A stretch of 64,000 nucleotides of DNA from a virus. Shown here piece after piece: positions 1 through 64,000 of this stretch. The DNA is taken from the IMG/VR virus record IMGVR_UViG_3300045988_101454, positions 36,916 to 100,915 of that record; one strand, given 5' to 3'. Each line of letters starts with the position of its first letter. Positions within the stretch are counted from its first letter, which is position 1. The position numbers and the translations under genes are program-made. The notes under the pieces were generated by a model, which ran no database searches, was not told where the DNA came from, and saw only the letters and a program-made list of their open reading frames with translations.

Positions 1-158
1 TCCTCATGCTTGTTTTCCAGATTGCGGAGATTCTTTACTACTCTTTTATAGCCTCTGGAAAAACGACGTATTTTTAGTTTCATAGCCTCGTTTTCGGCTA
101 CCAACTCTCCATAACGCCTCGCATCTGCAACACGCTTTTTCCATTCCTGATGTTTCAT
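1..158 (-). CDS. hypothetical protein, N-terminal part only (runs off window start)
   Basis: ATG at 156-158 on minus strand, frame open to position 1; MKHQEWKKRVADARRYGELVAENEAMKLK...; too short for ORF track. Confidence 0.3.
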   Translation of the reverse strand, partial: MKHQEWKKRVADARRYGELVAENEAMKLKIRRFSRGYKRVVKNLRNLENKHE

Positions 159-181
159 TGTCTCTATTGTTTATGTTTTTT

Positions 182-349
182 TTAATTATACAACATACTC
201 ATTAATGCCGCAGCCCTTCTCTTGTCGGTAAATCCTTTGATGTTTACCCACTTGCCGAAGATGCAGTCTCCGACTCTTTTCTGAACCATCCAGACGGTCA
301 CGGGTATGCAACCGTTGTAGGCATCCATCGGAACAATTCTTAGTTTCAT
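182..349 (-). CDS. hypothetical small protein (55 aa)
   Basis: ATG 347-349, TAA 182-184; MKLRIVPMDAYNGCIPVTVWMVQKRVGD...; starts 3 nt after upstream stop. Confidence 0.3.
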   Translation of the reverse strand: MKLRIVPMDAYNGCIPVTVWMVQKRVGDCIFGKWVNIKGFTDKRRAAALMSMLYN

Positions 350-352
350 ATC

Positions 353-532
353 TTATTCAAATTTATATACTATATGCGGTGTGGTGTTGCCCAGTCCGTC
401 GCGAGGGTCGGCAAAGCAGCCAGGCGGTGAGGTTGTCACGGCATTGGCTATCTGCTTGCGCGGTCGGCTCTTTACGAGGCCCTTACCGTCCTTGCCGCTG
501 CGTACCCATCCGATGTAATACTTATCAGTCAT
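353..532 (-). CDS. mini-ORF (59 aa) resembling a C5-methyltransferase target-recognition domain
   Basis: ATG 530-532 overlaps TGA of the 529-1335 ORF (ATGA); ..KQIANAVTTSPPGCFADPRDGLGNTTPHIVYKFE*. Confidence 0.35.
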   Translation of the reverse strand: MTDKYYIGWVRSGKDGKGLVKSRPRKQIANAVTTSPPGCFADPRDGLGNTTPHIVYKFE

Positions 533-1335
533 CGGTCTGCGTTTTGCCCTGTCCCCAATCGTTCAATAGACTGGCATAATATCCCTTGTATTCTACCTGC
601 CTCTTGCTCTGCCCTCTTTAGAGCTTCGTCACGCTCATGCTCCAGCTTTATGCAATATTCAGTCAAGCGATTGTATTCTTTCTGCAAGGCATTGAAATCC
701 TCGCGCAGCTGCTCCAAATTGGGGTTTTCAGAATCCAATAACACAAGACGTTGCTTTTCCTTGTCCCATCTTTTCCCGATTTTCTCCACGGAATTGTTGA
801 GAAGTTTTTCTTCCGTAGGCGTAGCGTATCTCAGTTCGATGCTTTTTTCTTCTTCGCGTGTACCGCGAAGGTCAAGCTGAGCGTTAAAAGTAAGCACGTC
901 GCTGTTTTTGCATAAGCAGGCGTATGTCCTTATCTTGGGATAATCAGTAGATTCCACTCCGCTGAAAATCACAATGTAGGTCAGAATGTTGCCATCTTCA
1001 TACTTAATATCCATTGCCACGATGTCACCCGGCTGGAATTTGAGCACATTCCAACTTCGGTAAAGATGCGAGAGAAACAGCATACACTCTCCTTTGTCAA
1101 AACGCGCTATACGCCCGTTGTAAAGAAAAAAATGGTCGTATGCTTCATTCTCGTCAGGATGATGGAGGCCCAGCACAACACCCGAGGCGTTGAAATTATG
1201 CACCTCCATATAACCTAACAGAGGCGAATAAAGCATAGCGTCTACAGGCAAACTGTGGAGAAAAGCTGATAGTTTCTCATTCTCGAAAGTTTTTGCTCCC
1301 GTTTTAGGGATGCTTCTTGTTTCTTTTTGACTCAT
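529..1335 (-). CDS. hypothetical protein; paralog of 39355-39879
   Basis: 268-aa ORF. Shared blocks with the 39355-39879 product: FLHSLPVDAMLYSPLLGY vs FLRSLPKGTMLYCPLFGW, and RSWNVLKFQPGDIVAMD vs RSWDILDFNDGDIVAVD. C-terminal coiled coil. Confidence 0.6.
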   Translation of the reverse strand: MSQKETRSIPKTGAKTFENEKLSAFLHSLPVDAMLYSPLLGYMEVHNFNASGVVLGLHHPDENEAYDHFFLYNGRIARFDKGECMLFLSHLYRSWNVLKFQPGDIVAMDIKYEDGNILTYIVIFSGVESTDYPKIRTYACLCKNSDVLTFNAQLDLRGTREEEKSIELRYATPTEEKLLNNSVEKIGKRWDKEKQRLVLLDSENPNLEQLREDFNALQKEYNRLTEYCIKLEHERDEALKRAEQEAGRIQGILCQSIERLGTGQNADR

Positions 1336-1355
1336 AATGTCTCTATTTTAAATTG

Positions 1356-1507
1356 TTATTCATATTCTATCAATACAATGGTGTGCTGTCCGTGTTCATC
1401 GTAGAGCCCTGCCCATCCGTCGTAGCGGGCGGACAATGCCGTGGAATACCCCCCCGACGTGGGCAGAGCTGGGATGTGCGTTGTACGAAAGGGATTTGTT
1501 TAATCAT
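1356..1507 (-). CDS. TRD-like mini-ORF, frame ambiguous at a G7 run
   Basis: ATG 1505-1507 overlaps the upstream TAA (ATGATTAA). The conserved part ..PTSGGYSTALSARYDGWAGLYDEHGQHTIVLIEYE* (stop 1356-1358) is in another frame. The two frames meet at homopolymer 1449-1455. Confidence 0.25.
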
Positions 1508-1675
1508 ACGTTATCAATACCATATTGTCTTTGCCTACTGATGTGAGGGTGTTGGTTGTCCCCCCCCCCCGTTTATCTCCATTCGCTGAAAGAAGCGTCC
1601 GTTGGAGGGATGCTTGCGGTTGGACGGATTATCGGGGGCACGGCCTCGGAAGGCTGCTATGCGAAAGTCAATCAT
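1500..1675 (-). CDS. TRD-like mini-ORF interrupted at a G11 run
   Basis: ATG 1673-1675 overlaps the stop of 1668-1961 (ATGATTGA). As sequenced it stops at TAG 1535-1537. One extra G in run 1560-1570 would give ..EINGGGGTTNTLTSVGKDNMVLITYD* ending at 1500. Confidence 0.3.
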
Positions 1676-1961
1676 CCCCATTCCATTTTTCATCATCCAC
1701 AGTTCGTGCTATGAATATGCGATATGGGTTCTTCTTGTCTGTACTGGTTAGCTCTATTGCTTTTTCGATACTCTCCCTCGATACAAAGTCGCGTATCATC
1801 AACACTGCAAGGGCATCGAACTCGTCGTCCGACAAACAAACAGTATCTTCTCCTCGGCGGATAGTAACAAAGTCGCAAATAGTGTTGTGCCCGAAAGCCA
1901 CATCAACATCTTCATTACGTTCGAGGTCTCTGACTATTATTTTTTCTGCGTAAAGACTCAT
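1668..1961 (-). CDS. hypothetical protein (97 aa)
   Basis: ORF track; same-strand tight packing; no recognised motif. Confidence 0.5.
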   Translation of the reverse strand: MSLYAEKIIVRDLERNEDVDVAFGHNTICDFVTIRRGEDTVCLSDDEFDALAVLMIRDFVSRESIEKAIELTSTDKKNPYRIFIARTVDDEKWNGDD

Positions 1962-1988
1962 ATTTCTTTTTGTTTATTATTTGTACTA

Positions 1989-2165
1989 TTAATCGTAACA
2001 TATTGCAATCAGATTGTCAGTGGTGAGGGAAGTACCTATACATTGCATCCAACATCCTTGTCGCAGATGCCATTCCTTATCACGGAAGTCGTTAGTGCCG
2101 ATTAAGCGACGCACGGCTTTCGCGTGTTCGGTTCTGGCTTCGTGTATCAGATGAATGTTAAGCAT
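1989..2165 (-). CDS. TRD-like mini-ORF (58 aa)
   Basis: ATG 2163-2165 (the track uses an upstream GTG at 2213); MLNIHLIHEARTEHAKAVRRLIGTNDFRDKEW..CIGTSLTTDNLIAICYD*. Confidence 0.4.
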   Translation of the reverse strand: MLNIHLIHEARTEHAKAVRRLIGTNDFRDKEWHLRQGCWMQCIGTSLTTDNLIAICYD

Positions 2166-2329
2166 AATAGGTTGTCTTTTGTTACAGTTGTTATCGAATT
2201 GCTCCACGGCCACGGACTGGGGCGGTGATACTTTTCGCCGTATTTACACCCTCCGCGGTCGCCATGCTCACGACGGAAGGCTTTGGCTTCCTCGGTGCGG
2301 TAGTGGACGAGGACGGAACGGTCAATCAT
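2147..2329 (-). CDS. TRD-like mini-ORF (60 aa)
   Basis: ATG overlaps the upstream stop (ATGATTGA); ..VHYRTEEAKAFRREHGDRGG..WSNSITTVTKDNLLCLTFI*, resembling phage C5-MTase TRD motifs. Confidence 0.4.
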   Translation of the reverse strand: MIDRSVLVHYRTEEAKAFRREHGDRGGCKYGEKYHRPSPWPWSNSITTVTKDNLLCLTFI

Positions 2330-2471
2330 ACTCTATCAATATTTTCGGTTTATCCACGTCGTGACCCTTACCTCCCCCGGCTATGCACAAGGCTATGCCG
2401 TGTGGTGACACGATGATGCCGTTCTGCGAGGGGCTGTAGGAGCCAAGGATGATGGGGCGAGGGTTGTTCAT
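2322..2471 (-). CDS. TRD-like mini-ORF (49 aa)
   Basis: ATG 2469-2471 overlaps the upstream TGA (ATGA); MNNPRPIILGSYSPSQNGIIVSPHGIALCIAGGGKGHDVDKPKILIEYD*. Confidence 0.4.
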   Translation of the reverse strand: MNNPRPIILGSYSPSQNGIIVSPHGIALCIAGGGKGHDVDKPKILIEYD

Positions 2472-2635
2472 AATTCTACTGCTACATAATAGTGGTTACG
2501 ACTGCTCACTCCAGCTTGAATGGTGTAGATGATACCCCTCCCGAATTGCTTGTTCTAGGTGTCTATCCATACGGCATGAGAGGGGCGGAAACCACGTTTG
2601 TACATTATTTCTAAGCGAGCGTTCTTGTTAAGCAT
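2468..2635 (-). CDS. TRD-like mini-ORF with in-frame TAG
   Basis: ATG 2633-2635 (ATGCTTAA overlap); MLNKNARLEIMYKRGFRPSHAVWIDT[TAG 2555-2557]NKQFGRGIIYTIQAGVSSRNHYYVAVEL*; no ATG after the TAG. Confidence 0.3.
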
Positions 2636-2641
2636 ATTCAA

Positions 2642-2764
2642 TCAGTACCCCTCCAGTTTTGTTGACAAGGTTAGGGTGGGGTATATTCCTTTAGTACCGC
2701 AGATGTTGCCATCAAAACCGGACTTCCACTTGTCGTAATAAATGTTGCCAATCTTTTCAATCAT
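2642..2764 (-). CDS. TRD-like mini-ORF (40 aa as sequenced)
   Basis: MIEKIGNIYYDKWKSGFDGNICGTKGIYPTLTLSTKLEGY*. A +1 change in the GGGG run would give ..KLEGVLIEYA*, ending at 2628 and overlapping the next ATG. Confidence 0.3.
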   Translation of the reverse strand: MIEKIGNIYYDKWKSGFDGNICGTKGIYPTLTLSTKLEGY

Positions 2765-2912
2765 ATTCTACTATTACTGCCGTTGCTGCCCTGCCTCCCG
2801 TTGGCTTAATGAAATTCACCAAAGAATTGCGTTGGTACTGCGACTTAACGCATCGACATAACGCGGGAGAGGTAGAGACACTATCAGGGTTTAATGCTTT
2901 TATAAAAACCAT
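2757..2912 (-). CDS. TRD-like mini-ORF (51 aa)
   Basis: ATG 2910-2912 overlaps the upstream TAA (TAATG); MVFIKALNPDSVSTSPALCRCVKSQYQRNSLVNFIKPTGGRAATAVIVEYD*. Confidence 0.35.
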   Translation of the reverse strand: MVFIKALNPDSVSTSPALCRCVKSQYQRNSLVNFIKPTGGRAATAVIVEYD

Positions 2913-3037
2913 TATTCAAACTCATACAATACTACTGCCATTGGGTAATGGGCGAGCGTGAGGATGTTGGTAGGTCCGATAGCCTCGTAGCGTGTGGTTA
3001 TGGTTGCCGCACAACATCCGTCAGTAACATTCACCAT
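2912..3037 (-). CDS. TRD-like mini-ORF (41 aa from first ATG)
   Basis: MVNVTDGCCAATITTRYEAIGPTNILTLAHYPMAVVLYEFE*. The frame is contiguous with the upstream MTase fragment across TAA 3086-3088. Confidence 0.3.
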   Translation of the reverse strand: MVNVTDGCCAATITTRYEAIGPTNILTLAHYPMAVVLYEFE

Positions 3038-3085
3038 CAGTCCGCTACCCCATTCAGACGGAATGGAGGTGCGACGTGGGTCAGC

Positions 3086-3574
3086 TTACACTCCATCCTT
3101 CTTCCTCTCCATATTTTCTTTGAACAATTCCTCAAATCCCTCGAATGGGAACGTGTGGTAATTGCAGAACGATTTCCAATAGCTATCAAACACGAGTCGC
3201 ATACCCTCTATACTATCCGCCAATTCGTCAAGCTCCATATCCCATCCGTTGATGGTGTTTATGAGGTTTTGTAGCCACGTCTTGAGGAACATTGCCGCCT
3301 CGTGTGTCGGTGGCAGGTCGAACTGAAGGAATAGGGCGTTGTCAGAGTCGTTGGTCGTGAGGAACTTGCTCACGGCATCGTCCTTGAGGAAATAGCGGCC
3401 GGACACTTCCTCTTCGAGCACGTCTTCCAGTCGGGTAAGTAGCTCGAAGGGTTCGGGAAACTGGTAGTCGAAGGCCACGTCACGGCGCATGGAGAGGCAG
3501 AACACCCTGTCGCGGTTTTGTGGCACGCCGTAGTTCTAGTCGTTGTAGTGGGTTTGTGGGGAGTCTTGGTTTTG
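3086..3574 (-). pseudogene. C5-cytosine DNA methyltransferase fragment starting at motif VIII
   Basis: ..THYND[TAG 3536-3538]NYGVPQNRDRVFCLSMRRDVAFDYQFPEP..GRYFLKDD. The QxRxR motif and following blocks are typical of Dcm-type enzymes. No motifs I, IV or VI upstream (TAA at 3575-3577) and no motifs IX or X downstream. Confidence 0.65.
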
Positions 3575-3598
3575 TTAAAGTTCATGGGGGTTGGTGTT

Positions 3599-4153
3599 TT
3601 ATCGTCTTACTTCCAGCCATGTGTTACAGCGACCGATCCCAAACTTTGCAGCCACCGCACAAAAACTCTTGTCGTGATGACCAGACCGACAAGTCCCTAA
3701 GTCAGCACAGGTATCACAGCCGAAATCCATATAATCTGGATGATACCATACCTTGTCGCCAATCTCACGGATATAGCCTCTCTTTGTATCTACCACCAAG
3801 GTTCTTCCGACGGAATTTCTTTTGGGTTTATTCACAACAACCTTATACCGATTGTTTTTCTTCCTTACGACATGACATTCATTACGCATCGACCATCTCG
3901 GGTCAAAAACACGGAAGTCAATGCGCCACTTTTTGGGAAAATGGAACTTCTTCGGGTCGCAATAGTTGGAAAGTACTTTGCGGTCAGTAGAAACAATCTC
4001 TTCCCAGTTGTCACAACAACGAAGTACGTCAACCCTCCATCCTATGCGACGCTGTACTATATCTAACAGCGATGGATAATTACGCGGCTTCTCCCAGATT
4101 CCTCTAAAGTAAAGATTGTATCTGTCAAGCAGCACCTTGTTTCTTGCTTTCAT
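3599..4153 (-). CDS. hypothetical protein (184 aa from first ATG)
   Basis: ORF track 3599-4234 uses a TTG; ATG at 4151-4153; Cys/His-rich C-terminus; no recognised family. Confidence 0.5.
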   Translation of the reverse strand: MKARNKVLLDRYNLYFRGIWEKPRNYPSLLDIVQRRIGWRVDVLRCCDNWEEIVSTDRKVLSNYCDPKKFHFPKKWRIDFRVFDPRWSMRNECHVVRKKNNRYKVVVNKPKRNSVGRTLVVDTKRGYIREIGDKVWYHPDYMDFGCDTCADLGTCRSGHHDKSFCAVAAKFGIGRCNTWLEVRR

Positions 4154-4295
4154 AGTCTTTATAAATTCTTTTATATTGTTAATGTTTTCGCATTGAGCTG
4201 AAATCTTTGTTTCACCAATATGCTCTTTGAGCAAAATACTCTTTTAAGGATAGATAACTACGCTTGTGAAAACGCATTTTCATCTGACTGGGATT

Positions 4296-4433
4296 TTAGT
4301 GTCTATGCTGACGTTTTCTTGCCAAACGAATACTTGCACCAAAGACACAATATCCTCCATTCACTTTCACTAAATTTTCCGAATCAAACGAAATTGTGTA
4401 CTCGTAAGTACGTTCTTTTATATTTGCTGCCAT
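4296..4433 (-). CDS. hypothetical small protein (45 aa)
   Basis: ATG 4431-4433, TAA 4296-4298; MAANIKERTYEYTISFDSENLVKVNGGYCVFGASIRLARKRQHRH. In frame with the upstream YopX ORF (TAG-CGT-ATG). Confidence 0.35.
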   Translation of the reverse strand: MAANIKERTYEYTISFDSENLVKVNGGYCVFGASIRLARKRQHRH

Positions 4434-4436
4434 ACG

Positions 4437-4904
4437 CTATTCATCTTTGAGGTTCAACTTCTCTTGCCATTCTGGGTCGTGTATATCACCGACAATCTCA
4501 AAGTCCTCAAGTTTCTGTTGCGTGATTCCGTCAGAGATGCCATCAGAGATGCCACGCACAGCGGATTTCGGGTTTTTGACACAGGTGAGAAAAAACATCG
4601 CCTCTTCATCACTCCACCCTATAATGCCAAAGTAATTGTCACGCGCACCATCCTCCATGCGACTGAATGGGTATTCGTCCGAGCGAAGAAGATCGCCCTC
4701 ATAAATCTCCTTACCGTTCTTGTCGAGGTAGCCGGTGAACTGGCAGACGGTGCGAGGGTCAACCTTGTAGGGGATGTTTCTATTCAACATACTTTCCTTT
4801 TGCCTATCCTCGATAATGTATGTGTTATCATTCTCCTCGTAGAAGTAACCACAAGTCCATTCTTTATTATCAAGGCGTTTAGCCTTAAACTTGATTGTTC
4901 TCAT
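4437..4904 (-). CDS. YopX-family phage protein
   Basis: MRTIKFKAKRLDNKEW..GYF...QFTGYLDKNGKEIYEGDLL...EIVGDIHDPEW, typical YopX blocks; ends in TAG. Confidence 0.75.
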   Translation of the reverse strand: MRTIKFKAKRLDNKEWTCGYFYEENDNTYIIEDRQKESMLNRNIPYKVDPRTVCQFTGYLDKNGKEIYEGDLLRSDEYPFSRMEDGARDNYFGIIGWSDEEAMFFLTCVKNPKSAVRGISDGISDGITQQKLEDFEIVGDIHDPEWQEKLNLKDE

Positions 4905-4907
4905 AAC

Positions 4908-5435
4908 TTATTCCTTCCCAATTAATTGTTCATATTCTGACCTTGTGATTTCTACAAGGTCTGGATTATCCTTGTCAGCTCGAACATTGTCGCCTAAACG
5001 GATAAAACAATGTCCATTTGTGTAGCAAAGTTGGGGTAATGTTATACGATTTCCGCTTCCTTCATTCAGTCCTAACTCTTTGAGAATTTGGAAACAGTTT
5101 GCGACCGCGTTATATGAGGACAAGACAGCACTGATAGCTTTGCCTTGCTTGGTTCTTTTGATGGGTATTATTCGTATATAATCTTTGATAACCTCTTCCT
5201 TTTTCCACAACTTCTTGTCAAGCTGCTCCCATTTTTCCTTGTCTACGAGGATAGAAGTGACTTTGCAGATTCGGGTTAGCGTGGAGTCTGGCATGTAGCC
5301 ACCAAATTTATCTAACTCAAATCCGACAGCTTCTTCTACTCTCTTGACATAAGCCTTACACTCTTTGTCTTCGGCTTCACAAATGCTCTTAATGTACTCG
5401 TAAACCTTGCTTCCTTCTTTTGCTTTGTATACCAT
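4908..5435 (-). CDS. hypothetical protein (175 aa)
   Basis: ORF track; tight same-strand packing. Confidence 0.55.
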   Translation of the reverse strand: MVYKAKEGSKVYEYIKSICEAEDKECKAYVKRVEEAVGFELDKFGGYMPDSTLTRICKVTSILVDKEKWEQLDKKLWKKEEVIKDYIRIIPIKRTKQGKAISAVLSSYNAVANCFQILKELGLNEGSGNRITLPQLCYTNGHCFIRLGDNVRADKDNPDLVEITRSEYEQLIGKE

Positions 5436-5437
5436 GA

Positions 5438-5872
5438 TTATTCCTCCTTAATACCAAATGGTGTTCCGTCAGCAAATGTATATTGCTTAAACGTTTCATT
5501 ATAATTATAAAATGTCACTTCCTCGCATACTTCTATCATTGAAATTCTACTATCCGTAATTTTTAGAATGTGGTAATTTTCTTTTTCTTCTTTAAGTTTT
5601 AACCAACCGAACGGTTGGTGCTTCAGCATTTCCTGCCAACATTCTTCTGCGTTCTTAAACGAACGATACTTGGGCTCGGGCTTGATACGGTAGTTGTACA
5701 AATCAGGTCTAAAAAGATGTTCTTCATCCACATCTACCCATTTATTGTTGAAATTAGGCTCTCCTGGATGTTCAATCTTAAAGCTAAGGTCTACGTCGTA
5801 ACACTGGATAGTTTTGCCATTTACATACGCCTGCATAACATCCACCAACTGCTTTATTTTTTCTTTTCTCAT
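5438..5872 (-). CDS. hypothetical protein (144 aa)
   Basis: ORF track; preceded by a conserved leader at 5873-5896. Confidence 0.55.
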   Translation of the reverse strand: MRKEKIKQLVDVMQAYVNGKTIQCYDVDLSFKIEHPGEPNFNNKWVDVDEEHLFRPDLYNYRIKPEPKYRSFKNAEECWQEMLKHQPFGWLKLKEEKENYHILKITDSRISMIEVCEEVTFYNYNETFKQYTFADGTPFGIKEE

Positions 5873-5896
5873 TGTTCTCTATATTTTCGTTAATAC
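5873..5896 (-). promoter_or_regulatory. conserved 5' leader, copy 1 of 4
   Basis: Coding-strand GTATTAACGAAAATATAGAGAACA immediately before the ATG; near-identical copies at 6171, 6590 and 7580. Confidence 0.5.
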
Positions 5897-5906
5897 TCAC
5901 ATCGTT

Positions 5907-6170
5907 TTATCTCTTTCTTCGCTTCGCCTTGCGTCGTTCTTGCAGGTTATGCTGCACAAGTTGCGTAATGGTGAACGATGGCGACCCGTCGGGCAAAATG
6001 AATCGGATTATCCTCTTCGCCTTGCCTTCAATGAACTTGTCAATACACTCCAATACTTCCTGCAAAATCTGCTGCTGCGATTTATTCTTGTCGGTCTACT
6101 GCTCATACAACTGGCGGATGTATGCCGGATTGACGGTAACGATGTATTGTCTTTCTTTATGTATCTTCAT
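5907..6170 (-). CDS. small basic protein (87 codons) with in-frame TAG
   Basis: ATG 6168-6170 follows the conserved leader; MKIHKERQYIVTVNPAYIRQLYEQ[TAG 6096-6098]TDKNKSQQQILQEVLECIDKFIEGKAKRIIRF...RKAKRRKR*; no ATG after the TAG. Confidence 0.45.
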
Positions 6171-6194
6171 TGTTCTCTGTATTTTCGTTAATAC
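6171..6194 (-). promoter_or_regulatory. conserved 5' leader, copy 2 of 4
   Basis: GTATTAACGAAAATACAGAGAACA directly upstream of ATG 6170. Confidence 0.5.
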
Positions 6195-6205
6195 GTTATC
6201 GCTTG

Positions 6206-6589
6206 CTATGATTTAAGAATATTGAAGCAATCCTGTAATTCCTCATCACATTCGGGTGGCCAAAGTGTGCGTACCTTCATGCCGTTGTTGTCGATAAGAG
6301 GTTGGGCTAACGGCAGGATTGCGTGCGGCTCTTTGTGCCACTCTATAACTGTTCCGTCGTTGTATATTGTAGGATTGTAATCAGATCCATACTTTAGCAA
6401 AGAGATAAGTTTTTGCTGCATACAATACTTCAAATCAGACCATGACTTGCTACGTCCCAAATAGCCATTCACGACATACCCTCCGGCACAATACTGATAG
6501 GAGACACCATCGAGCCGATGAGAGTAGAGCGTGATGCCGGCTTGGGCGCAATAATACCTTAATGTCACCATTGTTGCATATTTACCCAT
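6206..6589 (-). CDS. hypothetical protein (127 aa)
   Basis: ORF track; conserved leader upstream; ends in TAG. Confidence 0.55.
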   Translation of the reverse strand: MGKYATMVTLRYYCAQAGITLYSHRLDGVSYQYCAGGYVVNGYLGRSKSWSDLKYCMQQKLISLLKYGSDYNPTIYNDGTVIEWHKEPHAILPLAQPLIDNNGMKVRTLWPPECDEELQDCFNILKS

Positions 6590-6613
6590 GATTCTCTGTA
6601 TTTTCGTTAATAC
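6590..6613 (-). promoter_or_regulatory. conserved 5' leader, copy 3 of 4
   Basis: GTATTAACGAAAATACAGAGAATC directly upstream of ATG 6589. Confidence 0.5.
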
Positions 6614-6970
6614 TTACGTCGTTTCACTTAAATCCTTACAAATCAAATCAGATAGAAGATTGTCCTTTTCCTCCACCTCCTTCAACGACTGTTCTATCAT
6701 TGCCCTGCATACAGACGGGTCGAGTGCCGGAAGTTTATGGTCTATTGCATTTGCGGTTTTTGGTGGAGCGAATGGATCCTTTATTAGTGAAAAGCAGACA
6801 ACATCCGCACGACTCATTATGTTGGCAATGGCATCCTCGATGGAGTCGAATTTGCCCATAAAGACTTGTCCAGGGGAGAGTTCCACTAAAAAACATTTCT
6901 CTGTGGTGCGGTCCTTGCCGAGCATTACGATGCAGTCGGGACGATTGCGACGATTTACTTTTATATACAT
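6614..6970 (-). CDS. hypothetical protein (118 aa)
   Basis: ORF track; start is in frame with the upstream ASCH ORF (TAG-CTT-ATG). Confidence 0.5.
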   Translation of the reverse strand: MYIKVNRRNRPDCIVMLGKDRTTEKCFLVELSPGQVFMGKFDSIEDAIANIMSRADVVCFSLIKDPFAPPKTANAIDHKLPALDPSVCRAMIEQSLKEVEEKDNLLSDLICKDLSETT

Positions 6971-6973
6971 AAG

Positions 6974-7579
6974 CTAATCTATTAATTCAAAATCATAAAC
7001 GAATACATAAGGGTTGCTCTCCCAAGTGCCTTTGCCAGAGATGCGGTCGATGAGGGATGCGTAGGCATCCTGCGGAGTGCGAAACCAGGAATTGGCAAGA
7101 CCGTGATACCAATAAGTCGTACCTTCAAGTCCTACGTCTCCAGCCATCCAGAGACCTTCCTTTAAGCAATCCTCGCTTTTTATGTCTTGCAAACGCTCAA
7201 TACGAATATTGGTTATACGGATATGATGGGGCATATCTTCGGCACGAACAAACATTTTGTTATTCCAACCTATTTCCTCTTTGCGAGCCATACAGTTTGC
7301 CCAATCTACTTGAGGCGTAATGTCGGCATACGATTGCGCAATAGCTACGATCTCGTTCTTTTGATAGCGCATCACACTGCGATTGTAGATGAATCGCTCT
7401 CTTAAATCAGGATTTAATAAAAATCGAAAGTAAATAGTAAAGAGCGCCCCCAACGTATCGAACTTCTTGATGACTTTAAGCATCTCCTGGTTGGTGATAA
7501 TTCGCCTTGTCTGCGTCTTTCGCTTTGCAAGCACGGCATCAGTCAGTCCGTACTTGTCGTTGAACATAATCTTTTGCAT
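6974..7579 (-). CDS. ASCH-domain-like protein
   Basis: N-terminus MQKIMFNDKYGLTDAVLAKRKTQTRR resembles the ASCH fold signature (K-x-Q-T-R-R); ends in TAG. Confidence 0.45.
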   Translation of the reverse strand: MQKIMFNDKYGLTDAVLAKRKTQTRRIITNQEMLKVIKKFDTLGALFTIYFRFLLNPDLRERFIYNRSVMRYQKNEIVAIAQSYADITPQVDWANCMARKEEIGWNNKMFVRAEDMPHHIRITNIRIERLQDIKSEDCLKEGLWMAGDVGLEGTTYWYHGLANSWFRTPQDAYASLIDRISGKGTWESNPYVFVYDFELID

Positions 7580-7600
7580 ACTCTATATTTTCGTTAATAA
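7580..7600 (-). promoter_or_regulatory. conserved 5' leader, copy 4 of 4
   Basis: TTATTAACGAAAATATAGAGT directly upstream of ATG 7579. Confidence 0.45.
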
Positions 7601-7627
7601 GCCATTGGATTTTTAGCTTTTCCCTTT

Positions 7628-8704
7628 TCACTTCGCGTTGCGAATCTTCTCCGTTTCCTCATTCTCCTTCGAGATTCGCTCCAGATGCTCCAATACAAGC
7701 GAATACGACTGATTGTTCACCTGGTCTTCGGTGAGCGAGGCGTATTTCTGCATAGTGGCGATGGTGGCGGTGTATATCTCAAGTGGGGTGGATGGTGGTT
7801 GCGTGCGGTCGATCTTCTGCACCTTGAACACATGAGGATAACGCCGTGAGAGGGTTTGCATCATGCCGGTCCACCAGAAGAGAATGGGTTGCCACTGGTG
7901 GTCGGGGAAGTGGCGGAAGAGTGGAGCTTGGGTGTCGAACTGACGCACGTCGTAATGGAAATCATGTACCTTCAGGTTGGTGTTGGTGTCGATGAAGTCG
8001 ATGCGACGGTTGAAGATTGTGGCAAGGAACATAGAGCGTGCCTGGTCTACGCTGTCGGCTTGCTGCGCTATCTGTTCGGCTGTGAACTTGCCCATCTTCT
8101 TCATCTTGACAAGGTTGTTGTCGAGCGAGGTGTTTTGTCCCATGAGATCATGGGCAAAGCGAAACTGCTGCCATGAGAAGCCGTCCATATCCTGCGCAGG
8201 ACCTTCAAACTCAATCTTGCGACGTAGCAGACCACGCTTGTTGCGAAGGCGAAGGGTGGGGTAGGGAAAGCGAGTGAGGTGAGCACCACGCTCGTTGTCG
8301 AGCCAGTCGAGCAGTCCGGCACCAGAGGCAAGATACTCAGCCGAGTTACGGTCGTCGGTCTTCGGCTTTGGCGTTAGCCAGTAGTTGAGTTGCCATAGGT
8401 AGACGGGGAAAGTTTCGTCCTTCTGCTGCTTGCGGCGGAAGAAACGGTTGCGACGGATTGTGGTGGAGAGTCGGCAAGTGTAGTGTTGCTCTTCGAGAGG
8501 TTTCGAATCGTCTATGCCTTCCACTATCTCTATGCCCGACAGGACAAAGAAGCACGCTATCTTGACATTGCGCATGTCGAAGCGGTGATAACGGTCGGCT
8601 CGCTGTATCTGTTCAAGCATTATGCGAGAGACGAGCTCCAACTGCTCTGTGCTGCACTCGTTCCATGAGCGGGGCAGCGTAAGGTTGATTTTCTGTTGTG
8701 ACAT
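7628..8704 (-). CDS. hypothetical protein (358 aa from first ATG)
   Basis: The track ORF starts at a TTG (8860). ATG at 8702-8704 (MSQQKINLTLPRSW) is the likelier start. Confidence 0.55.
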   Translation of the reverse strand: MSQQKINLTLPRSWNECSTEQLELVSRIMLEQIQRADRYHRFDMRNVKIACFFVLSGIEIVEGIDDSKPLEEQHYTCRLSTTIRRNRFFRRKQQKDETFPVYLWQLNYWLTPKPKTDDRNSAEYLASGAGLLDWLDNERGAHLTRFPYPTLRLRNKRGLLRRKIEFEGPAQDMDGFSWQQFRFAHDLMGQNTSLDNNLVKMKKMGKFTAEQIAQQADSVDQARSMFLATIFNRRIDFIDTNTNLKVHDFHYDVRQFDTQAPLFRHFPDHQWQPILFWWTGMMQTLSRRYPHVFKVQKIDRTQPPSTPLEIYTATIATMQKYASLTEDQVNNQSYSLVLEHLERISKENEETEKIRNAK

Positions 8705-8863
8705 AATTTTCGGGTTTCTTTCATGAGCAAAGATAGACGTTTTTAATTTGCCGGAGCGGACATGGTAGGGGAGCGTATAAGGCGAAGATACAAATGAAGC
8801 CACTCTGCGATTTGTGTAATTGGCGCAAAGTGGCTTGAAAAAAACAAATGTAAAATTCAAAAT

Positions 8864-9367
8864 TTAGAGGGTGGCGTGTAGGGCATTATAGTCCCATACC
8901 TTAGTGCAGTCGTCTTCGCATGGCTGCCAGTCGTCATCGCAGAAGTAGAAGGCATAGGCTGCCTTGATTATCTCCTCTTCGTTCATCCAAGCGCAAAGGT
9001 CGGCATACATAGAATTGAAAGCGACGTATTTGTCCCATGCGTTGACGTTGGCGTGAAACTTCATGCCCTTAGTCAGCTCGTCTACCTTGATACGAGTCCA
9101 ATGTGCGCCGCCGTCGGTTGGCATACCCTCTTCATCGTACATGCCGCTATAGACAAGAGCATTCACATCGTGGTTGGCCATCTTCTCAGAATAGTGCCGT
9201 CCGTAGAGAACGGCGTGCTGACGGCGCAGGATGTGCCAATAGAGCTTAGGATCGGTCTGCTCCAGCGCAAGAAGGTCGGTAGAGAGAGTTTCTACTGCTG
9301 CCCACATCTTCTTCTCGGTAGCCATACCATTGGCACGAGCCTGTTCAATCATCTGTTTGTAATTCAT
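8864..9367 (-). CDS. hypothetical protein (167 aa)
   Basis: ORF track. Confidence 0.55.
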   Translation of the reverse strand: MNYKQMIEQARANGMATEKKMWAAVETLSTDLLALEQTDPKLYWHILRRQHAVLYGRHYSEKMANHDVNALVYSGMYDEEGMPTDGGAHWTRIKVDELTKGMKFHANVNAWDKYVAFNSMYADLCAWMNEEEIIKAAYAFYFCDDDWQPCEDDCTKVWDYNALHATL

Positions 9368-9499
9368 TTTATTTATACTTTATATGTTTAACATGTAGGG
9401 CAAATGCCCCGAAAATGTGGGACAATCAGGCTTTTTTGCACAGAGACATGCAATATAGGAAAGAATGTCTGCGCCTCGGGCTTGCTTTCTGCCTTTGCC

Positions 9500-9799
9500 T
9501 CAGTGGTCGAGGCGGTCGGTGGTGTGTCTTTCTTTTTCATATAGCTTTGTGAATTTACGTTGAAGGATAAGCAACAACAACACAAACCAGTTTGACAGAT
9601 ACGCCACCACAATAGCCGCCAGTGCCGATGCGTAGACATCGTGGCCGAGGTAGAGCAATGCCGACATTGTAACCCAAAAAGTGAAACACTGAGGGCATGA
9701 TGCCACCTTGTCAACAACATGGGCAATGGCTTCGGCCAGTCCGAGGTGTTGGGCGAGCGTGGCGGCTATCATGGTGGCTATAGCTATCAGAACTATCAT
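9500..9799 (-). CDS. small membrane protein (about 3 TM segments)
   Basis: MIVLIAIATMIAATLAQ.., ..FTFWVTMSALLYLG.., ..ALAAIVVAYLSNWFVLLLLIL hydrophobic stretches. Confidence 0.5.
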   Translation of the reverse strand: MIVLIAIATMIAATLAQHLGLAEAIAHVVDKVASCPQCFTFWVTMSALLYLGHDVYASALAAIVVAYLSNWFVLLLLILQRKFTKLYEKERHTTDRLDH

Positions 9800-9803
9800 G
9801 GCT

Positions 9804-10232
9804 TTATGTAGTTACAAGGGTGAGCGTTACGGGGCAGTCGGAAACGAAAGTCTTGGAACAGCTGCAACACGACATGCGTGCTATGCCGTTCTGGACGGTT
9901 CCCACTGCTATTGTTGCCGAATTGATGGCGGTGGCGCTGAACACAGGAATGGTGAAGTCTTGCGACACCACTTGTGAGCGTGTGCAGCACGAGCCGCAGT
10001 TGCAAGGGATGTAGTTTATTACGCCCTCGACATGAATGACGATGATATACTGTGAGGTGCCTACGTTGGCAATGCTCTTGACGGAGAACTTCGGAGCGAA
10101 CACGGGTGTCTCGTCTACACAAGCCGGTGTGCAGAGCTGCTGTGTGATGTTGACATCATAATAGGGTGCGGCGGCGGTTGCACCTGCCGCAAGTGTGGCT
10201 ATGATGATAGCCGGAATGGTACGTTTGTTCAT
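9804..10232 (-). CDS. secreted Cys-rich protein
   Basis: Signal-peptide-like MNKRTIPAIIIATLAAGATAAAP; CNCGSCC and MSCCSCS clusters. Confidence 0.5.
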   Translation of the reverse strand: MNKRTIPAIIIATLAAGATAAAPYYDVNITQQLCTPACVDETPVFAPKFSVKSIANVGTSQYIIVIHVEGVINYIPCNCGSCCTRSQVVSQDFTIPVFSATAINSATIAVGTVQNGIARMSCCSCSKTFVSDCPVTLTLVTT

Positions 10233-10290
10233 AATCGTTTCTGTTTTATTATAGCGACGATGCTTGCCGCCGCTGGTGTTGTTACTCTGT

Positions 10291-10713
10291 TTAATGTTTT
10301 ACATGATAGCCTTGCGTCTGCTCTACCGGAAGGTTCTTGTCAAGAAGATCGGCAAGCTCGTTGAGGTCTTCTTCTTCAAACGTCACCATACCTTCGAGCA
10401 CAGACAGCGGTCCGTTACCGCGCATCTTCTCCACTATGTCGTGTGCCATCTGCGGTATACTCTCTTCGGGTATCTGACCGAAATATCGCGCAAGCATAGG
10501 TGCGACGAGCGAGTTGACGATGGGTTGGATAAGCGGCTCAATGTCTTTCTGTAGGGCATAGTTGCCACTGACAATGCCTAACGAGCTGATGGTGGCTTGC
10601 AGAGACTGAAGCATGGGTAGGCGCATGAGGTTGCCTGCGGCTATCTGCGAAATGGCGGGTCGTGCCCATTCGGACACGACTGCCGCCAAGATTTGTGAAT
10701 TTTTGTATTCCAT
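10291..10713 (-). CDS. hypothetical protein (140 aa)
   Basis: ORF track. Confidence 0.5.
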   Translation of the reverse strand: MEYKNSQILAAVVSEWARPAISQIAAGNLMRLPMLQSLQATISSLGIVSGNYALQKDIEPLIQPIVNSLVAPMLARYFGQIPEESIPQMAHDIVEKMRGNGPLSVLEGMVTFEEEDLNELADLLDKNLPVEQTQGYHVKH

Positions 10714-10739
10714 ATATATAACAGGATTACATCATTCTC

Positions 10740-11276
10740 CTACTGATTGCATCCGCAACCGCAACCGGTCTGGCATACGTTGGTTGAAGGGATGAACAAC
10801 TTGGTTACGCTCGACAACGATGCCACCTGCGACTTGAGCACGTCGATGCTGGCGTTAGCTGCCGCATTGTAAGCCATCTGCTGTGCGTTGACGGCTTGCT
10901 GCGCATCCTTGTTTGCATCCACTTTGTCTTCTACACGGCGCAACTTCGTGTCGAGATACTGTGTCACTTCAATAAGCTTCTTGTCGGTGTAGTTCTCGCT
11001 CTTCTGAATGGCGAGTTCGGTCTTCAGAGTGCTGTTCTCCTGGATAAGGTTAGTCTCACTCTTAGTTACGAAACGCGCGTCAGGGTCGGACGGATTGGCG
11101 GTCATACCGTTGTTTTTTCCCATTCCCATGAGCGACACGCCACCTCCAAGCAAGCTGGTGGCCAATCCTGCGATGCCGAGACCCAAGGCTGTGTTGCCAA
11201 GGCCTTTGCTGGCAACATCATAGTTGCCGTCGTTAGTTTTAATCTGCATAGTTTTTTTGTGTTTGGTTTCGTTCAT
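10740..11276 (-). CDS. membrane/coiled-coil protein with C-terminal CQTGCGCGCNQ
   Basis: Gly-rich TM segment LGLGIAGLATSLLGGGVSLMGMG, a long coiled coil and a Cys-Gly tail; ends in TAG. Confidence 0.5.
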   Translation of the reverse strand: MNETKHKKTMQIKTNDGNYDVASKGLGNTALGLGIAGLATSLLGGGVSLMGMGKNNGMTANPSDPDARFVTKSETNLIQENSTLKTELAIQKSENYTDKKLIEVTQYLDTKLRRVEDKVDANKDAQQAVNAQQMAYNAAANASIDVLKSQVASLSSVTKLFIPSTNVCQTGCGCGCNQ

Positions 11277-11381
11277 TATTGAACTTATTGCAAAGGTATG
11301 GGAGAAAGTGGTGGGAGCGAAGTGTTTCTTATTAAGTGTTCTTGAGGTGATATAACGTATAATTTCGACTAATACTTAAAT

Positions 11382-11410
11382 AAAAAAGCCTCACGCTGCT
11401 AACGTGAGGC
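11382..11410 (-). terminator. rho-independent terminator after the LysR gene
   Basis: 8-bp stem GCCTCACG/CGTGAGGC with a 7-nt loop, followed on the minus strand by T6. Confidence 0.65.
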
Positions 11411-11440
11411 TCGGTTCGGTATAAGAAAATCTAATGACTA

Positions 11441-12367
11441 TCAAGGTGGCGGTGTGAACTTCCCTTGCGACTCTTCGGCTACGGAAATGTATGGCACCAC
11501 TTCGTCGCGAATGATGTCGAGGAAGATTTGTGCGGCTCGCTTCTTTGGTACGTCCTGCATACAGTGGGCGTTGCTCATCAACTGCTGTTCGAGTCCGACG
11601 ATGGGACGCGCTACAAGGGTAGGGTGGTTGCGCAGGTAGAGCTTAGGCATGAAGGTTATATACTTGGTTTCTTCCACCGAAGCAAGAGCTTCGTCAGGGT
11701 CGCTGATGATGCACTTGATGTTGAGCTTATATAGGTCGCGCTGTATGTATTGCTGAAAAGTCTCAATGGCACGCTCGCCTACGTCGGGCATGATGATGGG
11801 GTGCTTCAGAATGTCCTCATACGACACCTTTGAGAGCGAGGCAAGCGGATGGGTGTCGCGCATGATAGCATACACATTAAAAGGTATGCAGGGTCTCGAC
11901 TCTATTCCTTCGTGGCGGTATGCCATATTCATAGTGAAAGCGAGGTCTAACATGTGCGCCCTTAGCGATTGATTAAGAAGGTATGCTTTGGTGAAGTCGG
12001 CATTGATACGCACGTTGGGGTATCTCTCTATGAATATCAATGCTGCCATACGGACGTACGGAGCAATAAACGAACCTACGCCTATACGCAATTCGCCGGT
12101 CATGCAGTTGTTGAGGGCGTTGATTTGCTCCTTACAGTCCTCGGTCTGCTTCAGTATTTCTTTGGCGCGAGGCAACAGGGCTTCGCCACTTTCGGTGAGC
12201 ATAATGCCGTGTGATGTGCGGATAAGCAGTTTGCAGCCCAACTCGTCCTCCAGGGCACGAATGTGCTGGCTTACCGCCGACTGGGTGACGCAACAACGTG
12301 TGGCAGCCGTACTAAACGACTTTGTTTCGGCGACATAAACAAAGGAGCGTAAATGTCTTAGTTCCAT
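11441..12367 (-). CDS. LysR-family transcriptional regulator
   Basis: MELRHLRSFVYVAETKSFSTAATRCCVTQSAVSQHIRALEDELGCKLLIR is a canonical LysR HTH; 308 aa with a substrate-binding-type C-terminal domain. Confidence 0.9.
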   Translation of the reverse strand: MELRHLRSFVYVAETKSFSTAATRCCVTQSAVSQHIRALEDELGCKLLIRTSHGIMLTESGEALLPRAKEILKQTEDCKEQINALNNCMTGELRIGVGSFIAPYVRMAALIFIERYPNVRINADFTKAYLLNQSLRAHMLDLAFTMNMAYRHEGIESRPCIPFNVYAIMRDTHPLASLSKVSYEDILKHPIIMPDVGERAIETFQQYIQRDLYKLNIKCIISDPDEALASVEETKYITFMPKLYLRNHPTLVARPIVGLEQQLMSNAHCMQDVPKKRAAQIFLDIIRDEVVPYISVAEESQGKFTPPP

Positions 12368-12523
12368 AAACTCTATATTTTTAGTTATTCTACGTTTACA
12401 ACAATGTAATTAAAAAGGCTTTTCTAATTACAAAATTAACAACAATTATTCCATTTAGTTTGCATTTGATATTAAAAACACTAATTTTAGTATTATTTTG
12501 TCAGAATACTAATATGTATATAA

Positions 12524-12575
12524 TAAAAAATCCCTGCATCTATACCTTTTATATATAAAGGATAGATGCAGGGAT
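12524..12575 (-). terminator. rho-independent terminator after the capsid-module genes
   Basis: 14-bp stem ATCCCTGCATCTAT/ATAGATGCAGGGAT, followed on the minus strand by a T run. Confidence 0.65.
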
Positions 12576-12734
12576 TTGTCGTATGACAAAAAAATCTTTC
12601 TCGTATGAGCGATTATTTCTTGATCTTCTTTGCCGTTGTTCCTTCATCTTCGTCACTTGTGCTGAAGAAAGAAGAATCGGCATCGTCGAGCACTTCTTTT
12701 GCGATATTGTCCTCGCTCTGTGCGTCAATATCGC

Positions 12735-13298
12735 TTACTCTTTTTTTGAAGCGAGAAGCGAGTCCCAACCGCCAGTTTCAGGCTCTGCAATCTCATAGCG
12801 TCCGTATGCTGTGGGCTGGAGAGTTCCGCTACAAACAACGCTACGTTCATCGTCAGATTTTTTGCCCGTGTCGCCCTTAATGCCACCGGAAGCGTACTCT
12901 ACCTTATGCTGAGAATCGTACACGATGATGCTCTTTTCACCATCCTGGAAGATGTAGCCAAGGTCGAGGTTGTTCAGAGCACGCGCCACTTCTGCCGACT
13001 CTGCATTTACGCTTTCGAGTACATAGTCAATCTGCTGTTTATAACCGCCTCTTCTACCAAGTGACTCAAAAGAGTGTCCCTGGCTACTCTCCTTACACTC
13101 GAATTTGTAAAGACCCTTACCAGTGTTGAACGACTCAGAGGTCAATGCAGGGTAGATGTTCTTTTCGGCCTTCAAGGGAGCTTTAAGGTCAGCCTTATTG
13201 AAGACGTAGACATTGACACCAAGACCGCCAAAATTCTCTAAGCATTCATTAGCTGCGAGGACGTCCTTAATCTCAGGACATATTGCTGTTACTGCCAT
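12735..13298 (-). CDS. virion-associated protein of unknown role (187 aa)
   Basis: Directly downstream of the capsid candidate and shares the CA-rich leader; no motif recognised. Confidence 0.4.
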   Translation of the reverse strand: MAVTAICPEIKDVLAANECLENFGGLGVNVYVFNKADLKAPLKAEKNIYPALTSESFNTGKGLYKFECKESSQGHSFESLGRRGGYKQQIDYVLESVNAESAEVARALNNLDLGYIFQDGEKSIIVYDSQHKVEYASGGIKGDTGKKSDDERSVVCSGTLQPTAYGRYEIAEPETGGWDSLLASKKE

Positions 13299-13416
13299 AT
13301 TCTTATTAGTTTTTGTGTTGTTGTTTGGAAAAGAAGGGCGACGGGTTAGCGTGTTCCGTTAGGTCAGCCACGACCGTCGCCCAGAAAATATAGAGTGAAA
13401 GAAACTCCGTTAAGGA

Positions 13417-14706
13417 TTAGCCGTTCTTCTTGAAGAAGGCTGTCAAGCCCATGTTCATACCGGAAGCGGTAAGCTGGATTGTCTTATCGGTCTTGCCGTT
13501 GCTCCATGACACGAACTTGTAAGTTGTGCTGTCTTCAGCTACGAGAGAGATAATCTGGTTGGGAGTCGTCTCAATCGGAGTCTTGTATTCTACGCCGTCC
13601 ACCTTAACCTTTGCGTCAATATTGCCTGTGTCTGAGTCAGAATGAGCAAGAGTAACAACGAGGTTAGAGTTGGTGTAGTCGCCCGACTGGAAGTCTGTGC
13701 TCTGAAGGGGACCGTCTGTGACGGCAAACGAATGAGACAGGGTTGACGCTACCATTGCTCCCTGAATTGACTGACACTGGAAAACAATGTCTCTCAAATC
13801 GTTGTCAGAGCCAAGATGCACTTCAACGAAAGTCTGGTTGCTCTCGGTGTCAACAGCATAAATAAGGTTGCCCTCTACTGAGAAGATGATGCGGTCGCCA
13901 ACACCCATGCCTTCAACAGGCGCGATGGTGAGCTTTGGCAGCTCGGGGATGATGTAGTTGCCACCATCCACAACGTCGAGCTTGTGTGTGCCGTATGACT
14001 GAAGAGCATAACCGTCAGCAATGTTGATGGCTGTCTCGGGAGTCATATAGGCGTAAACCTTCTGACGACGCAGACGTGGATCAAGGCTCATATAAGCATC
14101 ACGGAAGTTCTTGTAAGCCGATGAGTCGGTAGCGTCGGCAGGAGCCGAGATTGCCTCACAGTGAATGAGGTTGTGGTTAGCCTCGCTGATGACGCCGTCC
14201 TCGATGTCGTGCTTGATGCAAGTGATGAAACCGTCGTAAAGGCCCATTGCCTTCTTCTCCTCCGATGCACCTGGCACGTCGTTGTCGATGTCACCCCACC
14301 AGAGGTTGTTATAAAGGTCGTCGGCGTGAGTCTTGATTACTGCTTCCACTGCCACCGTAGAGAGAGGATAGGCACCCTGCGCGTCTACGCCGAATACCGT
14401 CTCACAGTAGTGGTCGATATTGTCAGTGCCCTTAAACCAGGCGAGTTTAGCTGTCAAAACACGCTCCTTGAGGAATCCGATTGTGCCGTTCATGGTCGGG
14501 TTCATGTCCTTACGGCGAGTAGTGCCACCCTTGCGGACGAACACGTTCATTGTGCGCTTGTACTGGACTCCGCTAATAGTCTTGATGCCGAGTCGCTTCA
14601 TCTCCTCGGGATTAGCAAAAGCAGGACCCTGTACTACACTTGCGAATACTTGATTAGCCACTTCCTGAAGTGCGCTGATACCAATAAAGTCTTTAGGTGT
14701 TGCCAT
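13417..14706 (-). CDS. major capsid protein candidate
   Basis: 429-aa ORF immediately downstream of the protease-scaffold gene, with a strong CA-rich leader. Assigned by synteny only. Confidence 0.55.
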   Translation of the reverse strand: MATPKDFIGISALQEVANQVFASVVQGPAFANPEEMKRLGIKTISGVQYKRTMNVFVRKGGTTRRKDMNPTMNGTIGFLKERVLTAKLAWFKGTDNIDHYCETVFGVDAQGAYPLSTVAVEAVIKTHADDLYNNLWWGDIDNDVPGASEEKKAMGLYDGFITCIKHDIEDGVISEANHNLIHCEAISAPADATDSSAYKNFRDAYMSLDPRLRRQKVYAYMTPETAINIADGYALQSYGTHKLDVVDGGNYIIPELPKLTIAPVEGMGVGDRIIFSVEGNLIYAVDTESNQTFVEVHLGSDNDLRDIVFQCQSIQGAMVASTLSHSFAVTDGPLQSTDFQSGDYTNSNLVVTLAHSDSDTGNIDAKVKVDGVEYKTPIETTPNQIISLVAEDSTTYKFVSWSNGKTDKTIQLTASGMNMGLTAFFKKNG

Positions 14707-14764
14707 AGTCTTGTTTAATTTTTGTGTTGGTTGTGTTTTGTAATTGTCTTGTGTTGTTGTGTTG

Positions 14765-15430
14765 TTAGAGGATGCCGTTCTTACGCTTGTATTCCTCGAT
14801 GGCTTTCTTAGAGCCTACGGGGTCGGCTTGGTTCCATTTGGGATAGCCGGTCTGAACATGTTGGATGTTAGCTCCCTCGCCATTGTTCTCAGGAGCCTCG
14901 CCAGCGTTCTGCTCAGTGCCAGCATCGTGGGTCAGCTCGTCAATCTGAGCCTGCTTGTCGGCAATGGTCTGCTCGGCTGTAGCAAGTGCGTCCTTAGCAG
15001 TCTGAAGGTTTGCCTCGGCATCAGTCTTGTCGACTGTGAGCTGGGCAATCTCCTTTTTCTTTGCCTCGGCGAGAGCATTCAACTCGTCGCCCTTTTTAGC
15101 AATGGCATCGGCGTGCCGTGCGTTAAGGTCGCTCAGTTCTTTACTGTGAGCCACCTTGGCTTGGGCGAGTGCGGTCTCCGCGACTTTCTTAGCTTCGTTG
15201 GCTGCGTTTACTTGAGCGGAGAGGTCATCAAACTTGCCCTGCAATTTTGCGAGAGCGTTCTCCGCTGTGGTGGCTTTCTGCTCGGCATCAGTCACCTTCT
15301 GCTCGGCCTCCTTCATGTGGGCTTCGAGAGAGTCAAGAAGAGAGGCGTTCATATACGCGCCCTCTTCCGTAACGGCAATCTCGCCAGCCTGCAGTCCGCA
15401 AGCAGAGCAAATCAATGGGTAATTCTCCAT
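14765..15430 (-). CDS. possible nested in-frame scaffold protein (221 aa)
   Basis: Internal in-frame ATG at 15428-15430, preceded by ACCAACACAAACACAAATATAAAC, the CA-rich leader used by the other structural genes. Confidence 0.35.
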   Translation of the reverse strand: MENYPLICSACGLQAGEIAVTEEGAYMNASLLDSLEAHMKEAEQKVTDAEQKATTAENALAKLQGKFDDLSAQVNAANEAKKVAETALAQAKVAHSKELSDLNARHADAIAKKGDELNALAEAKKKEIAQLTVDKTDAEANLQTAKDALATAEQTIADKQAQIDELTHDAGTEQNAGEAPENNGEGANIQHVQTGYPKWNQADPVGSKKAIEEYKRKNGIL

Positions 15431-16471
15431 GTTTATATTTGTGTTTGTGTTGGTTGCTGTCTGTTCCGGCTCGACTGTAGGCTCGGCTTCGGGGGTCTGC
15501 TCTGGGTCACCATTAGGCTCGGCTGTCTGCTCACGGTTGATAAGTTCGGCTCTGCCGTCATAAAGTTCAAAGGCGTGTTGCACCACTTCCATAAATGATG
15601 ACTGACCATCCATCAAAATGCCCTTCACGTCCTCGGCATTGAACACCTTGCCATGCAGGTGCTCGTCGGTAGCATTGGGGCAAGCTTTCTTTACGTCGGC
15701 ACGAAACTCAACGCCAAGATCGGCAAGCTCCTTGATAAGTTCCTTGTCATCATCCTTATTAGCAATGTCGCGGTAAGCCTTGTTCTTGTCAAACGACTTC
15801 GGATCATAAAGCTCGTGATAAGTTTCATCGGTAAATTGGTCTACTGTGCCATCAGCAAGAGTATAGAACGCTGCCATTACGCCGATGCAACCAACCTGGT
15901 CTTTCGGATTCATGTAATAGCGTTCGTCGCAAAGCGAAGCGAGGTACATTCCAGCCGAAGCACAAAGACCATCAACCAAGGCAATGACCTTCTGACCCTT
16001 TGAGTGGGCATAGTCGATAGCAAGAGCATAATCGTTCTTTGCCCAAGCAGAACCGCCAGGAGTGTTGATGATGAAAACATGACCACGACAAAGAGGATGA
16101 TCGGCTGCTCGCATCATCATGTCGCGATGGTCGATAGAGCCATACGAACAATAGCCGCCGTTGCGTGTGATAGGGCCGTCAACAGTAAGAACCGAAACGA
16201 AAGGAAACGTCTGCGCATCCTCGTCATCAGCAGGGAGGGTAAGACACCAGTTGCCTCTCACCTGTGTACCATCCTCTGAAACCTGATATTCCTCTGGATA
16301 ATAGATGTTGCCATCCTTATCCTTAGCTGTGACATAGCCACAAGTCTTCTCCGGCTTGCTGAAAGTCGCATGAGTATTCAGATTATGCTCAAGCGACTTG
16401 CGAATACCATGCACAAAGTCGGGACTGACCATCCACTTCTTTTCGGTAAGTATTTCAAATAAGCCTTTCAT
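14765..16471 (-). CDS. prohead protease (S49/ClpP-like) fused to a coiled-coil scaffold domain
   Basis: ..VFIINTPGGSAWA..VIALVDGLCASAGMYLASLCD.. serine-peptidase blocks; the C-terminal 220 aa is an Ala/Lys/Glu-rich coiled coil. Confidence 0.7.
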   Translation of the reverse strand: MKGLFEILTEKKWMVSPDFVHGIRKSLEHNLNTHATFSKPEKTCGYVTAKDKDGNIYYPEEYQVSEDGTQVRGNWCLTLPADDEDAQTFPFVSVLTVDGPITRNGGYCSYGSIDHRDMMMRAADHPLCRGHVFIINTPGGSAWAKNDYALAIDYAHSKGQKVIALVDGLCASAGMYLASLCDERYYMNPKDQVGCIGVMAAFYTLADGTVDQFTDETYHELYDPKSFDKNKAYRDIANKDDDKELIKELADLGVEFRADVKKACPNATDEHLHGKVFNAEDVKGILMDGQSSFMEVVQHAFELYDGRAELINREQTAEPNGDPEQTPEAEPTVEPEQTATNTNTNINMENYPLICSACGLQAGEIAVTEEGAYMNASLLDSLEAHMKEAEQKVTDAEQKATTAENALAKLQGKFDDLSAQVNAANEAKKVAETALAQAKVAHSKELSDLNARHADAIAKKGDELNALAEAKKKEIAQLTVDKTDAEANLQTAKDALATAEQTIADKQAQIDELTHDAGTEQNAGEAPENNGEGANIQHVQTGYPKWNQADPVGSKKAIEEYKRKNGIL

Positions 16472-16545
16472 TAGTAAAATCTGTGTTTTGTGTTGTGTTA
16501 TCCTGAATACAACCCTTTTACCTGGTTGCCTGTGTTATCCGTATG

Positions 16546-16553
16546 CAAAATTA
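16546..16553 (-). promoter_or_regulatory. Bacteroidota-type -7 box (TAATTTTG)
   Basis: Matches TAnnTTTG about 75 nt upstream of the protease ATG, just after a weak hairpin with T7 at 16580-16610. Confidence 0.35.
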
Positions 16554-16654
16554 AAGACCAAGGTTTTTAACATTAGGACAAAAAAAGCCGCCATTCTCAC
16601 GAATAGCGGCTCAAACATTATATTATAAGGTATCAAAAAAATGGCTCACATCTT

Positions 16655-17146
16655 TTATTCTCGAAGCGTGATAGGTATTGGCTCCGACAAGGCTTGTGTG
16701 GTGGCTGGGAAGGTTCGCGCCAACTCAGTCTGGCTATTATCCGAGGTGCCACCAATACCGAATGTATGGGGTAGGGTGTAGCATAACTGCAACGAACCGT
16801 CCAGCTTGCGCAACACCACATAATACTCCTTATCGCGCATATTTCTGTAGGCTTCACGCACATTTTCGCCTCCATTTACCACATTAGCACTAATATCATA
16901 GGTATATATAGTGCCATTGCCCTGTTTGGCGAGCGTCATCTTCACTTTAAGATTCTCTACAATAACGTAGTTTTCGCCACTCGTAGCCAAGCGCAAAGCA
17001 GGCTCGGCAGGCAAACTACAATTATTGATATATAACACTTGTGCCATATTGAACGGCACAGGGATTACACACTCTTCCATTGGATAAAACATTACATCGG
17101 TAATGCCATCAAGGAACAATTCTTTGCATTTATTGGGTAGTTGCAT
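16655..17146 (-). CDS. hypothetical protein (163 aa)
   Basis: ORF track; upstream neighbour of the protease gene. Confidence 0.5.
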   Translation of the reverse strand: MQLPNKCKELFLDGITDVMFYPMEECVIPVPFNMAQVLYINNCSLPAEPALRLATSGENYVIVENLKVKMTLAKQGNGTIYTYDISANVVNGGENVREAYRNMRDKEYYVVLRKLDGSLQLCYTLPHTFGIGGTSDNSQTELARTFPATTQALSEPIPITLRE

Positions 17147-17215
17147 TTTTGTACACCTAAAATGGTTGTTTTTTAAATTGTTTTAAACTTCAATTTAACT
17201 CTTGTTTACATTGCC

Positions 17216-17950
17216 CTAATCATCGAACAATACATCATCTACAAAGTAAACCTTCTCGCTGTCATCTATGTACTGCATATCAGCGCATGAATAGGCTTTG
17301 AAATTGCTATGATCCGAGCTTAGCCATCGATTGATGATGCGACGCAGGGTGTCTTTTTCGTTCTCGTTCTGGTCTATGCCATAGCGCATCAAGAAACGCT
17401 CAAGCATGGCTGTCTGACGACGGCAAATTATACGCTTGTTGGATGTGCAATAGTCGAATGTGGCTAAAGCCCATTCTACGACACTACGCTTAAAATCGTC
17501 GTTCAGCATGATAAGCAACTGACGGATGCCGCGCGTACTCAGATTCCATGCCGGCGTGACCTGACGAACCACGTCTATCACCTCTACCTCCGAAGGTAGC
17601 TTTATACACAAATAGTCTTCTTTGTCGCTCTTAGAATATTCCTGTATTCCATTAAACCGTTGCACCTCGTCAAAAGACAGGTATTCATGCGAATCGCGCT
17701 TTGTGACAATCTCGCCACCGTTGGGGTGTTTGCCTTGCATCATGTTACGCCATTGTTGATGTGAGAAGCATTGCGGATTCACCTTTTGTGCAACGGCAGG
17801 AATGTTGGTTATATACTTGCGCAGTACGAAGTGGTGAGGCATATACGGACTAAACACCAACGGCTCGTCCTTGGCAAGCACGTGCTTGGAGTCGCGATTG
17901 CGAAAAAACTGGCAGCGACTGGTAGGTAGGCGAAGGTAAATGTTAGGCAT
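17216..17950 (-). CDS. hypothetical protein (244 aa)
   Basis: ORF track; ends in TAG. Confidence 0.55.
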   Translation of the reverse strand: MPNIYLRLPTSRCQFFRNRDSKHVLAKDEPLVFSPYMPHHFVLRKYITNIPAVAQKVNPQCFSHQQWRNMMQGKHPNGGEIVTKRDSHEYLSFDEVQRFNGIQEYSKSDKEDYLCIKLPSEVEVIDVVRQVTPAWNLSTRGIRQLLIMLNDDFKRSVVEWALATFDYCTSNKRIICRRQTAMLERFLMRYGIDQNENEKDTLRRIINRWLSSDHSNFKAYSCADMQYIDDSEKVYFVDDVLFDD

Positions 17951-17958
17951 AACGTTTA

Positions 17959-18912
17959 TTATTTTGGTTTGGGCCGTTTGTATTGGCTCATAATTAAATC
18001 GGTGGCATTGAAGCTGTAGCGCAATGCGGTATCGGTCATGCTGTTCGACTGCATGTTGCCAACCACTTTTTCTACCTTCTCGATGTCGTTACGACTAAGA
18101 CGGAGACAGAGCTGCGCCATGTCAATATAGCAACCTCCCGACTCGGTATGACCGATAACGCTCATGTCAAACTTCTCGTTACGGGCAAAGAATTGGTTAA
18201 GGCCTTCTATGAGGTCGGCTTCAGTGTAAATGGGCGAGGCTGGGTGCATCTTACGATACTTAGTAGAATACGTCTTCAAACGTTTTTCGACATAGCTGTA
18301 GATGGAGTCGGCATATTCGTAGAACAAATCTCCCTCACAAGAATCTACATCTTTCGGTCCCGCCGACCGGAAATAGCCACGTAGTTGATGAAGCACCTGC
18401 GAGACAGTATCAAACTGATTGAACTCTATATGACCCTTGAAAATGTCAAGCATATCGCCACGAATGTCAGTGGCTATACGGTCAAGACACTCTGCAAGAA
18501 ATGTCAGTCGGTCGAGTCGGGAAGCAAGCAAGTCAACCTTCTCCTTCATACCTGGCTTTGAATAGTCAACATAATACTTTAGCAAGGTAGAGAAATTCAT
18601 AAAGTCGTAACTGACATCAGAGCGCAAATTAGTTAGCACCATCGTAGCATACATTATGTCTGCCAAACGACGGTCATGCTGTTGGATGGTGCGCAACAGA
18701 TTACTCATTTCGCTTGTGCCAATACGCATACGTTTGCTTGTCTCAACAAGTCGGTTACGTTTTTCCACAGCGTCCAGATAATCGGGGTTATGGAAAAGAG
18801 CATCAAGCGACTTGGCATATTGCGTTGACGGAACATCCTTGAAATGGAATTGATAGACCGTAGGTTGCTGGCGCACAAATTCCTCTCGGTCGGGAAGCGG
18901 TTTTTTACTCAT
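17959..18912 (-). CDS. hypothetical protein (317 aa)
   Basis: ORF track. Confidence 0.55.
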   Translation of the reverse strand: MSKKPLPDREEFVRQQPTVYQFHFKDVPSTQYAKSLDALFHNPDYLDAVEKRNRLVETSKRMRIGTSEMSNLLRTIQQHDRRLADIMYATMVLTNLRSDVSYDFMNFSTLLKYYVDYSKPGMKEKVDLLASRLDRLTFLAECLDRIATDIRGDMLDIFKGHIEFNQFDTVSQVLHQLRGYFRSAGPKDVDSCEGDLFYEYADSIYSYVEKRLKTYSTKYRKMHPASPIYTEADLIEGLNQFFARNEKFDMSVIGHTESGGCYIDMAQLCLRLSRNDIEKVEKVVGNMQSNSMTDTALRYSFNATDLIMSQYKRPKPK

Positions 18913-18955
18913 AATTTCTCCTATTTATCATAAGGTCGATTACCGGATGAAATTA

Positions 18956-19345
18956 CTAACGTTCGTCACCGTCGCCAGCAATGACATTTCGTTGCTTGCG
19001 TGAGGCAAGTTTTGCGAGGTTTTCTTCAGCCACTTCTTCGAGCGTGACACCCATCACCTTGGCAAGTCCGGCAGTCTGCCAGAGAATATCGCCGATTTCA
19101 GAGAGCATAAGATGACGTTCCTCGTCAGATACGTTCCACACCTGCGTATGAAGGATTTTGCCTTCCTCGTCGCGTTGTGTTGTGGTTATATGCAGCTTGC
19201 CTTTACGCATGTGCTTGCCGGCTTTGCTTGCAAACTCGCCAACCTCACCTACGAGATTGGCAAGCATATAGAAAAGATTGTCGCTCTCAGGCATACAAGT
19301 ACTCATAGCCTTGTCCTGATATTCGTTTAATGTTAAATTTGCCAT
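18956..19345 (-). CDS. mazG: MazG-like nucleotide pyrophosphohydrolase
   Basis: ..LANLVGEVGEFASKAGKHMRK.. and ..LSEIGDILWQTAGLAKVMG.. (EExxE and ExxD helices); stop is TAG followed by TAA. Confidence 0.75.
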   Translation of the reverse strand: MANLTLNEYQDKAMSTCMPESDNLFYMLANLVGEVGEFASKAGKHMRKGKLHITTTQRDEEGKILHTQVWNVSDEERHLMLSEIGDILWQTAGLAKVMGVTLEEVAEENLAKLASRKQRNVIAGDGDER

Positions 19346-19369
19346 GATATATATTGTTTGAATTGTTAA

Positions 19370-20266
19370 TTAAATTTCAAAACTCGGAATATACTGCTGC
19401 ATTCTATCATTAATGATTCTACTGATTTGTTTTGCTACGATAGAAGCGTCAGGATGTGCGATTCCAGTTTTATTGCGTAAGCGCATATCCAAAATATGCT
19501 TCCACTCACTAAGAGTGTATGTATAACCACAAATGGTATAGGTATTAAAAGTTAGGTTCCCCCTTGCATCTTCAGGTTTTAGACCTGTAAATATCAAGAA
19601 CTTATAAACCTTCTCTGCCACCCAATAGCCAAAATGAGAAGCCCAAAGTTGATAACACTTAGCTTGTTCCTCCCAATGTGGGCGACAAATTTGTACGCCA
19701 CCTTTCCGTGAAAGGTTTACATAACGTGTACTTTGTTCAGCTATACAATTTGGTGATTTTCGATTATACGACTCTCCTTGTATGCGTTGCGTTGTCACTA
19801 CCAGCGTCATGCGGATAATGGAGAATGCCTCCTCACACTTATACTTCTGAGCCTTCTCGATAAACTCGTCTTCGCTGACACCATATTGACTAAGCGCGTC
19901 CATCAGTTTCTTGTTCTCAAGCAAGAACTGCATATTAGTGCTGATCCATACTTTGTGGTTCTTTGTGGCATAGTCGATGTAGGGCGAAGCATTCAGATAC
20001 GCCCAAATGTAGTTAGGGAGACCCTTTTCATTGGGCATGAAGAAGTAGACGGTGCCGTGGCGATACATCGAGCGATGTCCGCTTTCCCAGAAGCCCTTGC
20101 AGCGTTCTTCGTCGCGATTCTGAATGAACGCTTCCACTTCCTCTTCGGTCATTCCTTCTTCGGGCTGCTTGCCCTTAGCCTTGTAGCATATTCTGCCCAC
20201 TCTTGCTATATGTTGTGCAAGAGAGGTCTGCTGCCACCATTCTACTTGTGGCTCGGTGAATTTCAT
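19370..20266 (-). CDS. thyX: ThyX-like (flavin-dependent thymidylate synthase family), divergent
   Basis: ..IARVGRICYKAKG.., ..ESGHRSMYRHGTVYF.., ..AEQSTRYV.. align to ThyX blocks, but the RHR signature reads YNRKS. Confidence 0.5.
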   Translation of the reverse strand: MKFTEPQVEWWQQTSLAQHIARVGRICYKAKGKQPEEGMTEEEVEAFIQNRDEERCKGFWESGHRSMYRHGTVYFFMPNEKGLPNYIWAYLNASPYIDYATKNHKVWISTNMQFLLENKKLMDALSQYGVSEDEFIEKAQKYKCEEAFSIIRMTLVVTTQRIQGESYNRKSPNCIAEQSTRYVNLSRKGGVQICRPHWEEQAKCYQLWASHFGYWVAEKVYKFLIFTGLKPEDARGNLTFNTYTICGYTYTLSEWKHILDMRLRNKTGIAHPDASIVAKQISRIINDRMQQYIPSFEI

Positions 20267-20321
20267 TGCTTATGAATTTTAGTTGATTATTTAATAGATA
20301 GTGCATTCTCATTCTCGATGC

Positions 20322-20819
20322 TTACACAATCATGTATCTCACACGCTGCACTTCTTCCAGCAAGTCGCTTGGCGAATCGTTGTTGAAGATTACCGCGTTG
20401 AAGAACGACAACGGCAGACGCTTGCGCTGCTTGTCACGTGCCATGCGCTCAGGAGTAACGCCTCGGCGAAGACGTGTGCGCTCTTTAGCCGACACGCAAA
20501 TATTGAACAGCTCGATGTCGGGGAATTTCTTGCACAAGGCTTTCAGACCGTCTTCGTCAATGACGTAAATAGCCTTGTCACCCACCTGCTCAACGGTGGT
20601 CCAATATTCATAGCCGCCATACTGCGTATATGCCAGCATCTTGTCATGCGGCACATCACACTTCTCCACAAAGTGATGTTCCACGCCATCAATCTCGCCT
20701 TCACGCTTCGGACGGGTGGTATAAGAACATATCACTTTATAGCCACCCAAGTCGGACAGCATCCGAGCCACAGTGTCCTTTCCTGCACCACTCGGACCGG
20801 TAATTGTTATTAGTTTCAT
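20322..20819 (-). CDS. guanylate-kinase-like nucleoside monophosphate kinase
   Basis: ATG 20817-20819; MKLITITGPSGAGKDT (P-loop) and SYTTRPKREGEIDGVEHHFV (GMP-kinase signature). Confidence 0.7.
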   Translation of the reverse strand: MKLITITGPSGAGKDTVARMLSDLGGYKVICSYTTRPKREGEIDGVEHHFVEKCDVPHDKMLAYTQYGGYEYWTTVEQVGDKAIYVIDEDGLKALCKKFPDIELFNICVSAKERTRLRRGVTPERMARDKQRKRLPLSFFNAVIFNNDSPSDLLEEVQRVRYMIV

Positions 20820-20986
20820 ATCTCGTTTTTGTTTGAATTTTAACATTTGAGGAGTCATAGGACAATCATAGAACAACCGTAAGACAACCGTAAGACACGC
20901 ATAGAACACGTTTTAGCCCTCTTTTGCCCTGTTTTCGAGATTTTGATTTAACACTTGTAAAAAGTGTTTATGCCAAATACACTGTT

Positions 20987-22060
20987 TTACCCTTTCATTT
21001 CACTCCAAACTCGCCTGCATATCTGCCGATAAAAATCCTCACCAAGTTCCACCTTGCAAGCATGGATAAGATAATTGTAAGAGACGGTCTGACTATTGCC
21101 CAACTGCTGCCATTTCAGGTTTGTCTGTGCTTCATTATATTTGGAGCTGCATCTTGATAGTTGGTGGAAGAGGTCAAGACCATACGGATGTGAGCGCAAT
21201 GCCCATCCTGCTTTCACCCAGTCGTCATAACTCTCGGTAATGTTCCGATGGTTGCCCACAAGTTCCTGCACGATAATCTCAATCAGTCTGTCTTGCACAC
21301 GCTTCTGTTCCCAGAAGTTAGAATTGCCTTCTACTTTATACCCTACATTCGCATTGTACGAGCGATACGCTTGACGTGAAGCCAAGGAAACGAGCTGAAC
21401 TTGCTCACCTTCCAATCCCTTATAGGGTACCACATTTTCATTGATATATATATGCTCAGGATCATCCCATGAGGCGAAGCGCACACGTCCGATGTTGCTA
21501 CAAGCCTTGTCAAGCGTGATGCCGATAGCGGCATAATCTTTGAGTAGAGCTTTGAACTGGTCCTTGTGCCGTTCAGGGTACGCCAACTTAACCAAACCGA
21601 AATATCCGCTGCCGGAGCACGACCGCATCAGCAAGGCTATCTCCGGACGAAAACGGCAAATCATGCGCACATTCTCAAAATTGCTCATTTGCATATTGTC
21701 CGCAAGGTCTATGTCGATGGCGAGCCAGCCGGTATGTTGCTTTAGGTGGGTCTCCCGACGGCTCACCATTACCCGCTGCCCTGGATGTGTTAGGCTGTCA
21801 TCTTCATATAGAGCGAACAAGCCGCTAAGAGTGGCACCAGGTAACTTTTTCTTTGTTTCGATATACTCCGGCATCTGCTTCGCCTTACTGCCGTACTCCT
21901 TGCGCATAGCGCGAAGATGCTGCACATAGGGCTTCCATCTATCCGTCAAGCAGAACTCACGGATAGACATCTGCGTGATGCACTCGCCAGTTTCTTGGTC
22001 AACAAACTTTCCCTTGGCATCATGCGCATCTTGATATATGGAGCATATCTCGTCGAACAT
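20987..22060 (-). CDS. VirE-N/BT4734-like (primase-related) domain protein
   Basis: ..GWLAIDIDL.., ..SCSGSGYFGLVKL.., ..IGRVRFASWD.. resemble the Bacteroides BT4734/VirE N-terminal domain; tentative. Confidence 0.4.
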   Translation of the reverse strand: MFDEICSIYQDAHDAKGKFVDQETGECITQMSIREFCLTDRWKPYVQHLRAMRKEYGSKAKQMPEYIETKKKLPGATLSGLFALYEDDSLTHPGQRVMVSRRETHLKQHTGWLAIDIDLADNMQMSNFENVRMICRFRPEIALLMRSCSGSGYFGLVKLAYPERHKDQFKALLKDYAAIGITLDKACSNIGRVRFASWDDPEHIYINENVVPYKGLEGEQVQLVSLASRQAYRSYNANVGYKVEGNSNFWEQKRVQDRLIEIIVQELVGNHRNITESYDDWVKAGWALRSHPYGLDLFHQLSRCSSKYNEAQTNLKWQQLGNSQTVSYNYLIHACKVELGEDFYRQICRRVWSEMKG

Positions 22061-22092
22061 ATTTTATATGATTAGTAACCATTGTATTTTAC

Positions 22093-22117
22093 CGTTGCAA
22101 ATTTAATAATTATAATT
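22093..22117 (-). promoter_or_regulatory. promoter element containing TAAATTTG; 25-nt repeat shared with the parA promoter
   Basis: CGTTGCAAATTTAATAATTATAATT, 24/25 identical to 56638-56662. The -7 box TAnnTTTG lies 37 nt upstream of ATG 22060. Confidence 0.55.
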
Positions 22118-22123
22118 GATAAA

Positions 22124-22183
22124 AACAATTCTTACTATTGTTATTAACTTTTATTTTATTTATCAACAATTCTTACCGTTGTT
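22124..22183. promoter_or_regulatory. two copies of the palindromic operator-like motif CAAYTCTTACYRTTG
   Basis: AACAATTCTTACTATTGTT (22124-22142) and AACAATTCTTACCGTTGTT (22165-22183); third copy at 51235-51253. Confidence 0.45.
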
Positions 22184-22843
22184 TAACTGTACAAAGTCTG
22201 AAGTTTAGTTTTGAACTTTACAGCCTCCAAAAGTCCAAATTTTAAACTTTGAGTCCATTTTCCAAAAAAACGCCGAAAACTGAAAAGTTCGTAATTTTGA
22301 AAAACGCTTCTGCTGTCCACCCAAAATCCACATCGTGACCCCCCAATGAATTTTTCAAAAAGTGATTTAACTTTCTGATTTTCCGCTATTTATCTATTAA
22401 AAGTTTAAAAACGGGGTAATTTTTATATACTTATACGAGCGCAAAGAACAAAAAATATATAAAGAATAGTAGAAATAAGGCCATTTTTATAGTGTTTCTC
22501 TCGCTTAGTTGCCTTTTCTCATACCCCTTAACTTATTAAATGTCAACTATTTACGCCATAGGCGTTAATGCTACTAACTATATTGTTAGGGTTGGGGAGT
22601 TTTGAAAATAGGAAAGAAAGAAAATTGGCGAAATTTATATAAGGTAGTAGCCTTGATTAGTAGATTTCTGGACTTTTGAAGAGTAGACTTTAGATAAAGT
22701 CCATGATTGTTAGGTAGTTACGAAAATTTGTTGTTTTGGACTTTGGGGGACGTAAGTTTATTCTTAAACAAGAAAGAAAACGGAAGAAAAGGCGAGCGAA
22801 GCGCAAAAGAAAAGGCCGCCTCGCCTAACGGCGCGACGACCTG

Positions 22844-22943
22844 ATAAATGCTTCGCTAATTGCGAAAGATAGCGCAAGATAAATGCTTTGCCGCTTGCGA
22901 AAAGCGTAGCGCAAGGAAATGCTTTGCTGCTTGCGAAAGACTA
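22844..22943. repeat. tandem 35-37-nt hairpin repeats (about 2.8 units) at the tape-measure gene 3' end
   Basis: Units 22844-22878, 22879-22915 and 22916-22943. Each contains CTTGCG..CGCAAG inverted repeats. Confidence 0.6.
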
Positions 22944-25900
22944 TTTGTTCTTCATAAACTGATTAGCCCTTGTCATGCTGTCATAGAGCTTGCCACGTCC
23001 ATACATATCAATCTTTGCCTCGATAGGTTGCTCCAGGCGTTGCAAGAGCGTGTTTACGGCTTGCAGGAGCGCAATATTTGTGTTGGCTTGTGCAATAGTC
23101 AGTTCATCGCTTACAGAAGCTCCTGTAGATACTGTGGGGCTTGTTTCGGCTATATTGCCAGCGTCGTAGGCGCGACGGCCTGAATAGTTGCGATCGTAAT
23201 TTACAAGAGCCTTCAACAGTTGCGGATTGTTCATCATCATTGCCTGGGTTGTCTCTCGACCGATTACCAACTCGGGACCATTTTCGGCTACCAGGGACGG
23301 ATGACCGTTGATGGTGGTGGCGGTTGGATGCGTAAGGAGCGACACGCCGTTGTGCGGCTTGTTATCCTCGGTTGCCCAATAGAGACTACCATCGTTACCG
23401 ACGAACGGACGGAGGTCTTGCACGTTGCCGGAATCGTAGGTAAGCATACCGGAAACAACCTTAGTATTCTTACCCTTGGCTGTCTCGTTTTTAGACTTGT
23501 CGCTGCCACCAACCTTGCTGATAGCAAAGTTGAGTAATCCCATGAGGATTGCCATCATTGCGCTGTAAGCGATTGGACCGGCAATAGGTCCGAGAGTACT
23601 GACACACCAACCAAATATACCCGCAGAACGAAGAGCTGCCATTACCTTTTGGTGAGCAACCTCAAGCTGTTCCTCTGTCTGGTTATTTACCGTCTTTGCC
23701 ATAAGCAAAGCCGCTCCAGTGGCAGCCTCCCCTTCTACCTTTGCTGTACCGAACGCCTGCTGCATGAGAAGCAACTGCGTATAGTGAGCCGTGGTCTGCG
23801 CACGGTCTATCTGCTGCTGACTTATCATCTGCAAGGTGTTAGTGGCAAACGATTTTATCATCTGCTTTAAGGCTGTCTTCAATGCCTTGCGTCCTTCCGC
23901 TGCGTTCTCGGTCATAGTGGCAAAAGCATCGCCCACCGACTCGCCAAAGGTTTGCAACGGTCCCATGAAAGTAAGAAGAGAATTGTACTGCTCAAACATA
24001 TCTCCCGTGAGCTTCTTGGCATAGTTAGCCTGTTCCGCCATTATTGACTTTCGGGCATCAGCAAGTTGCTGCTCGGTGGCGTTGTGCTCTTCGAGGAACG
24101 TATAATACTGCCGAGCAAACTCCATGCGAGCCTTCATAAGTTCAAGCTCAGGGTCGGAAGCTGACACCGACTCCATACCCATACGCTGACCGGCATTGCG
24201 ATAACTGACATTAATGGAAGACTCCTGTTCCATTCCTGGTAGTTTACTTTGGTAATCTTTATAGAAATCAGTCTTAGACCAACCGTAATCATTCAGCTTC
24301 TTGCGCTCGTCATCGCCCTTTTTGTTTGCCGACTCGTATTCGTCGTTGTATTGAATGAGTTTCAGAAAGAAGGCTTGCCATTCGGCTGCACTTGAGCCGA
24401 GAGTTTCGGAGATACGTTTGCCCATTCCGTCAGGATCTTCACCAAAGAGCGTTTTCATAAGTAGTCCCCTACCCTCTTCGGTAGATACGTCGGCGGCAAA
24501 TATCTGAGAAATCTCCTCACGAGCCCTCTCAAACATGGCAATGATTTTTGTCTTGCGCGTATCAAAAGCCGCCTTATCTTTAACCTCAGCATCAGTAGGA
24601 TTGGCATAGCCGAGAGTATTAAAGGTATCGTATGCGCTTTGCTTCACCACACCCGTGTAATCATGCTCTTGCATCGCCTTGCGACGAGCCTCCTGCTGTT
24701 GTGTTTCGAGTTTTAGATTAGCTTGTGCGTTCTTGGTGGCCTTGGCAAATACCTCGGCGAGAATGGAGTTAAGAGAACGGTTGAGATTACTGCCCAATTC
24801 GTTCAGTTTCTTACGCAAAGCGTCTATATTGTTAGACGTAATACCTTTGAGCAATCCTTCAGAAAGATTTACACCGGTCTCGTCGGTTTGCTCGATAAGG
24901 TCGTCCTTCATGGTGAGCTTGAACTGCTCCCATGTGTTAGTCTGTCCTGCGATAGCAAGGCGAACCTGCTCAAGAGCCTCGTTCATGCGTCGCTTTACTG
25001 GCTCCACAAACAAGTCTTGCTCGGTTTTATCCATACCCAAGCCGATGGCCTCCTGCATCTTGGCGTTTATCTGACGCTCATAGAAGTTGCGTACGTTATC
25101 CATGATAGCGTTCGCGTCGTCCTGCTTCTGCTTCAGTTCCTCACGCCAAGCACGCTCTAGGGCGCGCCTGTCTCGCTTTTCCTGTGCGATAGCGTCGTTG
25201 TCGGGAACATCGTTTTCAAGCGTGCCAGGTGTTTCTTCGGGGTACGGGGTGTAGCCTTCAGGAAACCACTTACGGTAATTGTCTTCAATATCCTTTTCTT
25301 TCTTCCTTCTTCTACCCGTAGAATTGGCATACCAACGAGCAGCGAACAACAAGTCTCGGAGCTTGTACTGCATCTGACTATCATCAGAATTAATACCCGC
25401 CTTTCCTCCGTCATAAGTATCTCTATAAATAAAGCCACCTTTACTAAGTTTCCAATTAAAGCCGTCTATCAAGCCCGACTTGTTCTTAGGCATCTTTTTA
25501 ACCAAATTCCAAAAAACAGCGTTACCGTTAGCACCCTTACTCACCCATCGGTCTATATCAGTGAAAGAAACCCCGAGTTTGTCAATGCCCAATTTTTGAA
25601 TCTGAGCCAACAAAGCGTTTGCAGCAGAATCCCTATCCGCATCGAGTTTCGGCAGAGCTTGTTGCTTCGCTTTCTCCATCATACGATAATAAGTAGCCCT
25701 CTGGGCCTCTTGCGCCAACTCTGAATAGTGGTCGCGCAAATCCTTTACACTCTTAATTTCAATGCCGAGGTTTGAGATATACGAGCGGAAATCCTTGTTG
25801 AATCGCGATATGAGACCTTGACGTTCCTTTTGCGAAAGGTTCGTCTCATTCATCATCCGCTTGTAGTTCTCGAGTTTCTTGTTAAGAGTTGCTGTCTCTA

Positions 25901-28517
25901 CAGCAGCCTGACCAAGAGTAGATTTCCATGCGTTTGCCTGACGTTCTGCTTCTTTTTGAGCTTTTGCCGCTTCTTTTGTCTGCTGTGCATAACCATACAC
26001 AACTCCAGCAACAGCAACTATAACGCTTGCAAGAGCCACCCAAGGATTCACCTTCATTACAGAGTTAAGTCCCGTTTGAGCTGCGGTGGCTGTGCGCGTG
26101 GCCGTAACATACGCATACAGTTGGCTTACAGCCGAGCCAATGGCTGCTCCGAAATTCTTAATAAGAATCAATCCGGAATATATACCCTGTGAAGCCATAT
26201 AGCCAATGATGACTGGCAGAAGGGTCGCTACGGCTTTCAATGCCATAAGAACCATCTGAAGAGAAACAAGCAATGTGCCTTTCAGCAACGGACTGTTTGT
26301 CATCGTTGCCGACATCTCATACCACCATTCCGCCATACTCTTTACAGCATCCACACCGTCGGGATTTACAAACGCCTTCTCCCAAAGATTGTTGGCTCTT
26401 TCGAGAATACCTATGGCCGACTGTTGCTGCATCGAGTATTCATTACCTACGGCAGTGGCTTCACGGAAAGCCTCTTCCGACTCGTAGAGATGATCCTTCA
26501 GCATATCCACGTTCTTCGACATGGTAACCATAGCGGTAACGAGTCGCTGACCGTCTGAACCGAGGTCTTTAAAAATGCCACCCAAGGCGTTCATGTTGCC
26601 CTTGTCGCGCATTTTTTCGAGCACAAGCACAATAGCATCCATAGCGTGACCCGACGCATAGAGATTCTTGATTGTCTCGTCGGGTATGCCGAGTTCCTTT
26701 GCAATAAGGTTGTGGTTTTTCTGCAAAGCTACGATAAACTTACCCATAGCGGTAGAGGCCACCTCCGGCATAAGCATCATCGAAGAACTTGCAGAACCGA
26801 GGGCAAGCAACTGGTCGGTGGTGATACCCGCGGTACGAGCAACACCCGTCAGCCGCTTTGAAAATTCTACAATGTCGTTGGAAGTTGAAGTGCTCGTAGA
26901 AGACAACTTAAACAGGGCAGAACCCGTAGCCTCCATTGCCTTGTCGATACCCATCTTCGGGATAAGACCCATCACCTCCACCATCTTAGAGAGTGCCGGC
27001 AACGCTTCCTCGCCCATTTCCTCACCAATGGCAACATTTATCTTGTCGGCTGCTTTTACGAACTGAGCCATACCCTCAACGCCGTACTTACCCATGCCGA
27101 GCTTCGCACCCTGGTACGCGAGTTGTGCCAGCCCATCCACAGATGTTCTGGTGTCAATTTTAGCCAACTCGGTAGAGAGTTGTTTTACCTGATCCATCGT
27201 CAAGCCAGAAACCTTACGGATGTCGGTCAACGAACCTGAATACTCCAAGTTCTTCTTGATGGCACCCGTCACAAGGTCTTTTATCTGATTGAATACGGAA
27301 AACAATCCTACATAAGCCGTAAGATTTTTCAACGCCGTATGCCATGCTCCGCCCTGCTTGTTTGCCGCACCCGTCACTTCGTCGATGTTCTTCTTCAGCT
27401 CCTCCATCGACTTCTGCTTGTCGGCAAACTCCTTGCTCTTGGTGTTGATTTGGTTCAGTTCCTCTTCAAGCTGTTTGTAGGCACGGCGCAGTTCGTCGAG
27501 AGAGGCTTTACCCTTCTTGCTACGGGCGAGAATGTCGTTGAGAGCACTCTGCGACATACGGGTGCCCTTGAGGGTCTGTTCGAGCATGGAGTATTGGCGA
27601 CGGAGGTCGGCCACAAACTTGCTACCAGCAGGGAGTTGCTGTATCTTCTGCTGTATCACTTCCATCGTGCGCTTGATGTCTTCGCCCGAAGCCTTGTTGG
27701 GCTCTGCCAACACCTGCTTCATCTGCTTCCAGCTCATTGATGTTTTCTGAACCTTACCCGACACAGCCTCCAGTCGCTTTTCTATCTCCTGGAGCTCTTT
27801 GTTGTATTGCGCAATGTCGCCAGTATTTGCTGTAGGAGTATTGTCACGAGCCTCAGTAAGCGTGGTCTTAGCGCGTCGCAGGTCGGAAGCCGAAGCATTA
27901 CCATTGCTCACAGCCTGACGTGCCTCAGTTACGCTCATCTTGCCCTTACGTCTGTCCTCCTCGGCTTCAAGCTGCTTCAATGTGGCAAGGTTCTGCTGAT
28001 ACGACGCATCCGACTTTTGCAGCGAACCAACAAGGTCACGCTGTTGCTTAATGGCCTTATCGAGCCACTGATCGGATTGGTTCTTTACATTCTTCAAGCC
28101 ATCGGCTATATTAACATACTGACCCTCGATAAGGCGCATTTGGTCGCCCACCTGCTTCATCTCGCTTCGTATCTGCTCTGCCCTCTTCAGGTCGGCATCC
28201 GAGCCGGTAAGACCTGCGAGAGCCGACTTACCCGAACCCATAGCACGGCGAAGATCACGCAGTTTAGTATTGGCAAGGTCTTGCACCACCTCGCCCAATC
28301 GCTTCGTGTCCTCGATATTGTCACGCTGTACTTGCGAGAGAGCCTTTAGCGTGCGTTCTGCTTGCTTACACTCAGCCGTATTAGCCTGACCTGCAGCAGT
28401 CATTTTCTGAATGTCGGCAGTATATTTCTGCACAAGAGCGTCAATCTCTTCCAATACCTTTTTGGCTGTAGAGGCATTGGCCGTGATTACCACTTTTGCT
28501 AATCTTTGTGTTGCCAT
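22941..28517 (-). CDS. tail tape-measure-like protein (1858 aa)
   Basis: Very long, mostly coiled-coil ORF with central hydrophobic/TM-like blocks (..LLVSLQMVLMALKAVATLLPVIIGYMA..). Size and composition are typical of tape-measure proteins; ends in TAG. Confidence 0.6.
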   Translation of the reverse strand: MATQRLAKVVITANASTAKKVLEEIDALVQKYTADIQKMTAAGQANTAECKQAERTLKALSQVQRDNIEDTKRLGEVVQDLANTKLRDLRRAMGSGKSALAGLTGSDADLKRAEQIRSEMKQVGDQMRLIEGQYVNIADGLKNVKNQSDQWLDKAIKQQRDLVGSLQKSDASYQQNLATLKQLEAEEDRRKGKMSVTEARQAVSNGNASASDLRRAKTTLTEARDNTPTANTGDIAQYNKELQEIEKRLEAVSGKVQKTSMSWKQMKQVLAEPNKASGEDIKRTMEVIQQKIQQLPAGSKFVADLRRQYSMLEQTLKGTRMSQSALNDILARSKKGKASLDELRRAYKQLEEELNQINTKSKEFADKQKSMEELKKNIDEVTGAANKQGGAWHTALKNLTAYVGLFSVFNQIKDLVTGAIKKNLEYSGSLTDIRKVSGLTMDQVKQLSTELAKIDTRTSVDGLAQLAYQGAKLGMGKYGVEGMAQFVKAADKINVAIGEEMGEEALPALSKMVEVMGLIPKMGIDKAMEATGSALFKLSSTSTSTSNDIVEFSKRLTGVARTAGITTDQLLALGSASSSMMLMPEVASTAMGKFIVALQKNHNLIAKELGIPDETIKNLYASGHAMDAIVLVLEKMRDKGNMNALGGIFKDLGSDGQRLVTAMVTMSKNVDMLKDHLYESEEAFREATAVGNEYSMQQQSAIGILERANNLWEKAFVNPDGVDAVKSMAEWWYEMSATMTNSPLLKGTLLVSLQMVLMALKAVATLLPVIIGYMASQGIYSGLILIKNFGAAIGSAVSQLYAYVTATRTATAAQTGLNSVMKVNPWVALASVIVAVAGVVYGYAQQTKEAAKAQKEAERQANAWKSTLGQAAVETATLNKKLENYKRMMNETNLSQKERQGLISRFNKDFRSYISNLGIEIKSVKDLRDHYSELAQEAQRATYYRMMEKAKQQALPKLDADRDSAANALLAQIQKLGIDKLGVSFTDIDRWVSKGANGNAVFWNLVKKMPKNKSGLIDGFNWKLSKGGFIYRDTYDGGKAGINSDDSQMQYKLRDLLFAARWYANSTGRRRKKEKDIEDNYRKWFPEGYTPYPEETPGTLENDVPDNDAIAQEKRDRRALERAWREELKQKQDDANAIMDNVRNFYERQINAKMQEAIGLGMDKTEQDLFVEPVKRRMNEALEQVRLAIAGQTNTWEQFKLTMKDDLIEQTDETGVNLSEGLLKGITSNNIDALRKKLNELGSNLNRSLNSILAEVFAKATKNAQANLKLETQQQEARRKAMQEHDYTGVVKQSAYDTFNTLGYANPTDAEVKDKAAFDTRKTKIIAMFERAREEISQIFAADVSTEEGRGLLMKTLFGEDPDGMGKRISETLGSSAAEWQAFFLKLIQYNDEYESANKKGDDERKKLNDYGWSKTDFYKDYQSKLPGMEQESSINVSYRNAGQRMGMESVSASDPELELMKARMEFARQYYTFLEEHNATEQQLADARKSIMAEQANYAKKLTGDMFEQYNSLLTFMGPLQTFGESVGDAFATMTENAAEGRKALKTALKQMIKSFATNTLQMISQQQIDRAQTTAHYTQLLLMQQAFGTAKVEGEAATGAALLMAKTVNNQTEEQLEVAHQKVMAALRSAGIFGWCVSTLGPIAGPIAYSAMMAILMGLLNFAISKVGGSDKSKNETAKGKNTKVVSGMLTYDSGNVQDLRPFVGNDGSLYWATEDNKPHNGVSLLTHPTATTINGHPSLVAENGPELVIGRETTQAMMMNNPQLLKALVNYDRNYSGRRAYDAGNIAETSPTVSTGASVSDELTIAQANTNIALLQAVNTLLQRLEQPIEAKIDMYGRGKLYDSMTRANQFMKNK

Positions 28518-28537
28518 TGTTTTCTGTTTTTGTGTTG

Positions 28538-29065
28538 TTAGAGAGTGATATGGATGTCAGAATCCTCAAAAGCCTTAATTATCTGTGCTTCGCCCTGGTA
28601 GCCGTAGAAGTCAACGAGATAGTTTTGCATACGCGATTGCAGGTGTCGAAGCTCCATCATAATGGCAGGACGCTGTGACCGACCCGCTCCATAGCGTTTC
28701 CAGGAACGGACATAGCGGCGAGAGTAGTTGGCCTTTCGTGCGCTATCCACATCGTTGTACTTAGTACCGAGACCTACACCCATATCCACAAAGCGCATAT
28801 AGTCGTTGTAGGTAAACTCGTAGGTCCAGCCTTCCGGAGTGTCGTTCACTATCCTGCCTTGGAAAGAGTTTACGCCCACTCCCTCGGCGTGCCATTGTCC
28901 GCGTGCTCCACGGGCATCGTTTATAGCCCGAAAGCCGCTGTAAATCTCCTTCGGGAAGATGCACTGCGTCTCGGTGTTTATCTTGAGCTGACGCAATACG
29001 TCGCCAAGATACCATCGTGCGGTGTCCTTGAAATCAAAGGCCGGGGCTTGTATTGGTTTTGGCAT
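28538..29065 (-). CDS. hypothetical protein (possible tail assembly chaperone by position)
   Basis: 175-aa ORF immediately upstream of the tape-measure gene. Confidence 0.35.
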   Translation of the reverse strand: MPKPIQAPAFDFKDTARWYLGDVLRQLKINTETQCIFPKEIYSGFRAINDARGARGQWHAEGVGVNSFQGRIVNDTPEGWTYEFTYNDYMRFVDMGVGLGTKYNDVDSARKANYSRRYVRSWKRYGAGRSQRPAIMMELRHLQSRMQNYLVDFYGYQGEAQIIKAFEDSDIHITL

Positions 29066-29071
29066 GATGTT

Positions 29072-29674
29072 TTACTTTTTTTTATCATCCGAGTTTTCAT
29101 CTTTCGGCACAATATACTTGCCGTTGCTGCCACACGCGAAGTTGTATAGCGGTTGCAGGCTCTTCCAGTCCATACCCACGACGAGCCATTGTCCGGCATA
29201 GATGTCGCCCACCATGCCGAAGGAGATGGAGCTGGTGTCGATGCTTTGCAGCTCTGCCATCACCACGGCATCATCGGCAAAACTGCGCTTTGTGACGGGA
29301 CAGCGGCCTGTGCGCTTCACCTCAAGAAGCCACGACACGAGGTCTTTACAATAGTCCTTCAGACTTTCGGCTGTCTGTTCCATCTTGCGACCGTCGTAAC
29401 GGCCAAGGGTCTGCGGTGTGTCTTTTACTTTAGCGAGAAACCACACCTGCTGAGAGACAGATGCCTTCTTTGCGTCAACGAGTTCACCAGTGGTAATGAT
29501 GCTGTATAGCATACACGGCGAGTGAACGATGTTGGCATTTCGGGAAAAGATGTTCTCAAGGTCGATGTAGCGGATGCGGAAGAAACTCTGGTCTTCGAGG
29601 CGTTCGCTTTCGGGGTTGTGAGAAAGGGGCTCGTAGATAGAAGCCCAATGCTCAAGAATATTGCTTATTGTCAT
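29072..29674 (-). CDS. hypothetical protein (tail-module position)
   Basis: 200-aa ORF, second gene upstream of the tape-measure gene. Confidence 0.35.
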   Translation of the reverse strand: MTISNILEHWASIYEPLSHNPESERLEDQSFFRIRYIDLENIFSRNANIVHSPCMLYSIITTGELVDAKKASVSQQVWFLAKVKDTPQTLGRYDGRKMEQTAESLKDYCKDLVSWLLEVKRTGRCPVTKRSFADDAVVMAELQSIDTSSISFGMVGDIYAGQWLVVGMDWKSLQPLYNFACGSNGKYIVPKDENSDDKKK

Positions 29675-29764
29675 AATGCTGCTAAATTTTGATTTTACAT
29701 CGGGAGAAAGGGCTAAGCCTCACTGGACCTCACTGAGCCTTTCTAAGCCTTTGGGAGGGAAGCC

Positions 29765-30292
29765 TTACTGCTCTTTCGCTGTCTCCGCTGTTTCCTCCGC
29801 TTCCTCCTTATCCTTCATCAGCTCCTTCAGCTTTACGTTGAAGTGTCGCTCGGTCTTATCTGCCACAATCTTTTGCAGCACTCTTGCCCATGCCGCTCCG
29901 TTGCAGGTGCTCTCATTTTCGAGTATGCTGACGAACTGCACCAGGCAGTACATGGCGGTGAGTTGGTTGGCGAGGTGGGTGTTCATGTAGCCGAGAATGT
30001 TGCGGTCAATATACGAGGCAAGGCAGATGCACATGATTAAGACCGAGAACGTCCACACCATCTTTGCCATCTTCTTGGAGCGCAGCTTACCGTCCATCTT
30101 ACACTTCGGGTTACGCTTTATCTCCTCGCGGTATTTTTGATAGATGCGTCGGTTGCATCGCCATGCCGTATAGCAGTCGATGATGAGGGCGAAGAAGCAT
30201 ACGGTGATAAAATTGATTGAGGGTTCGATGTGAACCCACAGCAAGCCGAGCACTGCGGCAATGGCTCGCGAGACATAGAATGGATTGTTCAT
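29765..30292 (-). CDS. holin (phage holin_4 / toxin-secretion holin family-like)
   Basis: TM segments plus ..ALIIDCYTAW.., ..ASYIDR.., ..QFVSILENES.. blocks typical of this holin family. Confidence 0.6.
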   Translation of the reverse strand: MNNPFYVSRAIAAVLGLLWVHIEPSINFITVCFFALIIDCYTAWRCNRRIYQKYREEIKRNPKCKMDGKLRSKKMAKMVWTFSVLIMCICLASYIDRNILGYMNTHLANQLTAMYCLVQFVSILENESTCNGAAWARVLQKIVADKTERHFNVKLKELMKDKEEAEETAETAKEQ

Positions 30293-30424
30293 GTTTTTGT
30301 GTTGTGTTTTGTGTTGTTGTTGTCCTAAATTTTATGCAACAAATTTACTGATAAACTGCTACGCACAGCGGACATGGTGGGGTACGGGGAGATTGAGCAT
30401 GTCCGTATGGGGAAGAAAGTTTAT

Positions 30425-30432
30425 CGTAACTT
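30425..30432 (+). promoter_or_regulatory. -7 box TAACTTTG for the plus-strand operon
   Basis: TAnnTTTG 23 nt upstream of ATG 30456, in the divergent region. An 8-bp inverted repeat CGGACATG/CATGTCCG lies at 30370-30405. Confidence 0.35.
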
Positions 30433-30455
30433 TGGCTACATAAAAACACAAAACT

Positions 30456-31262
30456 ATGTCAGGAATTACGCAAAACACATTGGCCCGCATCGACAAGTGG
30501 CTCTCTTACGGCACGAGTATGCAGACGGCGTTCCCCAAGCTGGATCAACGCTACCGTATGCAGATATGCTCAGAGTTTTATAAACGATGGGTGCAAAACA
30601 AGGACATCGACCCTCGGACGGTGTGCCGCAATATTGCCCGACGCGACTATGAGATGTTCTTCAACCAGGCAGCGCAGGGCAACAAGGAGGCGCAGGAGTA
30701 TGTGCTTGCGCTGAAGATTACACTCGACGACGAGGGTAATATCTGTCCGCGTACCGTTACGGAGCTCAACAACGACGTGTTGGTGTGCAACCACCTGATA
30801 CGTTTCTTCCAGACCGACGAGAGTCCACGCCACAAGGCTATGTATCTGAGCAGTGCCGAGTGGTTGATACGCACGGGTAAGCAGCAGAACAACGATCGTG
30901 CAGTGGATAAGGGTATGCAAGCCTTAGCTAATGTGTATGGCAACTTCCAGGAGGAGAAAGACGCTACGGACGAGATGCCGGATATGAGTCGCATTGCCAT
31001 CACGCAGGATGTGAGCATCGTCAAACGCGACCGCATCAACTACACCGAGGAGGAGAAGCTGCGCATGGCCCGCAAGTATGGTCTTACTACCAAGGACCTG
31101 CAGGAGATAGAGGACGACGAACTGTTGAATGGGGAGAAGCCAGAAGAGCCGGACTACTTCGAGTATATGGAAAAGAAGGACGAGGAGGATGTGATTAGAC
31201 ACGGGTACATGAAAGAAAGCAAATTAACAAATAATTCCGAGCCAACGGATGATACGGAATGA
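30456..31262 (+). CDS. hypothetical protein; possible small terminase subunit by position
   Basis: First gene of the plus-strand block that ends with the large terminase; acidic C-terminus; no motif recognised. Confidence 0.3.
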   Translation: MSGITQNTLARIDKWLSYGTSMQTAFPKLDQRYRMQICSEFYKRWVQNKDIDPRTVCRNIARRDYEMFFNQAAQGNKEAQEYVLALKITLDDEGNICPRTVTELNNDVLVCNHLIRFFQTDESPRHKAMYLSSAEWLIRTGKQQNNDRAVDKGMQALANVYGNFQEEKDATDEMPDMSRIAITQDVSIVKRDRINYTEEEKLRMARKYGLTTKDLQEIEDDELLNGEKPEEPDYFEYMEKKDEEDVIRHGYMKESKLTNNSEPTDDTE

Positions 31263-31283
31263 ACGGAAACATAAGGAATAGAG

Positions 31284-31847
31284 ATGAAAATAGGACTCAT
31301 AGACGTGGACGGACGACACGGCAAAAAGAAATGGGGAGCTACGATATACCCTAACGTGGCTCTCGGCAAGATTGCCCGTTGGCACACGATACGGGGCGAT
31401 GAAGTGGAATGGGCTCAATCTACCGACCTTTTCGACAGGCATCATTACGACATACTGTATGCCAGTAAGGTCTTTAACTTTTCGCCCGACATCGACTTTC
31501 GGCAGTTCTCCTACGACCGGTTGGAGAAGGGTGGCACTGGCTACGACATCTATAAGCGTCTGCCCGACGAGATAGACAAACTCCAGCCTCTCTACGCAAT
31601 GTACCCTTGGCTACCGAAAAATCAAGCCGTAGGCAAACTTACCGAGGGGTGCCCTAACAAATGCTTCTGGTGTGTCGTTCCGAAAAAGGAGGGACGCATA
31701 CGTCCTTACATGGATATAGAAGAAATTGCCATCGAGGGGCGCACGCATGTTGTGCTGATGGACAACAACATTCTTGCGGCGGGTGACTATGCAAAGGAAC
31801 AGCTCAAAAAGATAATCGACCTTGGTCTGCATATAGACTTCAATTAG
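31284..31847 (+). CDS. radical SAM protein, N-terminal part (ends at in-frame TAG)
   Basis: GCPNKCFWCVVPKKEG is a CxxxCxxC cluster motif; TAG at 31845-31847 is in frame with 31851-32303. Confidence 0.7.
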   Translation: MKIGLIDVDGRHGKKKWGATIYPNVALGKIARWHTIRGDEVEWAQSTDLFDRHHYDILYASKVFNFSPDIDFRQFSYDRLEKGGTGYDIYKRLPDEIDKLQPLYAMYPWLPKNQAVGKLTEGCPNKCFWCVVPKKEGRIRPYMDIEEIAIEGRTHVVLMDNNILAAGDYAKEQLKKIIDLGLHIDFN

Positions 31848-31850
31848 GCG

Positions 31851-32303
31851 ATGGACGCACGGCTTGTCACTCCGGAATATGCCGAACTGTTAGGCAAGGT
31901 GAAATGGATAGACTCCCGCATCCGCTTTGGTTGCGACACCACAGCACAGATAGCAGAGTGTGAGCGAGCCATGCAACTTATCAATGCAGCAGGATTCCGG
32001 GGCGAATACTTTCTCTATACCATGATAGGCGGCAAGAACGACGTCCGAGAATGTTACCACCGTCTGCACTACTGGTGGGAGCGACTGCAACGCTTTCGTA
32101 TGAGCCATGAAGGCAGAGCCGTGTACGCCTACGCACAACCATACCGTGACCCTACAAATCCCAATCACGCAATCCCCGAATGGCAGAAGGATATGGCCCG
32201 ATGGTGCAACAAGCGAATGATATTCTGCACCACCGACTTCAAGGACTTCATGCCAAGAAAGGGTTTCAAGTGTGAGTGGTATTTGAAGGAGTACGGAATA
32301 TAA
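31851..32303 (+). CDS. radical SAM protein, C-terminal continuation
   Basis: Same frame as 31284-31847, separated by TAG-GCG; ..HIDFN[TAG]AMDARLVTPEYAELLGKVKWIDSRIRFGCD.. Confidence 0.6.
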   Translation: MDARLVTPEYAELLGKVKWIDSRIRFGCDTTAQIAECERAMQLINAAGFRGEYFLYTMIGGKNDVRECYHRLHYWWERLQRFRMSHEGRAVYAYAQPYRDPTNPNHAIPEWQKDMARWCNKRMIFCTTDFKDFMPRKGFKCEWYLKEYGI

Positions 32304-32376
32304 GGTGATAGGTATAACCTTAGCGAAGTAATAGGCATAACATAAACTTCATAAACAAAAGCAATATACAAACGAT

Positions 32377-33066
32377 ATGATAACAGAGAATTTACAGAAA
32401 AAGATTGATCGTGCCATCCGTCTGCTTCAAGGCATACAGAAGTTATACGATGGCGAGATAGAGATAGCCTATTCGGGCGGTAAGGACTCCGACGTGATCC
32501 TTCAACTGGCGAAAGAGTCCGGCATCAAGTATCGAGCCATATACAAGAATACGACCATCGACTCGCCAGGCACGTTGGGGCACGTCAGGGAAATGGGAGT
32601 GGAGATACTGCGGGCAAGATTCCCTTTTTTTCATCTCGTGGCGCAGAAAGGATTTCCATCTCGCTATAGTCGTTTCTGTTGTGAAAAACTGAAGGAATAT
32701 AAGGTGCTCAACAAAAGCATTATCGGCGTGCGCAAGGCTGAGAGCTGGAAACGAAACGAAAGATACAACGAGCCAACAAAGTGCCGATACTACGGAGCGA
32801 AGAAAGAGGAAAATCACGTAGAACAGATTTATCCTATTCTGGAATGGACCGATGAGGACGTGCGCAACTTCATCATAGACAGAAAGTTGAAACTCGCACC
32901 CATTTATTACAATTCGGGGGGGGCAAATCGACGTGTCGAAACGTCTCGGCTGCATGTGCTGCCCTCTCGCCTCAAGGCGCAAGCGCATTATCGAGTTTCA
33001 GAAATATCCCAAGATAGCAAAGGCTTATCTCCGTGCGGGGCAACGATTTATGGAAACGCATCCTGA
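32377..33066 (+). CDS. PAPS-reductase-family (PP-loop) protein, N-terminal part; frame breaks at a G8 run
   Basis: AYSGGKDSDV PP-loop. After G8 (32916-32923) the sequence turns non-protein-like, and the real continuation is in the next frame. Confidence 0.8.
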   Translation: MITENLQKKIDRAIRLLQGIQKLYDGEIEIAYSGGKDSDVILQLAKESGIKYRAIYKNTTIDSPGTLGHVREMGVEILRARFPFFHLVAQKGFPSRYSRFCCEKLKEYKVLNKSIIGVRKAESWKRNERYNEPTKCRYYGAKKEENHVEQIYPILEWTDEDVRNFIIDRKLKLAPIYYNSGGANRRVETSRLHVLPSRLKAQAHYRVSEISQDSKGLSPCGATIYGNAS

Positions 33067-33229
33067 CAGCAAGGCGTGCCAGAGGTACGACAACGTTTAC
33101 GAATGGTTCACTCGCGACGTATTTTACAGCTCCGATACAGATTGGAACAAGGTAAGCACAGGGCTGTTCGGTAAGCCGGACTTCAAGAAGTTCTTGGAGG
33201 ACAAGTTCTGTATTGACTTGACATTATAA
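32933..33229 (+). CDS. PAPS-reductase-family protein, C-terminal part
   Basis: ..SKRLGCMCCPLAS.. is the conserved C-terminal Cys motif. This frame is open from 32924 and joins the upstream ORF if G8 becomes G7. Confidence 0.7.
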   Translation: MSKRLGCMCCPLASRRKRIIEFQKYPKIAKAYLRAGQRFMETHPDSKACQRYDNVYEWFTRDVFYSSDTDWNKVSTGLFGKPDFKKFLEDKFCIDLTL

Positions 33230-33240
33230 ACAACACAATT

Positions 33241-33522
33241 ATGATAACAATAAAAATCAAGACATGGAAGGACTGGAAGCAGGACTTCATCGATTGGGTA
33301 AAGGAGCCACGGCGCAAGACGTGCAAGGAGTATGTGGACTACATGGAGGCTTTACAAAAGAAGACTCTCTACAAAATAATAGATGACACTTGTGATAAAT
33401 ACAACAACATGCGTGAGGGTCAAATCCAAGACATCACAGAAGCAGTAGAAAAATGCGTGGCTGCTTGTGCTGAAAAAGCACGCAAGTTAATCGATGATTG
33501 TCAGCCCGCAAAATTTTTCTAA
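33241..33522 (+). CDS. hypothetical protein (93 aa)
   Basis: ORF track. Confidence 0.5.
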   Translation: MITIKIKTWKDWKQDFIDWVKEPRRKTCKEYVDYMEALQKKTLYKIIDDTCDKYNNMREGQIQDITEAVEKCVAACAEKARKLIDDCQPAKFF

Positions 33523-33563
33523 GACTGGAACTTCCATTATAAGCAACAAAAACTCTACACAAC

Positions 33564-34142
33564 ATGAACAACAACATAAAAAGAAAGGACTGGGTGGGCG
33601 GCTCGGCCGCTGTATTCAAGACGTTGGGCGCAAGCAACCATACGGATGCGGATAGACAGCGTGAGGATTACTATGCCACAGAACCGAAAGCGACGGAATG
33701 GCTGTGCAAACTGGAGCATTTTGAGGGCCGGATATTGGAGCCTTCGTGTGGCGAGGGTCACATGAGCCGGGTGTTGGAGGCAGCAGGATATGAGGTGGTG
33801 AGCCGCGACCTTGTGGATAGAGGTTACGGCGAGGTGGCTGACTTCCTCTCAATAGACAACTTGGCGTGGGACGGAAACATCATCACCAATCCGCCCTACA
33901 AATTCGCACAGCAGTTCGTTGTGAAGGCTCTGAGCATCATCCCCGAAGGAAAGAAAGTGGCGATGTTCCTTAAGCTAACTTTCCTCGAAGGCAAGGCTCG
34001 ACGCACTCTCTTCCGTTCTACCCCCCCCCATTCGTGTTTGGGTAAGCTCGTCACGACTGAAATGCGCTCCAAACGGCGACTTCAACGCTATTGTTGGCAG
34101 CGCAACGGCTTACGCATGGTTTGTATGGGAGAAAGGATATAA
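33564..34142 (+). CDS. N6-adenine DNA methyltransferase (NPPY type); frame breaks at a C9 run
   Basis: EPSCGEGHM (motif I) and IITNPPYKF (motif IV). After C9 (34021-34029) the conserved end ..IRVWVSSSRLKCAPNGDFNAIVGSATAYAWFVWEKGYKGETTVKWFN* continues in the +1 frame to TGA 34171-34173. Confidence 0.75.
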   Translation: MNNNIKRKDWVGGSAAVFKTLGASNHTDADRQREDYYATEPKATEWLCKLEHFEGRILEPSCGEGHMSRVLEAAGYEVVSRDLVDRGYGEVADFLSIDNLAWDGNIITNPPYKFAQQFVVKALSIIPEGKKVAMFLKLTFLEGKARRTLFRSTPPHSCLGKLVTTEMRSKRRLQRYCWQRNGLRMVCMGERI

Positions 34143-34193
34143 AGGCGAGACAACTGTAAAATGGTTTAACTGATAGAAAAAAAACAATAGAGC

Positions 34194-35096
34194 ATGATAG
34201 AACTGAATAAGATATATAATGAAGACTGCCAGGAAGGGATGATAGCCATTCAAGATAATTCCATAGACCTTGCGGTTGCAGACCCTCCTTACTGGAAAGT
34301 AATTGACGAGCAATGGGATTATCAATGGAGAACTGAGAGCGACTATGTGGAATGGTGCATTAAATGGATGAAGGAGGTTGCACGAGTTTTGCGTATAGGT
34401 GGAACATTCTACTGCTTTGGTTATTTCAGAATCTTAGTCTTGCTCATTCCTTACCTTGAATCACTTGGACTTGAATTAAGACAGCAAATTGTTATTGATA
34501 AGGGTATGCGTGTCGTAAGCGGACGGGCTACACGAAGATACAAGATGTTTCCTAACGTAACGGAAAGCGTACTCTTTATAATCAAAGACAACAAGAAATT
34601 TGTAAAGCCATTCCTCAAAGAACGCCAAGAAGCATTAGGACTGACTGCCAAGCAAATCAATGAAGCGTTGGGGGTTAAGTCTAATGGCGGTGGCATGTGG
34701 AGTATTTACACCGGCAATAACGTATGTGAGCAATTTCCTACGAAGGAGCTCTGGGACAAACTTTCCCATGTACTCTCCTTTGATTGTCCGTATGAAAAAG
34801 TCGCTCAGACATTCAATCCGCAAATAGGAGTTACTGACGTGTGGTCTGATATTAACTTTTATGAAGAAAAACATATCCATCCCACTCAAAAGCCGTTAAA
34901 GCTAATCCGTAGACTGATAAAAGCCAGCAGTAACGAAGGTGATATTGTCTTAGACCCGTTTTCGGGAGTGGGAACAACGCAGGTAGGCTGCGTACAGACC
35001 AAGCGCAACTTCATCGGCTTCGAGCTCAACAAGGAGTATTACGACAAGGCTTGTAAGCGCATCAAGTTGGAGCAAGCGCAGTTCACGCTGTTCTGA
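34194..35096 (+). CDS. N6/N4 DNA methyltransferase (DPPY type)
   Basis: LAVADPPYW (motif IV), HPTQKPLKLIRRLI, and the C-terminal FSGVGTT SAM motif. Confidence 0.8.
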   Translation: MIELNKIYNEDCQEGMIAIQDNSIDLAVADPPYWKVIDEQWDYQWRTESDYVEWCIKWMKEVARVLRIGGTFYCFGYFRILVLLIPYLESLGLELRQQIVIDKGMRVVSGRATRRYKMFPNVTESVLFIIKDNKKFVKPFLKERQEALGLTAKQINEALGVKSNGGGMWSIYTGNNVCEQFPTKELWDKLSHVLSFDCPYEKVAQTFNPQIGVTDVWSDINFYEEKHIHPTQKPLKLIRRLIKASSNEGDIVLDPFSGVGTTQVGCVQTKRNFIGFELNKEYYDKACKRIKLEQAQFTLF

Positions 35097-35163
35097 CAAC
35101 TCAAAAATGGATAAATCCTAATCGCCAACGGCGACAATTCAAAACGAATAAATGATATAGAGA

Positions 35164-35949
35164 ATGATAGAACTGAATAAGATATATAATGAAGACTGCC
35201 TGGAAGGCATGAAAAGGATTCTGGACGGAAGTGTGGATTGCATTGTGTGCGATTTGCCGTATGGTACTACTGCTTGTGCTTGGGATAGCGTAATTCCATT
35301 TGACAAGTTGTGGGAGCAATACAAGAGAATCATAAAGAATACTGGTGCTATAGTCTTGTTTAGTCAGCAACCTTTTACGTCTGCGCTTATCATGTCGAAC
35401 ATAGATATGTATAAGTATAATTGGATATGGAAAAAGGAGAGTGGTACTAATTACTTAAATTCCCATCATCAACCATTGAAGATTACAGAAGATATATGTG
35501 TTTTTGGAATGGCAGCAACAACTGAAAGCAAGAAAAAAAAGTATATGGAGTATCATCCTCAAATGATTAAGGGGTACAAGCCTTATGCCTGCAAAAATGG
35601 CATTCAACGAAAAGACGCTGCAATGGTACGAGGAAAATGTCAAGCGCAGACTGGAGGAGCTGTGACAGTAAGTGATGGTTCTCGTTTCCCTATAAATTTA
35701 CTCGAATTTATTCGGGATAAGGAGAAGATCCATCCCACCCAAAAGCCAGTTGCTCTTATTCAGTACCTCATCCGTACCTACTCCAACGAGGGCGACACCA
35801 TATTAGACAACTGTATGGGCAGCGGCACCACCGCCATTGCAGCTATCCGTGAAAAGCGCAACTTCATCGGCTTCGAGCTCAACAAGGAGTATTACGACAA
35901 GGCTTGCAAGCGCATCAAAATGGAGCTGGCGCAGCCTACTCTCTTCTGA
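35164..35949 (+). CDS. N6/N4 DNA methyltransferase (D-L-P-Y variant); tandem paralog
   Basis: IVCDLPYG, HPTQKPVALIQYLI, CMGSGTT. The first 37 nt and about 65 nt of the 3' end are near-identical to 34194-35096. Confidence 0.8.
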   Translation: MIELNKIYNEDCLEGMKRILDGSVDCIVCDLPYGTTACAWDSVIPFDKLWEQYKRIIKNTGAIVLFSQQPFTSALIMSNIDMYKYNWIWKKESGTNYLNSHHQPLKITEDICVFGMAATTESKKKKYMEYHPQMIKGYKPYACKNGIQRKDAAMVRGKCQAQTGGAVTVSDGSRFPINLLEFIRDKEKIHPTQKPVALIQYLIRTYSNEGDTILDNCMGSGTTAIAAIREKRNFIGFELNKEYYDKACKRIKMELAQPTLF

Positions 35950-35981
35950 CAACACAACTAACAACAACACAAAAACAACAC

Positions 35982-36212
35982 ATGAGTAACAACCGACACA
36001 AATACTTCAACAAGGTACCGCCGTTCAAGCCGGACCCTGAACACTACACTCGCAAGCAGCACTCTTGGAAAGCGAAAGAGGCTTACGAGACGGAAGATGA
36101 TGCTTGGGAATATCTCAATCAGAATCCGAAGCTGCGGGCACAGGGCATGACAGCGTACCGATGCAGGACGTGCAACAAATGGCACATAGGACATAAGACG
36201 CACAGCGAATAA
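35982..36212 (+). CDS. small protein with a C-terminal CxxC (76 aa)
   Basis: ATG 35982 after a CA-rich leader; ..AYRCRTCNKWHIGHKTH. Confidence 0.5.
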   Translation: MSNNRHKYFNKVPPFKPDPEHYTRKQHSWKAKEAYETEDDAWEYLNQNPKLRAQGMTAYRCRTCNKWHIGHKTHSE

Positions 36213-36241
36213 GCAACACAACACAAAATCAGGATAACACA

Positions 36242-38233
36242 ATGCAGCAAGCACACAACATATACTTAACCAAATTCCAGCAGCAGTCACTATACATGGG
36301 AGCCAAGGACGAGCGAGTGATTGCTGCCCGCCGTGTGGGTAAGACCGACGGACTTGTGGCTCCTTACGTCTGGATGGCAAGCAACTCCATGCCTGGTATG
36401 CTCGGCGCATGGGTGGCAGTGTCGCGTCAGCAGGGCTTCGGCAAGACCATACCGAGTACGATGGCAGCAATGGAGCGTATGTTCGGCTTTACGCAGGGCA
36501 TTCACTTCGGTTGGGGTCGCCCGCCGAAACATGCCCGTGAGAGTATCTTCAAGCCCAACAACTACGACAACTACATCTGGTTTGCCAATGGTGCTGGATG
36601 GGTGCTTATATCCCTCTCGCAGACTGCGAGTGCCAACAGCTACACTTTTAGCGCACTTGTGGGGGACGAAGCGAGGTTCTTTCCGCTAAAAAAGGTAACT
36701 GACGAGTTGCTGCCGGCTCTTTCTGGCCAGACGCATCCATTGGGCGACATCAACTTTACGGAGTATAATCCGATGTATAAGAGTACGCGATTCCTCTCCG
36801 ATGCTGCGCTCACAGCCAAAGGGTCGTGGCTCGAAAGGGAGGAGGAAAAGTTAGACATGGCAGTTGAGACGGGTCCGTTCAAAGGAAAGACCTACCGATG
36901 GGTGCAGGAGCAGTTGGAGGATTATGCCGACAAGGTGATACGCTACAACGACCTGCTGTATAACGCCAAGAAGACCAATCACTCGGTTCATGTAGTTCCG
37001 AAGGAGTTGCGCACAATGATTCGTGCCGTGGCTCTGAAGATGATGAAGCACGAGGGGCAGTTCCGCATTATGCCTAATCATGGGCAGCACGTCACTAAGG
37101 GTATGGTGGAGATGGCGGTAAACTATAAACTTATTCCGCAGGACGATGCCGAACTGGTTTATGATTACGAGTATCTGATTACGCCAGAAGAGGATTTTGA
37201 GATGCAGATGTTCCTGCGCTCAAAGAAGTTTGCGGATGGATATCTGCGTGAGCTGCGCCGCGTGGCTTTCTGTGTGCGCCGTGCGTCATCCCTCGACAAT
37301 GTGGATGTTTTGGGTGAGGATTACATAAGGCAGATGCGCCGCGATCTTCCACCCATGACCTTCGCAATTTCAATCCTCAACATCAAAGTAAAGAAGACAA
37401 ACGATGGCTTTTACTCCAACCTCGACATCGACCATGTTCACGGGTATATTCCAGATGAGGATATTTTAAATCAAGCAAATTTTAGCACAAAAAAAGTAAC
37501 GGGTATAATCGGCGGCAAGCGCATCACAAGCGAGAGTTATCAACCCGACTTCAAGGAGTTGGGCGAGCGCAACGACTCACGCATGGACTCCGACTGCATC
37601 AACTCCCTCCCCTTATACATAGCCTTGGATTACAATGCCAACATCAATACCTTGGTGGTGGGACAGATGTACGAGCGTGACGGGATGGAGTGTCTGAACG
37701 TGATCAAGAGCTTCTATGTGAAGAACGAGCGCAAGCTGCGTGAACTGATAGCCGATTTTTCTGATTATTACGCACCCAAGCGAGCCATCAACCGCGACGT
37801 GACGTATTTTTATGATGCCACAGCCAAACAGGGAGCCTCGTATGCTTCGTCAGACGAGCGATTCTACATGACCGTGATTGCAGAATTAGAGAAGCGAGGT
37901 TGGAACGTGACGGCCATTGACATGGGCGCACCGGAGAAGCACGAGGTGAAGCACAAGATTATCAACGACGGCTTGGCTCACCTCTCCTACCCTGCCATCC
38001 GCATCAACCAGGTAAACAATCCCGACCTTATCATTGCCATGCAGCTGTGCGAGGTGCAGATTTCGTATAAGGGATTCCACAAAAATAAGAGTCAAGAAAA
38101 AAAGCCCGAGAGTGAAGACACGCTGCCCTTGGAAAACCGTACCGATTTTACGGACGCTTTCGATACGCTGTATTTAGGTTGCAAGTTCTTCCGAGTCGGT
38201 GGCGGTTGGTTTGTGCTGCCAAGTGGAAGATGA
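36242..38233 (+). CDS. terL: terminase large subunit
   Basis: Walker A-like AARRVGKTDG and Walker B-like FSALVGDEARF. 663 aa, with size and layout typical of TerL. Confidence 0.75.
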   Translation: MQQAHNIYLTKFQQQSLYMGAKDERVIAARRVGKTDGLVAPYVWMASNSMPGMLGAWVAVSRQQGFGKTIPSTMAAMERMFGFTQGIHFGWGRPPKHARESIFKPNNYDNYIWFANGAGWVLISLSQTASANSYTFSALVGDEARFFPLKKVTDELLPALSGQTHPLGDINFTEYNPMYKSTRFLSDAALTAKGSWLEREEEKLDMAVETGPFKGKTYRWVQEQLEDYADKVIRYNDLLYNAKKTNHSVHVVPKELRTMIRAVALKMMKHEGQFRIMPNHGQHVTKGMVEMAVNYKLIPQDDAELVYDYEYLITPEEDFEMQMFLRSKKFADGYLRELRRVAFCVRRASSLDNVDVLGEDYIRQMRRDLPPMTFAISILNIKVKKTNDGFYSNLDIDHVHGYIPDEDILNQANFSTKKVTGIIGGKRITSESYQPDFKELGERNDSRMDSDCINSLPLYIALDYNANINTLVVGQMYERDGMECLNVIKSFYVKNERKLRELIADFSDYYAPKRAINRDVTYFYDATAKQGASYASSDERFYMTVIAELEKRGWNVTAIDMGAPEKHEVKHKIINDGLAHLSYPAIRINQVNNPDLIIAMQLCEVQISYKGFHKNKSQEKKPESEDTLPLENRTDFTDAFDTLYLGCKFFRVGGGWFVLPSGR

Positions 38234-38314
38234 TGAAATTAGGAGTTAGGAATTAGGAGTTGTCGCCGTTGGCGATTTGGAATTATTCAATTTGGAGACT
38301 TGTATATTAAAGGC

Positions 38315-38347
38315 GAAGGGCAGACGTTATCACAACGGCTGCCCTTC
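38315..38347. terminator. hairpin between convergent genes (possible bidirectional terminator)
   Basis: 9-bp stem GAAGGGCAG/CTGCCCTTC with a 15-nt loop, between terL (+) and 38407-38748 (-). Confidence 0.4.
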
Positions 38348-38406
38348 TAAAGTGTAAAAAATGAAAATCGCTAATAACAAATTGCTTTGTTTCTTGGGGT
38401 GTACGA

Positions 38407-38748
38407 TTACAAGAAAACTGGCAGTCTACGCCACACGCCACCATTCGGCTGAAACTCTTCCTGCCATTCTCTATATTCTACGTCAAATTTTGCACCATAA
38501 AAAGCCAAACCTTCGAGAGGTAGGCTCTTGATGTATTCCTCCTGCTGCTTACGGGTCATAAAGTCGTTAGACATGAGAATAATGCGGTTGTTGCGGAGGT
38601 AAGCAGAGCACTGAAATATGTACTGCGGATTAGATAACATCTCCCTAATAGCAGCATAATCTGAAATACTCTTCGGAGAGAAATTAATACCGTTCACGCC
38701 AGAAAAGAACTGCTCAGGGTAGCGAAGTATATCTACGTTTTCTAACAT
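38407..38748 (-). CDS. radical SAM activase-like protein, C-terminal part
   Basis: The frame is open upstream of the ATG back to 38814 (LAQLRYDYHNIEYVYIYTSGFPMLENVDIL..), continuing the upstream ORF after a -1 shift. Confidence 0.5.
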   Translation of the reverse strand: MLENVDILRYPEQFFSGVNGINFSPKSISDYAAIREMLSNPQYIFQCSAYLRNNRIILMSNDFMTRKQQEEYIKSLPLEGLAFYGAKFDVEYREWQEEFQPNGGVWRRLPVFL

Positions 38749-39032
38749 CGGGAAGCCTGAAGTGTAGATATAGACATATTCGATGTTATGGTAATCATAG
38801 CGCAGCTGTGCGAGTTATCCATGAGACTTTCTACATAGAACGGATCGCCACCAGTGAGCATAACGGTATGTGCTGCCTTCAACTCTTCTACAGTTACCAC
38901 AGGAACCGTATCGAGGTCGTACTGCTTGTTGCAGCACAGCGGACAAGAGTTACCACACCATCTGTTAATCATCAAGTGTATGGCTCCCTTGTCGGCTCCT
39001 GGCTCGTCTGTATATTTACGTTTTGTTTCCAT
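38742..39032 (-). CDS. radical SAM (NrdG/QueE-like 4Fe-4S) protein, N-terminal part
   Basis: ATG 39030-39032; ..INRWCGNSCPLCCNKQ.. (CxxxCxxC) and ..VMLTGGDPFY..; the tail after ..SLMDN is non-conserved and ends in TAG. Confidence 0.55.
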   Translation of the reverse strand: METKRKYTDEPGADKGAIHLMINRWCGNSCPLCCNKQYDLDTVPVVTVEELKAAHTVMLTGGDPFYVESLMDNSHSCAMITITSNMSISTLQASRC

Positions 39033-39037
39033 ATTGT

Positions 39038-39358
39038 CTATTGTTGTTCGTTTTCTTCCTTCAGCATATCGTGTCGTAGCCCTATGAGCCACGACTTGAG
39101 ATTGATGTAACGGTTGTTGTCGAGGTTTGCATCGCGCCATTCGGCATATTCATCATAGGACATATTGTTCTCGATGATACGCACCATATCTTCCGGATTC
39201 AGCACGTCGGATTCCTCGAAGTCACACGCCCCACCTACCTCGTCGCCAATCCAATAAAACTTGCGACAACCATCAAAGATCTGTTCGTTGACGAGTTCTG
39301 CCAACTTATTGCAACTATCCTTGTACTGCTTTATAAATTTATTTAAATTAGGGTTCAT
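39038..39358 (-). CDS. hypothetical protein (106 aa)
   Basis: ORF track. Confidence 0.5.
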   Translation of the reverse strand: MNPNLNKFIKQYKDSCNKLAELVNEQIFDGCRKFYWIGDEVGGACDFEESDVLNPEDMVRIIENNMSYDEYAEWRDANLDNNRYINLKSWLIGLRHDMLKEENEQQ

Positions 39359-39879
39359 ATCTGCAAATTTAGTTTTTCGACTTTTGCCTTAAACTTTTCC
39401 TCTTCCGTTTCTGTGGCGAACCTAAAAATAATTAGCCGTGCTCTTGAATACGAACTATGAAAGATTATCCCCTGGTCAATAAATAACGTCTTTGTTTTTA
39501 AAGATCCAAGAAGATAATAGTGGACAGCGAAAGAGGGGGCAACAGACAGACCTTTAAACTTCATAATAAAAGTATCCATCTTACCACCGTCTAAAAGATA
39601 ATCTACAGCCACTATGTCGCCATCATTAAAATCAAGAATATCCCAACTACGGCACGAAGAAGAAGGTAGTAGCATAGGTTCTCCTTGTTCAAAGTTGGCT
39701 AAATGAGCATCGTCGCGAAAAAGATAACACTCATTGTCTTTTTGATCGGAAAGGTTTACTACACAGATTCCTGAATCATTCACTTCAACTACCTTTACCC
39801 AACCGAACAAAGGACAATATAACATAGTACCTTTAGGCAAACTACGCAAAAAATTCCTTAGTCTTTGATTGTGTTCCAT
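39355..39879 (-). CDS. hypothetical protein; paralog of 529-1335
   Basis: Shared sequence blocks with the 529-1335 product. Confidence 0.55.
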   Translation of the reverse strand: MEHNQRLRNFLRSLPKGTMLYCPLFGWVKVVEVNDSGICVVNLSDQKDNECYLFRDDAHLANFEQGEPMLLPSSSCRSWDILDFNDGDIVAVDYLLDGGKMDTFIMKFKGLSVAPSFAVHYYLLGSLKTKTLFIDQGIIFHSSYSRARLIIFRFATETEEEKFKAKVEKLNLQI

Positions 39880-39985
39880 ATCTATATTATTTTAGTGAGA
39901 AACAATTAGGGGAAATTTTCCTTTGTTTTCCCCTAATTTCTTCTATTGCCTAATCTTTTTCTCTTACCGACATAATGTTTCGGAT

Positions 39986-40495
39986 TTATAATAATGTTTT
40001 ATCGTCGTAAACGCCCAAGTTGGTCCACCACTCTTCCTGTACATATTTGTTATGAGGCATTTCGTAGGTGACAACATCTCTTATCCATTCGCGAGGAACA
40101 TAGCTATCAAAGGAAGCCATGCGCGACTCCTGTCCGGGAATGCGCAGAGGTCTATAACGTCCGGCAAATCTATAACACTCAGCTGTTATAGGCTGCTTGA
40201 GTGTGTCGGGCTGAAATGTTACTTTGTATCTGTTGCCACGATGCAAAGCTGCCAGCGTATGCAGGTAATCTTCGTGTCCGCTATGCTTAGTCATACATCC
40301 TTTGACTTCACGGAAATAGCAATCCCATAGGTTACGACGGAAGATGTACCAGAAGAAATCCATTTCGTCATCCGTCATCTGCGATATATGGGGGAATACA
40401 ATTTTTCGCCACACGTGCTGACGCAGATGCGAACCATAGGCGAATCCTTCAACGGCTGCAACGAAGTCGTGGCGGTCAAGACTCAGATCTATCAT
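39986..40495 (-). CDS. hypothetical protein (169 aa)
   Basis: ORF track. Confidence 0.5.
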   Translation of the reverse strand: MIDLSLDRHDFVAAVEGFAYGSHLRQHVWRKIVFPHISQMTDDEMDFFWYIFRRNLWDCYFREVKGCMTKHSGHEDYLHTLAALHRGNRYKVTFQPDTLKQPITAECYRFAGRYRPLRIPGQESRMASFDSYVPREWIRDVVTYEMPHNKYVQEEWWTNLGVYDDKTLL

Positions 40496-41033
40496 ACAAT
40501 ATGTATTTTATATCCTCGTACATAGCCATTTCCACCTTCTCGCCATCGAAATGACCGAGTGCAAGCAGATGCCCGTCTTCTTTAGTAGCGTCTTGAATTG
40601 AGGGTGCATCTGCTCTCACAACGAAGATGTCAAAATCCTTGATAAACTTGAGCTGTTCAAGTGGGATTATAGGCATCTGCTCACGAGCGTTCTGACGAAT
40701 ACGTTGAAGGTCTTCTTTGGTGAGCATAGCGAACTGAGCCTGTGCCTTACGCACAGCTTCGGTCTCCACCTTCAGACGATGAGCTTCGTAGGCTTCTTGA
40801 GCGATGTTATTGTTCTGCCACATGGCCACCTGGTTGAGAAACTTCAAAAAGCCGCTTCTTCCTTCGGCTAATTTCAATTTTACCAGAGATTCTTCAATGA
40901 CAAGTATCTTATCTCGGCGCTGCCAATGTATCAGCCCGTGACGTTCAAACTCATTGAGGATTGCCGAGATAGCAGATAAGTCGCGCAACTCTTGCAACTT
41001 ATTTTGCTTGTTTCTTTTAAATGGATTCCACAT
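40476..41033 (-). CDS. hypothetical protein (185 aa)
   Basis: ORF track; preceded by a 240-nt AT-rich intergenic region. Confidence 0.5.
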   Translation of the reverse strand: MWNPFKRNKQNKLQELRDLSAISAILNEFERHGLIHWQRRDKILVIEESLVKLKLAEGRSGFLKFLNQVAMWQNNNIAQEAYEAHRLKVETEAVRKAQAQFAMLTKEDLQRIRQNAREQMPIIPLEQLKFIKDFDIFVVRADAPSIQDATKEDGHLLALGHFDGEKVEMAMYEDIKYILYDRSES

Positions 41034-41275
41034 ATATATATTGTTTTAAGTTTATAATTCTGTTGAAAAATTCCTCTATCCTCACGGACCGAAGAACTAA
41101 AAAATCTCATAATAGTTTTACAAAAAACGCATACGGCATATTCTCACGAACAAGCCGAATAATAATAATCTTGAACAAAAAGTTCTTTTAACACTTATAT
41201 GGTTTCACTAAACCTTTTAGCCATGAATTTAAAATCCTTCAAATAACATAATAAAGAAAAAACAAATTGTATGTA

Positions 41276-41587
41276 TTAATGCGTAATAAATCTCGTGCCG
41301 TCTACTTCCAGCACAAGTATATCGTTGACAACCCTTATTTCACCACTCTCGACGAACTGCACCTTGCGCTGATGGCGGTCGATGTCTACGGCGAGGCATA
41401 CGCATGTACCGATGTCTACGTGTCCCGTCTTGGTGAGAAACTTGATGTAGAACGGCATACGCTGCACGTTCCTGGCTGTCTGCGGCGGATTAAAACCCGT
41501 GACCCGGCATCCCGTGCGAGGGTCATTCCACTGCCATTTCTCCATATATCGGCGAAGCTCGGTGTATGATTGTGTGGGTTGTCTCAT
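41276..41587 (-). CDS. hypothetical protein (103 aa)
   Basis: ORF track; chosen over the antisense 41267-41569 ORF by strand context. Confidence 0.45.
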   Translation of the reverse strand: MRQPTQSYTELRRYMEKWQWNDPRTGCRVTGFNPPQTARNVQRMPFYIKFLTKTGHVDIGTCVCLAVDIDRHQRKVQFVESGEIRVVNDILVLEVDGTRFITH

Positions 41588-41589
41588 TG

Positions 41590-42225
41590 TTATTCTTCTT
41601 TAAATGGCGGAAACTCAAGGTGTATGAACCTGTCTATTTCCTTATCCTTTATCAGTTTCACGCCTCCGGCAAACAGTTTCTTGCGCTGACGCAGAACGTC
41701 GGGGAAGAGGATGTTGCGTAGTGAGTTACCCCAATCGCTTGTAGAGTTAAGCAGATGTGAGGGATGGAACACGAGGGTGTAGGACACGAGAGCCTTCTCG
41801 GTTTGCGGACGATCGAACATCGGTCCGTTGAGTGTCAGGGCGCGGTCTTTGTTGTAGAGCACCATGTGACTACTGTAATAACTCACGTTGTCGCTCTGTG
41901 CGAAAATGATGCGGTCGGCATATTCGCCCAGATGCTTATGCAACAGCGAGTCGCATGAGTAGAGGGTGGATAGTACGAGGTGGGTTATCCATCCTCGCTC
42001 AAAGCATTGCTCCAGGAGAAGAAATGTCTCCAGTTTGGGGCAAGGCATAGTGAGCACCATAACGTGAGGGTCAATCACGAGGTGGCTCACTGCCTTGTAG
42101 AATTTCTCCACCGTCACGTCGCCATGCGTGTAGAACGTAAGCTGACGGTGTGGTGCCTGGTTGACAGCCTTGGGCAGCTTATTGTCTACGCAGCAAGGCG
42201 GTATGAATAGTAGAGTATCGTCCAT
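41590..42225 (-). CDS. hypothetical protein (211 aa)
   Basis: ORF track. Confidence 0.5.
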   Translation of the reverse strand: MDDTLLFIPPCCVDNKLPKAVNQAPHRQLTFYTHGDVTVEKFYKAVSHLVIDPHVMVLTMPCPKLETFLLLEQCFERGWITHLVLSTLYSCDSLLHKHLGEYADRIIFAQSDNVSYYSSHMVLYNKDRALTLNGPMFDRPQTEKALVSYTLVFHPSHLLNSTSDWGNSLRNILFPDVLRQRKKLFAGGVKLIKDKEIDRFIHLEFPPFKEE

Positions 42226-42264
42226 TTAATTATTAATTATTAATTATTAATTATTAGTTATTAA

Positions 42265-43455
42265 TTAATCATCAAGCACCATCGGCATCACAAGCGTCAT
42301 TACTTTAGGCGCAGGGGTATCGGCGGTGAGCACTACGGCGTGCGTAGAATCAAGCAACTGCATACGTATGGTGTCTGAAGGGATTGAGTTGATGCAGACT
42401 TGAACGGCAGTAGATTTTAGTCCGATGAAGAACTTGTCGGGACATTCCGAGTTGGATATGAACACCTGATCTTCACCCGACATGGCAAAGTCTACATCGC
42501 TTGCCGACACGTTGATGAACTTGCCGTTCTTCTCTATCTTTACCAGATTACTTGCGCTGCTTGAGAACAGACTGACACGACGCAGGATGTCTATCATTTC
42601 CTTCTTGTTGAACACAACATAGTAGGGGTTTGACTTCGGTATCACGCTGCCGTAATTAGGGTATCTGCCTTCCATGTGTTTGCAGATAAGTTCGGTGTCG
42701 CCCGACGAGAAGCGTATGGTGTGGCCGTCGTTCTCGATGCTGATGTCTTCGCATCCATCGAAGGCGGACAATGTGCGGAAGTAGTTGCGGTGGATAAGCG
42801 TCTTGCAAGGTTCACCTTTACGGAAGAAGTCGCTACCTCCCTTCTGCGGGTCGTTATTGTGCGTTATCTTGGTAAGGATGTGTCCGTCGGTGGCTGCAAA
42901 AATTACTTCCGAACGGTCGTCGGCAATGTCTACACACAGACTGGATAGCGTAGGGCGAAGCTCGTTTATCTGCACGAACTTATCGGTGGTATCTATCACG
43001 GAACGGAACAACTGACCGGGCAGACTGATGATTGTCGATTTCTCACTATTGGGCAGCACCATCTGCGGATAGTCCTCGCCTGAGAAATACACCATACTTG
43101 CCTTGCCCGACTTAACGCTATCGCCACTGCCGGTGCAATACTCTACGGTGAACGTCTGACCGTCATATACCACTTCGATCGTGACAACACAGTCGGGCAA
43201 AGTACCTAACAGCGAACTGAGCATCTTGATGGGCAACACTATCGGCTTGTCGAACTTGCCGCCACACAGAGTGAGTGGTGCAGGGATAGTGAGCTGCGCT
43301 TCGGTGGTGGATGATGTAAGGAAGAACTGACCGCCTTCGTTACGTGTCAACAGCACATTGTCGAGAATGGCTATTGTATTCTTGGAGCCGATACACTTTG
43401 CCGACTTGTTGAGAGCAGAGTGGAGGGCGCGGGATGATTGAGCTTGAAGTTTCAT
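42265..43455 (-). CDS. dnaN: DNA polymerase III beta sliding clamp
   Basis: 396 aa; N-terminus ..LHSALNKSAKCIGSKNTIAILDNVLLTRNEG..LTSSTTEAQL matches the DnaN pattern (piL.nvll...l.atD.E). Confidence 0.7.
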   Translation of the reverse strand: MKLQAQSSRALHSALNKSAKCIGSKNTIAILDNVLLTRNEGGQFFLTSSTTEAQLTIPAPLTLCGGKFDKPIVLPIKMLSSLLGTLPDCVVTIEVVYDGQTFTVEYCTGSGDSVKSGKASMVYFSGEDYPQMVLPNSEKSTIISLPGQLFRSVIDTTDKFVQINELRPTLSSLCVDIADDRSEVIFAATDGHILTKITHNNDPQKGGSDFFRKGEPCKTLIHRNYFRTLSAFDGCEDISIENDGHTIRFSSGDTELICKHMEGRYPNYGSVIPKSNPYYVVFNKKEMIDILRRVSLFSSSASNLVKIEKNGKFINVSASDVDFAMSGEDQVFISNSECPDKFFIGLKSTAVQVCINSIPSDTIRMQLLDSTHAVVLTADTPAPKVMTLVMPMVLDD

Positions 43456-43487
43456 AAGTTTTGAGTTTTCTGTTGTTTCGATATTCT

Positions 43488-44096
43488 TTAGAACGGCAAA
43501 TCCTCGTCTTCCGCCGGATTATAACCGCCAAGGTCTACGCCGCTTGATTCTGCCGGTGCCACATAGCCGGTGGCTGCACCTGCTACGCCTACATTCGGTG
43601 TAGCATAAGGCGACGGCTGCTGTGTGGGCTGTGGTTGGTAGAGCATAGCCAGTCGCTTGTTCAGACGCTGACGGATAGCCTTAAAGAGGTGGGTGTTCTC
43701 GTCGGTTGGGTCTTGGCTCACGATGTCAGGGTCACGTTCCTTGTTTGCCTCCTTCACCTGCTCCACGAGCTTAGGGTATTTCTTTACCGCTACCTTGACG
43801 AAATCTACAGAGAAAGACATCTGCATTTCGTGTGTGGGAACAGTAACGTTTGTGTCGCCACGCTCCATTGCCGAACGACGCACGGTGTTTTTGTAGTTCT
43901 CGTTCAGTGGCCAGATATTCACACGCATCTTCGCCAGTGTGCGGTCGGGCTTCTGCGGATGCTGCTCCACTTTTATTTCGTTCAAGTCTGCCGGGATGCA
44001 GACGTACACTCGTTCGGGGTTGTTCTTGTCGATACCCTTGAATACCTGCGCTCCGTTTAGAGAGAGCAGGTCAATGTTGCCGTTGTAACTTGCCAT
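43488..44096 (-). CDS. putative ssDNA-binding protein with an SSB-type acidic tip
   Basis: Pro/Gln-rich linker followed by ..NPAEDEDLPF* (compare bacterial SSB ..DDDIPF); lies next to dnaN. Confidence 0.45.
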   Translation of the reverse strand: MASYNGNIDLLSLNGAQVFKGIDKNNPERVYVCIPADLNEIKVEQHPQKPDRTLAKMRVNIWPLNENYKNTVRRSAMERGDTNVTVPTHEMQMSFSVDFVKVAVKKYPKLVEQVKEANKERDPDIVSQDPTDENTHLFKAIRQRLNKRLAMLYQPQPTQQPSPYATPNVGVAGAATGYVAPAESSGVDLGGYNPAEDEDLPF

Positions 44097-44135
44097 TTTG
44101 TTTATAGTTTTTATTTGTTTATTTATGTTTACCGT

Positions 44136-44370
44136 TTAATATAATCTCGCCCTGCTATCGCTCATATCATCCATCGTGCGCACCTTATACCATTTCTTCA
44201 CTCGGTTCTTCGGCGCATACACCTTTGAAAGCCCGATAAAGCTGCTGCAAGCGAGGTGCAGAGGACTGATGTTGCCGCCGAACAGCGGGGAACTCTGCTC
44301 CCTGCAACTACATTTTATGTGGTTGTAAGAAATGCAGTTTTCGCATCTGGGGGGGGGTGAATGTTCGCAT
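44136..44370 (-). CDS. small Cys-rich protein interrupted at a C9 run
   Basis: ATG 44368-44370 gives MRTFTPP, then homopolymer 44349-44357. The protein-like frame RCENCISYNHIKCSCREQSS...RARLY* (stop 44136-44138) needs one base fewer. Confidence 0.4.
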
Positions 44371-44381
44371 ATCGTTTTGTT

Positions 44382-44615
44382 TTATTTACATTCTACTTTA
44401 GAAAAAGAAGGGCGTAGCACTTCATAATACTCTATTTGTTCAATGTCATCAACAGAATAACTCTCGGTGCAATATTCTTCAAAGTACTTGCAGGGTTCTT
44501 TCCCTATTGGATAGTCTATGATATATTTTCCTTCTGCATCAATCTTATCATAGTCTATATAGCGACCTTTACATGGTGTAAACTTTTCAAAAATTTTAGG
44601 AGTGAATACCAACAA
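44382..44615 (-). CDS. hypothetical protein (no ATG start; probably the C-terminal part of 44620-44811)
   Basis: Track start is a TTG. The frame is open upstream to the G5 run at about 44628-44632, where it meets the upstream ORF. Confidence 0.4.
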   Translation of the reverse strand: MLVFTPKIFEKFTPCKGRYIDYDKIDAEGKYIIDYPIGKEPCKYFEEYCTESYSVDDIEQIEYYEVLRPSFSKVECK

Positions 44616-44619
44616 AGCA

Positions 44620-44811
44620 TCAGGACAGACAATCCCCCTTCAATCGGCGAAAATCCTTTTTAGCCTGTTCCATGCCACCAATTCCAAAACAGAATCCCTT
44701 TGCCGTGCTTGCCGTACCACGTTTCTTGCTGTGGTCGGTAGTATTCTTTAATGTCTCTCTATGAAACAACTTAGCTATCTCAACAGAAGACATGTAACGG
44801 TATAATTTCAT
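44620..44811 (-). CDS. hypothetical protein (63 aa; possible N-terminal part of a split gene)
   Basis: MKLYRYMSSVEIAKLFHRETLKN...; ends just after a G5 run. Confidence 0.4.
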   Translation of the reverse strand: MKLYRYMSSVEIAKLFHRETLKNTTDHSKKRGTASTAKGFCFGIGGMEQAKKDFRRLKGDCLS

Positions 44812-44844
44812 AATCTATCTTTGTTAAAGATTAAACATATACGC

Positions 44845-45690
44845 CTACTCCTCCACAGCCAACTTCAACTTTTCCTGCTCGATATACTCATTGCAGTACT
44901 CAGCAGGGACATAGGTATGTGCATAGAACTGTGTGGCTCCAATCACGCGAAGAGTCTCGCGCTCGTTCAGTATCGTGCGATAATAGTGTTTGATATAATC
45001 GAACACGATGTTCTTGGCTGTTACCACATCATAAGCCCATACCACGAACATATCCTTTGTATGTACGCCAGCTTTCGACCTGGTATTCTCTGGCTCATAC
45101 ATCTCGGTATCAATGAACGAAGCCTTAACCTTGAACGGCTCTTTTACAGGAGCATCTGCATCTTTTTCGAGTTCAGCTTCCTCCTGTTCAATGTCTTCTT
45201 TTGTGCGACCGATAAAATGAATACCTTCTATTATCTCCGACTTAGCGACATATATTGACTCGGCACCCTCTGTCTTAAAAATTTCGTTTACAGCGCCCTC
45301 TGCGTAATCGGCTGCAAGATTTTGTGCTCCTCGCAAAGAATCGCTGCGCACAATAAGTACGGCGTTATCTCCCAAACCATTGCGCACCATCACCTTGATT
45401 GGCATAATCCTATTGAACAAAGTTGACTCCTTAGCACGATGCGGAACGTCCGTTATCACTACCTCCTCGATTTTATTATTTTTCAATTCTTCGAGAACTT
45501 TGTCAGTAACCATACATCCTCGATGCGCAATATTCTCAGCACGCTCTATAACGACGTTCTGCTGAGTGTCCTCGTCAATAAAGGTCTCGTTCCATACTCG
45601 GTTTGCTGGCTCCGCCAAATAATGACCTACTGCTTCTGCTACTGGCACTACCTTAGTCTGATAATCCTTTCTAAGCATTATTTTCTTCAT
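44845..45690 (-). CDS. hypothetical protein (281 aa)
   Basis: ORF track. Confidence 0.55.
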   Translation of the reverse strand: MKKIMLRKDYQTKVVPVAEAVGHYLAEPANRVWNETFIDEDTQQNVVIERAENIAHRGCMVTDKVLEELKNNKIEEVVITDVPHRAKESTLFNRIMPIKVMVRNGLGDNAVLIVRSDSLRGAQNLAADYAEGAVNEIFKTEGAESIYVAKSEIIEGIHFIGRTKEDIEQEEAELEKDADAPVKEPFKVKASFIDTEMYEPENTRSKAGVHTKDMFVVWAYDVVTAKNIVFDYIKHYYRTILNERETLRVIGATQFYAHTYVPAEYCNEYIEQEKLKLAVEE

Positions 45691-45725
45691 ACTCTATAAA
45701 TGTTTAAGTTATACTTTCAGTCTAA

Positions 45726-48700
45726 TTAAAACGGCATATCCTCTTCCTTAACATCCGGCGCAACAGCCGTGGGTGTTGTAGCTGCAGGTGCCGACATTCG
45801 CCTACCCTGCTTGCGTGTCTTGTTGTTCTCCCAACGTTCTTTCTCCTCATCGGTGAGCTGTACGATATTACCGCCATCGTCGCGGTATGGCAGCGGGTCG
45901 GGCTGTTCGGCAAAGGCTTTTGCTATGCGCTTGAGCTCTCGGTAATCCTTTGGTATTGCGTCCTTGCCAGGGCGGTAGAAGAAGAACACGTGCTTTGACG
46001 TTTGCATGTAGCGGATGAACTTCGGCTCAATGGTGTTGTCGTTTTCCCACTCACGACCAGTGAAGTATTCCTGCGTCACCCACGCCTGTAGCTTGAAGCA
46101 CTTTCGCTGCTTATCGCTCTCGTTCTCGAAGAGGTGCTTCGGGTTGCAAGTGATAGACATATTCTCGCAATAGTCGTATATCTTCTTCTTGAAGGTGGCT
46201 CGGCTATACTCCTTACTCTTACCTTCTGAAGCATCCGCCCAGTCGCGCATAAACTCGTTGAACATATCATCCGTACATATCGGCACACCATAAACCTCGT
46301 TGCGAGAAAAGAACCACTCGAAGTAGCGGACAATGCTCTCGGTGAGCTTCTGCACCATCTGACGGCGACGCACATTGCCTTGAGGTGCAATGGCAAAAGT
46401 GTGATAGCGCATCAGGAACTGCACTGCTAAGGCGCAGAGATAGATAGTCTGGTTGCGGTCGGTGTCGGTGAGCTTTGCAGGGTCAAGCGTGAAGTTCTTC
46501 ATCACGTCCGAAGGCGATCGTGGCGGCTCGTTTTTCATAGAGTTGCCTCGTGAGAAGCGATCTGAAAAACTAACCAAGGGGAATCGACCTACGGTAGAGC
46601 CTTCATCATCCGACAATGGGTAATTGGATGTAATGACGTGCAAGGGCGATTCTTCCATTTTCAGGGAGATAGGATCGCCATACTTGCGCTCTACATTAGT
46701 GCCTCGTGTCACCTTCACATAGAAGTATTGCAAGGGGAAACCTTTAGGTCGGTCTTCCCAATGTACCGTTCTGTACTTGCCTGGATATTTCAGAATGTCG
46801 GTAAGGCAGTTTTTTGCGCTTTCAATATCCTTAAACGACTTCATATCTATAGGCAGCACGTTTACGGCTGCATCCACCACAAGATTTACCATTACCGATT
46901 TACCACTACCGCCACTCGCCTGCTTCTCGTCAGGAATCTTATCCTCAAGAAAGTAAGGGCAGATATTCTGCATACTATCCCATGAACGATAGCACAAACG
47001 CCCGATACCGGAAAGCATATTGGCAAAGTGTGCATTTTGTATAGCTATTGCATCAGGCGTAAGCGACTTCTTATTGCGCTGGGCTTCCAATTCTTCTTGC
47101 CAAAGCACGTTTGAACAACCGCGCACCACGCGAAGTATGGGCCATAGGTCTTGCTCGCGCTTGCTGCGCCACTCTACCAGCCATCGGTAGGTCTGCGCCC
47201 ACTCCATAAGGTCGGAACGCATCTGCTTGATTTCTGATAGAGAGAACACCGGCGAACCGTCCTCATTTCTCATTGCCTCTTTGGTATCAATAGACCGAAG
47301 CCTACTCTGATATTCCTCGTTTTCCTTAATAACGAAAGGAGGATCGAACACTCGCATCGTGAAGTCATACGGCTTCTTGGCGAGCGAGGGGATGAAGAAG
47401 TTGATGTCGTCGTAAGACACCGTGCGGATGCTGTCGGGCGTTATCTTCAATGCCACATTATTGAAGTAGAAATACTCTGTCTTGGCATCGAACGCATCAG
47501 CAAAGTTTATCACCATACTCTGCAAACCTCCCGCAGACTTCTCGTTAAACGTCTTGTCTATCATGTTTGCGCAATCGGACATCATACGTCGCTCATTGTC
47601 GTTGTGCCGCCAAGCCTGTTCCACATAGTCCATCAATAGAGTTTTTGCAGCTTGCATTATGCTCTTTGCGTCGATATACTCCACAAAACATTTGTTCAGG
47701 TGGATATATTGGCCCACGAGGTCGGTGCTCTCCGGGTCTATCATACGATAATAACCGTGACAAGTCATAAAGAGCCATAATCTTGTGGGCGACACCTTGC
47801 AGGTAGGCGGCTTTAGTTTTCCACTTCGAGGGTCACGCGGATATTCTATCTCAAATGGCTCCGTGTTTCTTGCTCCACGCAATCGGGAGTAAAGCGGAAG
47901 GCGAAGGTCATGATCAAACTGAAAGTTTTCTTCAGCGTTCATGGTATATGTCAACAGATAGTCGCGCACCGACCTTGGGGAACATCCGAACAGCCATTGC
48001 CAGCGTCGGCAATAACGTGAGCGGAAACCTTCGGGCAGCATTGCATAATACAATGAACTAAACTTGGTGCATATAGCTCCACAGTCGCGCTGTGAGGCTA
48101 TGTCGTTGGGGTATAGGATAATGACGTGCTCGGCAAAGCGGTTTAATTTCTGATATTGCCCGGCTTTAAAGTCGAGTTTCTCCAGCTTCCACTCGCCACG
48201 CTCAATATACCAAAAGCTTCTCCGTCCAATGGAGAAGGCCACATGATACCAACAGTAATTTTGGAAGTGCTGGTCTTCTGCCTTGTCAAGGCGCAAGGAA
48301 CGCATAGCATAATACACGCTCAATGCGTCTTCGGGTGTGCGGCAAAAAACGATGTTGCGAGCCTTTATCTCGGCGGTGGGGATTTTTTCATCCACCTTTT
48401 TGAACGTACCTTTCGGTACTCCGTCCTTGGTCTCATTCTCTTCCCACACCTCCTTGGTCTCAGTATATTTCTCTTCGGGGTCGTACTTTGCAATGGCCGC
48501 ATGAACGGCTGTGTTGTCGCTCTTGCGCTGATCCATCGCATATACAAACACATTGTCGCCCATGAGCCACTTACTCACCTTCCTCACGCTATGCTCCTCG
48601 GCGGTAGAGAACACTATCGGGTCACTCCCTGCCATTGCCGGACGGAAGAAACATCCGTATGAATTTTGCGGACCTATCTCTTGCGAGGCGAAGCATACGA

Positions 48701-49391
48701 ACAGCGGATTCCAGGGTGTGCCATGGATTATCTCGCTCACATGCTGTCCGTCGCGTATCACGTCGGGCAGCGTCACGCTCAGCAGGGAGTATATGCGGAA
48801 GTCCTTGTTGAGCATGTCAGGTGTAAACGTACAGCCAAAGCCGAAACGAGGCAATCCTTTATCAAGCGTCACCTCACACCCAAGGGCTGCAAGCTCTTGT
48901 GGCGAGAAGTCGGTCTTCGGCATAAAAGAGAACGTCTCGATGGTCTGCTGCGCCTGAGTACGGTAGTCCATGCGAGCAAACACCTCTGGGAAGGCACGGC
49001 GCACCTCGTCGGTATCGCCATACACGTCCCTTACGAGTCTTTGGCAGATGCGCTGAAGACTATATCCGTGCATCGGAAGGTTCATCTTGACTGCATACAG
49101 CTCGATGGCTCCGTAGCCGGTCTTACCAGTGCGGGTGCATTTCCATTTTACGGCACCATGTTCTGCCAATCGGTTGTCATCAACGCCCACGCCCGAATAC
49201 AGTCCACCTCGTTCATTCTCATAGATAATGAAGTGAGGTGTCTGCTTGACATCGGCATCCGCGTCCTGTCCCTTCTTGCAGATAGGACAGAAGCACGCGG
49301 TCTGACCCTCGATGCGCTGCTCGTTTGCGGGCTTCACGAGAAGGTGCAGGTCGATGTTGGCGAGGCGATTTATGATAGGATGATAGAACAT
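45726..49391 (-). CDS. primase/helicase-like replication protein (P-loop NTPase, D5/P4-like)
   Basis: N-terminal CxxC zinc motif (CFCPICKKG), central Walker A ASGGSGKSV, 1221 aa, acidic tail ..VKEEDMPF*. Confidence 0.55.
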   Translation of the reverse strand: MFYHPIINRLANIDLHLLVKPANEQRIEGQTACFCPICKKGQDADADVKQTPHFIIYENERGGLYSGVGVDDNRLAEHGAVKWKCTRTGKTGYGAIELYAVKMNLPMHGYSLQRICQRLVRDVYGDTDEVRRAFPEVFARMDYRTQAQQTIETFSFMPKTDFSPQELAALGCEVTLDKGLPRFGFGCTFTPDMLNKDFRIYSLLSVTLPDVIRDGQHVSEIIHGTPWNPLFVCFASQEIGPQNSYGCFFRPAMAGSDPIVFSTAEEHSVRKVSKWLMGDNVFVYAMDQRKSDNTAVHAAIAKYDPEEKYTETKEVWEENETKDGVPKGTFKKVDEKIPTAEIKARNIVFCRTPEDALSVYYAMRSLRLDKAEDQHFQNYCWYHVAFSIGRRSFWYIERGEWKLEKLDFKAGQYQKLNRFAEHVIILYPNDIASQRDCGAICTKFSSLYYAMLPEGFRSRYCRRWQWLFGCSPRSVRDYLLTYTMNAEENFQFDHDLRLPLYSRLRGARNTEPFEIEYPRDPRSGKLKPPTCKVSPTRLWLFMTCHGYYRMIDPESTDLVGQYIHLNKCFVEYIDAKSIMQAAKTLLMDYVEQAWRHNDNERRMMSDCANMIDKTFNEKSAGGLQSMVINFADAFDAKTEYFYFNNVALKITPDSIRTVSYDDINFFIPSLAKKPYDFTMRVFDPPFVIKENEEYQSRLRSIDTKEAMRNEDGSPVFSLSEIKQMRSDLMEWAQTYRWLVEWRSKREQDLWPILRVVRGCSNVLWQEELEAQRNKKSLTPDAIAIQNAHFANMLSGIGRLCYRSWDSMQNICPYFLEDKIPDEKQASGGSGKSVMVNLVVDAAVNVLPIDMKSFKDIESAKNCLTDILKYPGKYRTVHWEDRPKGFPLQYFYVKVTRGTNVERKYGDPISLKMEESPLHVITSNYPLSDDEGSTVGRFPLVSFSDRFSRGNSMKNEPPRSPSDVMKNFTLDPAKLTDTDRNQTIYLCALAVQFLMRYHTFAIAPQGNVRRRQMVQKLTESIVRYFEWFFSRNEVYGVPICTDDMFNEFMRDWADASEGKSKEYSRATFKKKIYDYCENMSITCNPKHLFENESDKQRKCFKLQAWVTQEYFTGREWENDNTIEPKFIRYMQTSKHVFFFYRPGKDAIPKDYRELKRIAKAFAEQPDPLPYRDDGGNIVQLTDEEKERWENNKTRKQGRRMSAPAATTPTAVAPDVKEEDMPF

Positions 49392-49571
49392 GATTGCTAT
49401 TATTGTTAAAAAAGAAAGACCGACGGTGATGTTCCCTGGTACTCAACAAAGCAGTCGCTCCGAGGCGTTCAACTCCATATACGACTGGTGCCCAAATACT
49501 ACGGGACGTTGCCGTTCCCATCATCGCCGCCAAGGTCTTTCCTATTTTATTTTTACTTTTACATTTGTTAT

Positions 49572-49988
49572 TTATAAATTCAGAAACGTCTCCGTGCGGA
49601 AGTGCCGGACGGTGCAGTTAGCCAAGCTCTTCATACAACTAATCAGCATCAGCACGAAATCCTTGAACGAAATGAAGCTCTCTTTGAGACCGATTATCTC
49701 CACAGCCACACGCCAATAGCATTTACCGTTTTTCACTCGGCAGGAATGCTCATTTCTTACTATTATATTCCCTACATTGCCCTGCATCATCGTGAACAAC
49801 TTCTGACACACATCCTTCACTAAGGCGAATGGAGCGTGAAAGAGCAGCACCTTGTTGTCGCTGTCATAATTGCGCACTATTTCGGTATAGGCTATGCGGT
49901 GCAGATATTCCCGATGCGTATGCCGTCCTTGCTTTTTGTTCTGGCGGTTGGGAATATAGGGATAGTTCAGATACTCGTGGTTAGGCAT
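49572..49988 (-). CDS. hypothetical protein (138 aa from ATG 49986-49988)
   Basis: ATG overlaps the upstream TAA (TAATG). Confidence 0.45.
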   Translation of the reverse strand: MPNHEYLNYPYIPNRQNKKQGRHTHREYLHRIAYTEIVRNYDSDNKVLLFHAPFALVKDVCQKLFTMMQGNVGNIIVRNEHSCRVKNGKCYWRVAVEIIGLKESFISFKDFVLMLISCMKSLANCTVRHFRTETFLNL

Positions 49989-50665
49989 TATTCCTCCGGA
50001 TATTTCAGATGAGTCAATTTCTTCATCATCTGCCACGTTGAATATATGCTGCGCTTGCAATCAAACACGGGGTCATGCTCCGCACCCCTCTCCACGTCCT
50101 TATAGTCTTCCACAAGGTCGTATACCTCGCTCGGACGATAGAACACACCACGCGCATTACATATCAGTCGAGCTGCCTCGTAAATAAATGTGCGGTGGTC
50201 ACGGAAGAAGGTGTAATGTACAGGTATGTTGATATTCAACTTATAGCAGATATTACGCAAGATAGCAATGTCAAAATCCGAACCTTGCGCCCAAAGGCAC
50301 ACGTCCTGATTGCCATGTTCTTTTTTGAAATCTTCTATCCACTCAAAGAGGTCCTTTACAGCCACTTCGATAGGTCGGCAAGGCAACTCATAGCTGTCAT
50401 TACTTAACAACGAGGCCTTAGCTTTATCACTCTTTGCACCCCACCATTCTGCAGTCTTGCCGTCGAAAGTGAAGTTGTTGACAAACATACTACGAAGGTC
50501 GATGTGGCAAGAGAATACACTTGAAGGATCCTGTGTACTACCATCTTTCAGATCATAAAAAGGAGACTTCTCGTTATCTCGCTGCCACGCCACGGCACCA
50601 ATCGACATGACAGCCGCGGTAGGAGTCAGTGAACAAGTTTCAAAATCAAGCGTAATATCAAGCAT
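49988..50665 (-). CDS. DEDD-family 3'-5' exonuclease
   Basis: MLDITLDFETCS (Exo I D-x-E) and ..GAEHDPVFDC.. (Exo III H-x4-D). Confidence 0.6.
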   Translation of the reverse strand: MLDITLDFETCSLTPTAAVMSIGAVAWQRDNEKSPFYDLKDGSTQDPSSVFSCHIDLRSMFVNNFTFDGKTAEWWGAKSDKAKASLLSNDSYELPCRPIEVAVKDLFEWIEDFKKEHGNQDVCLWAQGSDFDIAILRNICYKLNINIPVHYTFFRDHRTFIYEAARLICNARGVFYRPSEVYDLVEDYKDVERGAEHDPVFDCKRSIYSTWQMMKKLTHLKYPEE

Positions 50666-50683
50666 TTTTTAGTGTATTTATAA

Positions 50684-51181
50684 TTATTTGTTAGTTGTAT
50701 AAGAAGTAAGAAGTTTTCGTATGCCTTCCTTCTCCCACGGTTTCCAGTTGTCGGTGGTAAAACGCTTTATCACTGTTGCCGCACTCATTCCTCGCTCGTT
50801 CATGTAAGCGATGAACTTGTTGCACATACCGGCGTTCACTCGTTTTAAACAAGAATAGAATATACCAGGCTCGTTGCTCTGCGCCAAGGTATATAGATAC
50901 CCCTTGTCGCCCTTCACCATCTGAGGATTTTCCTCGTCCACATATTCTAACAATGGCTGCGACACATCAGTCAATAGTAAGAATTGACGTTTACACTCAT
51001 CGATGCCTTCTATCTCCCATTCAGAAAATCCCTTCTGAAAGAAACGGAGATAAAAAGTGGCGAGAGTAAAGCCTTTCTTTGCCAAAGTCATATACAGAGA
51101 CTTCTTGTCTTCAACCGACATGTCATCTGTCTGTAATGGTGTGTATGATTTTGTGATTTTTTCAACGATTTCCTTTGTCAT
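50684..51181 (-). CDS. hypothetical protein (165 aa)
   Basis: ORF track; -7 box TATATTTG (51208-51215) 27 nt upstream. Confidence 0.5.
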   Translation of the reverse strand: MTKEIVEKITKSYTPLQTDDMSVEDKKSLYMTLAKKGFTLATFYLRFFQKGFSEWEIEGIDECKRQFLLLTDVSQPLLEYVDEENPQMVKGDKGYLYTLAQSNEPGIFYSCLKRVNAGMCNKFIAYMNERGMSAATVIKRFTTDNWKPWEKEGIRKLLTSYTTNK

Positions 51182-51234
51182 CTAATTCTTATTTCTTAAA
51201 TTTGATGCAAATATAATTCTTAAAATTGAAACCA

Positions 51235-51253
51235 CCAACTCTTACTATTGGTT
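51235..51253. promoter_or_regulatory. third copy of the operator-like palindrome CAAYTCTTACYRTTG
   Basis: CCAACTCTTACTATTGGTT in the divergent region between 50684-51181 (-) and the HTH gene 51311-51994 (+). Confidence 0.45.
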
Positions 51254-51310
51254 AAATCAATAGTTTTATATTTTTTAATGTTTAAAGATTTCACATTAAC
51301 ACTTATCATT

Positions 51311-51994
51311 ATGAAGTACCAGTACAATTTCTCTTTTTTAAACGAATGGCTCGAAGCCAACCCCGAGATACCAAAAGGCGAGATTCTGCAAGCTCTCGGT
51401 GCCAAGTCTAACAATCGTTTTAAGGCATGGGTGAGATGCGAGGGACCGATGCCCGTTATCAGTATGCTCCGACTCTGTAACACGTTCCAAATTCCTCTAT
51501 CTGCTTTCTTCCGTGATGTCGATGCTGGCACAGAGGGCGCTGTTGTGCCTGGTATGCCTACGCCTAACGATATTCTTGAACCTATACAAGGCTACGCAAG
51601 TGGCACGGATGAACGGCAGCACGGAGAGCGTTCTATGCTCAACCCTCTCGATGTACGCATTACCCCATCAGTAGTGCCTGGCGTTGTTATGAAGCCAAGT
51701 GAAGCGGATGATACGCAAGAGGCTGCAAAGCCTACTGCCAGCAACGAAAACGCCGATAAGAAGAATACGAGTCTACCTACAACTGACAATATCTGTGACA
51801 CTAACCTTGCGGCTATCGTGGCATTAGAGAATAGGCACATAGAACAGCAGCATCGTCTACTCGATGTGATTGCCGAGCAACAAAAACAGATAGCTAATCT
51901 CACTCGTATGCTCAACGAAGCAAAGCGCAACGACAATACGAACATAGGTATTAATGATGGCTATATGGTTGCCGACCACCCCACGCGCGACTGA
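51311..51994 (+). CDS. putative HTH DNA-binding regulator
   Basis: ATG 51311; ..PKGEILQALGAKSNNRFKAWVRCEGPMPVISMLRLCNTFQIPLSAFF.. is XRE-like. A lone plus-strand gene, divergent from the replication genes. Confidence 0.45.
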   Translation: MKYQYNFSFLNEWLEANPEIPKGEILQALGAKSNNRFKAWVRCEGPMPVISMLRLCNTFQIPLSAFFRDVDAGTEGAVVPGMPTPNDILEPIQGYASGTDERQHGERSMLNPLDVRITPSVVPGVVMKPSEADDTQEAAKPTASNENADKKNTSLPTTDNICDTNLAAIVALENRHIEQQHRLLDVIAEQQKQIANLTRMLNEAKRNDNTNIGINDGYMVADHPTRD

Positions 51995-52104
51995 CATACA
52001 AAACAAAAGCGTTACCTATCCATCACGGACGGGTAACGCCAAAAACTAATTTAAAACCTAAAACTAACCTAATTATTAATCACTTGCTATCTACTACTTA
52101 CTGC

Positions 52105-52632
52105 TTATTTCTGTTCGTTTATGGCCGCCATCCTGCGACGGTAGAACTCTTTCTCTTCTATCTTCATGAGCGTCATGTCGGCACTTACATACGGCACATC
52201 CATATACCAGAAGCCGTGATGCAAGAACACGATGGGTGTTCTGTCGCCGAAACTCATAGGCATGGGCGTATTATCTTTCGGACTGCGCCGCGGCTGCAAA
52301 CTGAGTATGCTTATCAGCTCGGTTTCGCTCACAACGGGCAGTGCTGCCATTTCCTTTTCCAAGTCTGTGCCTTCCATAGGGAAAAACAACACGCGTCCAT
52401 CGGGTGTCTCCTTTCTGTCCCATCCGTCACGCGCAGTGGTGTCGGCAAACTCCACGGCTCCCACTCCACCTGCCATGCCGTCAGGCGACTCGTAATAGTA
52501 TTCTGCACCCTGCTTTTGAGCCCACTCACGTGCTGTATTCATTGCCGAGTTACAGCGGTAAAAAAAATCCTTGAGGTCGCCTCCCATCTTTGTGTCGGCA
52601 CTCACTTTGTAAAAATAATGCGGTTTCTTCAT
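52105..52632 (-). CDS. hypothetical protein (175 aa)
   Basis: ORF track; preferred over the antisense 52084-52650 ORF. Confidence 0.5.
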   Translation of the reverse strand: MKKPHYFYKVSADTKMGGDLKDFFYRCNSAMNTAREWAQKQGAEYYYESPDGMAGGVGAVEFADTTARDGWDRKETPDGRVLFFPMEGTDLEKEMAALPVVSETELISILSLQPRRSPKDNTPMPMSFGDRTPIVFLHHGFWYMDVPYVSADMTLMKIEEKEFYRRRMAAINEQK

Positions 52633-52718
52633 GTCTATAATTTTTTATGATTGTAAATTCTAAACTAAATAATTCAAAATCACCAAAGGTGACCAATTTC
52701 TAACTCCTAATTCAAAAT

Positions 52719-53015
52719 TCATCGTAGCGCAGCGTAGATGACTGGCTCTCCACATTCGTCGTCCTTCATCTTAAAGCCTCTCACAGCCAACTCCTGAAGG
52801 TACAATGCCAGCGGATCGCCTAATGGACACACCACTGCCTTAAAGTACGAGCGAAGCTGATAGTCGGTAAAAATGTCGCAGTCTTCACGCCAATGGTCCA
52901 ACGGTTTGTACTTGTCGCAGAACGCCTGTATCTTGGCAGGGATAACGAAGTCCTGTAGCGTCACTTCCGGCTGCTCTAAGATTTCAACCATTCCTCTGTC
53001 TTGTCTTTTAGCCAT
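52719..53015 (-). CDS. hypothetical protein (98 aa)
   Basis: ORF track. Confidence 0.45.
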   Translation of the reverse strand: MAKRQDRGMVEILEQPEVTLQDFVIPAKIQAFCDKYKPLDHWREDCDIFTDYQLRSYFKAVVCPLGDPLALYLQELAVRGFKMKDDECGEPVIYAALR

Positions 53016-53599
53016 GATAAAAATCCTAAGATATATAATAATACAAATGCCCAGAATGCAAGTTCCTTAAGAGCTTTCCACATAAAGTCTTCAAAAGAAG
53101 TGTCTTTTATCTCTTTTGTGTTCTTCTCCTTCTCCACACCAGTGCTGTCCTTCTTCGCCCAGTGGGTGCCAACATTCAACTTATTACTCAACACAAGACT
53201 GTCTATCGTGTGCTGCATCCGCGTCATTATCTCTTCCTGATACTTCAGTCGTGCCTCGTATGTGGCATTGCGCTCATAGTCGCCCTTGCGGTGTATGGTT
53301 CGGTCGGTGGTGGTGGTCTTGTTGCCCTGGGCATCCGTGCTCTCGGTCACTCGCTCCTGGATGGTCTCCTCTCCCCTACCCTTTTCGCTTGTGATGCCGG
53401 ACGTATGACTCTCGTCTGTAGCAAAAATCACGGTGCTATCAGTCTTCACGTCCGACTTCTTGACGCTATCCCTAACAACAGCCACCGTGCTGTCCCGTCG
53501 TTCCTCACTCCTGCTACCTTCAGTCTTCCGTGATGCAGCACAACCCATGAGCATGATTACAGCCATAAGCAATAACGTAATGTTTCTGATTTTTCCCAT
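52976..53599 (-). CDS. lipoprotein with a C-terminal TM segment
   Basis: ATG 53597-53599; MGKIRNITLLLMAVIMLMGCAAS lipobox-like; C-terminal FWAFVLLYILGFLSWL. Confidence 0.55.
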   Translation of the reverse strand: MGKIRNITLLLMAVIMLMGCAASRKTEGSRSEERRDSTVAVVRDSVKKSDVKTDSTVIFATDESHTSGITSEKGRGEETIQERVTESTDAQGNKTTTTDRTIHRKGDYERNATYEARLKYQEEIMTRMQHTIDSLVLSNKLNVGTHWAKKDSTGVEKEKNTKEIKDTSFEDFMWKALKELAFWAFVLLYILGFLSWLKDKTEEWLKS

Positions 53600-53708
53600 A
53601 TTTATGTCTTGTTGATTTACGCCTACAAAATTAGAAAAAGTAGCTGACACAAACAGGACATAATAAAACACCGCCTACCCTATGGGAATGGGTAAGCGGT
53701 GTGAAAAA

Positions 53709-54878
53709 TCATTTATCCGATAAAGAATAATTCCATTTAACAGTCTTGCCAAACACTTTGATGGAACATTTTTTTACGTGCTTTATAACCTCGTCGGTCA
53801 AACATCTCTCCACTTTTTCGCATTGCTCACGGCTTGCTTTTAAGAGAATAGTACTGCCATCGTAGGACACAAACCCAACCTTGCGCAGTTCGTCTCCTGC
53901 CTCGCCAACAAGCATAGCCAATAGCTGCTGCCATTCTCGCTCGCCAGGCTTCACTTCTTCAGCAAAGAGAGTGAGCTGTTGCTCCTGTTGTCTTTGTTGC
54001 ATCGCATGCTGCATCTGCTCGATGGTGTCATATATTGTAAACTCTATATAAGCAGGATTACCAACCTTTCGCTTGCCATTATAGATAGGCTCATACGACA
54101 CGCATACATCAAGCAATCCGTCTTTTCGCAAACGGTTGATGTCATTGATACTCGTTTCAATGACATTCTTCTTGAACTGGGAGAACTTAGGATAGGCTTC
54201 TTTCTTTTCTTTTCCGTCTTTTCGCGGTCGTCCCGATCTTTCGTCGGTGCCTTCGGTAATCTTGCCCAACATACCCAGATACGTTTTTATATCTAACACG
54301 GTCAAGCGCACCACCCTATGCTTCCAGTGTTCCGATTTCTTATGCAGATAATAATACATCATGGGCATACGCTCAATCTGTCCTATTCGGGCTATATCAG
54401 CAGGATGGCGTACATATCCCTGACTCATGTCAAACACATAGTCCACGACTTCGGGATTCAGTCTGAAAGACACACCTGTACCTCCTTCAAAAGAAATATT
54501 GGCGTGCGTAAAGATATTAAAAGCCTTAACAGAAGCCTTGCCATCGCTATCCTCACTTGGAGCATCAACGGTTAAATTCAAAACCTCCTGGACAGCAGCA
54601 CGCGCTACATTGTAGTTGGCTATATCCATGCCCAGCTCTGCATACGACATAACGAACTCCGGCATACCGTTGTTCTTTTCCGCTTCGGAAAAAAGGGGAC
54701 GCGGCACCTTCGGGGCTTTTCGTAAGTCACTACCAAAGAAATGACGCACATAGCCCTGTAGGTGTTCGCTGACCTTAGTCAATACCGTTTGCTGAAGCAA
54801 CGACAGGTTCTTAGAGAACTTAGTGTAAGCAAAGGGCGTACTGATATATTGTTGTGGTAAATGTTTGTCTCTTTCCAT
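53709..54878 (-). CDS. plasmid-type replication initiator (Rep)
   Basis: 389-aa ORF directly downstream of an iteron and AT-rich field. The N-terminus ..YTKFSKNLSLLQQTVLTKVSEHL resembles RepB/Rep_3-type initiators. Confidence 0.55.
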   Translation of the reverse strand: MERDKHLPQQYISTPFAYTKFSKNLSLLQQTVLTKVSEHLQGYVRHFFGSDLRKAPKVPRPLFSEAEKNNGMPEFVMSYAELGMDIANYNVARAAVQEVLNLTVDAPSEDSDGKASVKAFNIFTHANISFEGGTGVSFRLNPEVVDYVFDMSQGYVRHPADIARIGQIERMPMMYYYLHKKSEHWKHRVVRLTVLDIKTYLGMLGKITEGTDERSGRPRKDGKEKKEAYPKFSQFKKNVIETSINDINRLRKDGLLDVCVSYEPIYNGKRKVGNPAYIEFTIYDTIEQMQHAMQQRQQEQQLTLFAEEVKPGEREWQQLLAMLVGEAGDELRKVGFVSYDGSTILLKASREQCEKVERCLTDEVIKHVKKCSIKVFGKTVKWNYSLSDK

Positions 54879-54910
54879 AATAGATACTTTTATACAGTTT
54901 CGGTAAAGAA

Positions 54911-55160
54911 GTCATAATGTTTTTTACCTCAACCGCCCTTTTTAGGGGTATTTGGTCATAATGTTTTTTACCTCGCAATTTTTCTAACTGCTATAATATA
55001 TAGGAGTATAAGTGCATTTTTCGTCTTCCCTAAATAAAACAAACAAAGTATTTTATTATGTTTATTTTAAATAATAGGTAAAAAACATTATGACCTTTTC
55101 ACCTCCTAATACCTTTTAAGGTAAAAAACATTATGACCTTTTCACCAAGGTAAAAAACTT
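54911..55160. repeat. iteron field / putative origin of replication
   Basis: GTCATAATGTTTTTTACCTC at 54911 and 54955 (direct). The inverted form AGGTAAAAAACATTATGACCTTTTCACC is at 55076 and 55119, with a partial copy at 55148. A 100-nt AT-rich spacer lies between. Confidence 0.7.
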
Positions 55161-55170
55161 TAGTAGGATT

Positions 55171-55638
55171 TTACCTTACGCATTTTCTCTCTACGAACTC
55201 GTGTATCGCCTGTAACGCAAGATCCTTCAGTGTGCGACCCGTCTGTATCTTCAGCATCATAAGCTGCATATAATCGTCCATCGGCACATTCACAACAATA
55301 CCGTTTTCGGTCTTCATACCATTCAATGCAAAGCGACTTGCCGTGTTCTTGCTCTTGCGATTTTTTGTCGCTGTCACAGGCTTGTTTGTGACTTCAGTCT
55401 GCTGCTCCTTACTTTCAAGAGGAGCAGATGGTTTTGAATCTTCTTGTTGAGTGTCGGATGTTTCTGTTATGGATGTTGTTTCGTCCTGCTTATTCTCGTC
55501 TTCCGGTTTCGATGTTGCAGATGTGTTCTCTGTAGTAAGTGCATCACTATCTGCCTCCGTTTTACTCTCACTATGCTCTCTTATATCTTCTGAAGTCTTG
55601 GCTACCTTAGTTTCGCCAAACACAAATTTTTTTGCCAT
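55171..55638 (-). CDS. ParG/RHH-like centromere-binding protein candidate
   Basis: Immediately downstream of parA. Disordered acidic Ser/Thr-rich N-terminus; C-terminal ..IVVNVPMDDYMQLMMLKIQTGRTLKDLALQAIHEFVERK is strand-helix-helix-like. Confidence 0.45.
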   Translation of the reverse strand: MAKKFVFGETKVAKTSEDIREHSESKTEADSDALTTENTSATSKPEDENKQDETTSITETSDTQQEDSKPSAPLESKEQQTEVTNKPVTATKNRKSKNTASRFALNGMKTENGIVVNVPMDDYMQLMMLKIQTGRTLKDLALQAIHEFVERKCVR

Positions 55639-55650
55639 ATCTTCAATTTT

Positions 55651-56493
55651 TTAATCCTCAGTATAAGTATCAACTATCTCTTGCGCAAAAGCCTCATAGC
55701 TCTTCGCAGCGTCACATTCAGGCGCATACGTAAAGATGTCCTGCATCATCGCCTGGGCTTCCACAATCTTTGTACGGCGCGGAATCTCGGTCTTGAACAC
55801 ATACTCTCCGTATTCGTCGTCGATATGCTGCGAGAATCCGGCACTCGCCTTGGTTCGCTTATCAACCATAACTTTCAGTAGTCCGCGAAGTTCAAGGTTA
55901 GGATTAATCTCAGCCTTCACCTCCTCTGCCCAACGTATAACACTCGACGAACCGAACGTAGGCAATGCCTCAAGCTGCATTGGGATGATAATGCCGGTAG
56001 CCACCGACATGGCGTTCTTCGTTACAAGGTTCATGGCTGGAGGGCAATCGATGATGATATAGTCGAAGGCTTCTATCACACTCTGCTCACCACCCTGCTC
56101 CTCAGTCAGCGTAACGGGGATAGCAAACAGCTTCTGTAACACCTTCAAAGGATTAAGCTCACGCAGCAAAAACGGTTCCACGCCCAACATATCCTCCGAC
56201 GATGGTGCAATATACAAGTTGCCGTGATAGTCCTGCTCGTCAACACTCACCTGGTACACGGGCATGGCTGTCTTGTTCACCATAGCCTCGTACATAGTGC
56301 CGTGCTTGTCCTCACGCTCGCGCCAACCGCACAACAACGACACGTTAGCCACCTGAGCATCAAGGTCGATAATCAGTACTCTGGTTTCTGGGTTCAGCTT
56401 GATCAATCCGCAAGCCAAGTTGTGAGCTGTTGTGCTCTTACCTACTCCGCCTTTGTCGTTCACAATGGCGAGAACTTCTCTGAGTCTTTCCAT
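55651..56493 (-). CDS. parA: ParA-family partition ATPase
   Basis: Deviant Walker A LAIVNDKGGVGKSTTAHNLA; 280 aa. Confidence 0.9.
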   Translation of the reverse strand: MERLREVLAIVNDKGGVGKSTTAHNLACGLIKLNPETRVLIIDLDAQVANVSLLCGWREREDKHGTMYEAMVNKTAMPVYQVSVDEQDYHGNLYIAPSSEDMLGVEPFLLRELNPLKVLQKLFAIPVTLTEEQGGEQSVIEAFDYIIIDCPPAMNLVTKNAMSVATGIIIPMQLEALPTFGSSSVIRWAEEVKAEINPNLELRGLLKVMVDKRTKASAGFSQHIDDEYGEYVFKTEIPRRTKIVEAQAMMQDIFTYAPECDAAKSYEAFAQEIVDTYTED

Positions 56494-56534
56494 ATTCTTT
56501 AAGTATTTAAATGTTAATAATATCTATCTAAATA

Positions 56535-56885
56535 CATAAGTACGAACATATCTAAATATCTACGAACCTACGAACGTATAAAAGTACGAACGTATATGAA
56601 TACGTAAATACGTGAGTACGTCAGTATCTTTGTATCACGTTGCAAATTTAAGAATTATAATTCATATATCCAAACTTTTTAGCCTAAATATTTATCTACC
56701 TACGTAGATAACTACCAACGTACCTATTTATTTATTTACCTATCTATATAGATAAATAAGAACGTAAATAAATAAGTAGGTATATAAATAGGTAAATTAA
56801 TACGTTTATACTTACGTATAAACGTACATACGTATATACGTAAGTACAAAAGTACTTAAATAAGAAAATATCTTAGTACGAAAGT
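56535..56885. repeat. centromere-like field of short TACGAAC/TACGTA repeats flanking the parA promoter
   Basis: At least 15 copies of (G/T/A)TACG(A/T)A-type motifs on both sides of the promoter element 56638-56662. Confidence 0.55.
56638..56662 (-). promoter_or_regulatory. parA promoter element (TAAATTTG -7 box)
   Basis: CGTTGCAAATTTAAGAATTATAATT, 24/25 identical to 22093-22117. Confidence 0.55.
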
Positions 56886-56966
56886 ATAGATCTGTTTCCA
56901 TTCGCCATTTATCGTTATGTCCACATGCTCCTCTTCGCTCGTTCTCTCCGTTCGGATGGGCAGTAT

Positions 56967-57413
56967 TCAGTACTTGGTCTTCATTCCCGCCTTCGTCACC
57001 GTGCCATGCGGTACAAACGTGTAACAGCTGCCCGACTGACTATCCACGTACAAAATGCGCTGCTTGCTATGCCAAAAGCCTTTGGGCAAGTCGGCATACT
57101 TCAACACCTTCACAGCCTCTAATCTCGTAGGCAGTCTGTAAAGAGGATGGGCTATCAACACCGATGGGGTGGGGTAGTCGAGAATATAAAGATTCGTCAA
57201 TGTCTTGCCGTTAGCCGACAGCGCAGCACGGCTCATTGGCATGCGCATCGGCGCGCCCATGGGCGACACACTCACGCCCATGCCGCACATAACCTTTACA
57301 TGTGCCTTCCCCGGCTTCACGTTCTCCACTAAATTCTCGTTGCCGCTACTGCATGATACAATCGTCATGCCCACGGATGCAATAGCAGCCATCATCTTCA
57401 AGTTAGTTTTCAT
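56967..57413 (-). CDS. lipoprotein (148 aa)
   Basis: MKTNLKMMAAIASVGMTIVSCSSG is signal-peptide and lipobox-like. Confidence 0.55.
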   Translation of the reverse strand: MKTNLKMMAAIASVGMTIVSCSSGNENLVENVKPGKAHVKVMCGMGVSVSPMGAPMRMPMSRAALSANGKTLTNLYILDYPTPSVLIAHPLYRLPTRLEAVKVLKYADLPKGFWHSKQRILYVDSQSGSCYTFVPHGTVTKAGMKTKY

Positions 57414-57510
57414 AATCGTTAGGTTTTCGTTATTAAATTGATTTAGTCATCAAAAGAAACGGATGAACCCGACCTTTCTTTAACATCGGATTCAACCGTT
57501 TCATCGGATT

Positions 57511-57738
57511 TCACCCTACAAGCGACCTTACCAGGTTTTCGCCCTTCTCCGTCAGCTCGTACACGTCCTCGCCGAACATACTCTGAAACCACGTCTCAAG
57601 ATACCCTGCTTCCACGAGTTCCTCCAGTTCCGGACACGCTGGCTTCCCGTCTACACGTCGATAACCCGCAAAACCTTTCTTCTGAATGTGCTTCAATGTT
57701 GCAATCTGACTCTTTGAAAATTTCTCTGTTTCTACCAT
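57511..57738 (-). CDS. hypothetical small protein (75 aa)
   Basis: ORF track. Confidence 0.45.
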   Translation of the reverse strand: MVETEKFSKSQIATLKHIQKKGFAGYRRVDGKPACPELEELVEAGYLETWFQSMFGEDVYELTEKGENLVRSLVG

Positions 57739-57792
57739 AATTCTATAAAGTTTAAAATATTAATAATGTGTAAATATTATTGATGATACCAT

Positions 57793-58074
57793 TTATTCTT
57801 CTTCTGCAATCAAATCATCAAGATACTCATCTGCATCCAACCATAACTCATAAGTATTGGTATTTGGGCGAGGAGACTTCTGATATTCTTCATCAGAGAT
57901 ATATCCCTGCTGCTTCAAATTTTCAATACGCTGTTGAGCTTCTTCCTCTGTGAAAAACTCGTTGTCTGTCACGTCGTTCTTCTCACGGTCGTTCACAATA
58001 TAATGACCGCATCCATAAAATGTAGTATAGATAATGGAGTGTGCTCCATATTGTTTTGTTTCTTCGTATGTCAT
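57793..58074 (-). CDS. hypothetical small protein (93 aa)
   Basis: ORF track. Confidence 0.45.
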   Translation of the reverse strand: MTYEETKQYGAHSIIYTTFYGCGHYIVNDREKNDVTDNEFFTEEEAQQRIENLKQQGYISDEEYQKSPRPNTNTYELWLDADEYLDDLIAEEE

Positions 58075-58092
58075 AATATGTAATCTTTAAAG

Positions 58093-59592
58093 TTATTCCT
58101 TTGTCAGTCCTCCCAGCATCGGCAGGAAGAACACCGCAGCTCCCGCGAACGCCAGCATCACGACTCCCGTTGACACAGCCATCAGCACTGCCAGTACACC
58201 CGCCAACACCGTCTTCACGCCCATACCCTTGTCTTCCCTTGCCGTGTTGTCTTCGCGTTTCTCTCGCAGCGTCGGCTCGCCTACCTGCGGATAGTTACGC
58301 TTGCGCTTTGGCTTTGGCTGGGGTGTAGATTCCGGCTGGGGTATAGGTTCCGGTTCTGCTTCTGCTTCCTGCTCCTGACTCTGATTAATCTCCGTCTCTA
58401 TAACGCAAGGTTCCTCTACCTTTCCATCCACACACACGATAACATCGCCGTGCAGGCTAACCTCAATCTTGCAACCTGGCACAAGGGCTTTCTGGTTGAA
58501 GGTATTCTCGCTGCCGCAGTTGGCATGAGAAAAACGGTGTCCGTTCATTTCCACTTCGTCAAAGTCGGCTACGTATGTTATCTTGCCAGTCTTCTCGCCT
58601 ACCGTGGTATGGTGTCCGCGATATGTAGTAACGGCCTTGAATACGGGACGAAACTTAAATGCGCAGTTATACTTTGCGTCATGGTCTGTCTGTCCGATGC
58701 GGTCGTAATAGTCGTAATTGTCAAACTTGAACACAAGTCCGTCGGTAGGGTAGGGCAGCTTCTCGCGCTCCACCTCTGCAGCGCACACGATGCTCTCTAT
58801 GTCCTGCTCCAGTTCTGCATCCGTCTTTTCAAGATTGAGAGCCGACACAAAGCCCGAAGTCTTGAAGCCATTACGTTCCAAGGCTTGCATCGCCGGCATG
58901 TGCCTTATCACGCCGTCCATAATGAGGCGGAACGGATGAAACTCCAGGCGCTTGCACTCGTCCTTTACAGCCACCTTCTTCGCCATGATGCCGTTGCTCG
59001 TAGAACGAGGTGACTTGCCAGCCTTGCTATAACGGGCAAACGCCCCAAGCGAGATAATTACCTCGCCTCTCACCTCCACTCGGTCGTACTGGCTCCATAC
59101 GTCCACATGGGCGGGTACGCCCTGCACATGCTTGATATGGTCCAGGCAATCGTTACCAAACAGCTCCTTGCCGTGTCCGTAGGTGGCTTCAGCCAACACT
59201 CCCTGGCGATATACCAGACTCACGGTCTCGCCGTCAAATTTCCACTCCACATCCACCTCCGTGCCCTTGCCGTTGATGTTGGCAGCTTTCTGTTGTGCTC
59301 TCAGGTATTTCACCACCACCTTGGCATCATGCAGCTTCTTCATCGACAGACAAGCCGTACGACGTGCCACGGTGCGCTTGCCGTTGCCGTTCTCGCTGTA
59401 ACACTGCTGAGTAGGTGAGTCAGGCAATACCTCGTCCGCATGCTGCTCTTCGTACTCCTGCAAGGCAAAATACATCGCGTCGTATTCCTTGTCGCTGATG
59501 GTCGGACAGTTCAGCCCGAAATATCTATAGTCGTGCATCTTAACTACGTCCACCAACGCACGATAATCGTCAAAATTCTTAATCTTAGTCAT
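58093..59592 (-). CDS. ligA: NAD-dependent (LigA-type) DNA ligase core with a C-terminal TM anchor
   Basis: ..CPTISDKEYDAMY..LPDSPTQ.. (domain Ia), EWKFDGETVSL (KxDG), ..ATYGHGKELFGND... No Zn-finger, HhH or BRCT region. C-terminal VLAGVLAVLMAVSTGVVMLAFAGAAVFFLPMLGG. Confidence 0.65.
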   Translation of the reverse strand: MTKIKNFDDYRALVDVVKMHDYRYFGLNCPTISDKEYDAMYFALQEYEEQHADEVLPDSPTQQCYSENGNGKRTVARRTACLSMKKLHDAKVVVKYLRAQQKAANINGKGTEVDVEWKFDGETVSLVYRQGVLAEATYGHGKELFGNDCLDHIKHVQGVPAHVDVWSQYDRVEVRGEVIISLGAFARYSKAGKSPRSTSNGIMAKKVAVKDECKRLEFHPFRLIMDGVIRHMPAMQALERNGFKTSGFVSALNLEKTDAELEQDIESIVCAAEVEREKLPYPTDGLVFKFDNYDYYDRIGQTDHDAKYNCAFKFRPVFKAVTTYRGHHTTVGEKTGKITYVADFDEVEMNGHRFSHANCGSENTFNQKALVPGCKIEVSLHGDVIVCVDGKVEEPCVIETEINQSQEQEAEAEPEPIPQPESTPQPKPKRKRNYPQVGEPTLREKREDNTAREDKGMGVKTVLAGVLAVLMAVSTGVVMLAFAGAAVFFLPMLGGLTKE

Positions 59593-59627
59593 ATTCTATA
59601 AAGTATTTAAAATGTGATTATTTATTT

Positions 59628-60188
59628 TCACTTCTCTACTTGCGCCAATACGCCTACGACTCGTGCTTTGTCGTCGATGTACCGATTAACCAAACAATAG
59701 TCTCCTGCCTTCACCCGCTTGTAAGGAATACGCTTATAATCCCCGAAGTTTCCCGACGGTCTGTAATAACGTCGCTTGTTTTCGTCTTCAGGGCATTCTG
59801 ACGGTGAACTGATAGCAAGGGAGCCAATATTATTGCAGAAAACGCCATCTTTCCACGTTCCTTCCTTGTACACATAATATGTCTCAGGCTCTTTTACCTT
59901 CGACAATATCATGTCGCGGGCCTTCAATCCTATGTCAGCATAAGGCTCGGTAAGGTCTACCTCAAAATCGAAGCAAGTGGCAGCGCGAAGAATGCACATC
60001 GCATAATCTGTCACAGCACCTTTGCCTCCACTCGTAACACGCACACAGCGCATGGTGTCCGTGATATACTGTCCGCCTCCATGCTGGATGATCCACTCGT
60101 GCACATCGTCGGCAACGGTATATCGCCGCGTGCTGCCTTCCATAGCCGGACGGCCGGCTCTTGTATTTTCAGTCTTGATAATTTCCAT
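59628..60188 (-). CDS. hypothetical protein (186 aa)
   Basis: ORF track. Confidence 0.5.
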   Translation of the reverse strand: MEIIKTENTRAGRPAMEGSTRRYTVADDVHEWIIQHGGGQYITDTMRCVRVTSGGKGAVTDYAMCILRAATCFDFEVDLTEPYADIGLKARDMILSKVKEPETYYVYKEGTWKDGVFCNNIGSLAISSPSECPEDENKRRYYRPSGNFGDYKRIPYKRVKAGDYCLVNRYIDDKARVVGVLAQVEK

Positions 60189-60200
60189 TTTTCCTTCGTT

Positions 60201-60821
60201 TTAACCCTCGTCTATAATATCGTCTTTCTCACCCTCGTCTTGCATCTTAAGCTCGTTGGGCAACCATGTTGGCCACCAGGTTACATCCATTGCCCATTGG
60301 AACATGTCTATGTCTTCCGTGCGATAATTCCAGTAGACGTGCAGGATTTTGAACACTTCCCAGGCTTCTGCGTCTGTCAACTCCGACAACACTCCCCTCA
60401 GATTCTCCTCCTCGGCTTCCGTCATGTCCACACTCTTCTCGAAATCTGCCCAGTCGCACACCTCGGCGCACAACATACAAGCCGCGTGTTCTGCGTCCAT
60501 ATCCGACAACATAAGGCTGTTGGTTGCGGCAGCCATGGCCAGCCAGTATTTTTCATTGCTCAACTTCCAGATAGCCGAGCGACGAGAACGCCAGTCACTA
60601 AGAGCCACCTCCACGTGGTTCTCTGCCATCCAGTCGCCTATCTCGCGCATGATACGTGCCATTCCAGGCGCATCGGTAAAAACGAAGTCGGCAGGGAGTT
60701 TTACCTCCTGGCTCTCGTTAAACAAACCTTCGCGAAACTCAATCGCGATGCCACTCTCATTGTCCTTCACCGTCCACATCAGATTCTTGCCCGATGTCAA
60801 CTCAAATCTTTCTTTTGCCAT
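60201..60821 (-). CDS. hypothetical acidic protein (206 aa from ATG)
   Basis: Track start 60851 is a TTG; ATG at 60819-60821 (MAKERFELTSG). Confidence 0.5.
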   Translation of the reverse strand: MAKERFELTSGKNLMWTVKDNESGIAIEFREGLFNESQEVKLPADFVFTDAPGMARIMREIGDWMAENHVEVALSDWRSRRSAIWKLSNEKYWLAMAAATNSLMLSDMDAEHAACMLCAEVCDWADFEKSVDMTEAEEENLRGVLSELTDAEAWEVFKILHVYWNYRTEDIDMFQWAMDVTWWPTWLPNELKMQDEGEKDDIIDEG

Positions 60822-60840
60822 AATATTTCTTTTTACTTTT

Positions 60841-61101
60841 TTACTTTTCAATCATTTTCAGTTCCGCGCCCAGTGCTCCTGCAATCTTGTTGAGCACGTC
60901 AATATTAACGGCATACTTGCCGGCTTCAACACTGCGGACGTTCGCGGTGGTGATGCCCGCAATCTGGGCGAGCTGCTCCTGCTCCCAGCCCTGGACGGTG
61001 CGCAACTTGCGGATGCTCTCGCCCATGGCCTTACGCTTGTCATAAATTATTTGGTCTTTTTCCATGTTGTCTGTATTTTTGTAATTAAACCCAGCCTCCA
61101 T
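60841..61101 (-). CDS. XRE-family HTH transcriptional regulator
   Basis: ..MGESIRKLRTVQGWEQEQLAQIAGITTANVRSVEAGKYAVNIDVLNKIAGALG..; an alternative ATG lies at 61065. Confidence 0.7.
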   Translation of the reverse strand: MEAGFNYKNTDNMEKDQIIYDKRKAMGESIRKLRTVQGWEQEQLAQIAGITTANVRSVEAGKYAVNIDVLNKIAGALGAELKMIEK

Positions 61102-61282
61102 AACGAGGCATATTCCTCAATACAACGCCCTTCAGGTTCTTCACACCGTACTCCTTGCAAAGCCACTCCTCCAGGTCGTCCCAATACTCCCAGTCCCTTG
61201 TCTCACCCGTCTGCACATTGCGCAGACGGATGCGGACAAAGAGGTAATCTCGCGTAACGTCTATAATCTCGTACATACACAT
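61085..61282 (-). CDS. hypothetical small protein (65 aa)
   Basis: ORF track. Confidence 0.45.
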   Translation of the reverse strand: MCMYEIIDVTRDYLFVRIRLRNVQTGETRDWEYWDDLEEWLCKEYGVKNLKGVVLRNMPRYGGWV

Positions 61283-61285
61283 GGG

Positions 61286-62677
61286 TTAATGATTAAGTGC
61301 ATACTCGATGGCCTGCTCTGCATAATACTCCACGCCAAACTGCTTGGCATACTTACGAAGGTCGGCTATTGAGATAGAGGCTGCCTTATGGCCTATGGCT
61401 TCCTCATACTTGTTCTTGAACTCCTGAGTACCAGGACGACAGTTGCCAGCATTCAAGGAGTCAGCAAAGGTGATCTTCAGGCTGCCGTTCTGTTTCTCTT
61501 CCTCACGTCTCTCAGCTCTCTTGCGCTTGCTTAATATGCGAGCCAGCTTCATGGCTCGGTGCTCCTCATTAATGCGGACAGCCTCACGCAGACTCTTTGC
61601 CTCGATGTGTTCACCTCTTACAAGGTAGCCCGTATGCTTAGTGATGTCGGCTATAGAGCGTCCTTGCTCTATCCATTCCGCCTTCATTCCTTGGCGGTTG
61701 AACTCGCCCTTATAGAAGGTAATCAGACCGCCTACATTACGCACTCTGAACCCCTTCTTGATGTTCAGGGTAAAGAAACGGCGTATCATTGCGAACTGGC
61801 AGCTCCGAGAATAGCCATCGAAATCTCGTTCTTCGTCGCAGACGATATTGTTCTCGTCGGAAATATGACCACAGATTCTGCCGGTATTTTCACCCGTGCG
61901 CAAATTCGATACGATAAATCCAAATACCGAGAAGTAGCCGTCAATCATCATACTAACACGCTTCTGCTCTGCCTCGTACACCTTGCGAGCCTTCTCCTCA
62001 GCTTTCTCTCTCGCCTTCTGCTCCTTCTTCAGTCGCTTCTGATACTTGAGCCACATCTTTACACCTTCTTCAAGCGATAAGCCCTTCGTGTCAATCTCCT
62101 TGCATCTGCTCAGAACGCCACGAATGTACGACTGATATTCCTTTACTTTCTGGGCAACAACTTTCTTAGCCTCCTGACGTGTGGCAAAATCCGCGCGACC
62201 CCTATAATAAGGAGTCTCTACGCACTGATATATACCACATACTTGCTTATCACGAAGGTCAAGCAGCTCGCAGCATGACTTACCCAAAGCACGACGTATC
62301 ATTTCCGCAGTCGCCTTATAAGGATATTGACTTGCAATGATGCTCTGCCGAAGGCTTTCGTAATCACAGATAAGTACAACAAAAATGTCGTTGCCATTGT
62401 CTTCGAGATTGCGATAATCATAAAGACTCTTTTCTCCGTAGTATCCGAACACGTCCTTTTTAAAGGTTTCCTGTAATACCTTATCGTTGGAGAGGCCAGC
62501 CGAGAAAGAATATACATCGAATACTGCTTCGCAAGGGAACATATCTATAAGTTTCCAGATGTCCTCAACGTCTGTAATGTTAGTAACAGTATTAACGCCA
62601 AAAGGCTTCATAAATGCTATAGATGCCTTCTTGTCGCCAAACTCCTTGATGAACTGTGCTTTGTTATAAGTCTTCAT
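61286..62677 (-). CDS. hypothetical protein (463 aa)
   Basis: ORF track; central Lys/Glu-rich coiled coil; no family recognised. Confidence 0.55.
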   Translation of the reverse strand: MKTYNKAQFIKEFGDKKASIAFMKPFGVNTVTNITDVEDIWKLIDMFPCEAVFDVYSFSAGLSNDKVLQETFKKDVFGYYGEKSLYDYRNLEDNGNDIFVVLICDYESLRQSIIASQYPYKATAEMIRRALGKSCCELLDLRDKQVCGIYQCVETPYYRGRADFATRQEAKKVVAQKVKEYQSYIRGVLSRCKEIDTKGLSLEEGVKMWLKYQKRLKKEQKAREKAEEKARKVYEAEQKRVSMMIDGYFSVFGFIVSNLRTGENTGRICGHISDENNIVCDEERDFDGYSRSCQFAMIRRFFTLNIKKGFRVRNVGGLITFYKGEFNRQGMKAEWIEQGRSIADITKHTGYLVRGEHIEAKSLREAVRINEEHRAMKLARILSKRKRAERREEEKQNGSLKITFADSLNAGNCRPGTQEFKNKYEEAIGHKAASISIADLRKYAKQFGVEYYAEQAIEYALNH

Positions 62678-62731
62678 AATGTTTCTGCCGCTTATAGGTT
62701 GCCGCCCTGTTATAATGATTAATAATGTTTA

Positions 62732-62974
62732 CTAAATTTGTGACATTCCACTCAAAACGAATGTGGCGTTACTCATGCAAATTATGTTCTTATACGCCGA
62801 AATACGAAGACTCGCATCCTGCATTGTTACGCCTAAATGGCGTTCGCACTGCCAATCAATGTACTCAGGGAGGCTCGCCGTAATGACGTTTCTCTTGCTG
62901 TTTATTGCCTTGATCTTTTCAACTTTCTTAGCAAGAGCACAAAGATAGTTTATCTGCTTGTCTGTTGCCAACAT
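62732..62974 (-). CDS. hypothetical small protein (80 aa from ATG 62972-62974)
   Basis: The upstream part of track ORF 62732-63343 crosses GC-rich RNA-like elements and looks non-coding. The start could also lie at about 63178. Confidence 0.4.
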   Translation of the reverse strand: MLATDKQINYLCALAKKVEKIKAINSKRNVITASLPEYIDWQCERHLGVTMQDASLRISAYKNIICMSNATFVLSGMSQI

Positions 62975-63192
62975 TGCCTTAATGCCGAATTGCTGTTGCC
63001 GCCAGTTCTTAGGGTTTAAATTAGTGTTTCTTTTATCTGATGCAAAGGTAGCAATTATATTTGAAACCGCCAAATAAAAAGCCGTTTTATTTTGAATAAA
63101 ATGTATTTTTATTTTATTGTCATCAAATGAACCGAATGAAACTAATCTTGTTCTACATATTCGTATCATTTGTGTCATTAGATAATAACATC

Positions 63193-63277
63193 GTCGCCCA
63201 TCCAGGAGCTCGAACCTGGTGCCGCGCCTTGCCGTGGTGGGCGTTGCGCTGCTGCTATCCTCGCAGACCGCAGCAGC
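63193..63277 (-). ncRNA. GC-rich structured element: tRNA-like T-arm minihelix plus an 8-bp hairpin
   Basis: Minus strand CGCCCAC..CCAGGTTCGAGCTCCTGG..ATGGGCG (63193-63243) and hairpin GCTGCTGC/GCAGCAGC (63248-63277). Too short for a tRNA. Confidence 0.3.
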
Positions 63278-63314
63278 CGGAAAACAAAAAATACTTAGAT
63301 TATGATTATGCAAG

Positions 63315-63364
63315 ATCCCGCCGAAAGAATCGAACCTTCGCAAAGGCTGTGCCGGGCGCGGGAT
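63315..63364 (-). ncRNA. second tRNA-like T-arm minihelix
   Basis: Minus strand TCCCGCG-17nt-GAAGGTTCGATTCTTTC-GGCGGGA: a GGTTCGATT T-loop closed by a 6-bp acceptor-like helix. Confidence 0.3.
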
Positions 63365-63373
63365 GGGGTAGGG

Positions 63374-63607
63374 CTATTGTTTGTACACATCAATGGTCTC
63401 TATCGCCTCGCAGTCGATATAGCTGTTGCAAGCCTTACCCAGCACCGAGATAACCTCCGTGTCGCTGTTGTAGCCGATGATGTCGTCCTCGCCGCTGTCG
63501 CCGTTCACGAAACTGAAGCACACGTCATTGTTGTGTGTCTTAATTACTCCGTGCTGCTGGTTGCTCTGTGCAGCCATCAATATCGTTTTTACTGTTTTGA
63601 ATTTCAT
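63374..63607 (-). CDS. hypothetical small protein (77 aa)
   Basis: ORF track; conserved leader at 63608-63640. Confidence 0.5.
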   Translation of the reverse strand: MKFKTVKTILMAAQSNQQHGVIKTHNNDVCFSFVNGDSGEDDIIGYNSDTEVISVLGKACNSYIDCEAIETIDVYKQ

Positions 63608-63648
63608 AATTTTCTGTCGTTTTTAAAGGGTTCTATAATATAGGGCTA

Positions 63649-63921
63649 TTAATCGTACAATATAGTATTGTCTTTCGTGATAGTGATGTACTGCGGCTTT
63701 CTTACATAGCCCGCCTGAAAATCGTCTACATACTCCCATCGGTCGCTTTCCTTGTGCTCATACACCAATATAGCGGCAGTCTTCTTAAATACGTATGCCG
63801 CAGCGTGCATGGCTTCCATGTTCTCGTGCATTTCGTTGGACGTGCTCCACCATTTTACAATAAGGTTCTTTATCTCGCCACCTATACAAAGCAGATAGAC
63901 GTATTCTTTTTCATTGTTCAT
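63649..63921 (-). CDS. hypothetical small protein (90 aa)
   Basis: ORF track; conserved leader at 63922-63955. Confidence 0.5.
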   Translation of the reverse strand: MNNEKEYVYLLCIGGEIKNLIVKWWSTSNEMHENMEAMHAAAYVFKKTAAILVYEHKESDRWEYVDDFQAGYVRKPQYITITKDNTILYD

Positions 63922-63960
63922 GATTTTCTGTCGTTTTTAAGGGGTTCTATAATATTCGTC

Positions 63961-64000
63961 TCATACCACACTGCCGCCTGTGCCATCGTGTCCTTCAGTT
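63961..64000 (-). CDS. C-terminal end of a gene entering from beyond the window
   Basis: Frame ..TEGHDGTGGSVV* with TGA at 63961-63963. Confidence 0.2.
   Translation of the reverse strand, partial: TEGHDGTGGSVV

Follow-up and report, generated by a model that had tools for sequence, protein, structure and literature searches.

Probable remnants, in a gut phage, of a multispecific C5-cytosine DNA methyltransferase system split between a core and separately encoded target-recognition modules

The minus strand of a viral DNA stretch of 64,000 nucleotides (the window) carries, at 353-3547, a C5-methyltransferase remnant that begins at motif VIII and is followed by ten mini-ORFs of 41-60 aa. We conclude that the region is probably what is left of a C5-cytosine DNA methyltransferase system that was split and multispecific. 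This assessment combines high confidence that the mini-ORFs are target-recognition domain (TRD) modules, a good likelihood that the copy in the window is a relic, and an even chance of non-covalent assembly in intact relatives. The mini-ORFs, designated units A to J, share the tail [ILV][ILV]-E-Y-[DE] and have overlapping stop and start codons. Six of the ten are intact (A, B, E, F, G and J); the remaining four (C, D, H and I) are disrupted by one nonsense codon and three homopolymer frameshifts. The features of the region, in the direction of the minus strand, are as follows.

3550..3594, minus strand: deletion-junction filler of ~45 nt, in place of ~2.3 kb
3086..3549, minus strand: core remnant, residues 289-435 only, from a circularly permuted C5-cytosine methyltransferase
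2912..3037, minus strand: unit A, 41 aa, ...AATITTRYE...VVLYEFE, intact
2757..2912, minus strand: unit B, 51 aa, ...PTGGRAATAVIVEYD, intact
2628..2764, minus strand: unit C, GIYPTLTLST..GGVLIEYA, disrupted
2468..2635, minus strand: unit D, ...IIYTIQAGVSSRNHYYVAVEL, in-frame TAG at 2555-2557
2322..2471, minus strand: unit E, 49 aa, ...GIALCIAGGGKGHDVDKPKILIEYD, intact
2147..2329, minus strand: unit F, 60 aa, RTEEAKAFRRE...SNSITTVTKDNLL, intact
1989..2165, minus strand: unit G, 58 aa, RTEHAKAVRR...IGTSLTTDNLIAICYD, intact, paralogue of F
1668..1961, minus strand: non-TRD gene inside the array, 97 aa, 8-nt overlap of its stop with the H start
1500..1675, minus strand: unit H, ...FRGRAPDNPSNR...QRMEINGGG-TTNTLTSVGKDNMVLITYD, out of frame at G11 (1560-1570)
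1356..1507, minus strand: unit I, ...RRGG-YSTALSARYDGWAGLYDEHGQHTIVLIEYE, out of frame at G7 (1449-1455)
529..1335, minus strand: non-TRD gene between units I and J, 268 aa, function unknown
353..532, minus strand: unit J, 59 aa, ...RKQIANAVTTSPPG...NTTPHIVYKFE, intact, last of the array

Stop and start codons overlap by 8 nt at B/C, C/D, E/F, 97-aa gene/H and H/I; the other overlaps are of 1 nt (A/B), 4 nt (D/E and 268-aa gene/J) and 19 nt (F/G). Across relatives, an overlap of exactly 8 nt (..GAA TAT GAn TrA) was found in 28 of 38 neighbouring unit pairs, and ~12 nt at the junctions are common to all units. The conservation of the tail has a confounder, since the ATG of the following unit comes from these TAT-GAn codons too. 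Neither non-TRD gene matched Pfam or PHROG, and the 97-aa gene is without TRD features. Among relatives, homologues of the 97-aa gene vary in their position in the array; a synteny matrix showed some relatives with the 268-aa gene between units I and J and others without it.

Judged from sequence comparison, the mini-ORFs are real genes rather than debris. At least 19 other related phage contigs contain the units at 80-100% amino-acid identity, and ORF boundaries, starts and stops are unchanged across at least 19 diverged genomes (pS 0.1-0.7). The pooled dN/dS was 0.17 in the annotated frame, whereas the shifted frames gave 1.52 and 1.77. Recurrence and dN/dS lie well outside what chance would produce. 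By family, dN/dS was 0.08-0.36 in 13 of 14, and 0.59 in the remaining one. Unit E is 84-100% identical in 18 loci (dN/dS 0.08), F 73-95% in 15 loci (0.22), G 83-95% in 13 loci (0.17) and J 78-97% in more than 20 loci (0.19); the families of units C and I gave values of 0.10 and 0.13. In L010, L023 and L011, copies of unit A are 92-98% identical and those of unit B 88-100% (family dN/dS 0.36). Unit A is also paralogous to an upstream unit, u5, of relatives (37% identity). Among 1.84 billion representatives, the homologues of unit E form 54 clusters at 50% identity and are called as stand-alone small proteins, mostly of 35-111 aa.

By homology and position, the units are very likely TRD modules. 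Units E and J were found fused after motif VIII, at the C-terminal end of otherwise identical enzymes: E in P0002, and J in P0001 and P0003-P0006, whose C-terminal domain it forms. In P0188, an E-like TRD is joined to motifs IX and X. After computational un-permutation, the unit lies between motifs VIII and IX and the PF00145 match is unbroken (profile 23-322 of 324). One genome, L030, has fused and free units together. With its frame repaired, unit H shares 52% identity with the TRD that lies ahead of motif IX in the beta subunit of Streptococcus phage Javan179 (E=3e-15), and also matches residues 94-136 of the beta protein of Dulem virus 40 (E=6e-9). Unit C matches residues 56-84 of the latter protein, a multi-TRD methylase whose consecutive tandem TRDs are matched by seven unit families in all. 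For units E and C, no solved structure was detectably similar in sequence. In an AlphaFold model of the fused P0002, the pLDDT was below 50 for the TRD; the docking geometry therefore could not be checked from the model. A preliminary description of this DNA had noted about ten mini-ORFs beside a truncated C5-methyltransferase, and every element that it listed was found on the minus strand. Its reading of them as isolated TRDs is supported by the E and J fusions, by the position between motifs VIII and IX and by the Javan179 and Dulem virus 40 matches; the role as exchangeable specificity subunits that it considered is an inference only.

The core remnant retains motif VIII (GVPQNRDRVF) and the F-x-FP..YFL segment, together with a C-terminal region that is helical. 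Its ORF 3086..3526 matched Pfam PF00145 with E=7e-7 over profile positions 144-217 of 324, that is, from motif VIII onwards. The codon at 3536-3538 is an in-frame nonsense TAG, but AAG or AAA (Lys) in relatives. Using the 435-aa L001 core as a tblastn query, the sole match in the window was at 3535..3095; a search of the six-frame translation with a profile HMM (--max) gave a match at 3535..3089 (profile 288-433). No further C5-methyltransferase segment was detected in the 64 kb by tblastn with this full-length relative or by the profile HMM with --max. Of the genome, presumed to be ~90 kb, about 20 kb was outside the analysed sequence, and another core is possible there. The deletion junction was mapped by local alignment of window positions 3680..3480 to L001, L010, L009 and L007: left homology stops just past the stop of a 211-aa ORF, and right homology restarts inside the core, at ~3549. 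In relatives, the missing ~2.3 kb comprises upstream TRD mini-genes and core residues 1-288, including motifs IX, X, I, IV and VI. An ENA scaffold that is 100% identical has the same truncation.

Among the disrupted units, C has a 1-nt deletion in an A run directly before the tail, where alignment showed L020, L006, L016, L023 and L011 to be in frame. The TAG codon of unit D is TAC (Tyr) in L023, L011 and L029. There is no tRNA gene in the window, and therefore no suppressor for this TAG. Considering the core deletion, the nonsense codon and the disruption of four of the ten units, the window copy is likely a relic, that is, a recently orphaned, decaying array and not a working system. The preliminary description had correctly placed the start of a Dcm-type fragment at motif VIII, in agreement with the PF00145 match, with motifs I, IV, VI, IX and X missing nearby; the catalytic half that it suggested searching for was not found in the 64 kb by tblastn or the profile HMM. 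It had taken four units to be gated by a TAG or a G run; the TAGs are lineage-specific nonsense mutations rather than gates, and the G runs are polymorphic tracts.

Runs of at least six G are concentrated in the arrays (odds ratio 14): 34 were counted in 32.5 kb of array and 17 in 228 kb of sequence outside. The 16 loci used in this test are mutually related and therefore not independent. No C runs occur in the arrays. Tract lengths differ between genomes, even near-identical ones, altering the reading frame. The unit H tract occurs as G6, G7, G8 and G11 and in interrupted, in-frame versions; in the near-identical genome L034 it is G8T and the ORF is intact, at 57 aa. In unit I, the tract is G5 or an interrupted G8 in relatives that keep the frame, G6 in L018, L019 and L034, and G7 in L009, L021 and L028. 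Part of these differences could reflect assembly errors.

In intact relatives, the core is a circularly permuted enzyme. The 435-aa ORF of L001 has the motif order IX-X-I-IV-VI-VIII, with a helical C-terminal region after motif VIII and no TRD of its own. This core is intact in 19 loci, and its family comprises 7,961 matches at E<=1e-10, mostly of 432-433 aa. The predicted fold matches M.MpeI, M.HhaI and M.HaeIII. On both sides of the intact core lie 9-15 separately encoded TRD mini-genes of 40-60 aa, those upstream being 10-140 nt from the core start, without overlap. The presence, absence and order of units vary cassette-wise between genomes, and relatives without the core have only 1-3 relic units left, with a TRD-like unit P persisting in the core-less L003-L005 and L008. 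The system has a wide distribution in one family of gut phages, which are ~90-105 kb in size and possibly infect Prevotella. No published description of a TRD-only mini-gene arrangement was found in the literature. The permutation of the partner enzyme, its intactness in relatives and its loss here are not visible from the window alone.

In the proposed mechanism, termination-reinitiation would yield each mini-protein, which would dock non-covalently where the N- and C-termini of the core meet, exactly the place at which a canonical enzyme holds its TRD. Docking would occur via the common [ILV][ILV]EY[DE] tail strand and an invariant N-terminal hairpin of the core (MITKLNF..IKSYA). This would allow a single catalytic core to methylate a wide variety of sequences and so to shield phage DNA from many restriction systems. 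Slippage at the poly-G tracts, which lie a short way upstream of the recognition loop, would switch single specificities on or off. That the mini-proteins are interchangeable non-covalent specificity subunits in intact relatives is an inference, without biochemical or expression evidence, and we regard it as evenly balanced.

Other explanations were weighed. The units could be fragments of one former multi-TRD gene, broken by random stops and frameshifts and nonfunctional in every genome. Consistent with such a pseudogene, homologous TRDs form one polypeptide in the more distant Dulem virus 40, and the window has a deleted core and four broken units. At the family level, however, the selection analysis has already largely refuted this reading, which is hardly credible given the fixed boundaries, the frame-specific dN/dS and the 54 stand-alone clusters of unit E homologues. 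Moreover, relatives with one intact multi-TRD methyltransferase ORF at this locus, which the preliminary description had named as grounds for refutation, were not found among close relatives; all of these keep separate ORFs under purifying selection. It is very unlikely, too, that the units act without the core, as DNA-binding decoys at restriction sites or modulators of host methyltransferases, in an array that still works. The six units left intact despite core loss and the retention of unit P in core-less genomes would fit such a role, but arrays dwindle to 1-3 relic units wherever the core is absent, and the window deletion looks recent, with units that reach 100% identity to their counterparts in phages that have the core. 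From what is known of C5-methyltransferase structure, we infer that specific DNA binding by a 45-60-aa fragment without motif IX and the catalytic domain is improbable.

Two further models concern how units and core are joined. Frameshifting or readthrough at ..GAA TAT GAn TrA, or polymerase slippage at G tracts, could generate core-TRD or poly-TRD fusions resembling the classical multispecific enzymes. The junction sequence is strongly conserved, in-frame core-TRD fusions occur naturally, some database proteins, among them P0140, P0143 and P0185, consist of two units joined through a tract frameshift, and unit A of the window is in the frame of the core remnant with one TAA between. Such recoding is nevertheless quite unlikely: there is no common slippery motif (the pre-stop codon is GAT, GAA, GAC or GCT and the stop TGA, TAA or TAG), the yield would be negligible after ten or more successive shifts, the upstream units do not overlap the core, and every unit has its own ATG. 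Alternatively, only a core-fused TRD might be active, with the free units serving as a reserve of other specificities, moved into the fusion position by recombination at the common junction. This model accommodates the fused variants, which differ in carrying E or J, the cassette-wise variation and the ~12 shared junction nucleotides. It remains unlikely, since most genomes, with thousands of 432-433-aa cores, have no fused TRD and would therefore encode an enzyme without a specificity domain; nor would silent cassettes need the units' own starts and stops or overlaps typical of co-translated genes.

The proposed split system resembles several known ones. As in Type I HsdS and phasevarion systems, exchangeable specificity modules encoded by genes of their own would serve a common catalytic subunit with homopolymer on/off switching. 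The analogy is functional only: HsdS acts in N6-adenine methylation, has at least 400 aa and two TRDs, and shows no homology to the mini-genes; HsdS and phasevarion systems are cellular, whereas the phage arrays are viral; and, unlike in phasevarions, switching in the arrays is inferred only from between-genome differences. M.EcoHK31I alpha/beta is a naturally split, two-piece C5-methyltransferase. M.AquI alpha/beta is likewise naturally split (PMC5944983). In these enzymes and the two-gene Javan179 system, activity is thought to depend on separately translated pieces coming together, as proposed here. By contrast, the split enzymes have two pieces, in which the TRD stays with motifs IX and X or motif IX alone is separate, and none of the three is known to have a TRD-only subunit or an array of alternative subunits. 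Natural circularly permuted C5-methyltransferases ('type H') include M.BssHII, M.Alw26I, M2.Eco31I, M.Esp3I and M2.BsaI; compared with these, the phage core has its break between the TRD and motif IX, so the TRD comes at the C-terminus in relatives with a fusion, and most genomes encode it as a protein of its own. TRDs are said by Trautner et al. (1996) to measure roughly 40-50 aa, and the 40-60-aa array units resemble in size those of multispecific Bacillus phage enzymes. As in SPR, phi3T, rho11s and H2, which are temperate Bacillus phages, and in the Dulem virus 40 beta protein (XCD03591.1), many TRDs would serve one core. Multispecific C5-methyltransferases have several short TRDs per catalytic core, presumably evading many restriction systems (PMC12707154). 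In these enzymes and in Dulem virus 40, the tandem TRDs are parts of a single polypeptide with canonical motif order and sit between motifs VIII and IX, whereas the TRDs of the arrays are separate ORFs with their own starts and stops, beside a permuted, TRD-less core.

The minus strand of nucleotides 1-4500 of the window was read directly, and the array was found to be organized as the preliminary description had it. A truncated C5-methyltransferase that begins at motif VIII is encoded by an ORF at 3086..3526, which matches PF00145 (E = 7e-7) over profile positions 144-217 of 324 and has an in-frame TAG just upstream, at 3536-3538. This fragment is followed by ten mini-ORFs of 41-60 amino acids, here called units A to J, and two genes unrelated to them are interspersed in the array:

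2912-3037, minus strand, unit A, intact
2757-2912, minus strand, unit B, intact
2628-2764, minus strand, unit C, 1-nt deletion ahead of the tail
2468-2635, minus strand, unit D, in-frame TAG at 2555-2557
2322-2471, minus strand, unit E, intact
2147-2329, minus strand, unit F, intact
1989-2165, minus strand, unit G, intact
1668-1961, minus strand, gene of 97 aa, unrelated to the units
1500-1675, minus strand, unit H, frameshift at a G11 tract (1560-1570)
1356-1507, minus strand, unit I, frameshift at a G7 tract (1449-1455)
529-1335, minus strand, gene of 268 aa, unrelated to the units
353-532, minus strand, unit J, intact

As described earlier, most starts overlap the stop of the preceding unit, and the majority of the units terminate in a common tail, [ILV][ILV]-E-Y-[DE]. 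Neither the units nor the 97-, 268- and 211-aa neighbours (the last flanking the array) nor the remnant of the methyltransferase core had a match in PHROGs. A Pfam search of each mini-ORF yielded no methylase match, as expected because target-recognition domains (TRDs) are variable. Homologues of the 97-aa protein, for which there was no database match, occur in seven relatives (L001, L014, L018, L021, L023, L025 and L028) at varying positions within or just upstream of the TRD arrays, sometimes as two diverged copies per genome. The protein might be an accessory factor of the TRD/core system.

Using two neighbouring proteins, we retrieved 29 related IMG/VR loci on phage contigs of roughly 50-100 kb. 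According to tblastn against these loci, every unit of the window is present in many relatives at 80-100% amino-acid identity; the 211-aa gene beside the array is less conserved (70-88%). Next to its single core, each relative has 9-15 units, drawn from at least 24 sequence families; unit order is conserved, and presence or absence concerns whole cassettes. Every unit possesses an ATG and a stop of its own, usually in a frame different from that of its neighbour, and this arrangement is kept in all close relatives; the single multi-TRD ORF that would have refuted the earlier proposal was not seen at this locus in any of them. The overlap is exactly 8 nt in 28 of 38 adjacent pairs, the junction reading ..GAA TAT GAn TrA, such that the next ATG sits inside the Tyr and Asp/Glu codons of the tail. 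Nei-Gojobori dN/dS was 0.08-0.36 in 13 of 14 unit families and 0.59 in the remaining one (pS 0.1-0.7). With overlap codons left out, the pooled value was 0.17 in the annotated frame versus 1.52 and 1.77 in the shifted frames, consistent with the suggestion that the overlaps reflect selection and not random decay. Together, the conservation, the dN/dS values and the 8-nt overlaps exclude a random or decayed origin of the unit family.

The core ORF is intact in 19 loci. In locus L001, it is a 435-aa ORF within the array whose motifs, read directly, occur in the order IX (IRKLTPKECFRLMG), X (QAGNSIVVDV), I (FSGYDSQ), IV (SSPCQD), VI (QENV) and VIII (GVPQNRDRVF), followed by a largely helical tail of ~145 aa without a TRD-like segment. 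The core of the relatives thus qualifies as a C5-methyltransferase, having all conserved motifs and a PF00145 match of E = 7e-50, and as circularly permuted, motifs IX and X being N-terminal to motif I. Its predicted fold matched M.MpeI, M.HhaI and M.HaeIII (4dkj, 2zcj and 1dct; Foldseek probability 1.00). It is not of type H (M.BssHII-like): the core begins 16 residues before motif IX, and the TRD is C-terminal in fused forms and otherwise a separate ORF. TRD mini-genes lie on both sides of the core, the last upstream one stopping ~10 nt before the core ATG in some genomes. In metagenomes, the core family numbers 7,961 matches at E ≤ 1e-10, mostly of 432-433 aa and on contigs of up to ~105 kb; some clusters have >1,000 members. 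The family is annotated only as 'cytosine specific methyltransferase [Caudoviricetes sp.]' or '[Prevotella sp.]'. A search of GenBank phage DNA with window nucleotides 1-4500 gave no match, and a protein search with the core returned only relatives of <60% identity.

When the concatenated window units were used as a query, only six proteins (P0001-P0006) were returned, all of them the permuted enzyme with one C-terminal unit, which is E in P0002 and J in the five others. Once residues 1-118 of the fusion proteins had been transferred to the C-terminal end, the unit fell between motifs VIII and IX; PF00145, which matched native P0002 in two stretches, matched the un-permuted protein in one (profile 23-322 of 324). 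Over 50 residues, unit H shares 52% identity (E = 3e-15) with the TRD that immediately precedes motif IX in the β subunit of the two-gene methylase of Javan179, a Streptococcus phage. In the split enzyme of Dulem virus 40, the β subunit consists of about seven tandem TRDs and then motifs IX and X, and units K/d2, C/P, H, u3L, u4 and N (including families found in relatives) match its successive segments with pairwise E values of 6e-9 to 5e-4. An exhaustive search with unit E gave 54 clusters, nearly all of them made up of free-standing proteins 35-111 aa long; one further protein, P0188, has an E-like segment ahead of motifs IX and X. From the fusions, their un-permutation and the matches to Javan179, Dulem virus 40 and P0188, the units are concluded to be homologous to the TRDs found in classical multispecific enzymes, each its own gene, which upholds the identification of the mini-ORFs as isolated TRDs.

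Units E and C had no relevant match in a sequence search of the PDB, which did not confirm a resemblance of unit E to the M.HhaI TRD. An artificial query of unit E plus the core N-terminus aligned weakly across the junction to Dcm (3lx6). The AlphaFold2 model of fused P0002 (mean pLDDT 65) was of no use for docking because the pLDDT of the TRD was <50. The methylase loci of Dulem virus 40 and Javan179 lie at 2519-4459 of L043 (PP511379.1) and 1492-2770 of L044, respectively, and the Javan179 α subunit ends in a TRD-like ...GGAVIELIE tail. Unit u3L (L001 8566-8883 and equivalents) is a longer upstream unit of 105 aa, …LRIRQATEQGYTDCP…NALTAASGGICVFVEL, which also has a hydrophobic tail, is similar to one of the TRD segments of Dulem virus 40 (E = 1.6e-5) and often has G8 tracts and frameshifts; it is missing from the window because of the deletion described next.

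Relative to intact genomes, the window lacks ~2.3 kb, from the stop of the 211-aa gene to core residue 289, replaced by ~45 nt of unrelated filler (3550-3594). What remains covers only Pfam positions 144-217 and core-profile positions 288-433, from motif VIII onwards, and fails as a C5-methyltransferase in that motifs I (FxGxG), IV (PCQ), VI (ENV), IX and X are absent. By tblastn and a --max profile search, no other C5-methylase segment is present in the 64 kb, as the preliminary description had indicated, and the 10 kb that lie past window position 1 hold no second core either. Nor was the proposal that TAG codons gate some of the units sustained: relatives have Lys and Tyr codons (AAG or TAC) at the two positions, and the window has no tRNA gene that would favour recoding. 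Both TAGs are, by this comparison, lineage-specific nonsense mutations. An ENA scaffold 100% identical over 11.3 kb carries the same truncation, and in L034, a near-identical genome, the corresponding position bears a deletion that is distinct and larger. In view of the core deletion, the absence of another C5 segment and the nonsense TAGs, the array of the window is most probably a relic, orphaned not long ago.

Coding-strand runs of G ≥ 6 number 34 in the 32.5 kb of array span versus 17 in 228 kb outside (odds ratio 14), and no C runs were found within the arrays of the 16 loci counted; these loci are related to one another, such that the counts are not independent. The tracts lie a short distance upstream of the T-x-T recognition element and vary in length between genomes, out-of-frame values included: G6, G7, G8 and G11 in unit H, G5, G6, G7 and G8 in unit I, G7 and G8 in unit D, and G5 and G6 in unit C. 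At least one unit is frameshifted in almost every genome. In L034, which is 98-99.9% identical to the window, unit H is in frame (G8T) and unit I has G6, versus G11 and G7 in the window; frame-changing differences between closely related genomes are what is required of a phase-variable locus. Homopolymer sequencing error as the sole cause would leave the strand-specific 14-fold enrichment and the in-frame interrupted variants unexplained, and we interpret the pattern as that of putative contingency loci. For individual tracts, neither sequencing nor assembly error can be excluded.

Only five G/C runs ≥ 7 occur in the 64-kb window, four of them in DNA-modification-type genes; a G9 run at 44349-44357 falls between ORFs 43488-44096 and 44845-45690, in a gap that is apparently non-coding. 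The plus-strand PAPS-reductase-domain gene at 32377-33066 (PF01507, E = 2e-10) contains a G8 tract (32916-32923) beyond which another frame reads ...RLGCMCCPLASRRKRIIEFQKYP, resembling the usual C-terminus of the family, which points to a second DNA-modification gene with a frameshift at its tract. At 33564-34142 (plus strand), a gene with a weak methyltransferase-domain match has a C9 run (34021-34029) beyond which a second frame goes on (...AYAWFVWEKGYKGE), and may represent another homopolymer frameshift. Two adjacent plus-strand N6/N4 DNA methyltransferases (34194-35096 and 35164-35949; PF01555, E = 6e-43 and 3e-29) adjoin the PAPS-reductase gene and a weak radical-SAM match (31284-31847). 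Judged by these predicted genes, the phage keeps other DNA-modification capacity despite loss of the C5 core.

Most related genomes have an unfused core and an array. In one (L031), the core is fused to J and free units are absent; another (L030) combines a core-E fusion with free units on both sides, and core-less relatives retain only one to three relic units. Divergent relatives, with cores ~70% identical, have arrays with further TRD families and altered unit order. In P0006, a metagenomic relative of 843 aa, an intein that contains a LAGLIDADG endonuclease (PF14528, PF13403, PF14890) interrupts the core-J fusion exactly at catalytic motif IV (SSPC|...|QD). The cluster of P0014, a TRD-less core (DAU84186.1), contains many calls of 171-220 aa (P0129-P0138), on contigs of up to 104 kb, that comprise the C-terminal core part alone and begin after motif VI or within motif IV; core-gene disruption therefore seems common in natural populations and not confined to the window. 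At the same genomic position (~6743-7793), L026 and L027 carry a different C5 methylase of canonical order, I-VIII-TRD-IX-X, apparently frameshift-split within the TRD, and then relics of units I and J. The array site appears to be a hotspot of methylase replacement.

The permutation places both core termini at the canonical TRD insertion site, and the fused relatives show that a unit attached at the junction of these termini completes the protein. By inference, free units would be made by termination-reinitiation and would dock non-covalently at the same junction; there are no expression or activity data. The interface would be formed by the tail common to the units together with the N-terminal hairpin, which is invariant among cores, and conservation of the tail is confounded in that its codons also supply the next start codon. 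One core could thereby gain many specificities for anti-restriction, with the G tracts toggling individual ones. In M.MpeI and M.SssI, enzymes engineered so that the small domain was separate from a permuted large domain were inactive (PMC5944983). The full hypothesis is that, in these abundant gut phages, one circularly permuted core without a TRD is programmed in trans by up to ~15 interchangeable TRD subunits of 40-60 aa, each phase-variable through poly-G, so that phage populations could hedge between hosts restricting unmethylated and methylated DNA. As a joint claim, we hold it tentatively, our confidence stopping slightly short of an even balance. If true, the Type I HsdS principle would have its first counterpart among cytosine methyltransferases, and the window would record the consequence of core loss.

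The interest is high at the level of the phage family, in which a very large core family has been accompanied by mini-genes unremarked in annotation, and lower for the defunct copy in the window, whose value is evolutionary: an array soon after core loss. The arrangement would help to account for the ability of very abundant gut phages to withstand the varied restriction systems of their hosts. It would also provide a natural toolkit of ~50-aa specificity modules for a common core, of interest for the engineering of targeted methylation, a field in which attempts at splitting the small from the catalytic domain failed (PMC5944983).

A literature search found no report of TRD-only genes, of arrays of them or of a TRD-less permuted core; in the literature searched, the TRD of a C5-cytosine methyltransferase is always part of a larger polypeptide. 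Two-piece C5 enzymes exist, such as M.AquI. In the relatives, the pieces are separate ORFs under purifying selection, and their assembly into an active split enzyme is an inference only. In natural permuted C5 enzymes, the TRD is always attached at the N-terminus (PMC5944983). With multispecific phage enzymes of the SPR/phi3T type, the relatives share the possession of several different TRDs per core. By contrast, those enzymes carry tandem TRDs in a single polypeptide (PMC12707154), between motifs VIII and IX, whereas the units of the relatives are separate ORFs. Arrays of stand-alone TRD genes would thus represent a new way of building a multispecific enzyme.

Follow-up and report, generated by a model that had tools for sequence, protein, structure and literature searches.

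Is the codon TAG in the middle of a radical SAM gene of a gut phage read as an amino acid, used as a switch, or simply the mark of a broken gene? The question is raised by a 64,000-nucleotide stretch of phage DNA, hereafter the window (positions 36,916 to 100,915 of the IMG/VR record IMGVR_UViG_3300045988_101454), in which the open reading frames 31284-31847 and 31851-32303 follow one another in the same frame. Some gut phages of Bacteroidota, crAss-like phages among them, are documented to read TAG as Gln (10.1101/2021.08.26.457843; PMC9523058). The original prediction, made from the letters of the window, had offered decoding of TAG by a suppressor tRNA, amber-gated genes and inactivated accessory genes as explanations. 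The analysis presented here shows that the TAG at 31845-31847 is very probably an ordinary amber nonsense mutation in an accessory radical SAM gene, carried by one strain of a phage that uses the standard code.

A single radical SAM gene interrupted by TAG

Translated in a single frame, the plus strand between 31284 and 32303 reads as 187 codons, the TAG at 31845-31847, 151 codons and a final TAA, together a gene of 339 codons. The letters at the amber site are ...GACTTCAAT-TAG-GCGATGGAC..., with AAT-TAG-GCG-ATG as the core, and the cysteine motif GCPNKCFWC (Cys123, Cys127 and Cys130) lies within the N-terminal portion. The match to the Pfam Radical_SAM profile (residues 119-221) and the match to phrog_9298, described as "radical SAM domain protein" (residues 1-335, E = 2e-84), both cross the TAG, and the two open reading frames are therefore one interrupted gene. 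The prediction that an in-frame TAG splits a single radical SAM gene was thereby confirmed, and 31284-31847 and 31851-32303 should be annotated together as one disrupted radical SAM gene. The features discussed here are listed in Table 1.

Table 1. Coordinates of the features discussed, counted from the first letter of the window.
Feature	Coordinates	Strand	Basis or remark
Radical SAM gene, N-terminal part, 187 codons: Rossmann-like N-domain, CxxxCxxC loop (Cys123/127/130) and first barrel strands	31284-31844	+	
In-frame amber codon in place of invariant Gln188 (ancestral CAG)	31845-31847	+	Homolog alignments, codons of relatives
Radical SAM gene, C-terminal part, 151 codons	31848-32303	+	
ATG at conserved Met/Leu190, 3 nt past the TAG and after the GCG codon	31851	+	Possible re-initiation site
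PP-loop ATPase gene resembling PAPS reductase and DndC, 229-aa allele	32377-33066	+	phrog_424 and NCBIfam matches
Three DNA methyltransferase genes, lying after the radical SAM module and before the large terminase gene	33564-35949	+	PHROG matches
Large terminase gene	36242-38233		
87-codon gene whose codon 25, a conserved Gln in homologs, is an in-frame TAG (6096-6098)	5907-6170	-	
5'-truncated C5 cytosine methyltransferase relic with TAG 3536-3538 at its 5' edge	3086-3538	-	PF00145
Fragmented reading frame in a decayed island	2468-2764	-	

The genome of approximately 101 kb was pieced together from two scaffolds that abut and come from one sample. Megablast of positions 30000-36000 against GenBank phages gave no match and tblastn with the terminase gave only distant matches (<32% identity), so that no cultured relative is available for comparison. 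The host is probably a member of the Bacteroidales, as judged only from where homologs occur. When the IMG/VR and JGI collections were queried for the remaining approximately 17 kb of the genome, only relatives of at most 98% identity were returned.

An identical split gene was found on three contigs of a public collection, one contig carrying it being 100% identical to the window over 21284-35024. The exact 187-residue product is recorded from JGI/IMG and from ENA, the 100,915-bp JGI/IMG contig included. An artefact, with the T at 31845 introduced by sequencing, assembly or consensus calling or present only as a minority variant in a population that carries CAG, is very improbable. One sample (BRIT16-1 / SAMN02334005, plus the 100,915-bp JGI/IMG contig) may be the source of all contigs that carry the allele, which would suit such an artefact, but the same base stands in at least two assemblies from different sources, ENA and JGI/IMG. 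Substitution errors in a consensus sequence are rare at good coverage, which also counts against an artefact, as does the frequency of comparable nonsense alleles in related phages from many independent samples.

Predicted fold and genomic neighbourhood

The phage protein is, on its predicted fold and conserved cysteines, a divergent member of the radical SAM superfamily. The AlphaFold model of an intact homolog with 92% identity (mean pLDDT 88, pTM 0.85) consists of an N-terminal Rossmann-like domain followed by a radical SAM partial barrel, and the cysteines of the C123-x3-C127-x2-C130 motif are invariant in the alignments, their loop lying at the start of the partial (beta/alpha)6 barrel. 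The TAG falls just past the strand formed by residues 183-186 in this model, that is in mid-barrel. The score against Pfam PF04055 was 21.9 bits and thus below the gathering cut-off of 29.5, and a precomputed PF04055 match is present in a few homologs.

Among structures, the nearest by Foldseek were the MtaB/MiaB methylthiotransferases, AprD4 and TsrM (E = 2e-10 to 1e-5, TM-score ~0.55, 11-14% identity), and no PDB sequence was matched by the family profile. The protein falls outside the MiaB/RimO family, scoring 16-18 bits against NCBIfam cut-offs of 251-606; it ends at approximately 340 residues, and the model lacks a TRAM-like extension.

The adjacent PP-loop ATPase gene adjoins the radical SAM gene in 29 of 29 fetched loci with a detected copy, and occurs as two allele types, each of which was seen beside intact radical SAM genes. 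Homologs of the radical SAM protein are widespread in Prevotella, Bacteroides, Phocaeicola and Parabacteroides genomes. A putative role of the two-gene module in nucleic-acid modification may reasonably be inferred from the gene context; a literature search for a phage module of radical SAM protein and PAPS reductase returned nothing specific.

The amber codon replaces an invariant glutamine

Approximately 4,400 homologs of the radical SAM protein were retrieved from a collection of 5.8 billion proteins, nearly all of them 330-350 residues long and uninterrupted, and the best three (P0001-P0003) are 92% identical, 343-348 residues long and intact. Alignment of the homologs across the TAG, which had been proposed as a check, showed Gln at position 188 in every aligned homolog (two alignments, n = 25 and n = 34). 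Gln188 belongs to the most conserved motif of the family, DFNQAxDARL, extending from D185 to L194. In its nearest relatives, the AAT-TAG-GCG of the window corresponds to AAT/AAC-CAG-GCG, with CAG present in L001, L005 and L008, and a degenerate motif scan of IMG/VR found CAG at codon 188 in all 44 matching contigs and TAG in none. The TAG of the window is therefore best read as a single C-to-T transition private to this strain, a premature stop at a conserved sense codon of a gene with intact close orthologs. Since the TAG is conserved in no relative, the suggestion of an amber-gated gene finds no support. Two other strains with a 150-residue C-terminal open reading frame starting at Met190 do not share the TAG, as both carry frameshift alleles with Gln188 intact.

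Apart from the TAG, no secondary decay (extra stops, frameshifts or radical substitutions) was detected in the radical SAM gene of the window. At columns conserved to at least 90%, the gene has no private substitution other than the TAG, against 1-23 in intact homologs, and downstream of the TAG most of its differences from L005 fall on third codon positions (9:4:53). Because the rest of the gene is undecayed, the amber would be evolutionarily young.

A recent mutation is the simplest reading of the undecayed gene, and continued constraint by way of read-through or re-initiation would fit it equally well. Expression might thus be leaky or rescued, either through low-level read-through by a near-cognate tRNA or by a suppressor tRNA of the host or of a co-resident element, or through re-initiation at ATG 31851 and reassembly of the two fragments, and the gene would then be down-tuned rather than dead. 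The closeness of this ATG to the stop and its conserved Met/Leu position are in keeping with such a rescue, but a break in mid-barrel is an unlikely spot for a productive split. We consider leaky or rescued expression, the strongest rival of an ordinary nonsense mutation, unlikely, also in view of the further evidence given below.

Recurrent disruption of the gene in relatives

The TAG has many counterparts in related phages. The relative L005, with 89% nucleotide identity, carries a TAG at Tyr242 of the radical SAM gene. In L001-L004 the frame is shifted by +1 within a run of G near codon 18, and in L008 a C-run frameshift is combined with a TGA at Trp265. A tblastn survey that covered 53 loci carrying the gene (44 distinct contigs) recovered TAG five times, at Gln188, Tyr242, Trp208 (L119), Glu172 (L124) and Gln285 (L127), and TGA three times, always at Trp codons. 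In at least six lineages the gene is frameshifted, mostly within homopolymer runs. Over all surveys, the TGA sites were Trp33, Trp264, Trp265 and Trp278, and L227 has a TAG at Gln216. The frameshifts arose by lengthening of a run (G4 to G5, C3 to C4), by loss of a G that creates A8, in a poly-G tract of 7 or 9, and by insertion of 11 bp. Stops also interrupt the neighbouring PP-loop gene in relatives, where TAG stands in place of Trp, Tyr and Gln codons and TGA in place of an Arg codon.

About a quarter of the 43 distinct copies of the radical SAM gene in the IMG/VR clade were disrupted, and in Bacteroidales genomes 5 of 80 copies (one TAG at Gln, one TGA at Trp and three frameshifts). The 90%-identity clusters to which the two fragments of the gene in the window belong contained 24 N-terminal and 43 C-terminal fragment proteins of the public collection, among them a Trp208 stop on 16 contigs and a stop at Gln173.

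As judged from these alleles, the pattern is that of a dispensable accessory module that has been inactivated repeatedly, and is unlike that of a programmed recoding site. Of the explanations first put forward, the inactivated accessory gene is thus the one that stands, with a private CAG-to-TAG change in a gene that TGA codons and frameshifts also break in relatives. Frameshifts lie beyond rescue by read-through, and that the same gene is hit by them speaks against leaky expression.

The other in-frame TAG codons of the window

Three more in-frame TAGs had been predicted in the window, at 6096-6098, 3536-3538 and 2555-2557. All three read CTA on the plus strand and TAG on the minus strand. 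The first was upheld as a true amber within a gene, and the other two turned out to lie in a decayed methyltransferase island.

The gene that holds the TAG at 6096-6098 has the conserved leader AACGAAAATACAGAGAACAATG at 6168-6189, the same as that of its two neighbours. Codon 25 is CAG in 19 of its 21 IMG/VR homologs, CAA in one and CGG in one. On the codons of these homologs, 6096-6098 is a second genuine CAG-to-TAG nonsense allele in the window.

The relic at 3086-3538 has wholly lost its N-terminal catalytic half, and of the 324 positions of the Pfam PF00145 profile it matches only 144-217. Two in-frame TAA codons stand just upstream of the TAG at 3536-3538, which aligns to a Lys (AAG/AAA) of LNAKNYGVPQNR in the intact C5-methyltransferases of relatives. 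The TAG at 2555-2557 interrupts an open reading frame of 56 codons and is matched by Tyr (TAC) in relatives; 28 codons upstream of it, the same frame contains a TGA. Most of the segment 2469-6166 is missing from L017, a strain otherwise 99.9% identical, which marks the segment as a variable and decaying accessory island.

The four ambers of the window thus align to Gln, Gln, Lys and Tyr, unlike what a Gln-specific reassignment predicts. Two observations count against ordinary nonsense mutations. All four in-frame stops of the window are ambers, the chance of which is ~0.07 given the expected share of TAG, and two of the four would give back the ancestral Gln if decoded as Gln. The first of these would also suit leaky expression.

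Tests for decoding of TAG across the genome

Alternatively coded phages are recognised by a low GC content and a gain in coding density, by suppressor tRNAs, by a recoded stop that is depleted as a terminator and by its occurrence within structural and lysis genes (10.1101/2021.08.26.457843). A change of the genetic code, by which the phage's own suppressor tRNA would make TAG a Gln codon (code 15) either fully or in late infection, would be in line with the documented recoding in gut phages of Bacteroidota and with the alignment of two in-frame TAGs of the window to conserved CAG codons. None of the hallmarks was seen here, and on four of the five published ones tested the window contradicts a changed code.

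The coverage by open reading frames of at least 100 residues was 0.840 under the standard code and rose to 0.872 with TAG, 0.891 with TGA and 0.935 with TAA read as sense; the gain with TAG was thus the smallest of the three stops, and the comparison of coding densities that had been proposed gave no sign of recoding. Standard-code open reading frames cover 88% of the window, and the remaining gaps look non-coding in all six frames.

TAG terminates 14 of 83 greedily chosen open reading frames (17%) and is not depleted as a terminator. All seven sites named in support of the earlier claim that TAG terminates at least seven open reading frames are among these 14, and in 7 of the 14 a second stop follows 0-6 codons downstream. 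At homologous gene ends, relatives show either TAG or TAA (2 TAG and 2 TAA for the tape measure, 15 TAG and 1 TAA for gene 6974), and such swapping of TAG with TAA argues against code 15.

The tape-measure open reading frame (1858 residues), those of 1221 and 568 residues, the terminase and the holin-like open reading frame are all unbroken. No in-frame TAG was found in structural or lysis genes of the window, which bears out the earlier statement that the large structural open reading frames are free of internal TAG. The GC content of 40-52% is not low.

The search for a tRNA with a CUA anticodon, likewise proposed as a check, came back empty. ARAGORN found no tRNA in the window or in the next 10 kb on each side (L009 and L015), approximately 17 kb of the ~101-kb genome lying outside this search, nor did the related phage loci, 5.5 Mb plus 1.2 Mb or ~6.7 Mb in all, yield one with a CUA anticodon. 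Apart from four copies whose anticodon loop is aberrant, these ~6.7 Mb contained only a tRNA-Met(CAT) gene, which is cleanly absent from the window. The absence of a suppressor tRNA from the window, its ~20 kb of flanks and the relatives tells against read-through by such a tRNA as well as against code 15.

Finally, the ambers do not point to a single amino acid. In the same genes, relatives have ambers at Tyr, Trp, Glu and Gln, and ambers that replace Lys, Tyr, Trp and Glu argue against code 15, as does the absence of TAG at codon 188 from every relative. With neither a CUA tRNA in the DNA searched nor a density signal, and with a private TAG and non-Gln ambers, decoding of TAG as Gln is extremely improbable, and translation table 11, not table 15, should be used to call genes in this genome.

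In-frame stop codons in the wider clade

Ambers also interrupt other genes of this phage group. The N6-methyltransferase of close relatives has a TAG at Gln in L010 and at Tyr in L013, and L017 has a TAG at Glu in a 201-residue gene. A first survey of in-frame stops, made without a coding-frame filter, returned ~2,500 "junctions" that were mostly conserved off-frame open reading frames and was discarded, as was a filter based on greedily chosen open reading frames, which off-frame cases still passed. The final survey comprised 319 loci (5.5 Mb) of relatives, and its filter combined codon-usage log-odds on both sides of the stop with a homolog bridging the stop without a gap.

A small first sample filtered in this way held 12 TAG, 5 TGA and no TAA and had suggested a deficit of TAA and a possible tolerance of ambers; the TAG signal vanished with the larger sample and the codon-usage expectation. 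The enlarged survey yielded 41 distinct in-frame stops (21 TAG, 14 TGA and 6 TAA), at most two per locus. The genome group prefers codons ending in G, and TAG is therefore expected to make up 0.44-0.54 of single-step nonsense mutations; from codon usage, the expected shares are ~0.52 for TAG (0.44-0.54), ~0.20 for TGA (0.18-0.37) and ~0.27 for TAA (0.20-0.32). The observed TAG share of 51% equals this mutational expectation, which speaks against leaky expression.

A residual skew was noted, with 6 TAA against ~11.5 expected and 14 TGA against ~8 expected among the 41 stops (chi-square ~7, df 2, p ~0.03). The deficit of TAA and excess of TGA, though weak, would be the direction expected if leakier stops were better tolerated, and in that respect favours leaky expression.

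Discussion

The TAG at 31845-31847 is best explained as an ordinary amber nonsense mutation, and its history may be depicted as follows. A single C-to-T transition would have turned the CAG of the invariant Gln188 into TAG, and translation would stop after 187 residues. The fragment would keep the Rossmann-like domain and the Fe-S cluster loop and lose the second half of the barrel. Since a product of 187 residues lacks half of the catalytic domain, the enzyme made from the amber allele is, on the structure model, most likely inactive. The two-gene module of radical SAM protein and PP-loop ATPase would be dispensable and repeatedly knocked out by nonsense mutations and homopolymer frameshifts. 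The amber at 6096-6098 would be another hit of the same kind (CAG to TAG), and those at 3536 and 2555 would lie in an island that had already decayed. In a genome with a preference for codons ending in G, no single-step change produces a stop more often than CAG to TAG. The unusually frequent inactivation of the radical SAM and PP-loop genes in this phage clade suggests that the module is costly or only conditionally useful.

It is quite unlikely that the amber and opal alleles of such accessory genes are alive, with TAG partly read through in the natural host or decoded by a suppressor tRNA from the host or from a co-resident recoded phage. If this were so, the radical SAM and PP-loop genes would form a contingency module of Bacteroidales phages, its dose tuned by leaky stops and poly-G slippage, and this strain, whose only in-frame stops are four ambers, would have multiplied in a suppressor-positive background.

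An ordinary nonsense mutation also agrees best with the comparison to known systems. Code 15 gut phages (Borges et al., 10.1101/2021.08.26.457843; Peters et al., PMC9523058) share with this phage the gut origin, a probable Bacteroidales host and a TAG aligned to Gln. The window differs from them in having neither a suppressor tRNA nor a gain in coding density, in a TAG that is not depleted as terminator and a GC content that is not low, and in ambers that lie outside structural and lysis genes and are not common to its relatives. It may serve as a negative example, in that an in-frame TAG aligned to Gln in a Bacteroidales gut phage is insufficient to infer recoding.

With MiaB/MtaB, TsrM and AprD4, the phage protein has in common the predicted Rossmann-like N-domain, the partial barrel and the CxxxCxxC loop, as well as weak NCBIfam matches to MiaB/RimO. 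It differs from these enzymes in lacking a TRAM domain, in an identity of only 11-14% and in family scores below threshold, and its gene is always paired with a PP-loop ATPase gene in the DNA-modification neighbourhoods of phages and prophages.

Phase-variable contingency genes with homopolymer tracts offer a further comparison, as some relatives have a G7 or G9 tract at codons 179-182 whose length variants shift the frame. The allele of the window has no tract at this site (ATCGACCTTGGTCTG), and its point mutation is not reversible by slippage.

The closest likeness is to the amber nonsense alleles and young pseudogenes of phage accessory genes (moron and DNA-modification genes), which are likewise strain-private, single-base changes from sense to stop with intact orthologs. 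Independent nonsense and frameshift hits and a standard code elsewhere are common to both, and no material difference was found. What sets this case apart is how frequently the radical SAM and PP-loop genes are disrupted.

Allelic variation in the radical SAM/PP-loop module

The PP-loop gene downstream of the TAG-split radical SAM gene was found in two very different alleles at the same position, encoding proteins of 229 and 346 aa that are only 27% identical. Intact radical SAM genes adjoin each of the two allele types. The occurrence of both alleles at one position, each beside an intact radical SAM gene, points on sequence comparison to a cassette-like replacement within the module.

In one group of radical SAM alleles, a poly-G tract was present at codons 179-182, in the forms G7, G9 or an interrupted GGGGAGGGG. 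The length variants shift the reading frame and protein fragments end in ...KIIRGGII or ...KIIRGGGII, which looks like slipped-strand phase variation. The radical SAM allele of the window is without a poly-G tract at these codons.

Positions of the features described in the window and in related loci (L-numbers)
Feature	Window	Other loci	Remarks
Radical SAM poly-G tract	equivalent to 31815-31830	L102/L122, L105, L129, L109, L401	carriers of the tract
PP-loop partner alleles	32377-33066 (+)	L001:11154-12194	229 and 346 aa
N6-adenine methyltransferase gene	about 1 kb beyond right end	L010:8481-9164, L013:5111-5794, L012:3894-4478	
201-aa gene	6974-7579	L017:1500-2105	
Methyltransferase relic	3086-3538 (-)		5'-truncated C5 cytosine type
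22-nt leader AACGAAAATACAGAGAACAATG	5870-5891, 6168-6189, 6587-6608 (-)		
tRNA-Met(CAT) site	equivalent to about 16,480-16,560 (-)	L320-L387, about 9864-9940	just upstream of 568-aa gene 14765-16471
RtcB-family RNA ligase and GNAT acetyltransferase	about 2.3-3.5 kb beyond left end	L015:13621-14796	
Paralogous DNA methyltransferase genes	34194-35096, 35164-35949		
ParA/CbiA-like ATPase gene	55651-56493 (-)		
AT-rich non-coding stretch, ~470 bp	56,493-56,967		many short tandem and interspersed repeats

Nonsense alleles and stop codon usage

Strains near-identical to the window were observed to carry nonsense alleles of their own. The N6-adenine methyltransferase gene had a Gln codon changed to TAG in L010 (FFTP#S), a Tyr codon changed to TAG in L013 and a frameshift at the C-terminal end in L012, and in L017 a Glu codon of the 201-aa gene was changed to TAG.

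All the fetched phage loci (5.5 Mb) together contained 41 in-frame stops with intact bridging homologs. Among these, TAA was rarer (6 versus about 11.5) and TGA commoner (14 versus about 8) than expected from codon usage, and the TAG count equalled the expectation. This TAA/TGA skew is weak (p about 0.03); it could mean that leakier stops are better tolerated, or be an effect of the filters of the survey.

The accessory island and a shared leader

L017 and the window are 98-99.9% identical on either side of window positions 2,469-6,166, a segment harbouring a YopX-domain gene, small ORFs and methyltransferase fragments. Nearly all of it is missing in L017, where a 159-bp piece of the methyltransferase relic is all that is left; the segment is a variable accessory island.

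The start codons of three consecutive small genes form the end of the conserved leader AACGAAAATACAGAGAACAATG, for which three matches were found at two or fewer mismatches, where chance alone predicts 0. Strings resembling it are located upstream of homologous genes in relatives, and the leader probably serves as a common translation or transcription signal.

tRNA genes and RNA repair

A tRNA-Met(CAT) gene lies ~60 nt upstream of the 568-aa gene homolog in at least 45 relatives. Both the window and the related locus L319 lack this tRNA gene, which is cleanly missing between AACACAG and GCAACC. The version in four relatives at a greater distance (L353, L354, L364 and L367) has an aberrant anticodon loop and is given by ARAGORN as tRNA-??? 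with a 2-nt anticodon.

Genes for an RtcB-family RNA ligase and a GNAT acetyltransferase lie just outside the window in this genome. RtcB is often tied to tRNA repair; no tRNA gene was present in the parts of this phage genome seen.

Assembly break and repeat-rich stretch

The ENA assembly from the same sample breaks the genome at window positions 35,024-35,027 into two scaffolds of 44,580 and 56,278 bp, whose total of 100,858 bp agrees with the 100,915-bp JGI/IMG contig. Since this position falls within the first member of a pair of paralogous DNA methyltransferase genes, the assembly break was probably caused by the repeat.

Directly upstream of the ParA/CbiA-like ATPase gene, the AT-rich stretch contains repeat units of 8, 12, 16 and 28 nt based on TACGTA / ATAAATA, and may serve as a partition site or as an iteron-bearing origin.

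Follow-up and report, generated by a model that had tools for sequence, protein, structure and literature searches.

A plasmid-type replication and partition module in a ~100-kb tailed phage from the human gut

How might a tailed phage in which no integrase has been seen stay in its host? The question is raised by one locus in a 64-kb stretch of viral DNA (hereafter the window), which covers ~64 of the ~100 kb of a tailed phage from the human gut whose host is probably Prevotella/Segatella (Prevotellaceae). The original prediction, made from the sequence alone, described the locus as arranged like the maintenance region of a low-copy plasmid, within a tailed-phage genome, and the components that it named have passed the tests available, the RHH-like gene at the level of non-significant fold matches only. 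The ORF list gave its three genes at exactly the coordinates first stated (53709-54878, 389 aa; 55171-55638, 155 aa; 55651-56493, 280 aa), each encoded on the minus strand. We consider it likely that the locus works as a plasmid-type maintenance module for a ~100-kb tailed Prevotellaceae phage, made up of two independent cassettes, a theta-type replicon and a type Ib partition system.

The Rep initiator and its iterons

53709..54878, minus strand: rep, iteron-type replication initiator, 389 aa, with a WH1-WH2 core (~residues 20-300) and a C-terminal domain of ~80-110 aa
54911..54973, plus strand: rep-proximal iteron pair (54911-54929 and 54955-54973), perfect copies at 44-bp spacing, 33-95 bp upstream of the rep start
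54974..55075, no strand: inter-iteron spacer with an AT-rich core at 55029-55075 (10-17% GC), candidate DNA-unwinding element
55076..55166, minus strand: distal iteron set, inverted (55076-55094 and 55119-55137, 43-bp spacing), with a degenerate copy at 55148-55166

The gene first described as a Rep-like initiator encodes a protein that matched Pfam Rep3_C (WH2) above the cut-off (23.7 versus 21.1 bits) and PHROG 4402, 'replication initiation protein' (3e-5). It was 27-30% identical over its full length to RepB of Segatella plasmids. An alignment of 11 Rep/RepB sequences (alignment A1) had 55 invariant columns; Rep3_C was detected in 9 of these members and Rep3_N in 3, with WH1 (PF01051) found in the aligned plasmid relatives only and no detectable Pfam WH1 signal in the phage Rep. 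When the AlphaFold2 model of Rep (pLDDT 73) was compared with the PDB, the top 29 matches were all RepE/Rep-iteron complexes (probability 1.0, E 5e-5 to 1e-3, TM(target) 0.40-0.49). The two tandem winged-helix domains of the Rep_3/RepE class are thus represented by the Rep3_C match and by the fold matches of the model. Given the Pfam WH2 match, the full-length RepB homology and the AlphaFold model matches, Rep belongs to the iteron-binding Rep_3/RepE class, and it is predicted to bind iterons. The classification by HMMs that had been proposed as a check assigned Rep to Rep3_C and ParA to AAA_31. A tblastn search with Rep against ~50,000 deposited phages gave no match, and the Rep family profile gave chance matches only against PDB sequences.

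Relatives of this Rep run bona fide circular extrachromosomal replicons of Segatella (PMC10635906). A distant relative was also observed on a 3.1-Mb S. copri contig (L189), which means that the Rep family can be chromosomally located.

The predicted iteron and AT-rich field resolved into four perfect iterons and one degenerate iteron of 19-20 nt, with two direct and two inverted copies around a core of 10-17% GC. The sequence GTCATAATGTTTTTTACCT occurs in 4 perfect copies (54911 and 54955 on the plus strand, 55076 and 55119 on the minus strand), where 0.01 are expected by chance. Among relatives, four iteron sequences accompany four Rep DNA-binding types within a common architecture of direct set, AT core and inverted set. 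Three of the iteron sequences are related variants with a common TTTTTACCT 3' end, and the fourth is an unrelated 22-bp unit. The AT-rich core between the opposed sets is kept in relatives whose iteron sequences are unrelated, and the position of the rep-proximal iterons relative to the rep start is unchanged; this pair probably doubles as the rep operator. As in Rep_3 origins, the iterons adjoin rep and, judging from their copies and from their covariation with Rep type in relatives, appear specific to the cognate Rep, and an AT-rich unwinding element (55029-55075) lies beside them. No DnaA box (TTATCCACA at up to 1 mismatch) was found in 54700-55300, a feature that is common but not universal in Rep_3 origins.

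In the mechanism that we propose, Rep monomers would bind the 19-20-nt iterons flanking the AT-rich core, melt the core and recruit the replisome, with primase, clamp and ligase supplied by the phage itself. Overlap of the rep-proximal iterons with the rep promoter region would provide autorepression and copy control.

The partition cassette and its octamer arrays

55171..55638, minus strand: small gene, candidate centromere-binding protein (CBP), 155 aa, with an N-terminal peptide (residues 1-22), an acidic/STP linker and an RHH-like C-terminus (~residues 108-152)
55651..56493, minus strand: parA, small ParA/MinD-class partition ATPase, 280 aa, with deviant Walker A KGGVGKST and no N-terminal HTH extension
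56521..56640, minus strand: promoter-proximal array, 15 phased octamers, TACG-N4 boxes; operator/centromere candidate
56640..56690, minus strand: unphased gap with the par promoter, -7 box TAAATTTG at 56643-56650 within the conserved core TTATAATTCTTAAATTTGCAAC
56685..56892, minus strand: promoter-distal array, 26 phased octamers, consensus nnTA(C/T)(G/A)TA; centromere candidate

A ParA ATPase with a deviant Walker A had been predicted, and the protein matched AAA_31 (2e-34) and PHROG 164 (8e-47), and its sequence shows KGGVGKST at residues 13-20. Both the AAA_31 and the CbiA match begin at residues 6-8, and the protein is a small ParA without an N-terminal DNA-binding extension, as in type Ib partition systems. 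It is 40% identical to the ParA encoded beside RepB on S. copri DSM 18205 plasmid NZ_CP085934.

For the description of the neighboring gene as small and RHH-like, support came from non-significant fold matches and none from sequence families. Whether a single sequence or a profile was used, the small protein gave nothing beyond low-complexity noise in searches of Pfam, PHROGs, NCBIfam and PDB sequences. Its AlphaFold2 model has predicted helices at 119-132 and 136-152 (pLDDT ~85), an extended GIVVNVP segment before them and a disordered N-terminus. Foldseek matches of this model were RHH or RHH-containing proteins in 20 of the 21 listed, all at non-significant E values of at least 1.5. In alignment A2 the N-terminal peptide is conserved and the acidic/STP linker is hypervariable. 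We propose the small protein as a candidate centromere-binding protein with a ribbon-helix-helix-like C-terminus.

The field of short repeats upstream was stronger than originally described. Positions 56521-56892 hold a TA-phased tetramer array with TA every 4 nt, in which 15 + 26 = 41 octamers are phased, and the autocorrelation reached z = +8 to +10 at all multiples of 4 nt. The heptamer TACGAAC was not enriched window-wide, so the signal of the array is its phasing and not one heptamer. By its sequence, the promoter in the gap is of the Bacteroidota type, for which the -7 consensus is TAnnTTTG, and its core TTATAATTCTTAAATTTGCAAC is kept in all relatives whatever the array type.

In each relative parA is preceded by an 8-bp periodic array, whose unit sequence varies with the type of RHH domain. 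The class of the N-terminal peptide of the small protein covaries with ParA type. In a natural chimera (L024), the array type follows the RHH domain and the N-peptide follows the ParA type. The arrays and this covariation point to a centromere of short boxes beside the operon that would be specific to its cognate binding protein, as in type Ib systems. RHH dimers of the small protein would coat the 41 octamers on either side of the par promoter, which would both build the partition complex and repress the operon. The conserved N-terminal peptide would contact ParA and activate its ATPase, and ParA would move plasmid copies apart over the nucleoid.

The arrangement resembles TP228 ParF-ParG-parH (PMC3130281), and also pSM19035 delta/omega, in its small ParA without an HTH extension. 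TP228 also has a small downstream protein with a flexible N-terminal tail and a C-terminal RHH, to which the phage small protein, with its predicted disordered N-terminus and RHH-like C-terminus, may correspond. Ahead of the phage operon, boxes of 4 bp alternate with AT-rich 4-bp spacers (8-bp period); this recalls parH/OF, operator and centromere in one, a double role for which the phage arrays are candidates. In contrast to TP228, the phage small protein has no detectable sequence similarity to any solved RHH and contains an ~80-aa acidic low-complexity linker, and the phage has 41 octamers rather than 20, with boxes of the TACG/TA type rather than ACTC. The phage ParA has 280 aa, and ParF ~206 aa.

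Phage backbone, relatives and mode of persistence

The phage context of the original prediction is real: tape measure, head protease, TerL and lysis genes were found. The long intact ORFs comprise tape measure, TerL, portal-like, protease, tail-fibre-like and lysis proteins, and they are 70-95% identical across ~160 IMG/VR contigs of similar size, a conservation that indicates purifying selection on the virion genes. Primase, clamp, ligase and exonuclease are encoded by the phage. No tRNA genes were found, and no annotation was obtained for the 1221-aa and 463-aa ORFs of the replication region. Megablast of window positions 40-64 kb against deposited phages (~50,000) and plasmids gave no match. 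The element unites the structural and packaging genes of a phage with the replication and partition genes of a plasmid in a single replicon, the composition by which phage-plasmids have been recognised (Pfeifer et al. 2021, PMC7969092).

No integrase had been noticed in the 64-kb window, and the precomputed Pfam annotation of identical contigs likewise contained none. One 165-aa ORF (50684-51181) was considered as an integrase and rejected; its Phage_int_SAM_5 match (E 0.0096) was below the cut-off, and it has no catalytic domain. The original prediction had also called for a search elsewhere in the element. No integrase, recombinase, transposase or protelomerase was found in the flanks of the window in the same element (~10 kb per side), or in the whole remaining arc of two relatives. 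The scan of the exact element comprised the window and ~10 kb per side, with ~17 kb of it lying outside. Over the same window, flanks and arcs, the element has the phage-plasmid profile of no integrase and no occurrence within chromosomal contigs.

Contigs from many samples converge on ~101 kb (97-104.5 kb) and are circularly permuted, with Rep at varied offsets. The longest were 89-120 kb, and none with an identical or near-identical Rep exceeded 120 kb or was host-flanked; host flanks were found on no contig, and no contig was longer than 200 kb. A direct-terminal-repeat test on relative 150887, the one relative with both contig ends, was negative. The contigs of many relatives end near one site, a tandem array of ~30 copies of a 10-bp unit. 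Because this site coincides with the array, an assembly break is more likely than physical termini; the element studied here does not contain this array.

Synteny of the module extends across dozens of metagenomic relatives (~90-105 kb) and holds in every relative whose region is available. The Rep and Par cassettes have been exchanged independently of each other (Rep 84% with ParA 43% identity, versus Rep 60% with ParA 91%), as expected for incompatibility determinants. In some phage relatives the WH domains are closer to plasmid RepB than to the Rep of the window.

Taken by itself, an iteron-binding initiator would also fit the origin of a purely lytic phage (lambda O/ori). The Rep-iteron unit might be a vegetative (lytic) origin like lambda O/ori-lambda, with the ParA/small protein pair serving another role (genome positioning, carrier state) in a virulent or pseudolysogenic phage. 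We regard this as unlikely but consistent with several observations: no initiator other than Rep was recognised in the genome despite the phage primase, clamp, ligase and exonuclease, so Rep may serve lytic replication too; the element is found in virome-derived catalogues (IMG/VR); and no lysogen is known, as no isolate genome contains the element and its close matches in genome collections are short MAG contigs only. Against it, the complete cassette of ParA, CBP and centromere is universally conserved and diversifying in specificity, which makes sense solely for inheritance through cell division; Segatella plasmids bear the same Rep-ParA gene order; and divergently oriented XRE-type HTH genes suggest a lysogeny switch.

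That the element is a plasmid with a defective prophage or phage-derived cargo, virion formation having been lost, is improbable. The function of the structural genes is predicted and many ORFs are unannotated, but the virion ORFs are intact at the identities given above across the ~160 contigs. Likewise improbable is an integrating temperate phage with rep-par as a passenger from a Segatella plasmid and an integrase that is too divergent to detect or lies beyond the scanned part, for although ~17 kb of the exact element falls outside the scan and a distant Rep relative lies on the S. copri contig, the complete arcs of two relatives have no integrase-like domain, no contig with this Rep or a near-identical one exceeds 120 kb or is host-flanked, and the module occurs in synteny throughout the phage group, where a passenger would be patchy.

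Most likely, then, the phage is maintained in its host as a plasmid of low copy number and not by chromosomal insertion; this phage-plasmid reading is well supported, though not proven. We infer an extrachromosomal prophage lifestyle: with the Rep and partition cassettes acting together, the phage genome would pass to daughter cells as a circular plasmid prophage of low copy number and would not have to integrate.

Comparison with known replicons and implications

Close in organization are plasmid/LEE replicons of the Segatella copri complex (e.g. NZ_CP085934, NZ_CP137558, NZ_CP137560; Blanco-Miguez et al. 2023, PMC10635906), which encode a RepB-family initiator, homologous to the phage Rep over the full length, and an adjacent ParA. 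NZ_CP085934 has the gene order ParA - small ORF - Rep, and the repeat upstream of its RepB has a TTTACCT core common to the phage iterons. These replicons differ from the phage in carrying metabolic cargo and no phage genes, and in having a weak 8-bp periodicity upstream of parA (z = 3.8).

With F-plasmid RepE, P1 RepA and R6K pi the phage system shares the tandem winged-helix fold, 19-20-nt iterons beside rep and an AT-rich region. It differs in sequence, with only 12-15% identity in structural alignments, in its iterons forming two opposed sets round the AT core rather than one direct array, in having no DnaA box and in the extra C-terminal Rep domain. The P1 plasmid prophage uses a Rep_3-type iteron replicon. 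The P1/N15-like logic suggested originally stands for replication, which is P1-like (a Rep_3-class initiator with iterons), and not for partition, which is probably type Ib (a small ParA with a putative RHH protein) rather than the type Ia of P1 and N15; nothing is N15-like. A relative of P1 (Punavirus) was rejected on the grounds of no DNA or Rep match in ~50,000 deposited phages, a ParA without the type Ia extension and no recombinase, and an N15-like linear plasmid prophage because no protelomerase was found, over the window, its flanks and the arcs of two relatives.

Such elements had been thought little described for Bacteroidota, which is only partly true. Like the present phage, crAssphage (Carjivirus communis; PMC10983915) and the RepA-like branch of Quimbyviridae (PMC8008677) are gut Bacteroidota phages with no integrase, for which episomal persistence via plasmid-type replication proteins has been proposed. 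crAssphage has RepL genes, is described as linear with DTRs and has no ParA partition system (PMC10983915), and Quimbyviridae have a RepA-like wHTH beside a helicase only (PMC8008677). The phage backbone here is unrelated to theirs (best TerL match ~32%). A mining survey lists 'Bacteroida' hosts among phage-plasmids (PMC13221032), and our literature search found no paper on a Prevotella/Segatella phage-plasmid. The element belongs to a known kind, the phage-plasmids, of which few have been described in the host clade.

It is about an even chance, in our estimation, that the relatives form a large and prevalent family, undescribed to date, of ~90-105-kb circular phage-plasmids of human-gut Prevotella/Segatella, in which Rep-iteron and ParA-RHH-centromere cassettes are swapped modularly, even below the level of the protein, generating incompatibility groups. 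Rep DNA-binding domains would be traded with the host's extrachromosomal replicons, and the N-peptide and RHH of the CBP would be traded independently. Such groups would let related phage-plasmids and host plasmids coexist. The natural domain swaps offer a clean comparative dissection of type Ib partition, N-peptide with ParA and RHH with centromere.

Few phages have been cultured for Prevotella/Segatella, which are keystone gut bacteria, and the genetic tools for them are poor. If the phage persists as a plasmid, lifestyle predictors based on integrase would misclassify an abundant ~100-kb phage lineage, and the phage would add to the Segatella extrachromosomal gene pool and to plasmid incompatibility dynamics. 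The compact 3.2-kb rep-par module would then be a ready-made low-copy replicon, usable as a stable vector for genetics in the poorly tractable Segatella.

Replication and partition genes of the module

The original prediction had read three open reading frames as a plasmid-type maintenance module within a phage genome. All three were present at exactly the positions it gave:

53709-54878, minus strand, rep, 389-aa ORF
55171-55638, minus strand, small-protein gene, 155-aa ORF
55651-56493, minus strand, parA, 280-aa ORF

By its sequence matches, the 280-aa protein is unambiguously assigned as a ParA/MinD-class ATPase (Pfam AAA_31, 2e-34; CbiA, 1e-15; PHROG 164 "ParA-like partition protein", 8e-47; NCBIfam ParA_partition, 1e-21), and its deviant Walker A motif, KGGVGKST, can be read at residues 13-20. 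Because the match to the domain starts at residue 6, the protein lacks a DNA-binding extension at its N-terminus.

The 389-aa protein scored 23.7 bits against Pfam Rep3_C, the WH2 (winged-helix) domain of Rep_3 initiators (curated cut-off, 21.1 bits), and also matched PHROG 4402 "replication initiation protein". Full-length relatives with 27-30% identity were found by tblastn on Segatella/Prevotella plasmids only, where they are annotated as RepB-family initiators. One of these plasmids, S. copri DSM 18205 NZ_CP085934, has the gene order of the window (ParA - small ORF - RepB), and its ParA is 40% identical to the window ParA. An alignment of 11 Rep sequences contained 55 invariant columns; Rep3_C was detected in nine of the 11 and Rep3_N (WH1, PF01051) in three, and PF01051 was present throughout the plasmid clade. 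The top 29 PDB matches of the Rep AlphaFold2 model (31 sequences in the input alignment, mean pLDDT 73) were F-plasmid RepE and the Rep-iteron-DUE complex 8aan only (probability 1.0, E-values 5e-5 to 1e-3), after which the E-value jumped to 3e-2. As judged from this model, Rep is a RepE-class initiator; since a sequence-profile search of the PDB with Rep gave no match, the relationship to RepE is remote and at the level of the fold. The Segatella relatives are carried by experimentally closed circular extrachromosomal elements (PMC10635906), so the Rep family drives autonomous replicons in this host clade.

In three relatives with plasmid-like WH domains (L025, L026 and L027) the DNA-binding part of Rep has been replaced, and the C-terminal ~110 residues are still phage-like (33-52% identity). 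The C-terminal domain that stays phage-like where WH1-WH2 are swapped (residues ~310-388, window ~53712-53950) showed weak fold similarity in the model (E 0.1-0.3) to the C-terminal domain of Pol III tau and to chain 4tps_B, from the complex of SirA with DnaA domain I, and may be a replisome-recruitment domain. A distant Rep relative (29%) was located on a chromosome-sized 3.14-Mb contig of S. copri H-2632 (L189, NZ_JAVSCC010000001.1), which represents either an extrachromosomal element integrated there or a wrong assembly.

Origin, upstream arrays and the small protein

The region separating rep from the small gene contains four mismatch-free copies of GTCATAATGTTTTTTACCT (0.01 copies expected in shuffles), two on the plus strand at 54911 and 54955 and two inverted at 55076 and 55119, and a fifth, degenerate copy lies at 55148. 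Spacing inside each pair is 43-44 bp, and the two sets are opposed across a 102-bp spacer with a core (55029-55075) of 10-17% GC. No DnaA box was found near the origin with up to one mismatch allowed. Across relatives the iterons covary with Rep type: GGTCATAATGTTTTTTACCT goes with the window-type Rep, GGTACTAATGTTTTTTACCT with the 60%-identity type and TACTAAATCTTTTTACCT with that of the relative L028, and an unrelated 22-bp iteron (ACCTACGGATTTGTTTAC...) is found in relatives with WH domains nearer to Segatella plasmid RepB. The layout upstream of rep is the same in every Rep type, with an AT-rich core lying between a direct and an inverted set. Some relatives have additional tandem arrays upstream of the origin with an iteron-like copy in each unit (L021, 9467-9735, a 269-bp array of about four and a quarter 63-bp units; L028, 15763-15941, a 33-37-nt iteron-containing segment repeated three times at 73-bp spacing), which recall copy-control iteron arrays such as P1 incA.

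The "short repeats" predicted upstream of parA proved more remarkable than claimed. From 56521 to 56892, TA dinucleotides are spaced at 4-nt intervals and share one phase (60 of 72 TA in phase), and the autocorrelation is z = +8 to +10 at every multiple of 4 nt, with somewhat larger values at 8 and 16. On the parA strand, the region reads as 15 + 26 octamers with the consensus nnTA(C/T)(G/A)TA, the rest being degenerate, in two arrays separated by an unphased gap of ~50 nt. The Bacteroidota -7 promoter consensus, TAnnTTTG, is matched inside this gap by TAAATTTG (56643-56650, minus strand). All relatives have an 8-bp-periodic array on both sides of a conserved promoter core, and the array unit (TACG/GTA-like, ACAAA-like or TTGTTTGA-like) tracks the C-terminal domain of the small protein.

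The small protein has 534 homologues, none of them annotated, and a family search with the 155-aa sequence gave no match. In its alignment a near-invariant N-terminal peptide, MAKKFVFGETKVAKTSEEIREH, is followed by an acidic linker, which is rich in Ser/Thr/Pro, hypervariable and interrupted by many indels, and by a conserved C-terminal segment of ~48 residues (G-K-T-E-N-G-I-V-V-N-V-P-M-D-D-Y-M-Q-L-M-M-L-K-I-Q-T-G-R-T-L-K-D-L-A-L-Q-A-I-H-E-F-V-E-R). In the AlphaFold2 model the N-terminus and linker are disordered, followed by an extended segment and confident helices at 119-132 and 136-152 (pLDDT ~85), which together resemble a ribbon-helix-helix (RHH) monomer without its dimer partner. Of the 21 Foldseek matches listed, 20 were RHH or RHH-containing proteins (ORF56/CopG, CopA-SO, AmrZ, Arc, MatP, PutA, AtaR, TacA, KacA and HicB), several at 1.6-2.0 Å over ~40 residues and all at non-significant E-values of at least 1.5. 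An RHH fold is likely, rather than established.

N-peptide classes of the small protein track ParA type. The relative L024 is a natural chimera, combining a type-B ParA and type-B N-peptide with a type-A-like RHH; a type-A array was predicted for it and then found (CGTA/TACG 6+6, ACAAA 1). L005, with the same ParA type, has CGTA/TACG 2+1 and ACAAA 13. Such covariation would be expected if the array were recognised by the RHH and ParA by the N-peptide.

Phage context and genome form

The window carries the following phage genes:

In window, tape measure, 1858 aa
In window, head-maturation protease (S49)
In window, large terminase, ~30% identical to annotated TerL of Microcystis phages
In window, holin-like protein
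In window, replication/nucleotide set (PriCT_2 primase, beta-clamp, NAD ligase, DnaQ-like exonuclease, ThyX, MazG, guanylate kinase)
In window, several DNA methyltransferases

No close relative was found among ~50,000 deposited phage genomes or 72,000 plasmids. A ligase gene followed by the ParA - small protein - Rep module was found in the same order in every relative with the region available. The cassettes are shuffled, some genomes having 84% Rep and 43% ParA identity and others 60% and 91%.

The NAD-dependent ligase (58093-59592, minus strand, 499 aa) has adenylation and OB domains only, to about residue 394. A Glu/Pro-rich linker replaces the usual Zn-finger/HhH/BRCT, followed by a hydrophobic stretch, VLAGVLAVLMAVSTGVVMLAFAGAAVFFLPMLGGL, that looks like one or two transmembrane helices; a membrane-anchored ligase adjoining a partition module would, if true, be unusual. 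A 1221-aa ORF (45726-49391, minus strand) between the beta-clamp and exonuclease genes is kept in all relatives; it had no Pfam or PDB-sequence match and only a weak match to a PHROG of unknown function, and could be a replicative polymerase or helicase that has diverged very far. The trio MazG, ThyX and guanylate kinase lies next to the primase (18956-20909, minus strand). Among the head genes, a full-length LysR-type regulator (11441-12367, minus strand; HTH_1 + LysR_substrate; PHROG 3736 at 5e-47) is unusual cargo for a structural module. The gene content of a plus-strand block (31284-35949) is suggestive of a DNA-modification (anti-restriction) cluster: it encodes two N6/N4 DNA methyltransferases that are paralogues, a radical-SAM protein (PHROG 9298) and a PAPS-reductase-like protein. 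In one assembly, two scaffolds meet at ~35,025, between the paralogous methyltransferase genes (34194-35096 and 35164-35949).

No integrase was found in the window, only ~64% of the element, in the precomputed Pfam annotation of identical contigs, and none was seen in ~10 kb beyond each edge (~17 kb of the exact element unread). These flanks carry methyltransferases, RtcB, an acetyltransferase, a lysozyme and an opposite-strand HTH protein. The remaining arcs were swept in the relative 100224 (entire, 29 kb, 41 ORFs) and the closer relative 150887 (35 kb, ORFs of at least 150 aa), and no integrase, recombinase, transposase or protelomerase domain was found; these arcs hold tail-fibre-like proteins, a portal-like protein, lysis genes and two XRE-type regulators. 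The RtcB RNA ligase and GNAT acetyltransferase (L049/L050) lie ~3-5 kb beyond the left edge of the window on the same element. Phage RtcB is often linked to tRNA repair as counter-defence.

The longest contig with an identical Rep measures 100,915 bp, and Reps of 99% identity are carried by contigs of 89-120 kb. The 84% relative, a RefSeq "replication initiation protein [uncultured Prevotella sp.]", was found on contigs of 97.5, 101.0, 101.3, 101.9, 104.0 and 104.6 kb from different samples, with widely differing Rep offsets and no contig above 200 kb. Tiling of IMG/VR contig 100224 was collinear with the window and gave a map that closes on itself, as would a circular or circularly permuted genome; this fits a plasmid and a packaged, terminally redundant phage genome alike. 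In relatives, ~30 tandem copies of TAGCCACAGA (L151 7288-7589; contig 100224, ~45.4-45.7 kb) and a 15-mer repeated six times (L151 8241-8325) lie close to the genes for XRE regulators. The ends of at least four IMG/VR contigs fall at or next to the TAGCCACAGA array, and nine further, unmapped contigs end within 1-3 kb of a neighbouring 190-aa gene. The element in hand does not have this array, which may reflect a break in assembly or mark a genuine terminus/pac region.

Proposed maintenance and Bacteroidota precedents

The best explanation, and in our judgement a probable one, is a functional plasmid-type maintenance module by which the phage genome would be inherited as a low-copy plasmid prophage without integration. 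The phage-plasmid interpretation originally proposed is supported, the lifestyle itself being inferred. Rep would bind the iterons, melt the AT core and recruit the replisome, and the rep-proximal iteron pair, 33-95 bp from the start codon, probably doubles as operator. The small protein would coat the octamer arrays that flank the par promoter, serving as centromere-binding protein and autorepressor, and its N-terminal peptide would activate ParA.

The proposed organisation is the same as that established for TP228, in which 20 degenerate ACTC boxes with 4-bp AT-rich spacers lie at regular intervals upstream of parFG, the RHH protein ParG coats the boxes, and its flexible N-terminal tail is needed to load and stimulate ParF (PMC3130281). 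Compared with TP228, the array here has double the length and a different box, and the small protein has a long acidic linker. The element is likened to a P1-type plasmid prophage in replication and to TP228/pSM19035 (type Ib) in partition. It is a relative of neither P1 nor N15.

Phage-plasmids are already known, including from Bacteroidota. CrAssphage was reported to be a phage-plasmid on the basis of its RepL genes and has no ParA partition system (PMC10983915); in some "Quimbyviridae", episomal replication was suggested from the presence of a RepA-like protein, and partition genes were noted as lacking in "Flandersviridae" (PMC8008677). Pfeifer et al. cautioned that too few of the phage-plasmids in Bacteroides are detected (PMC7969092), and "Bacteroida" is one of the common predicted hosts in a mining survey from 2026 (PMC13221032). 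Our literature search found no description of a Prevotella/Segatella phage-plasmid. The element is a further, well-supported member of this group, and its value lies in its host clade, its abundance, the completeness of the module and the informative swaps of cassettes and domains.
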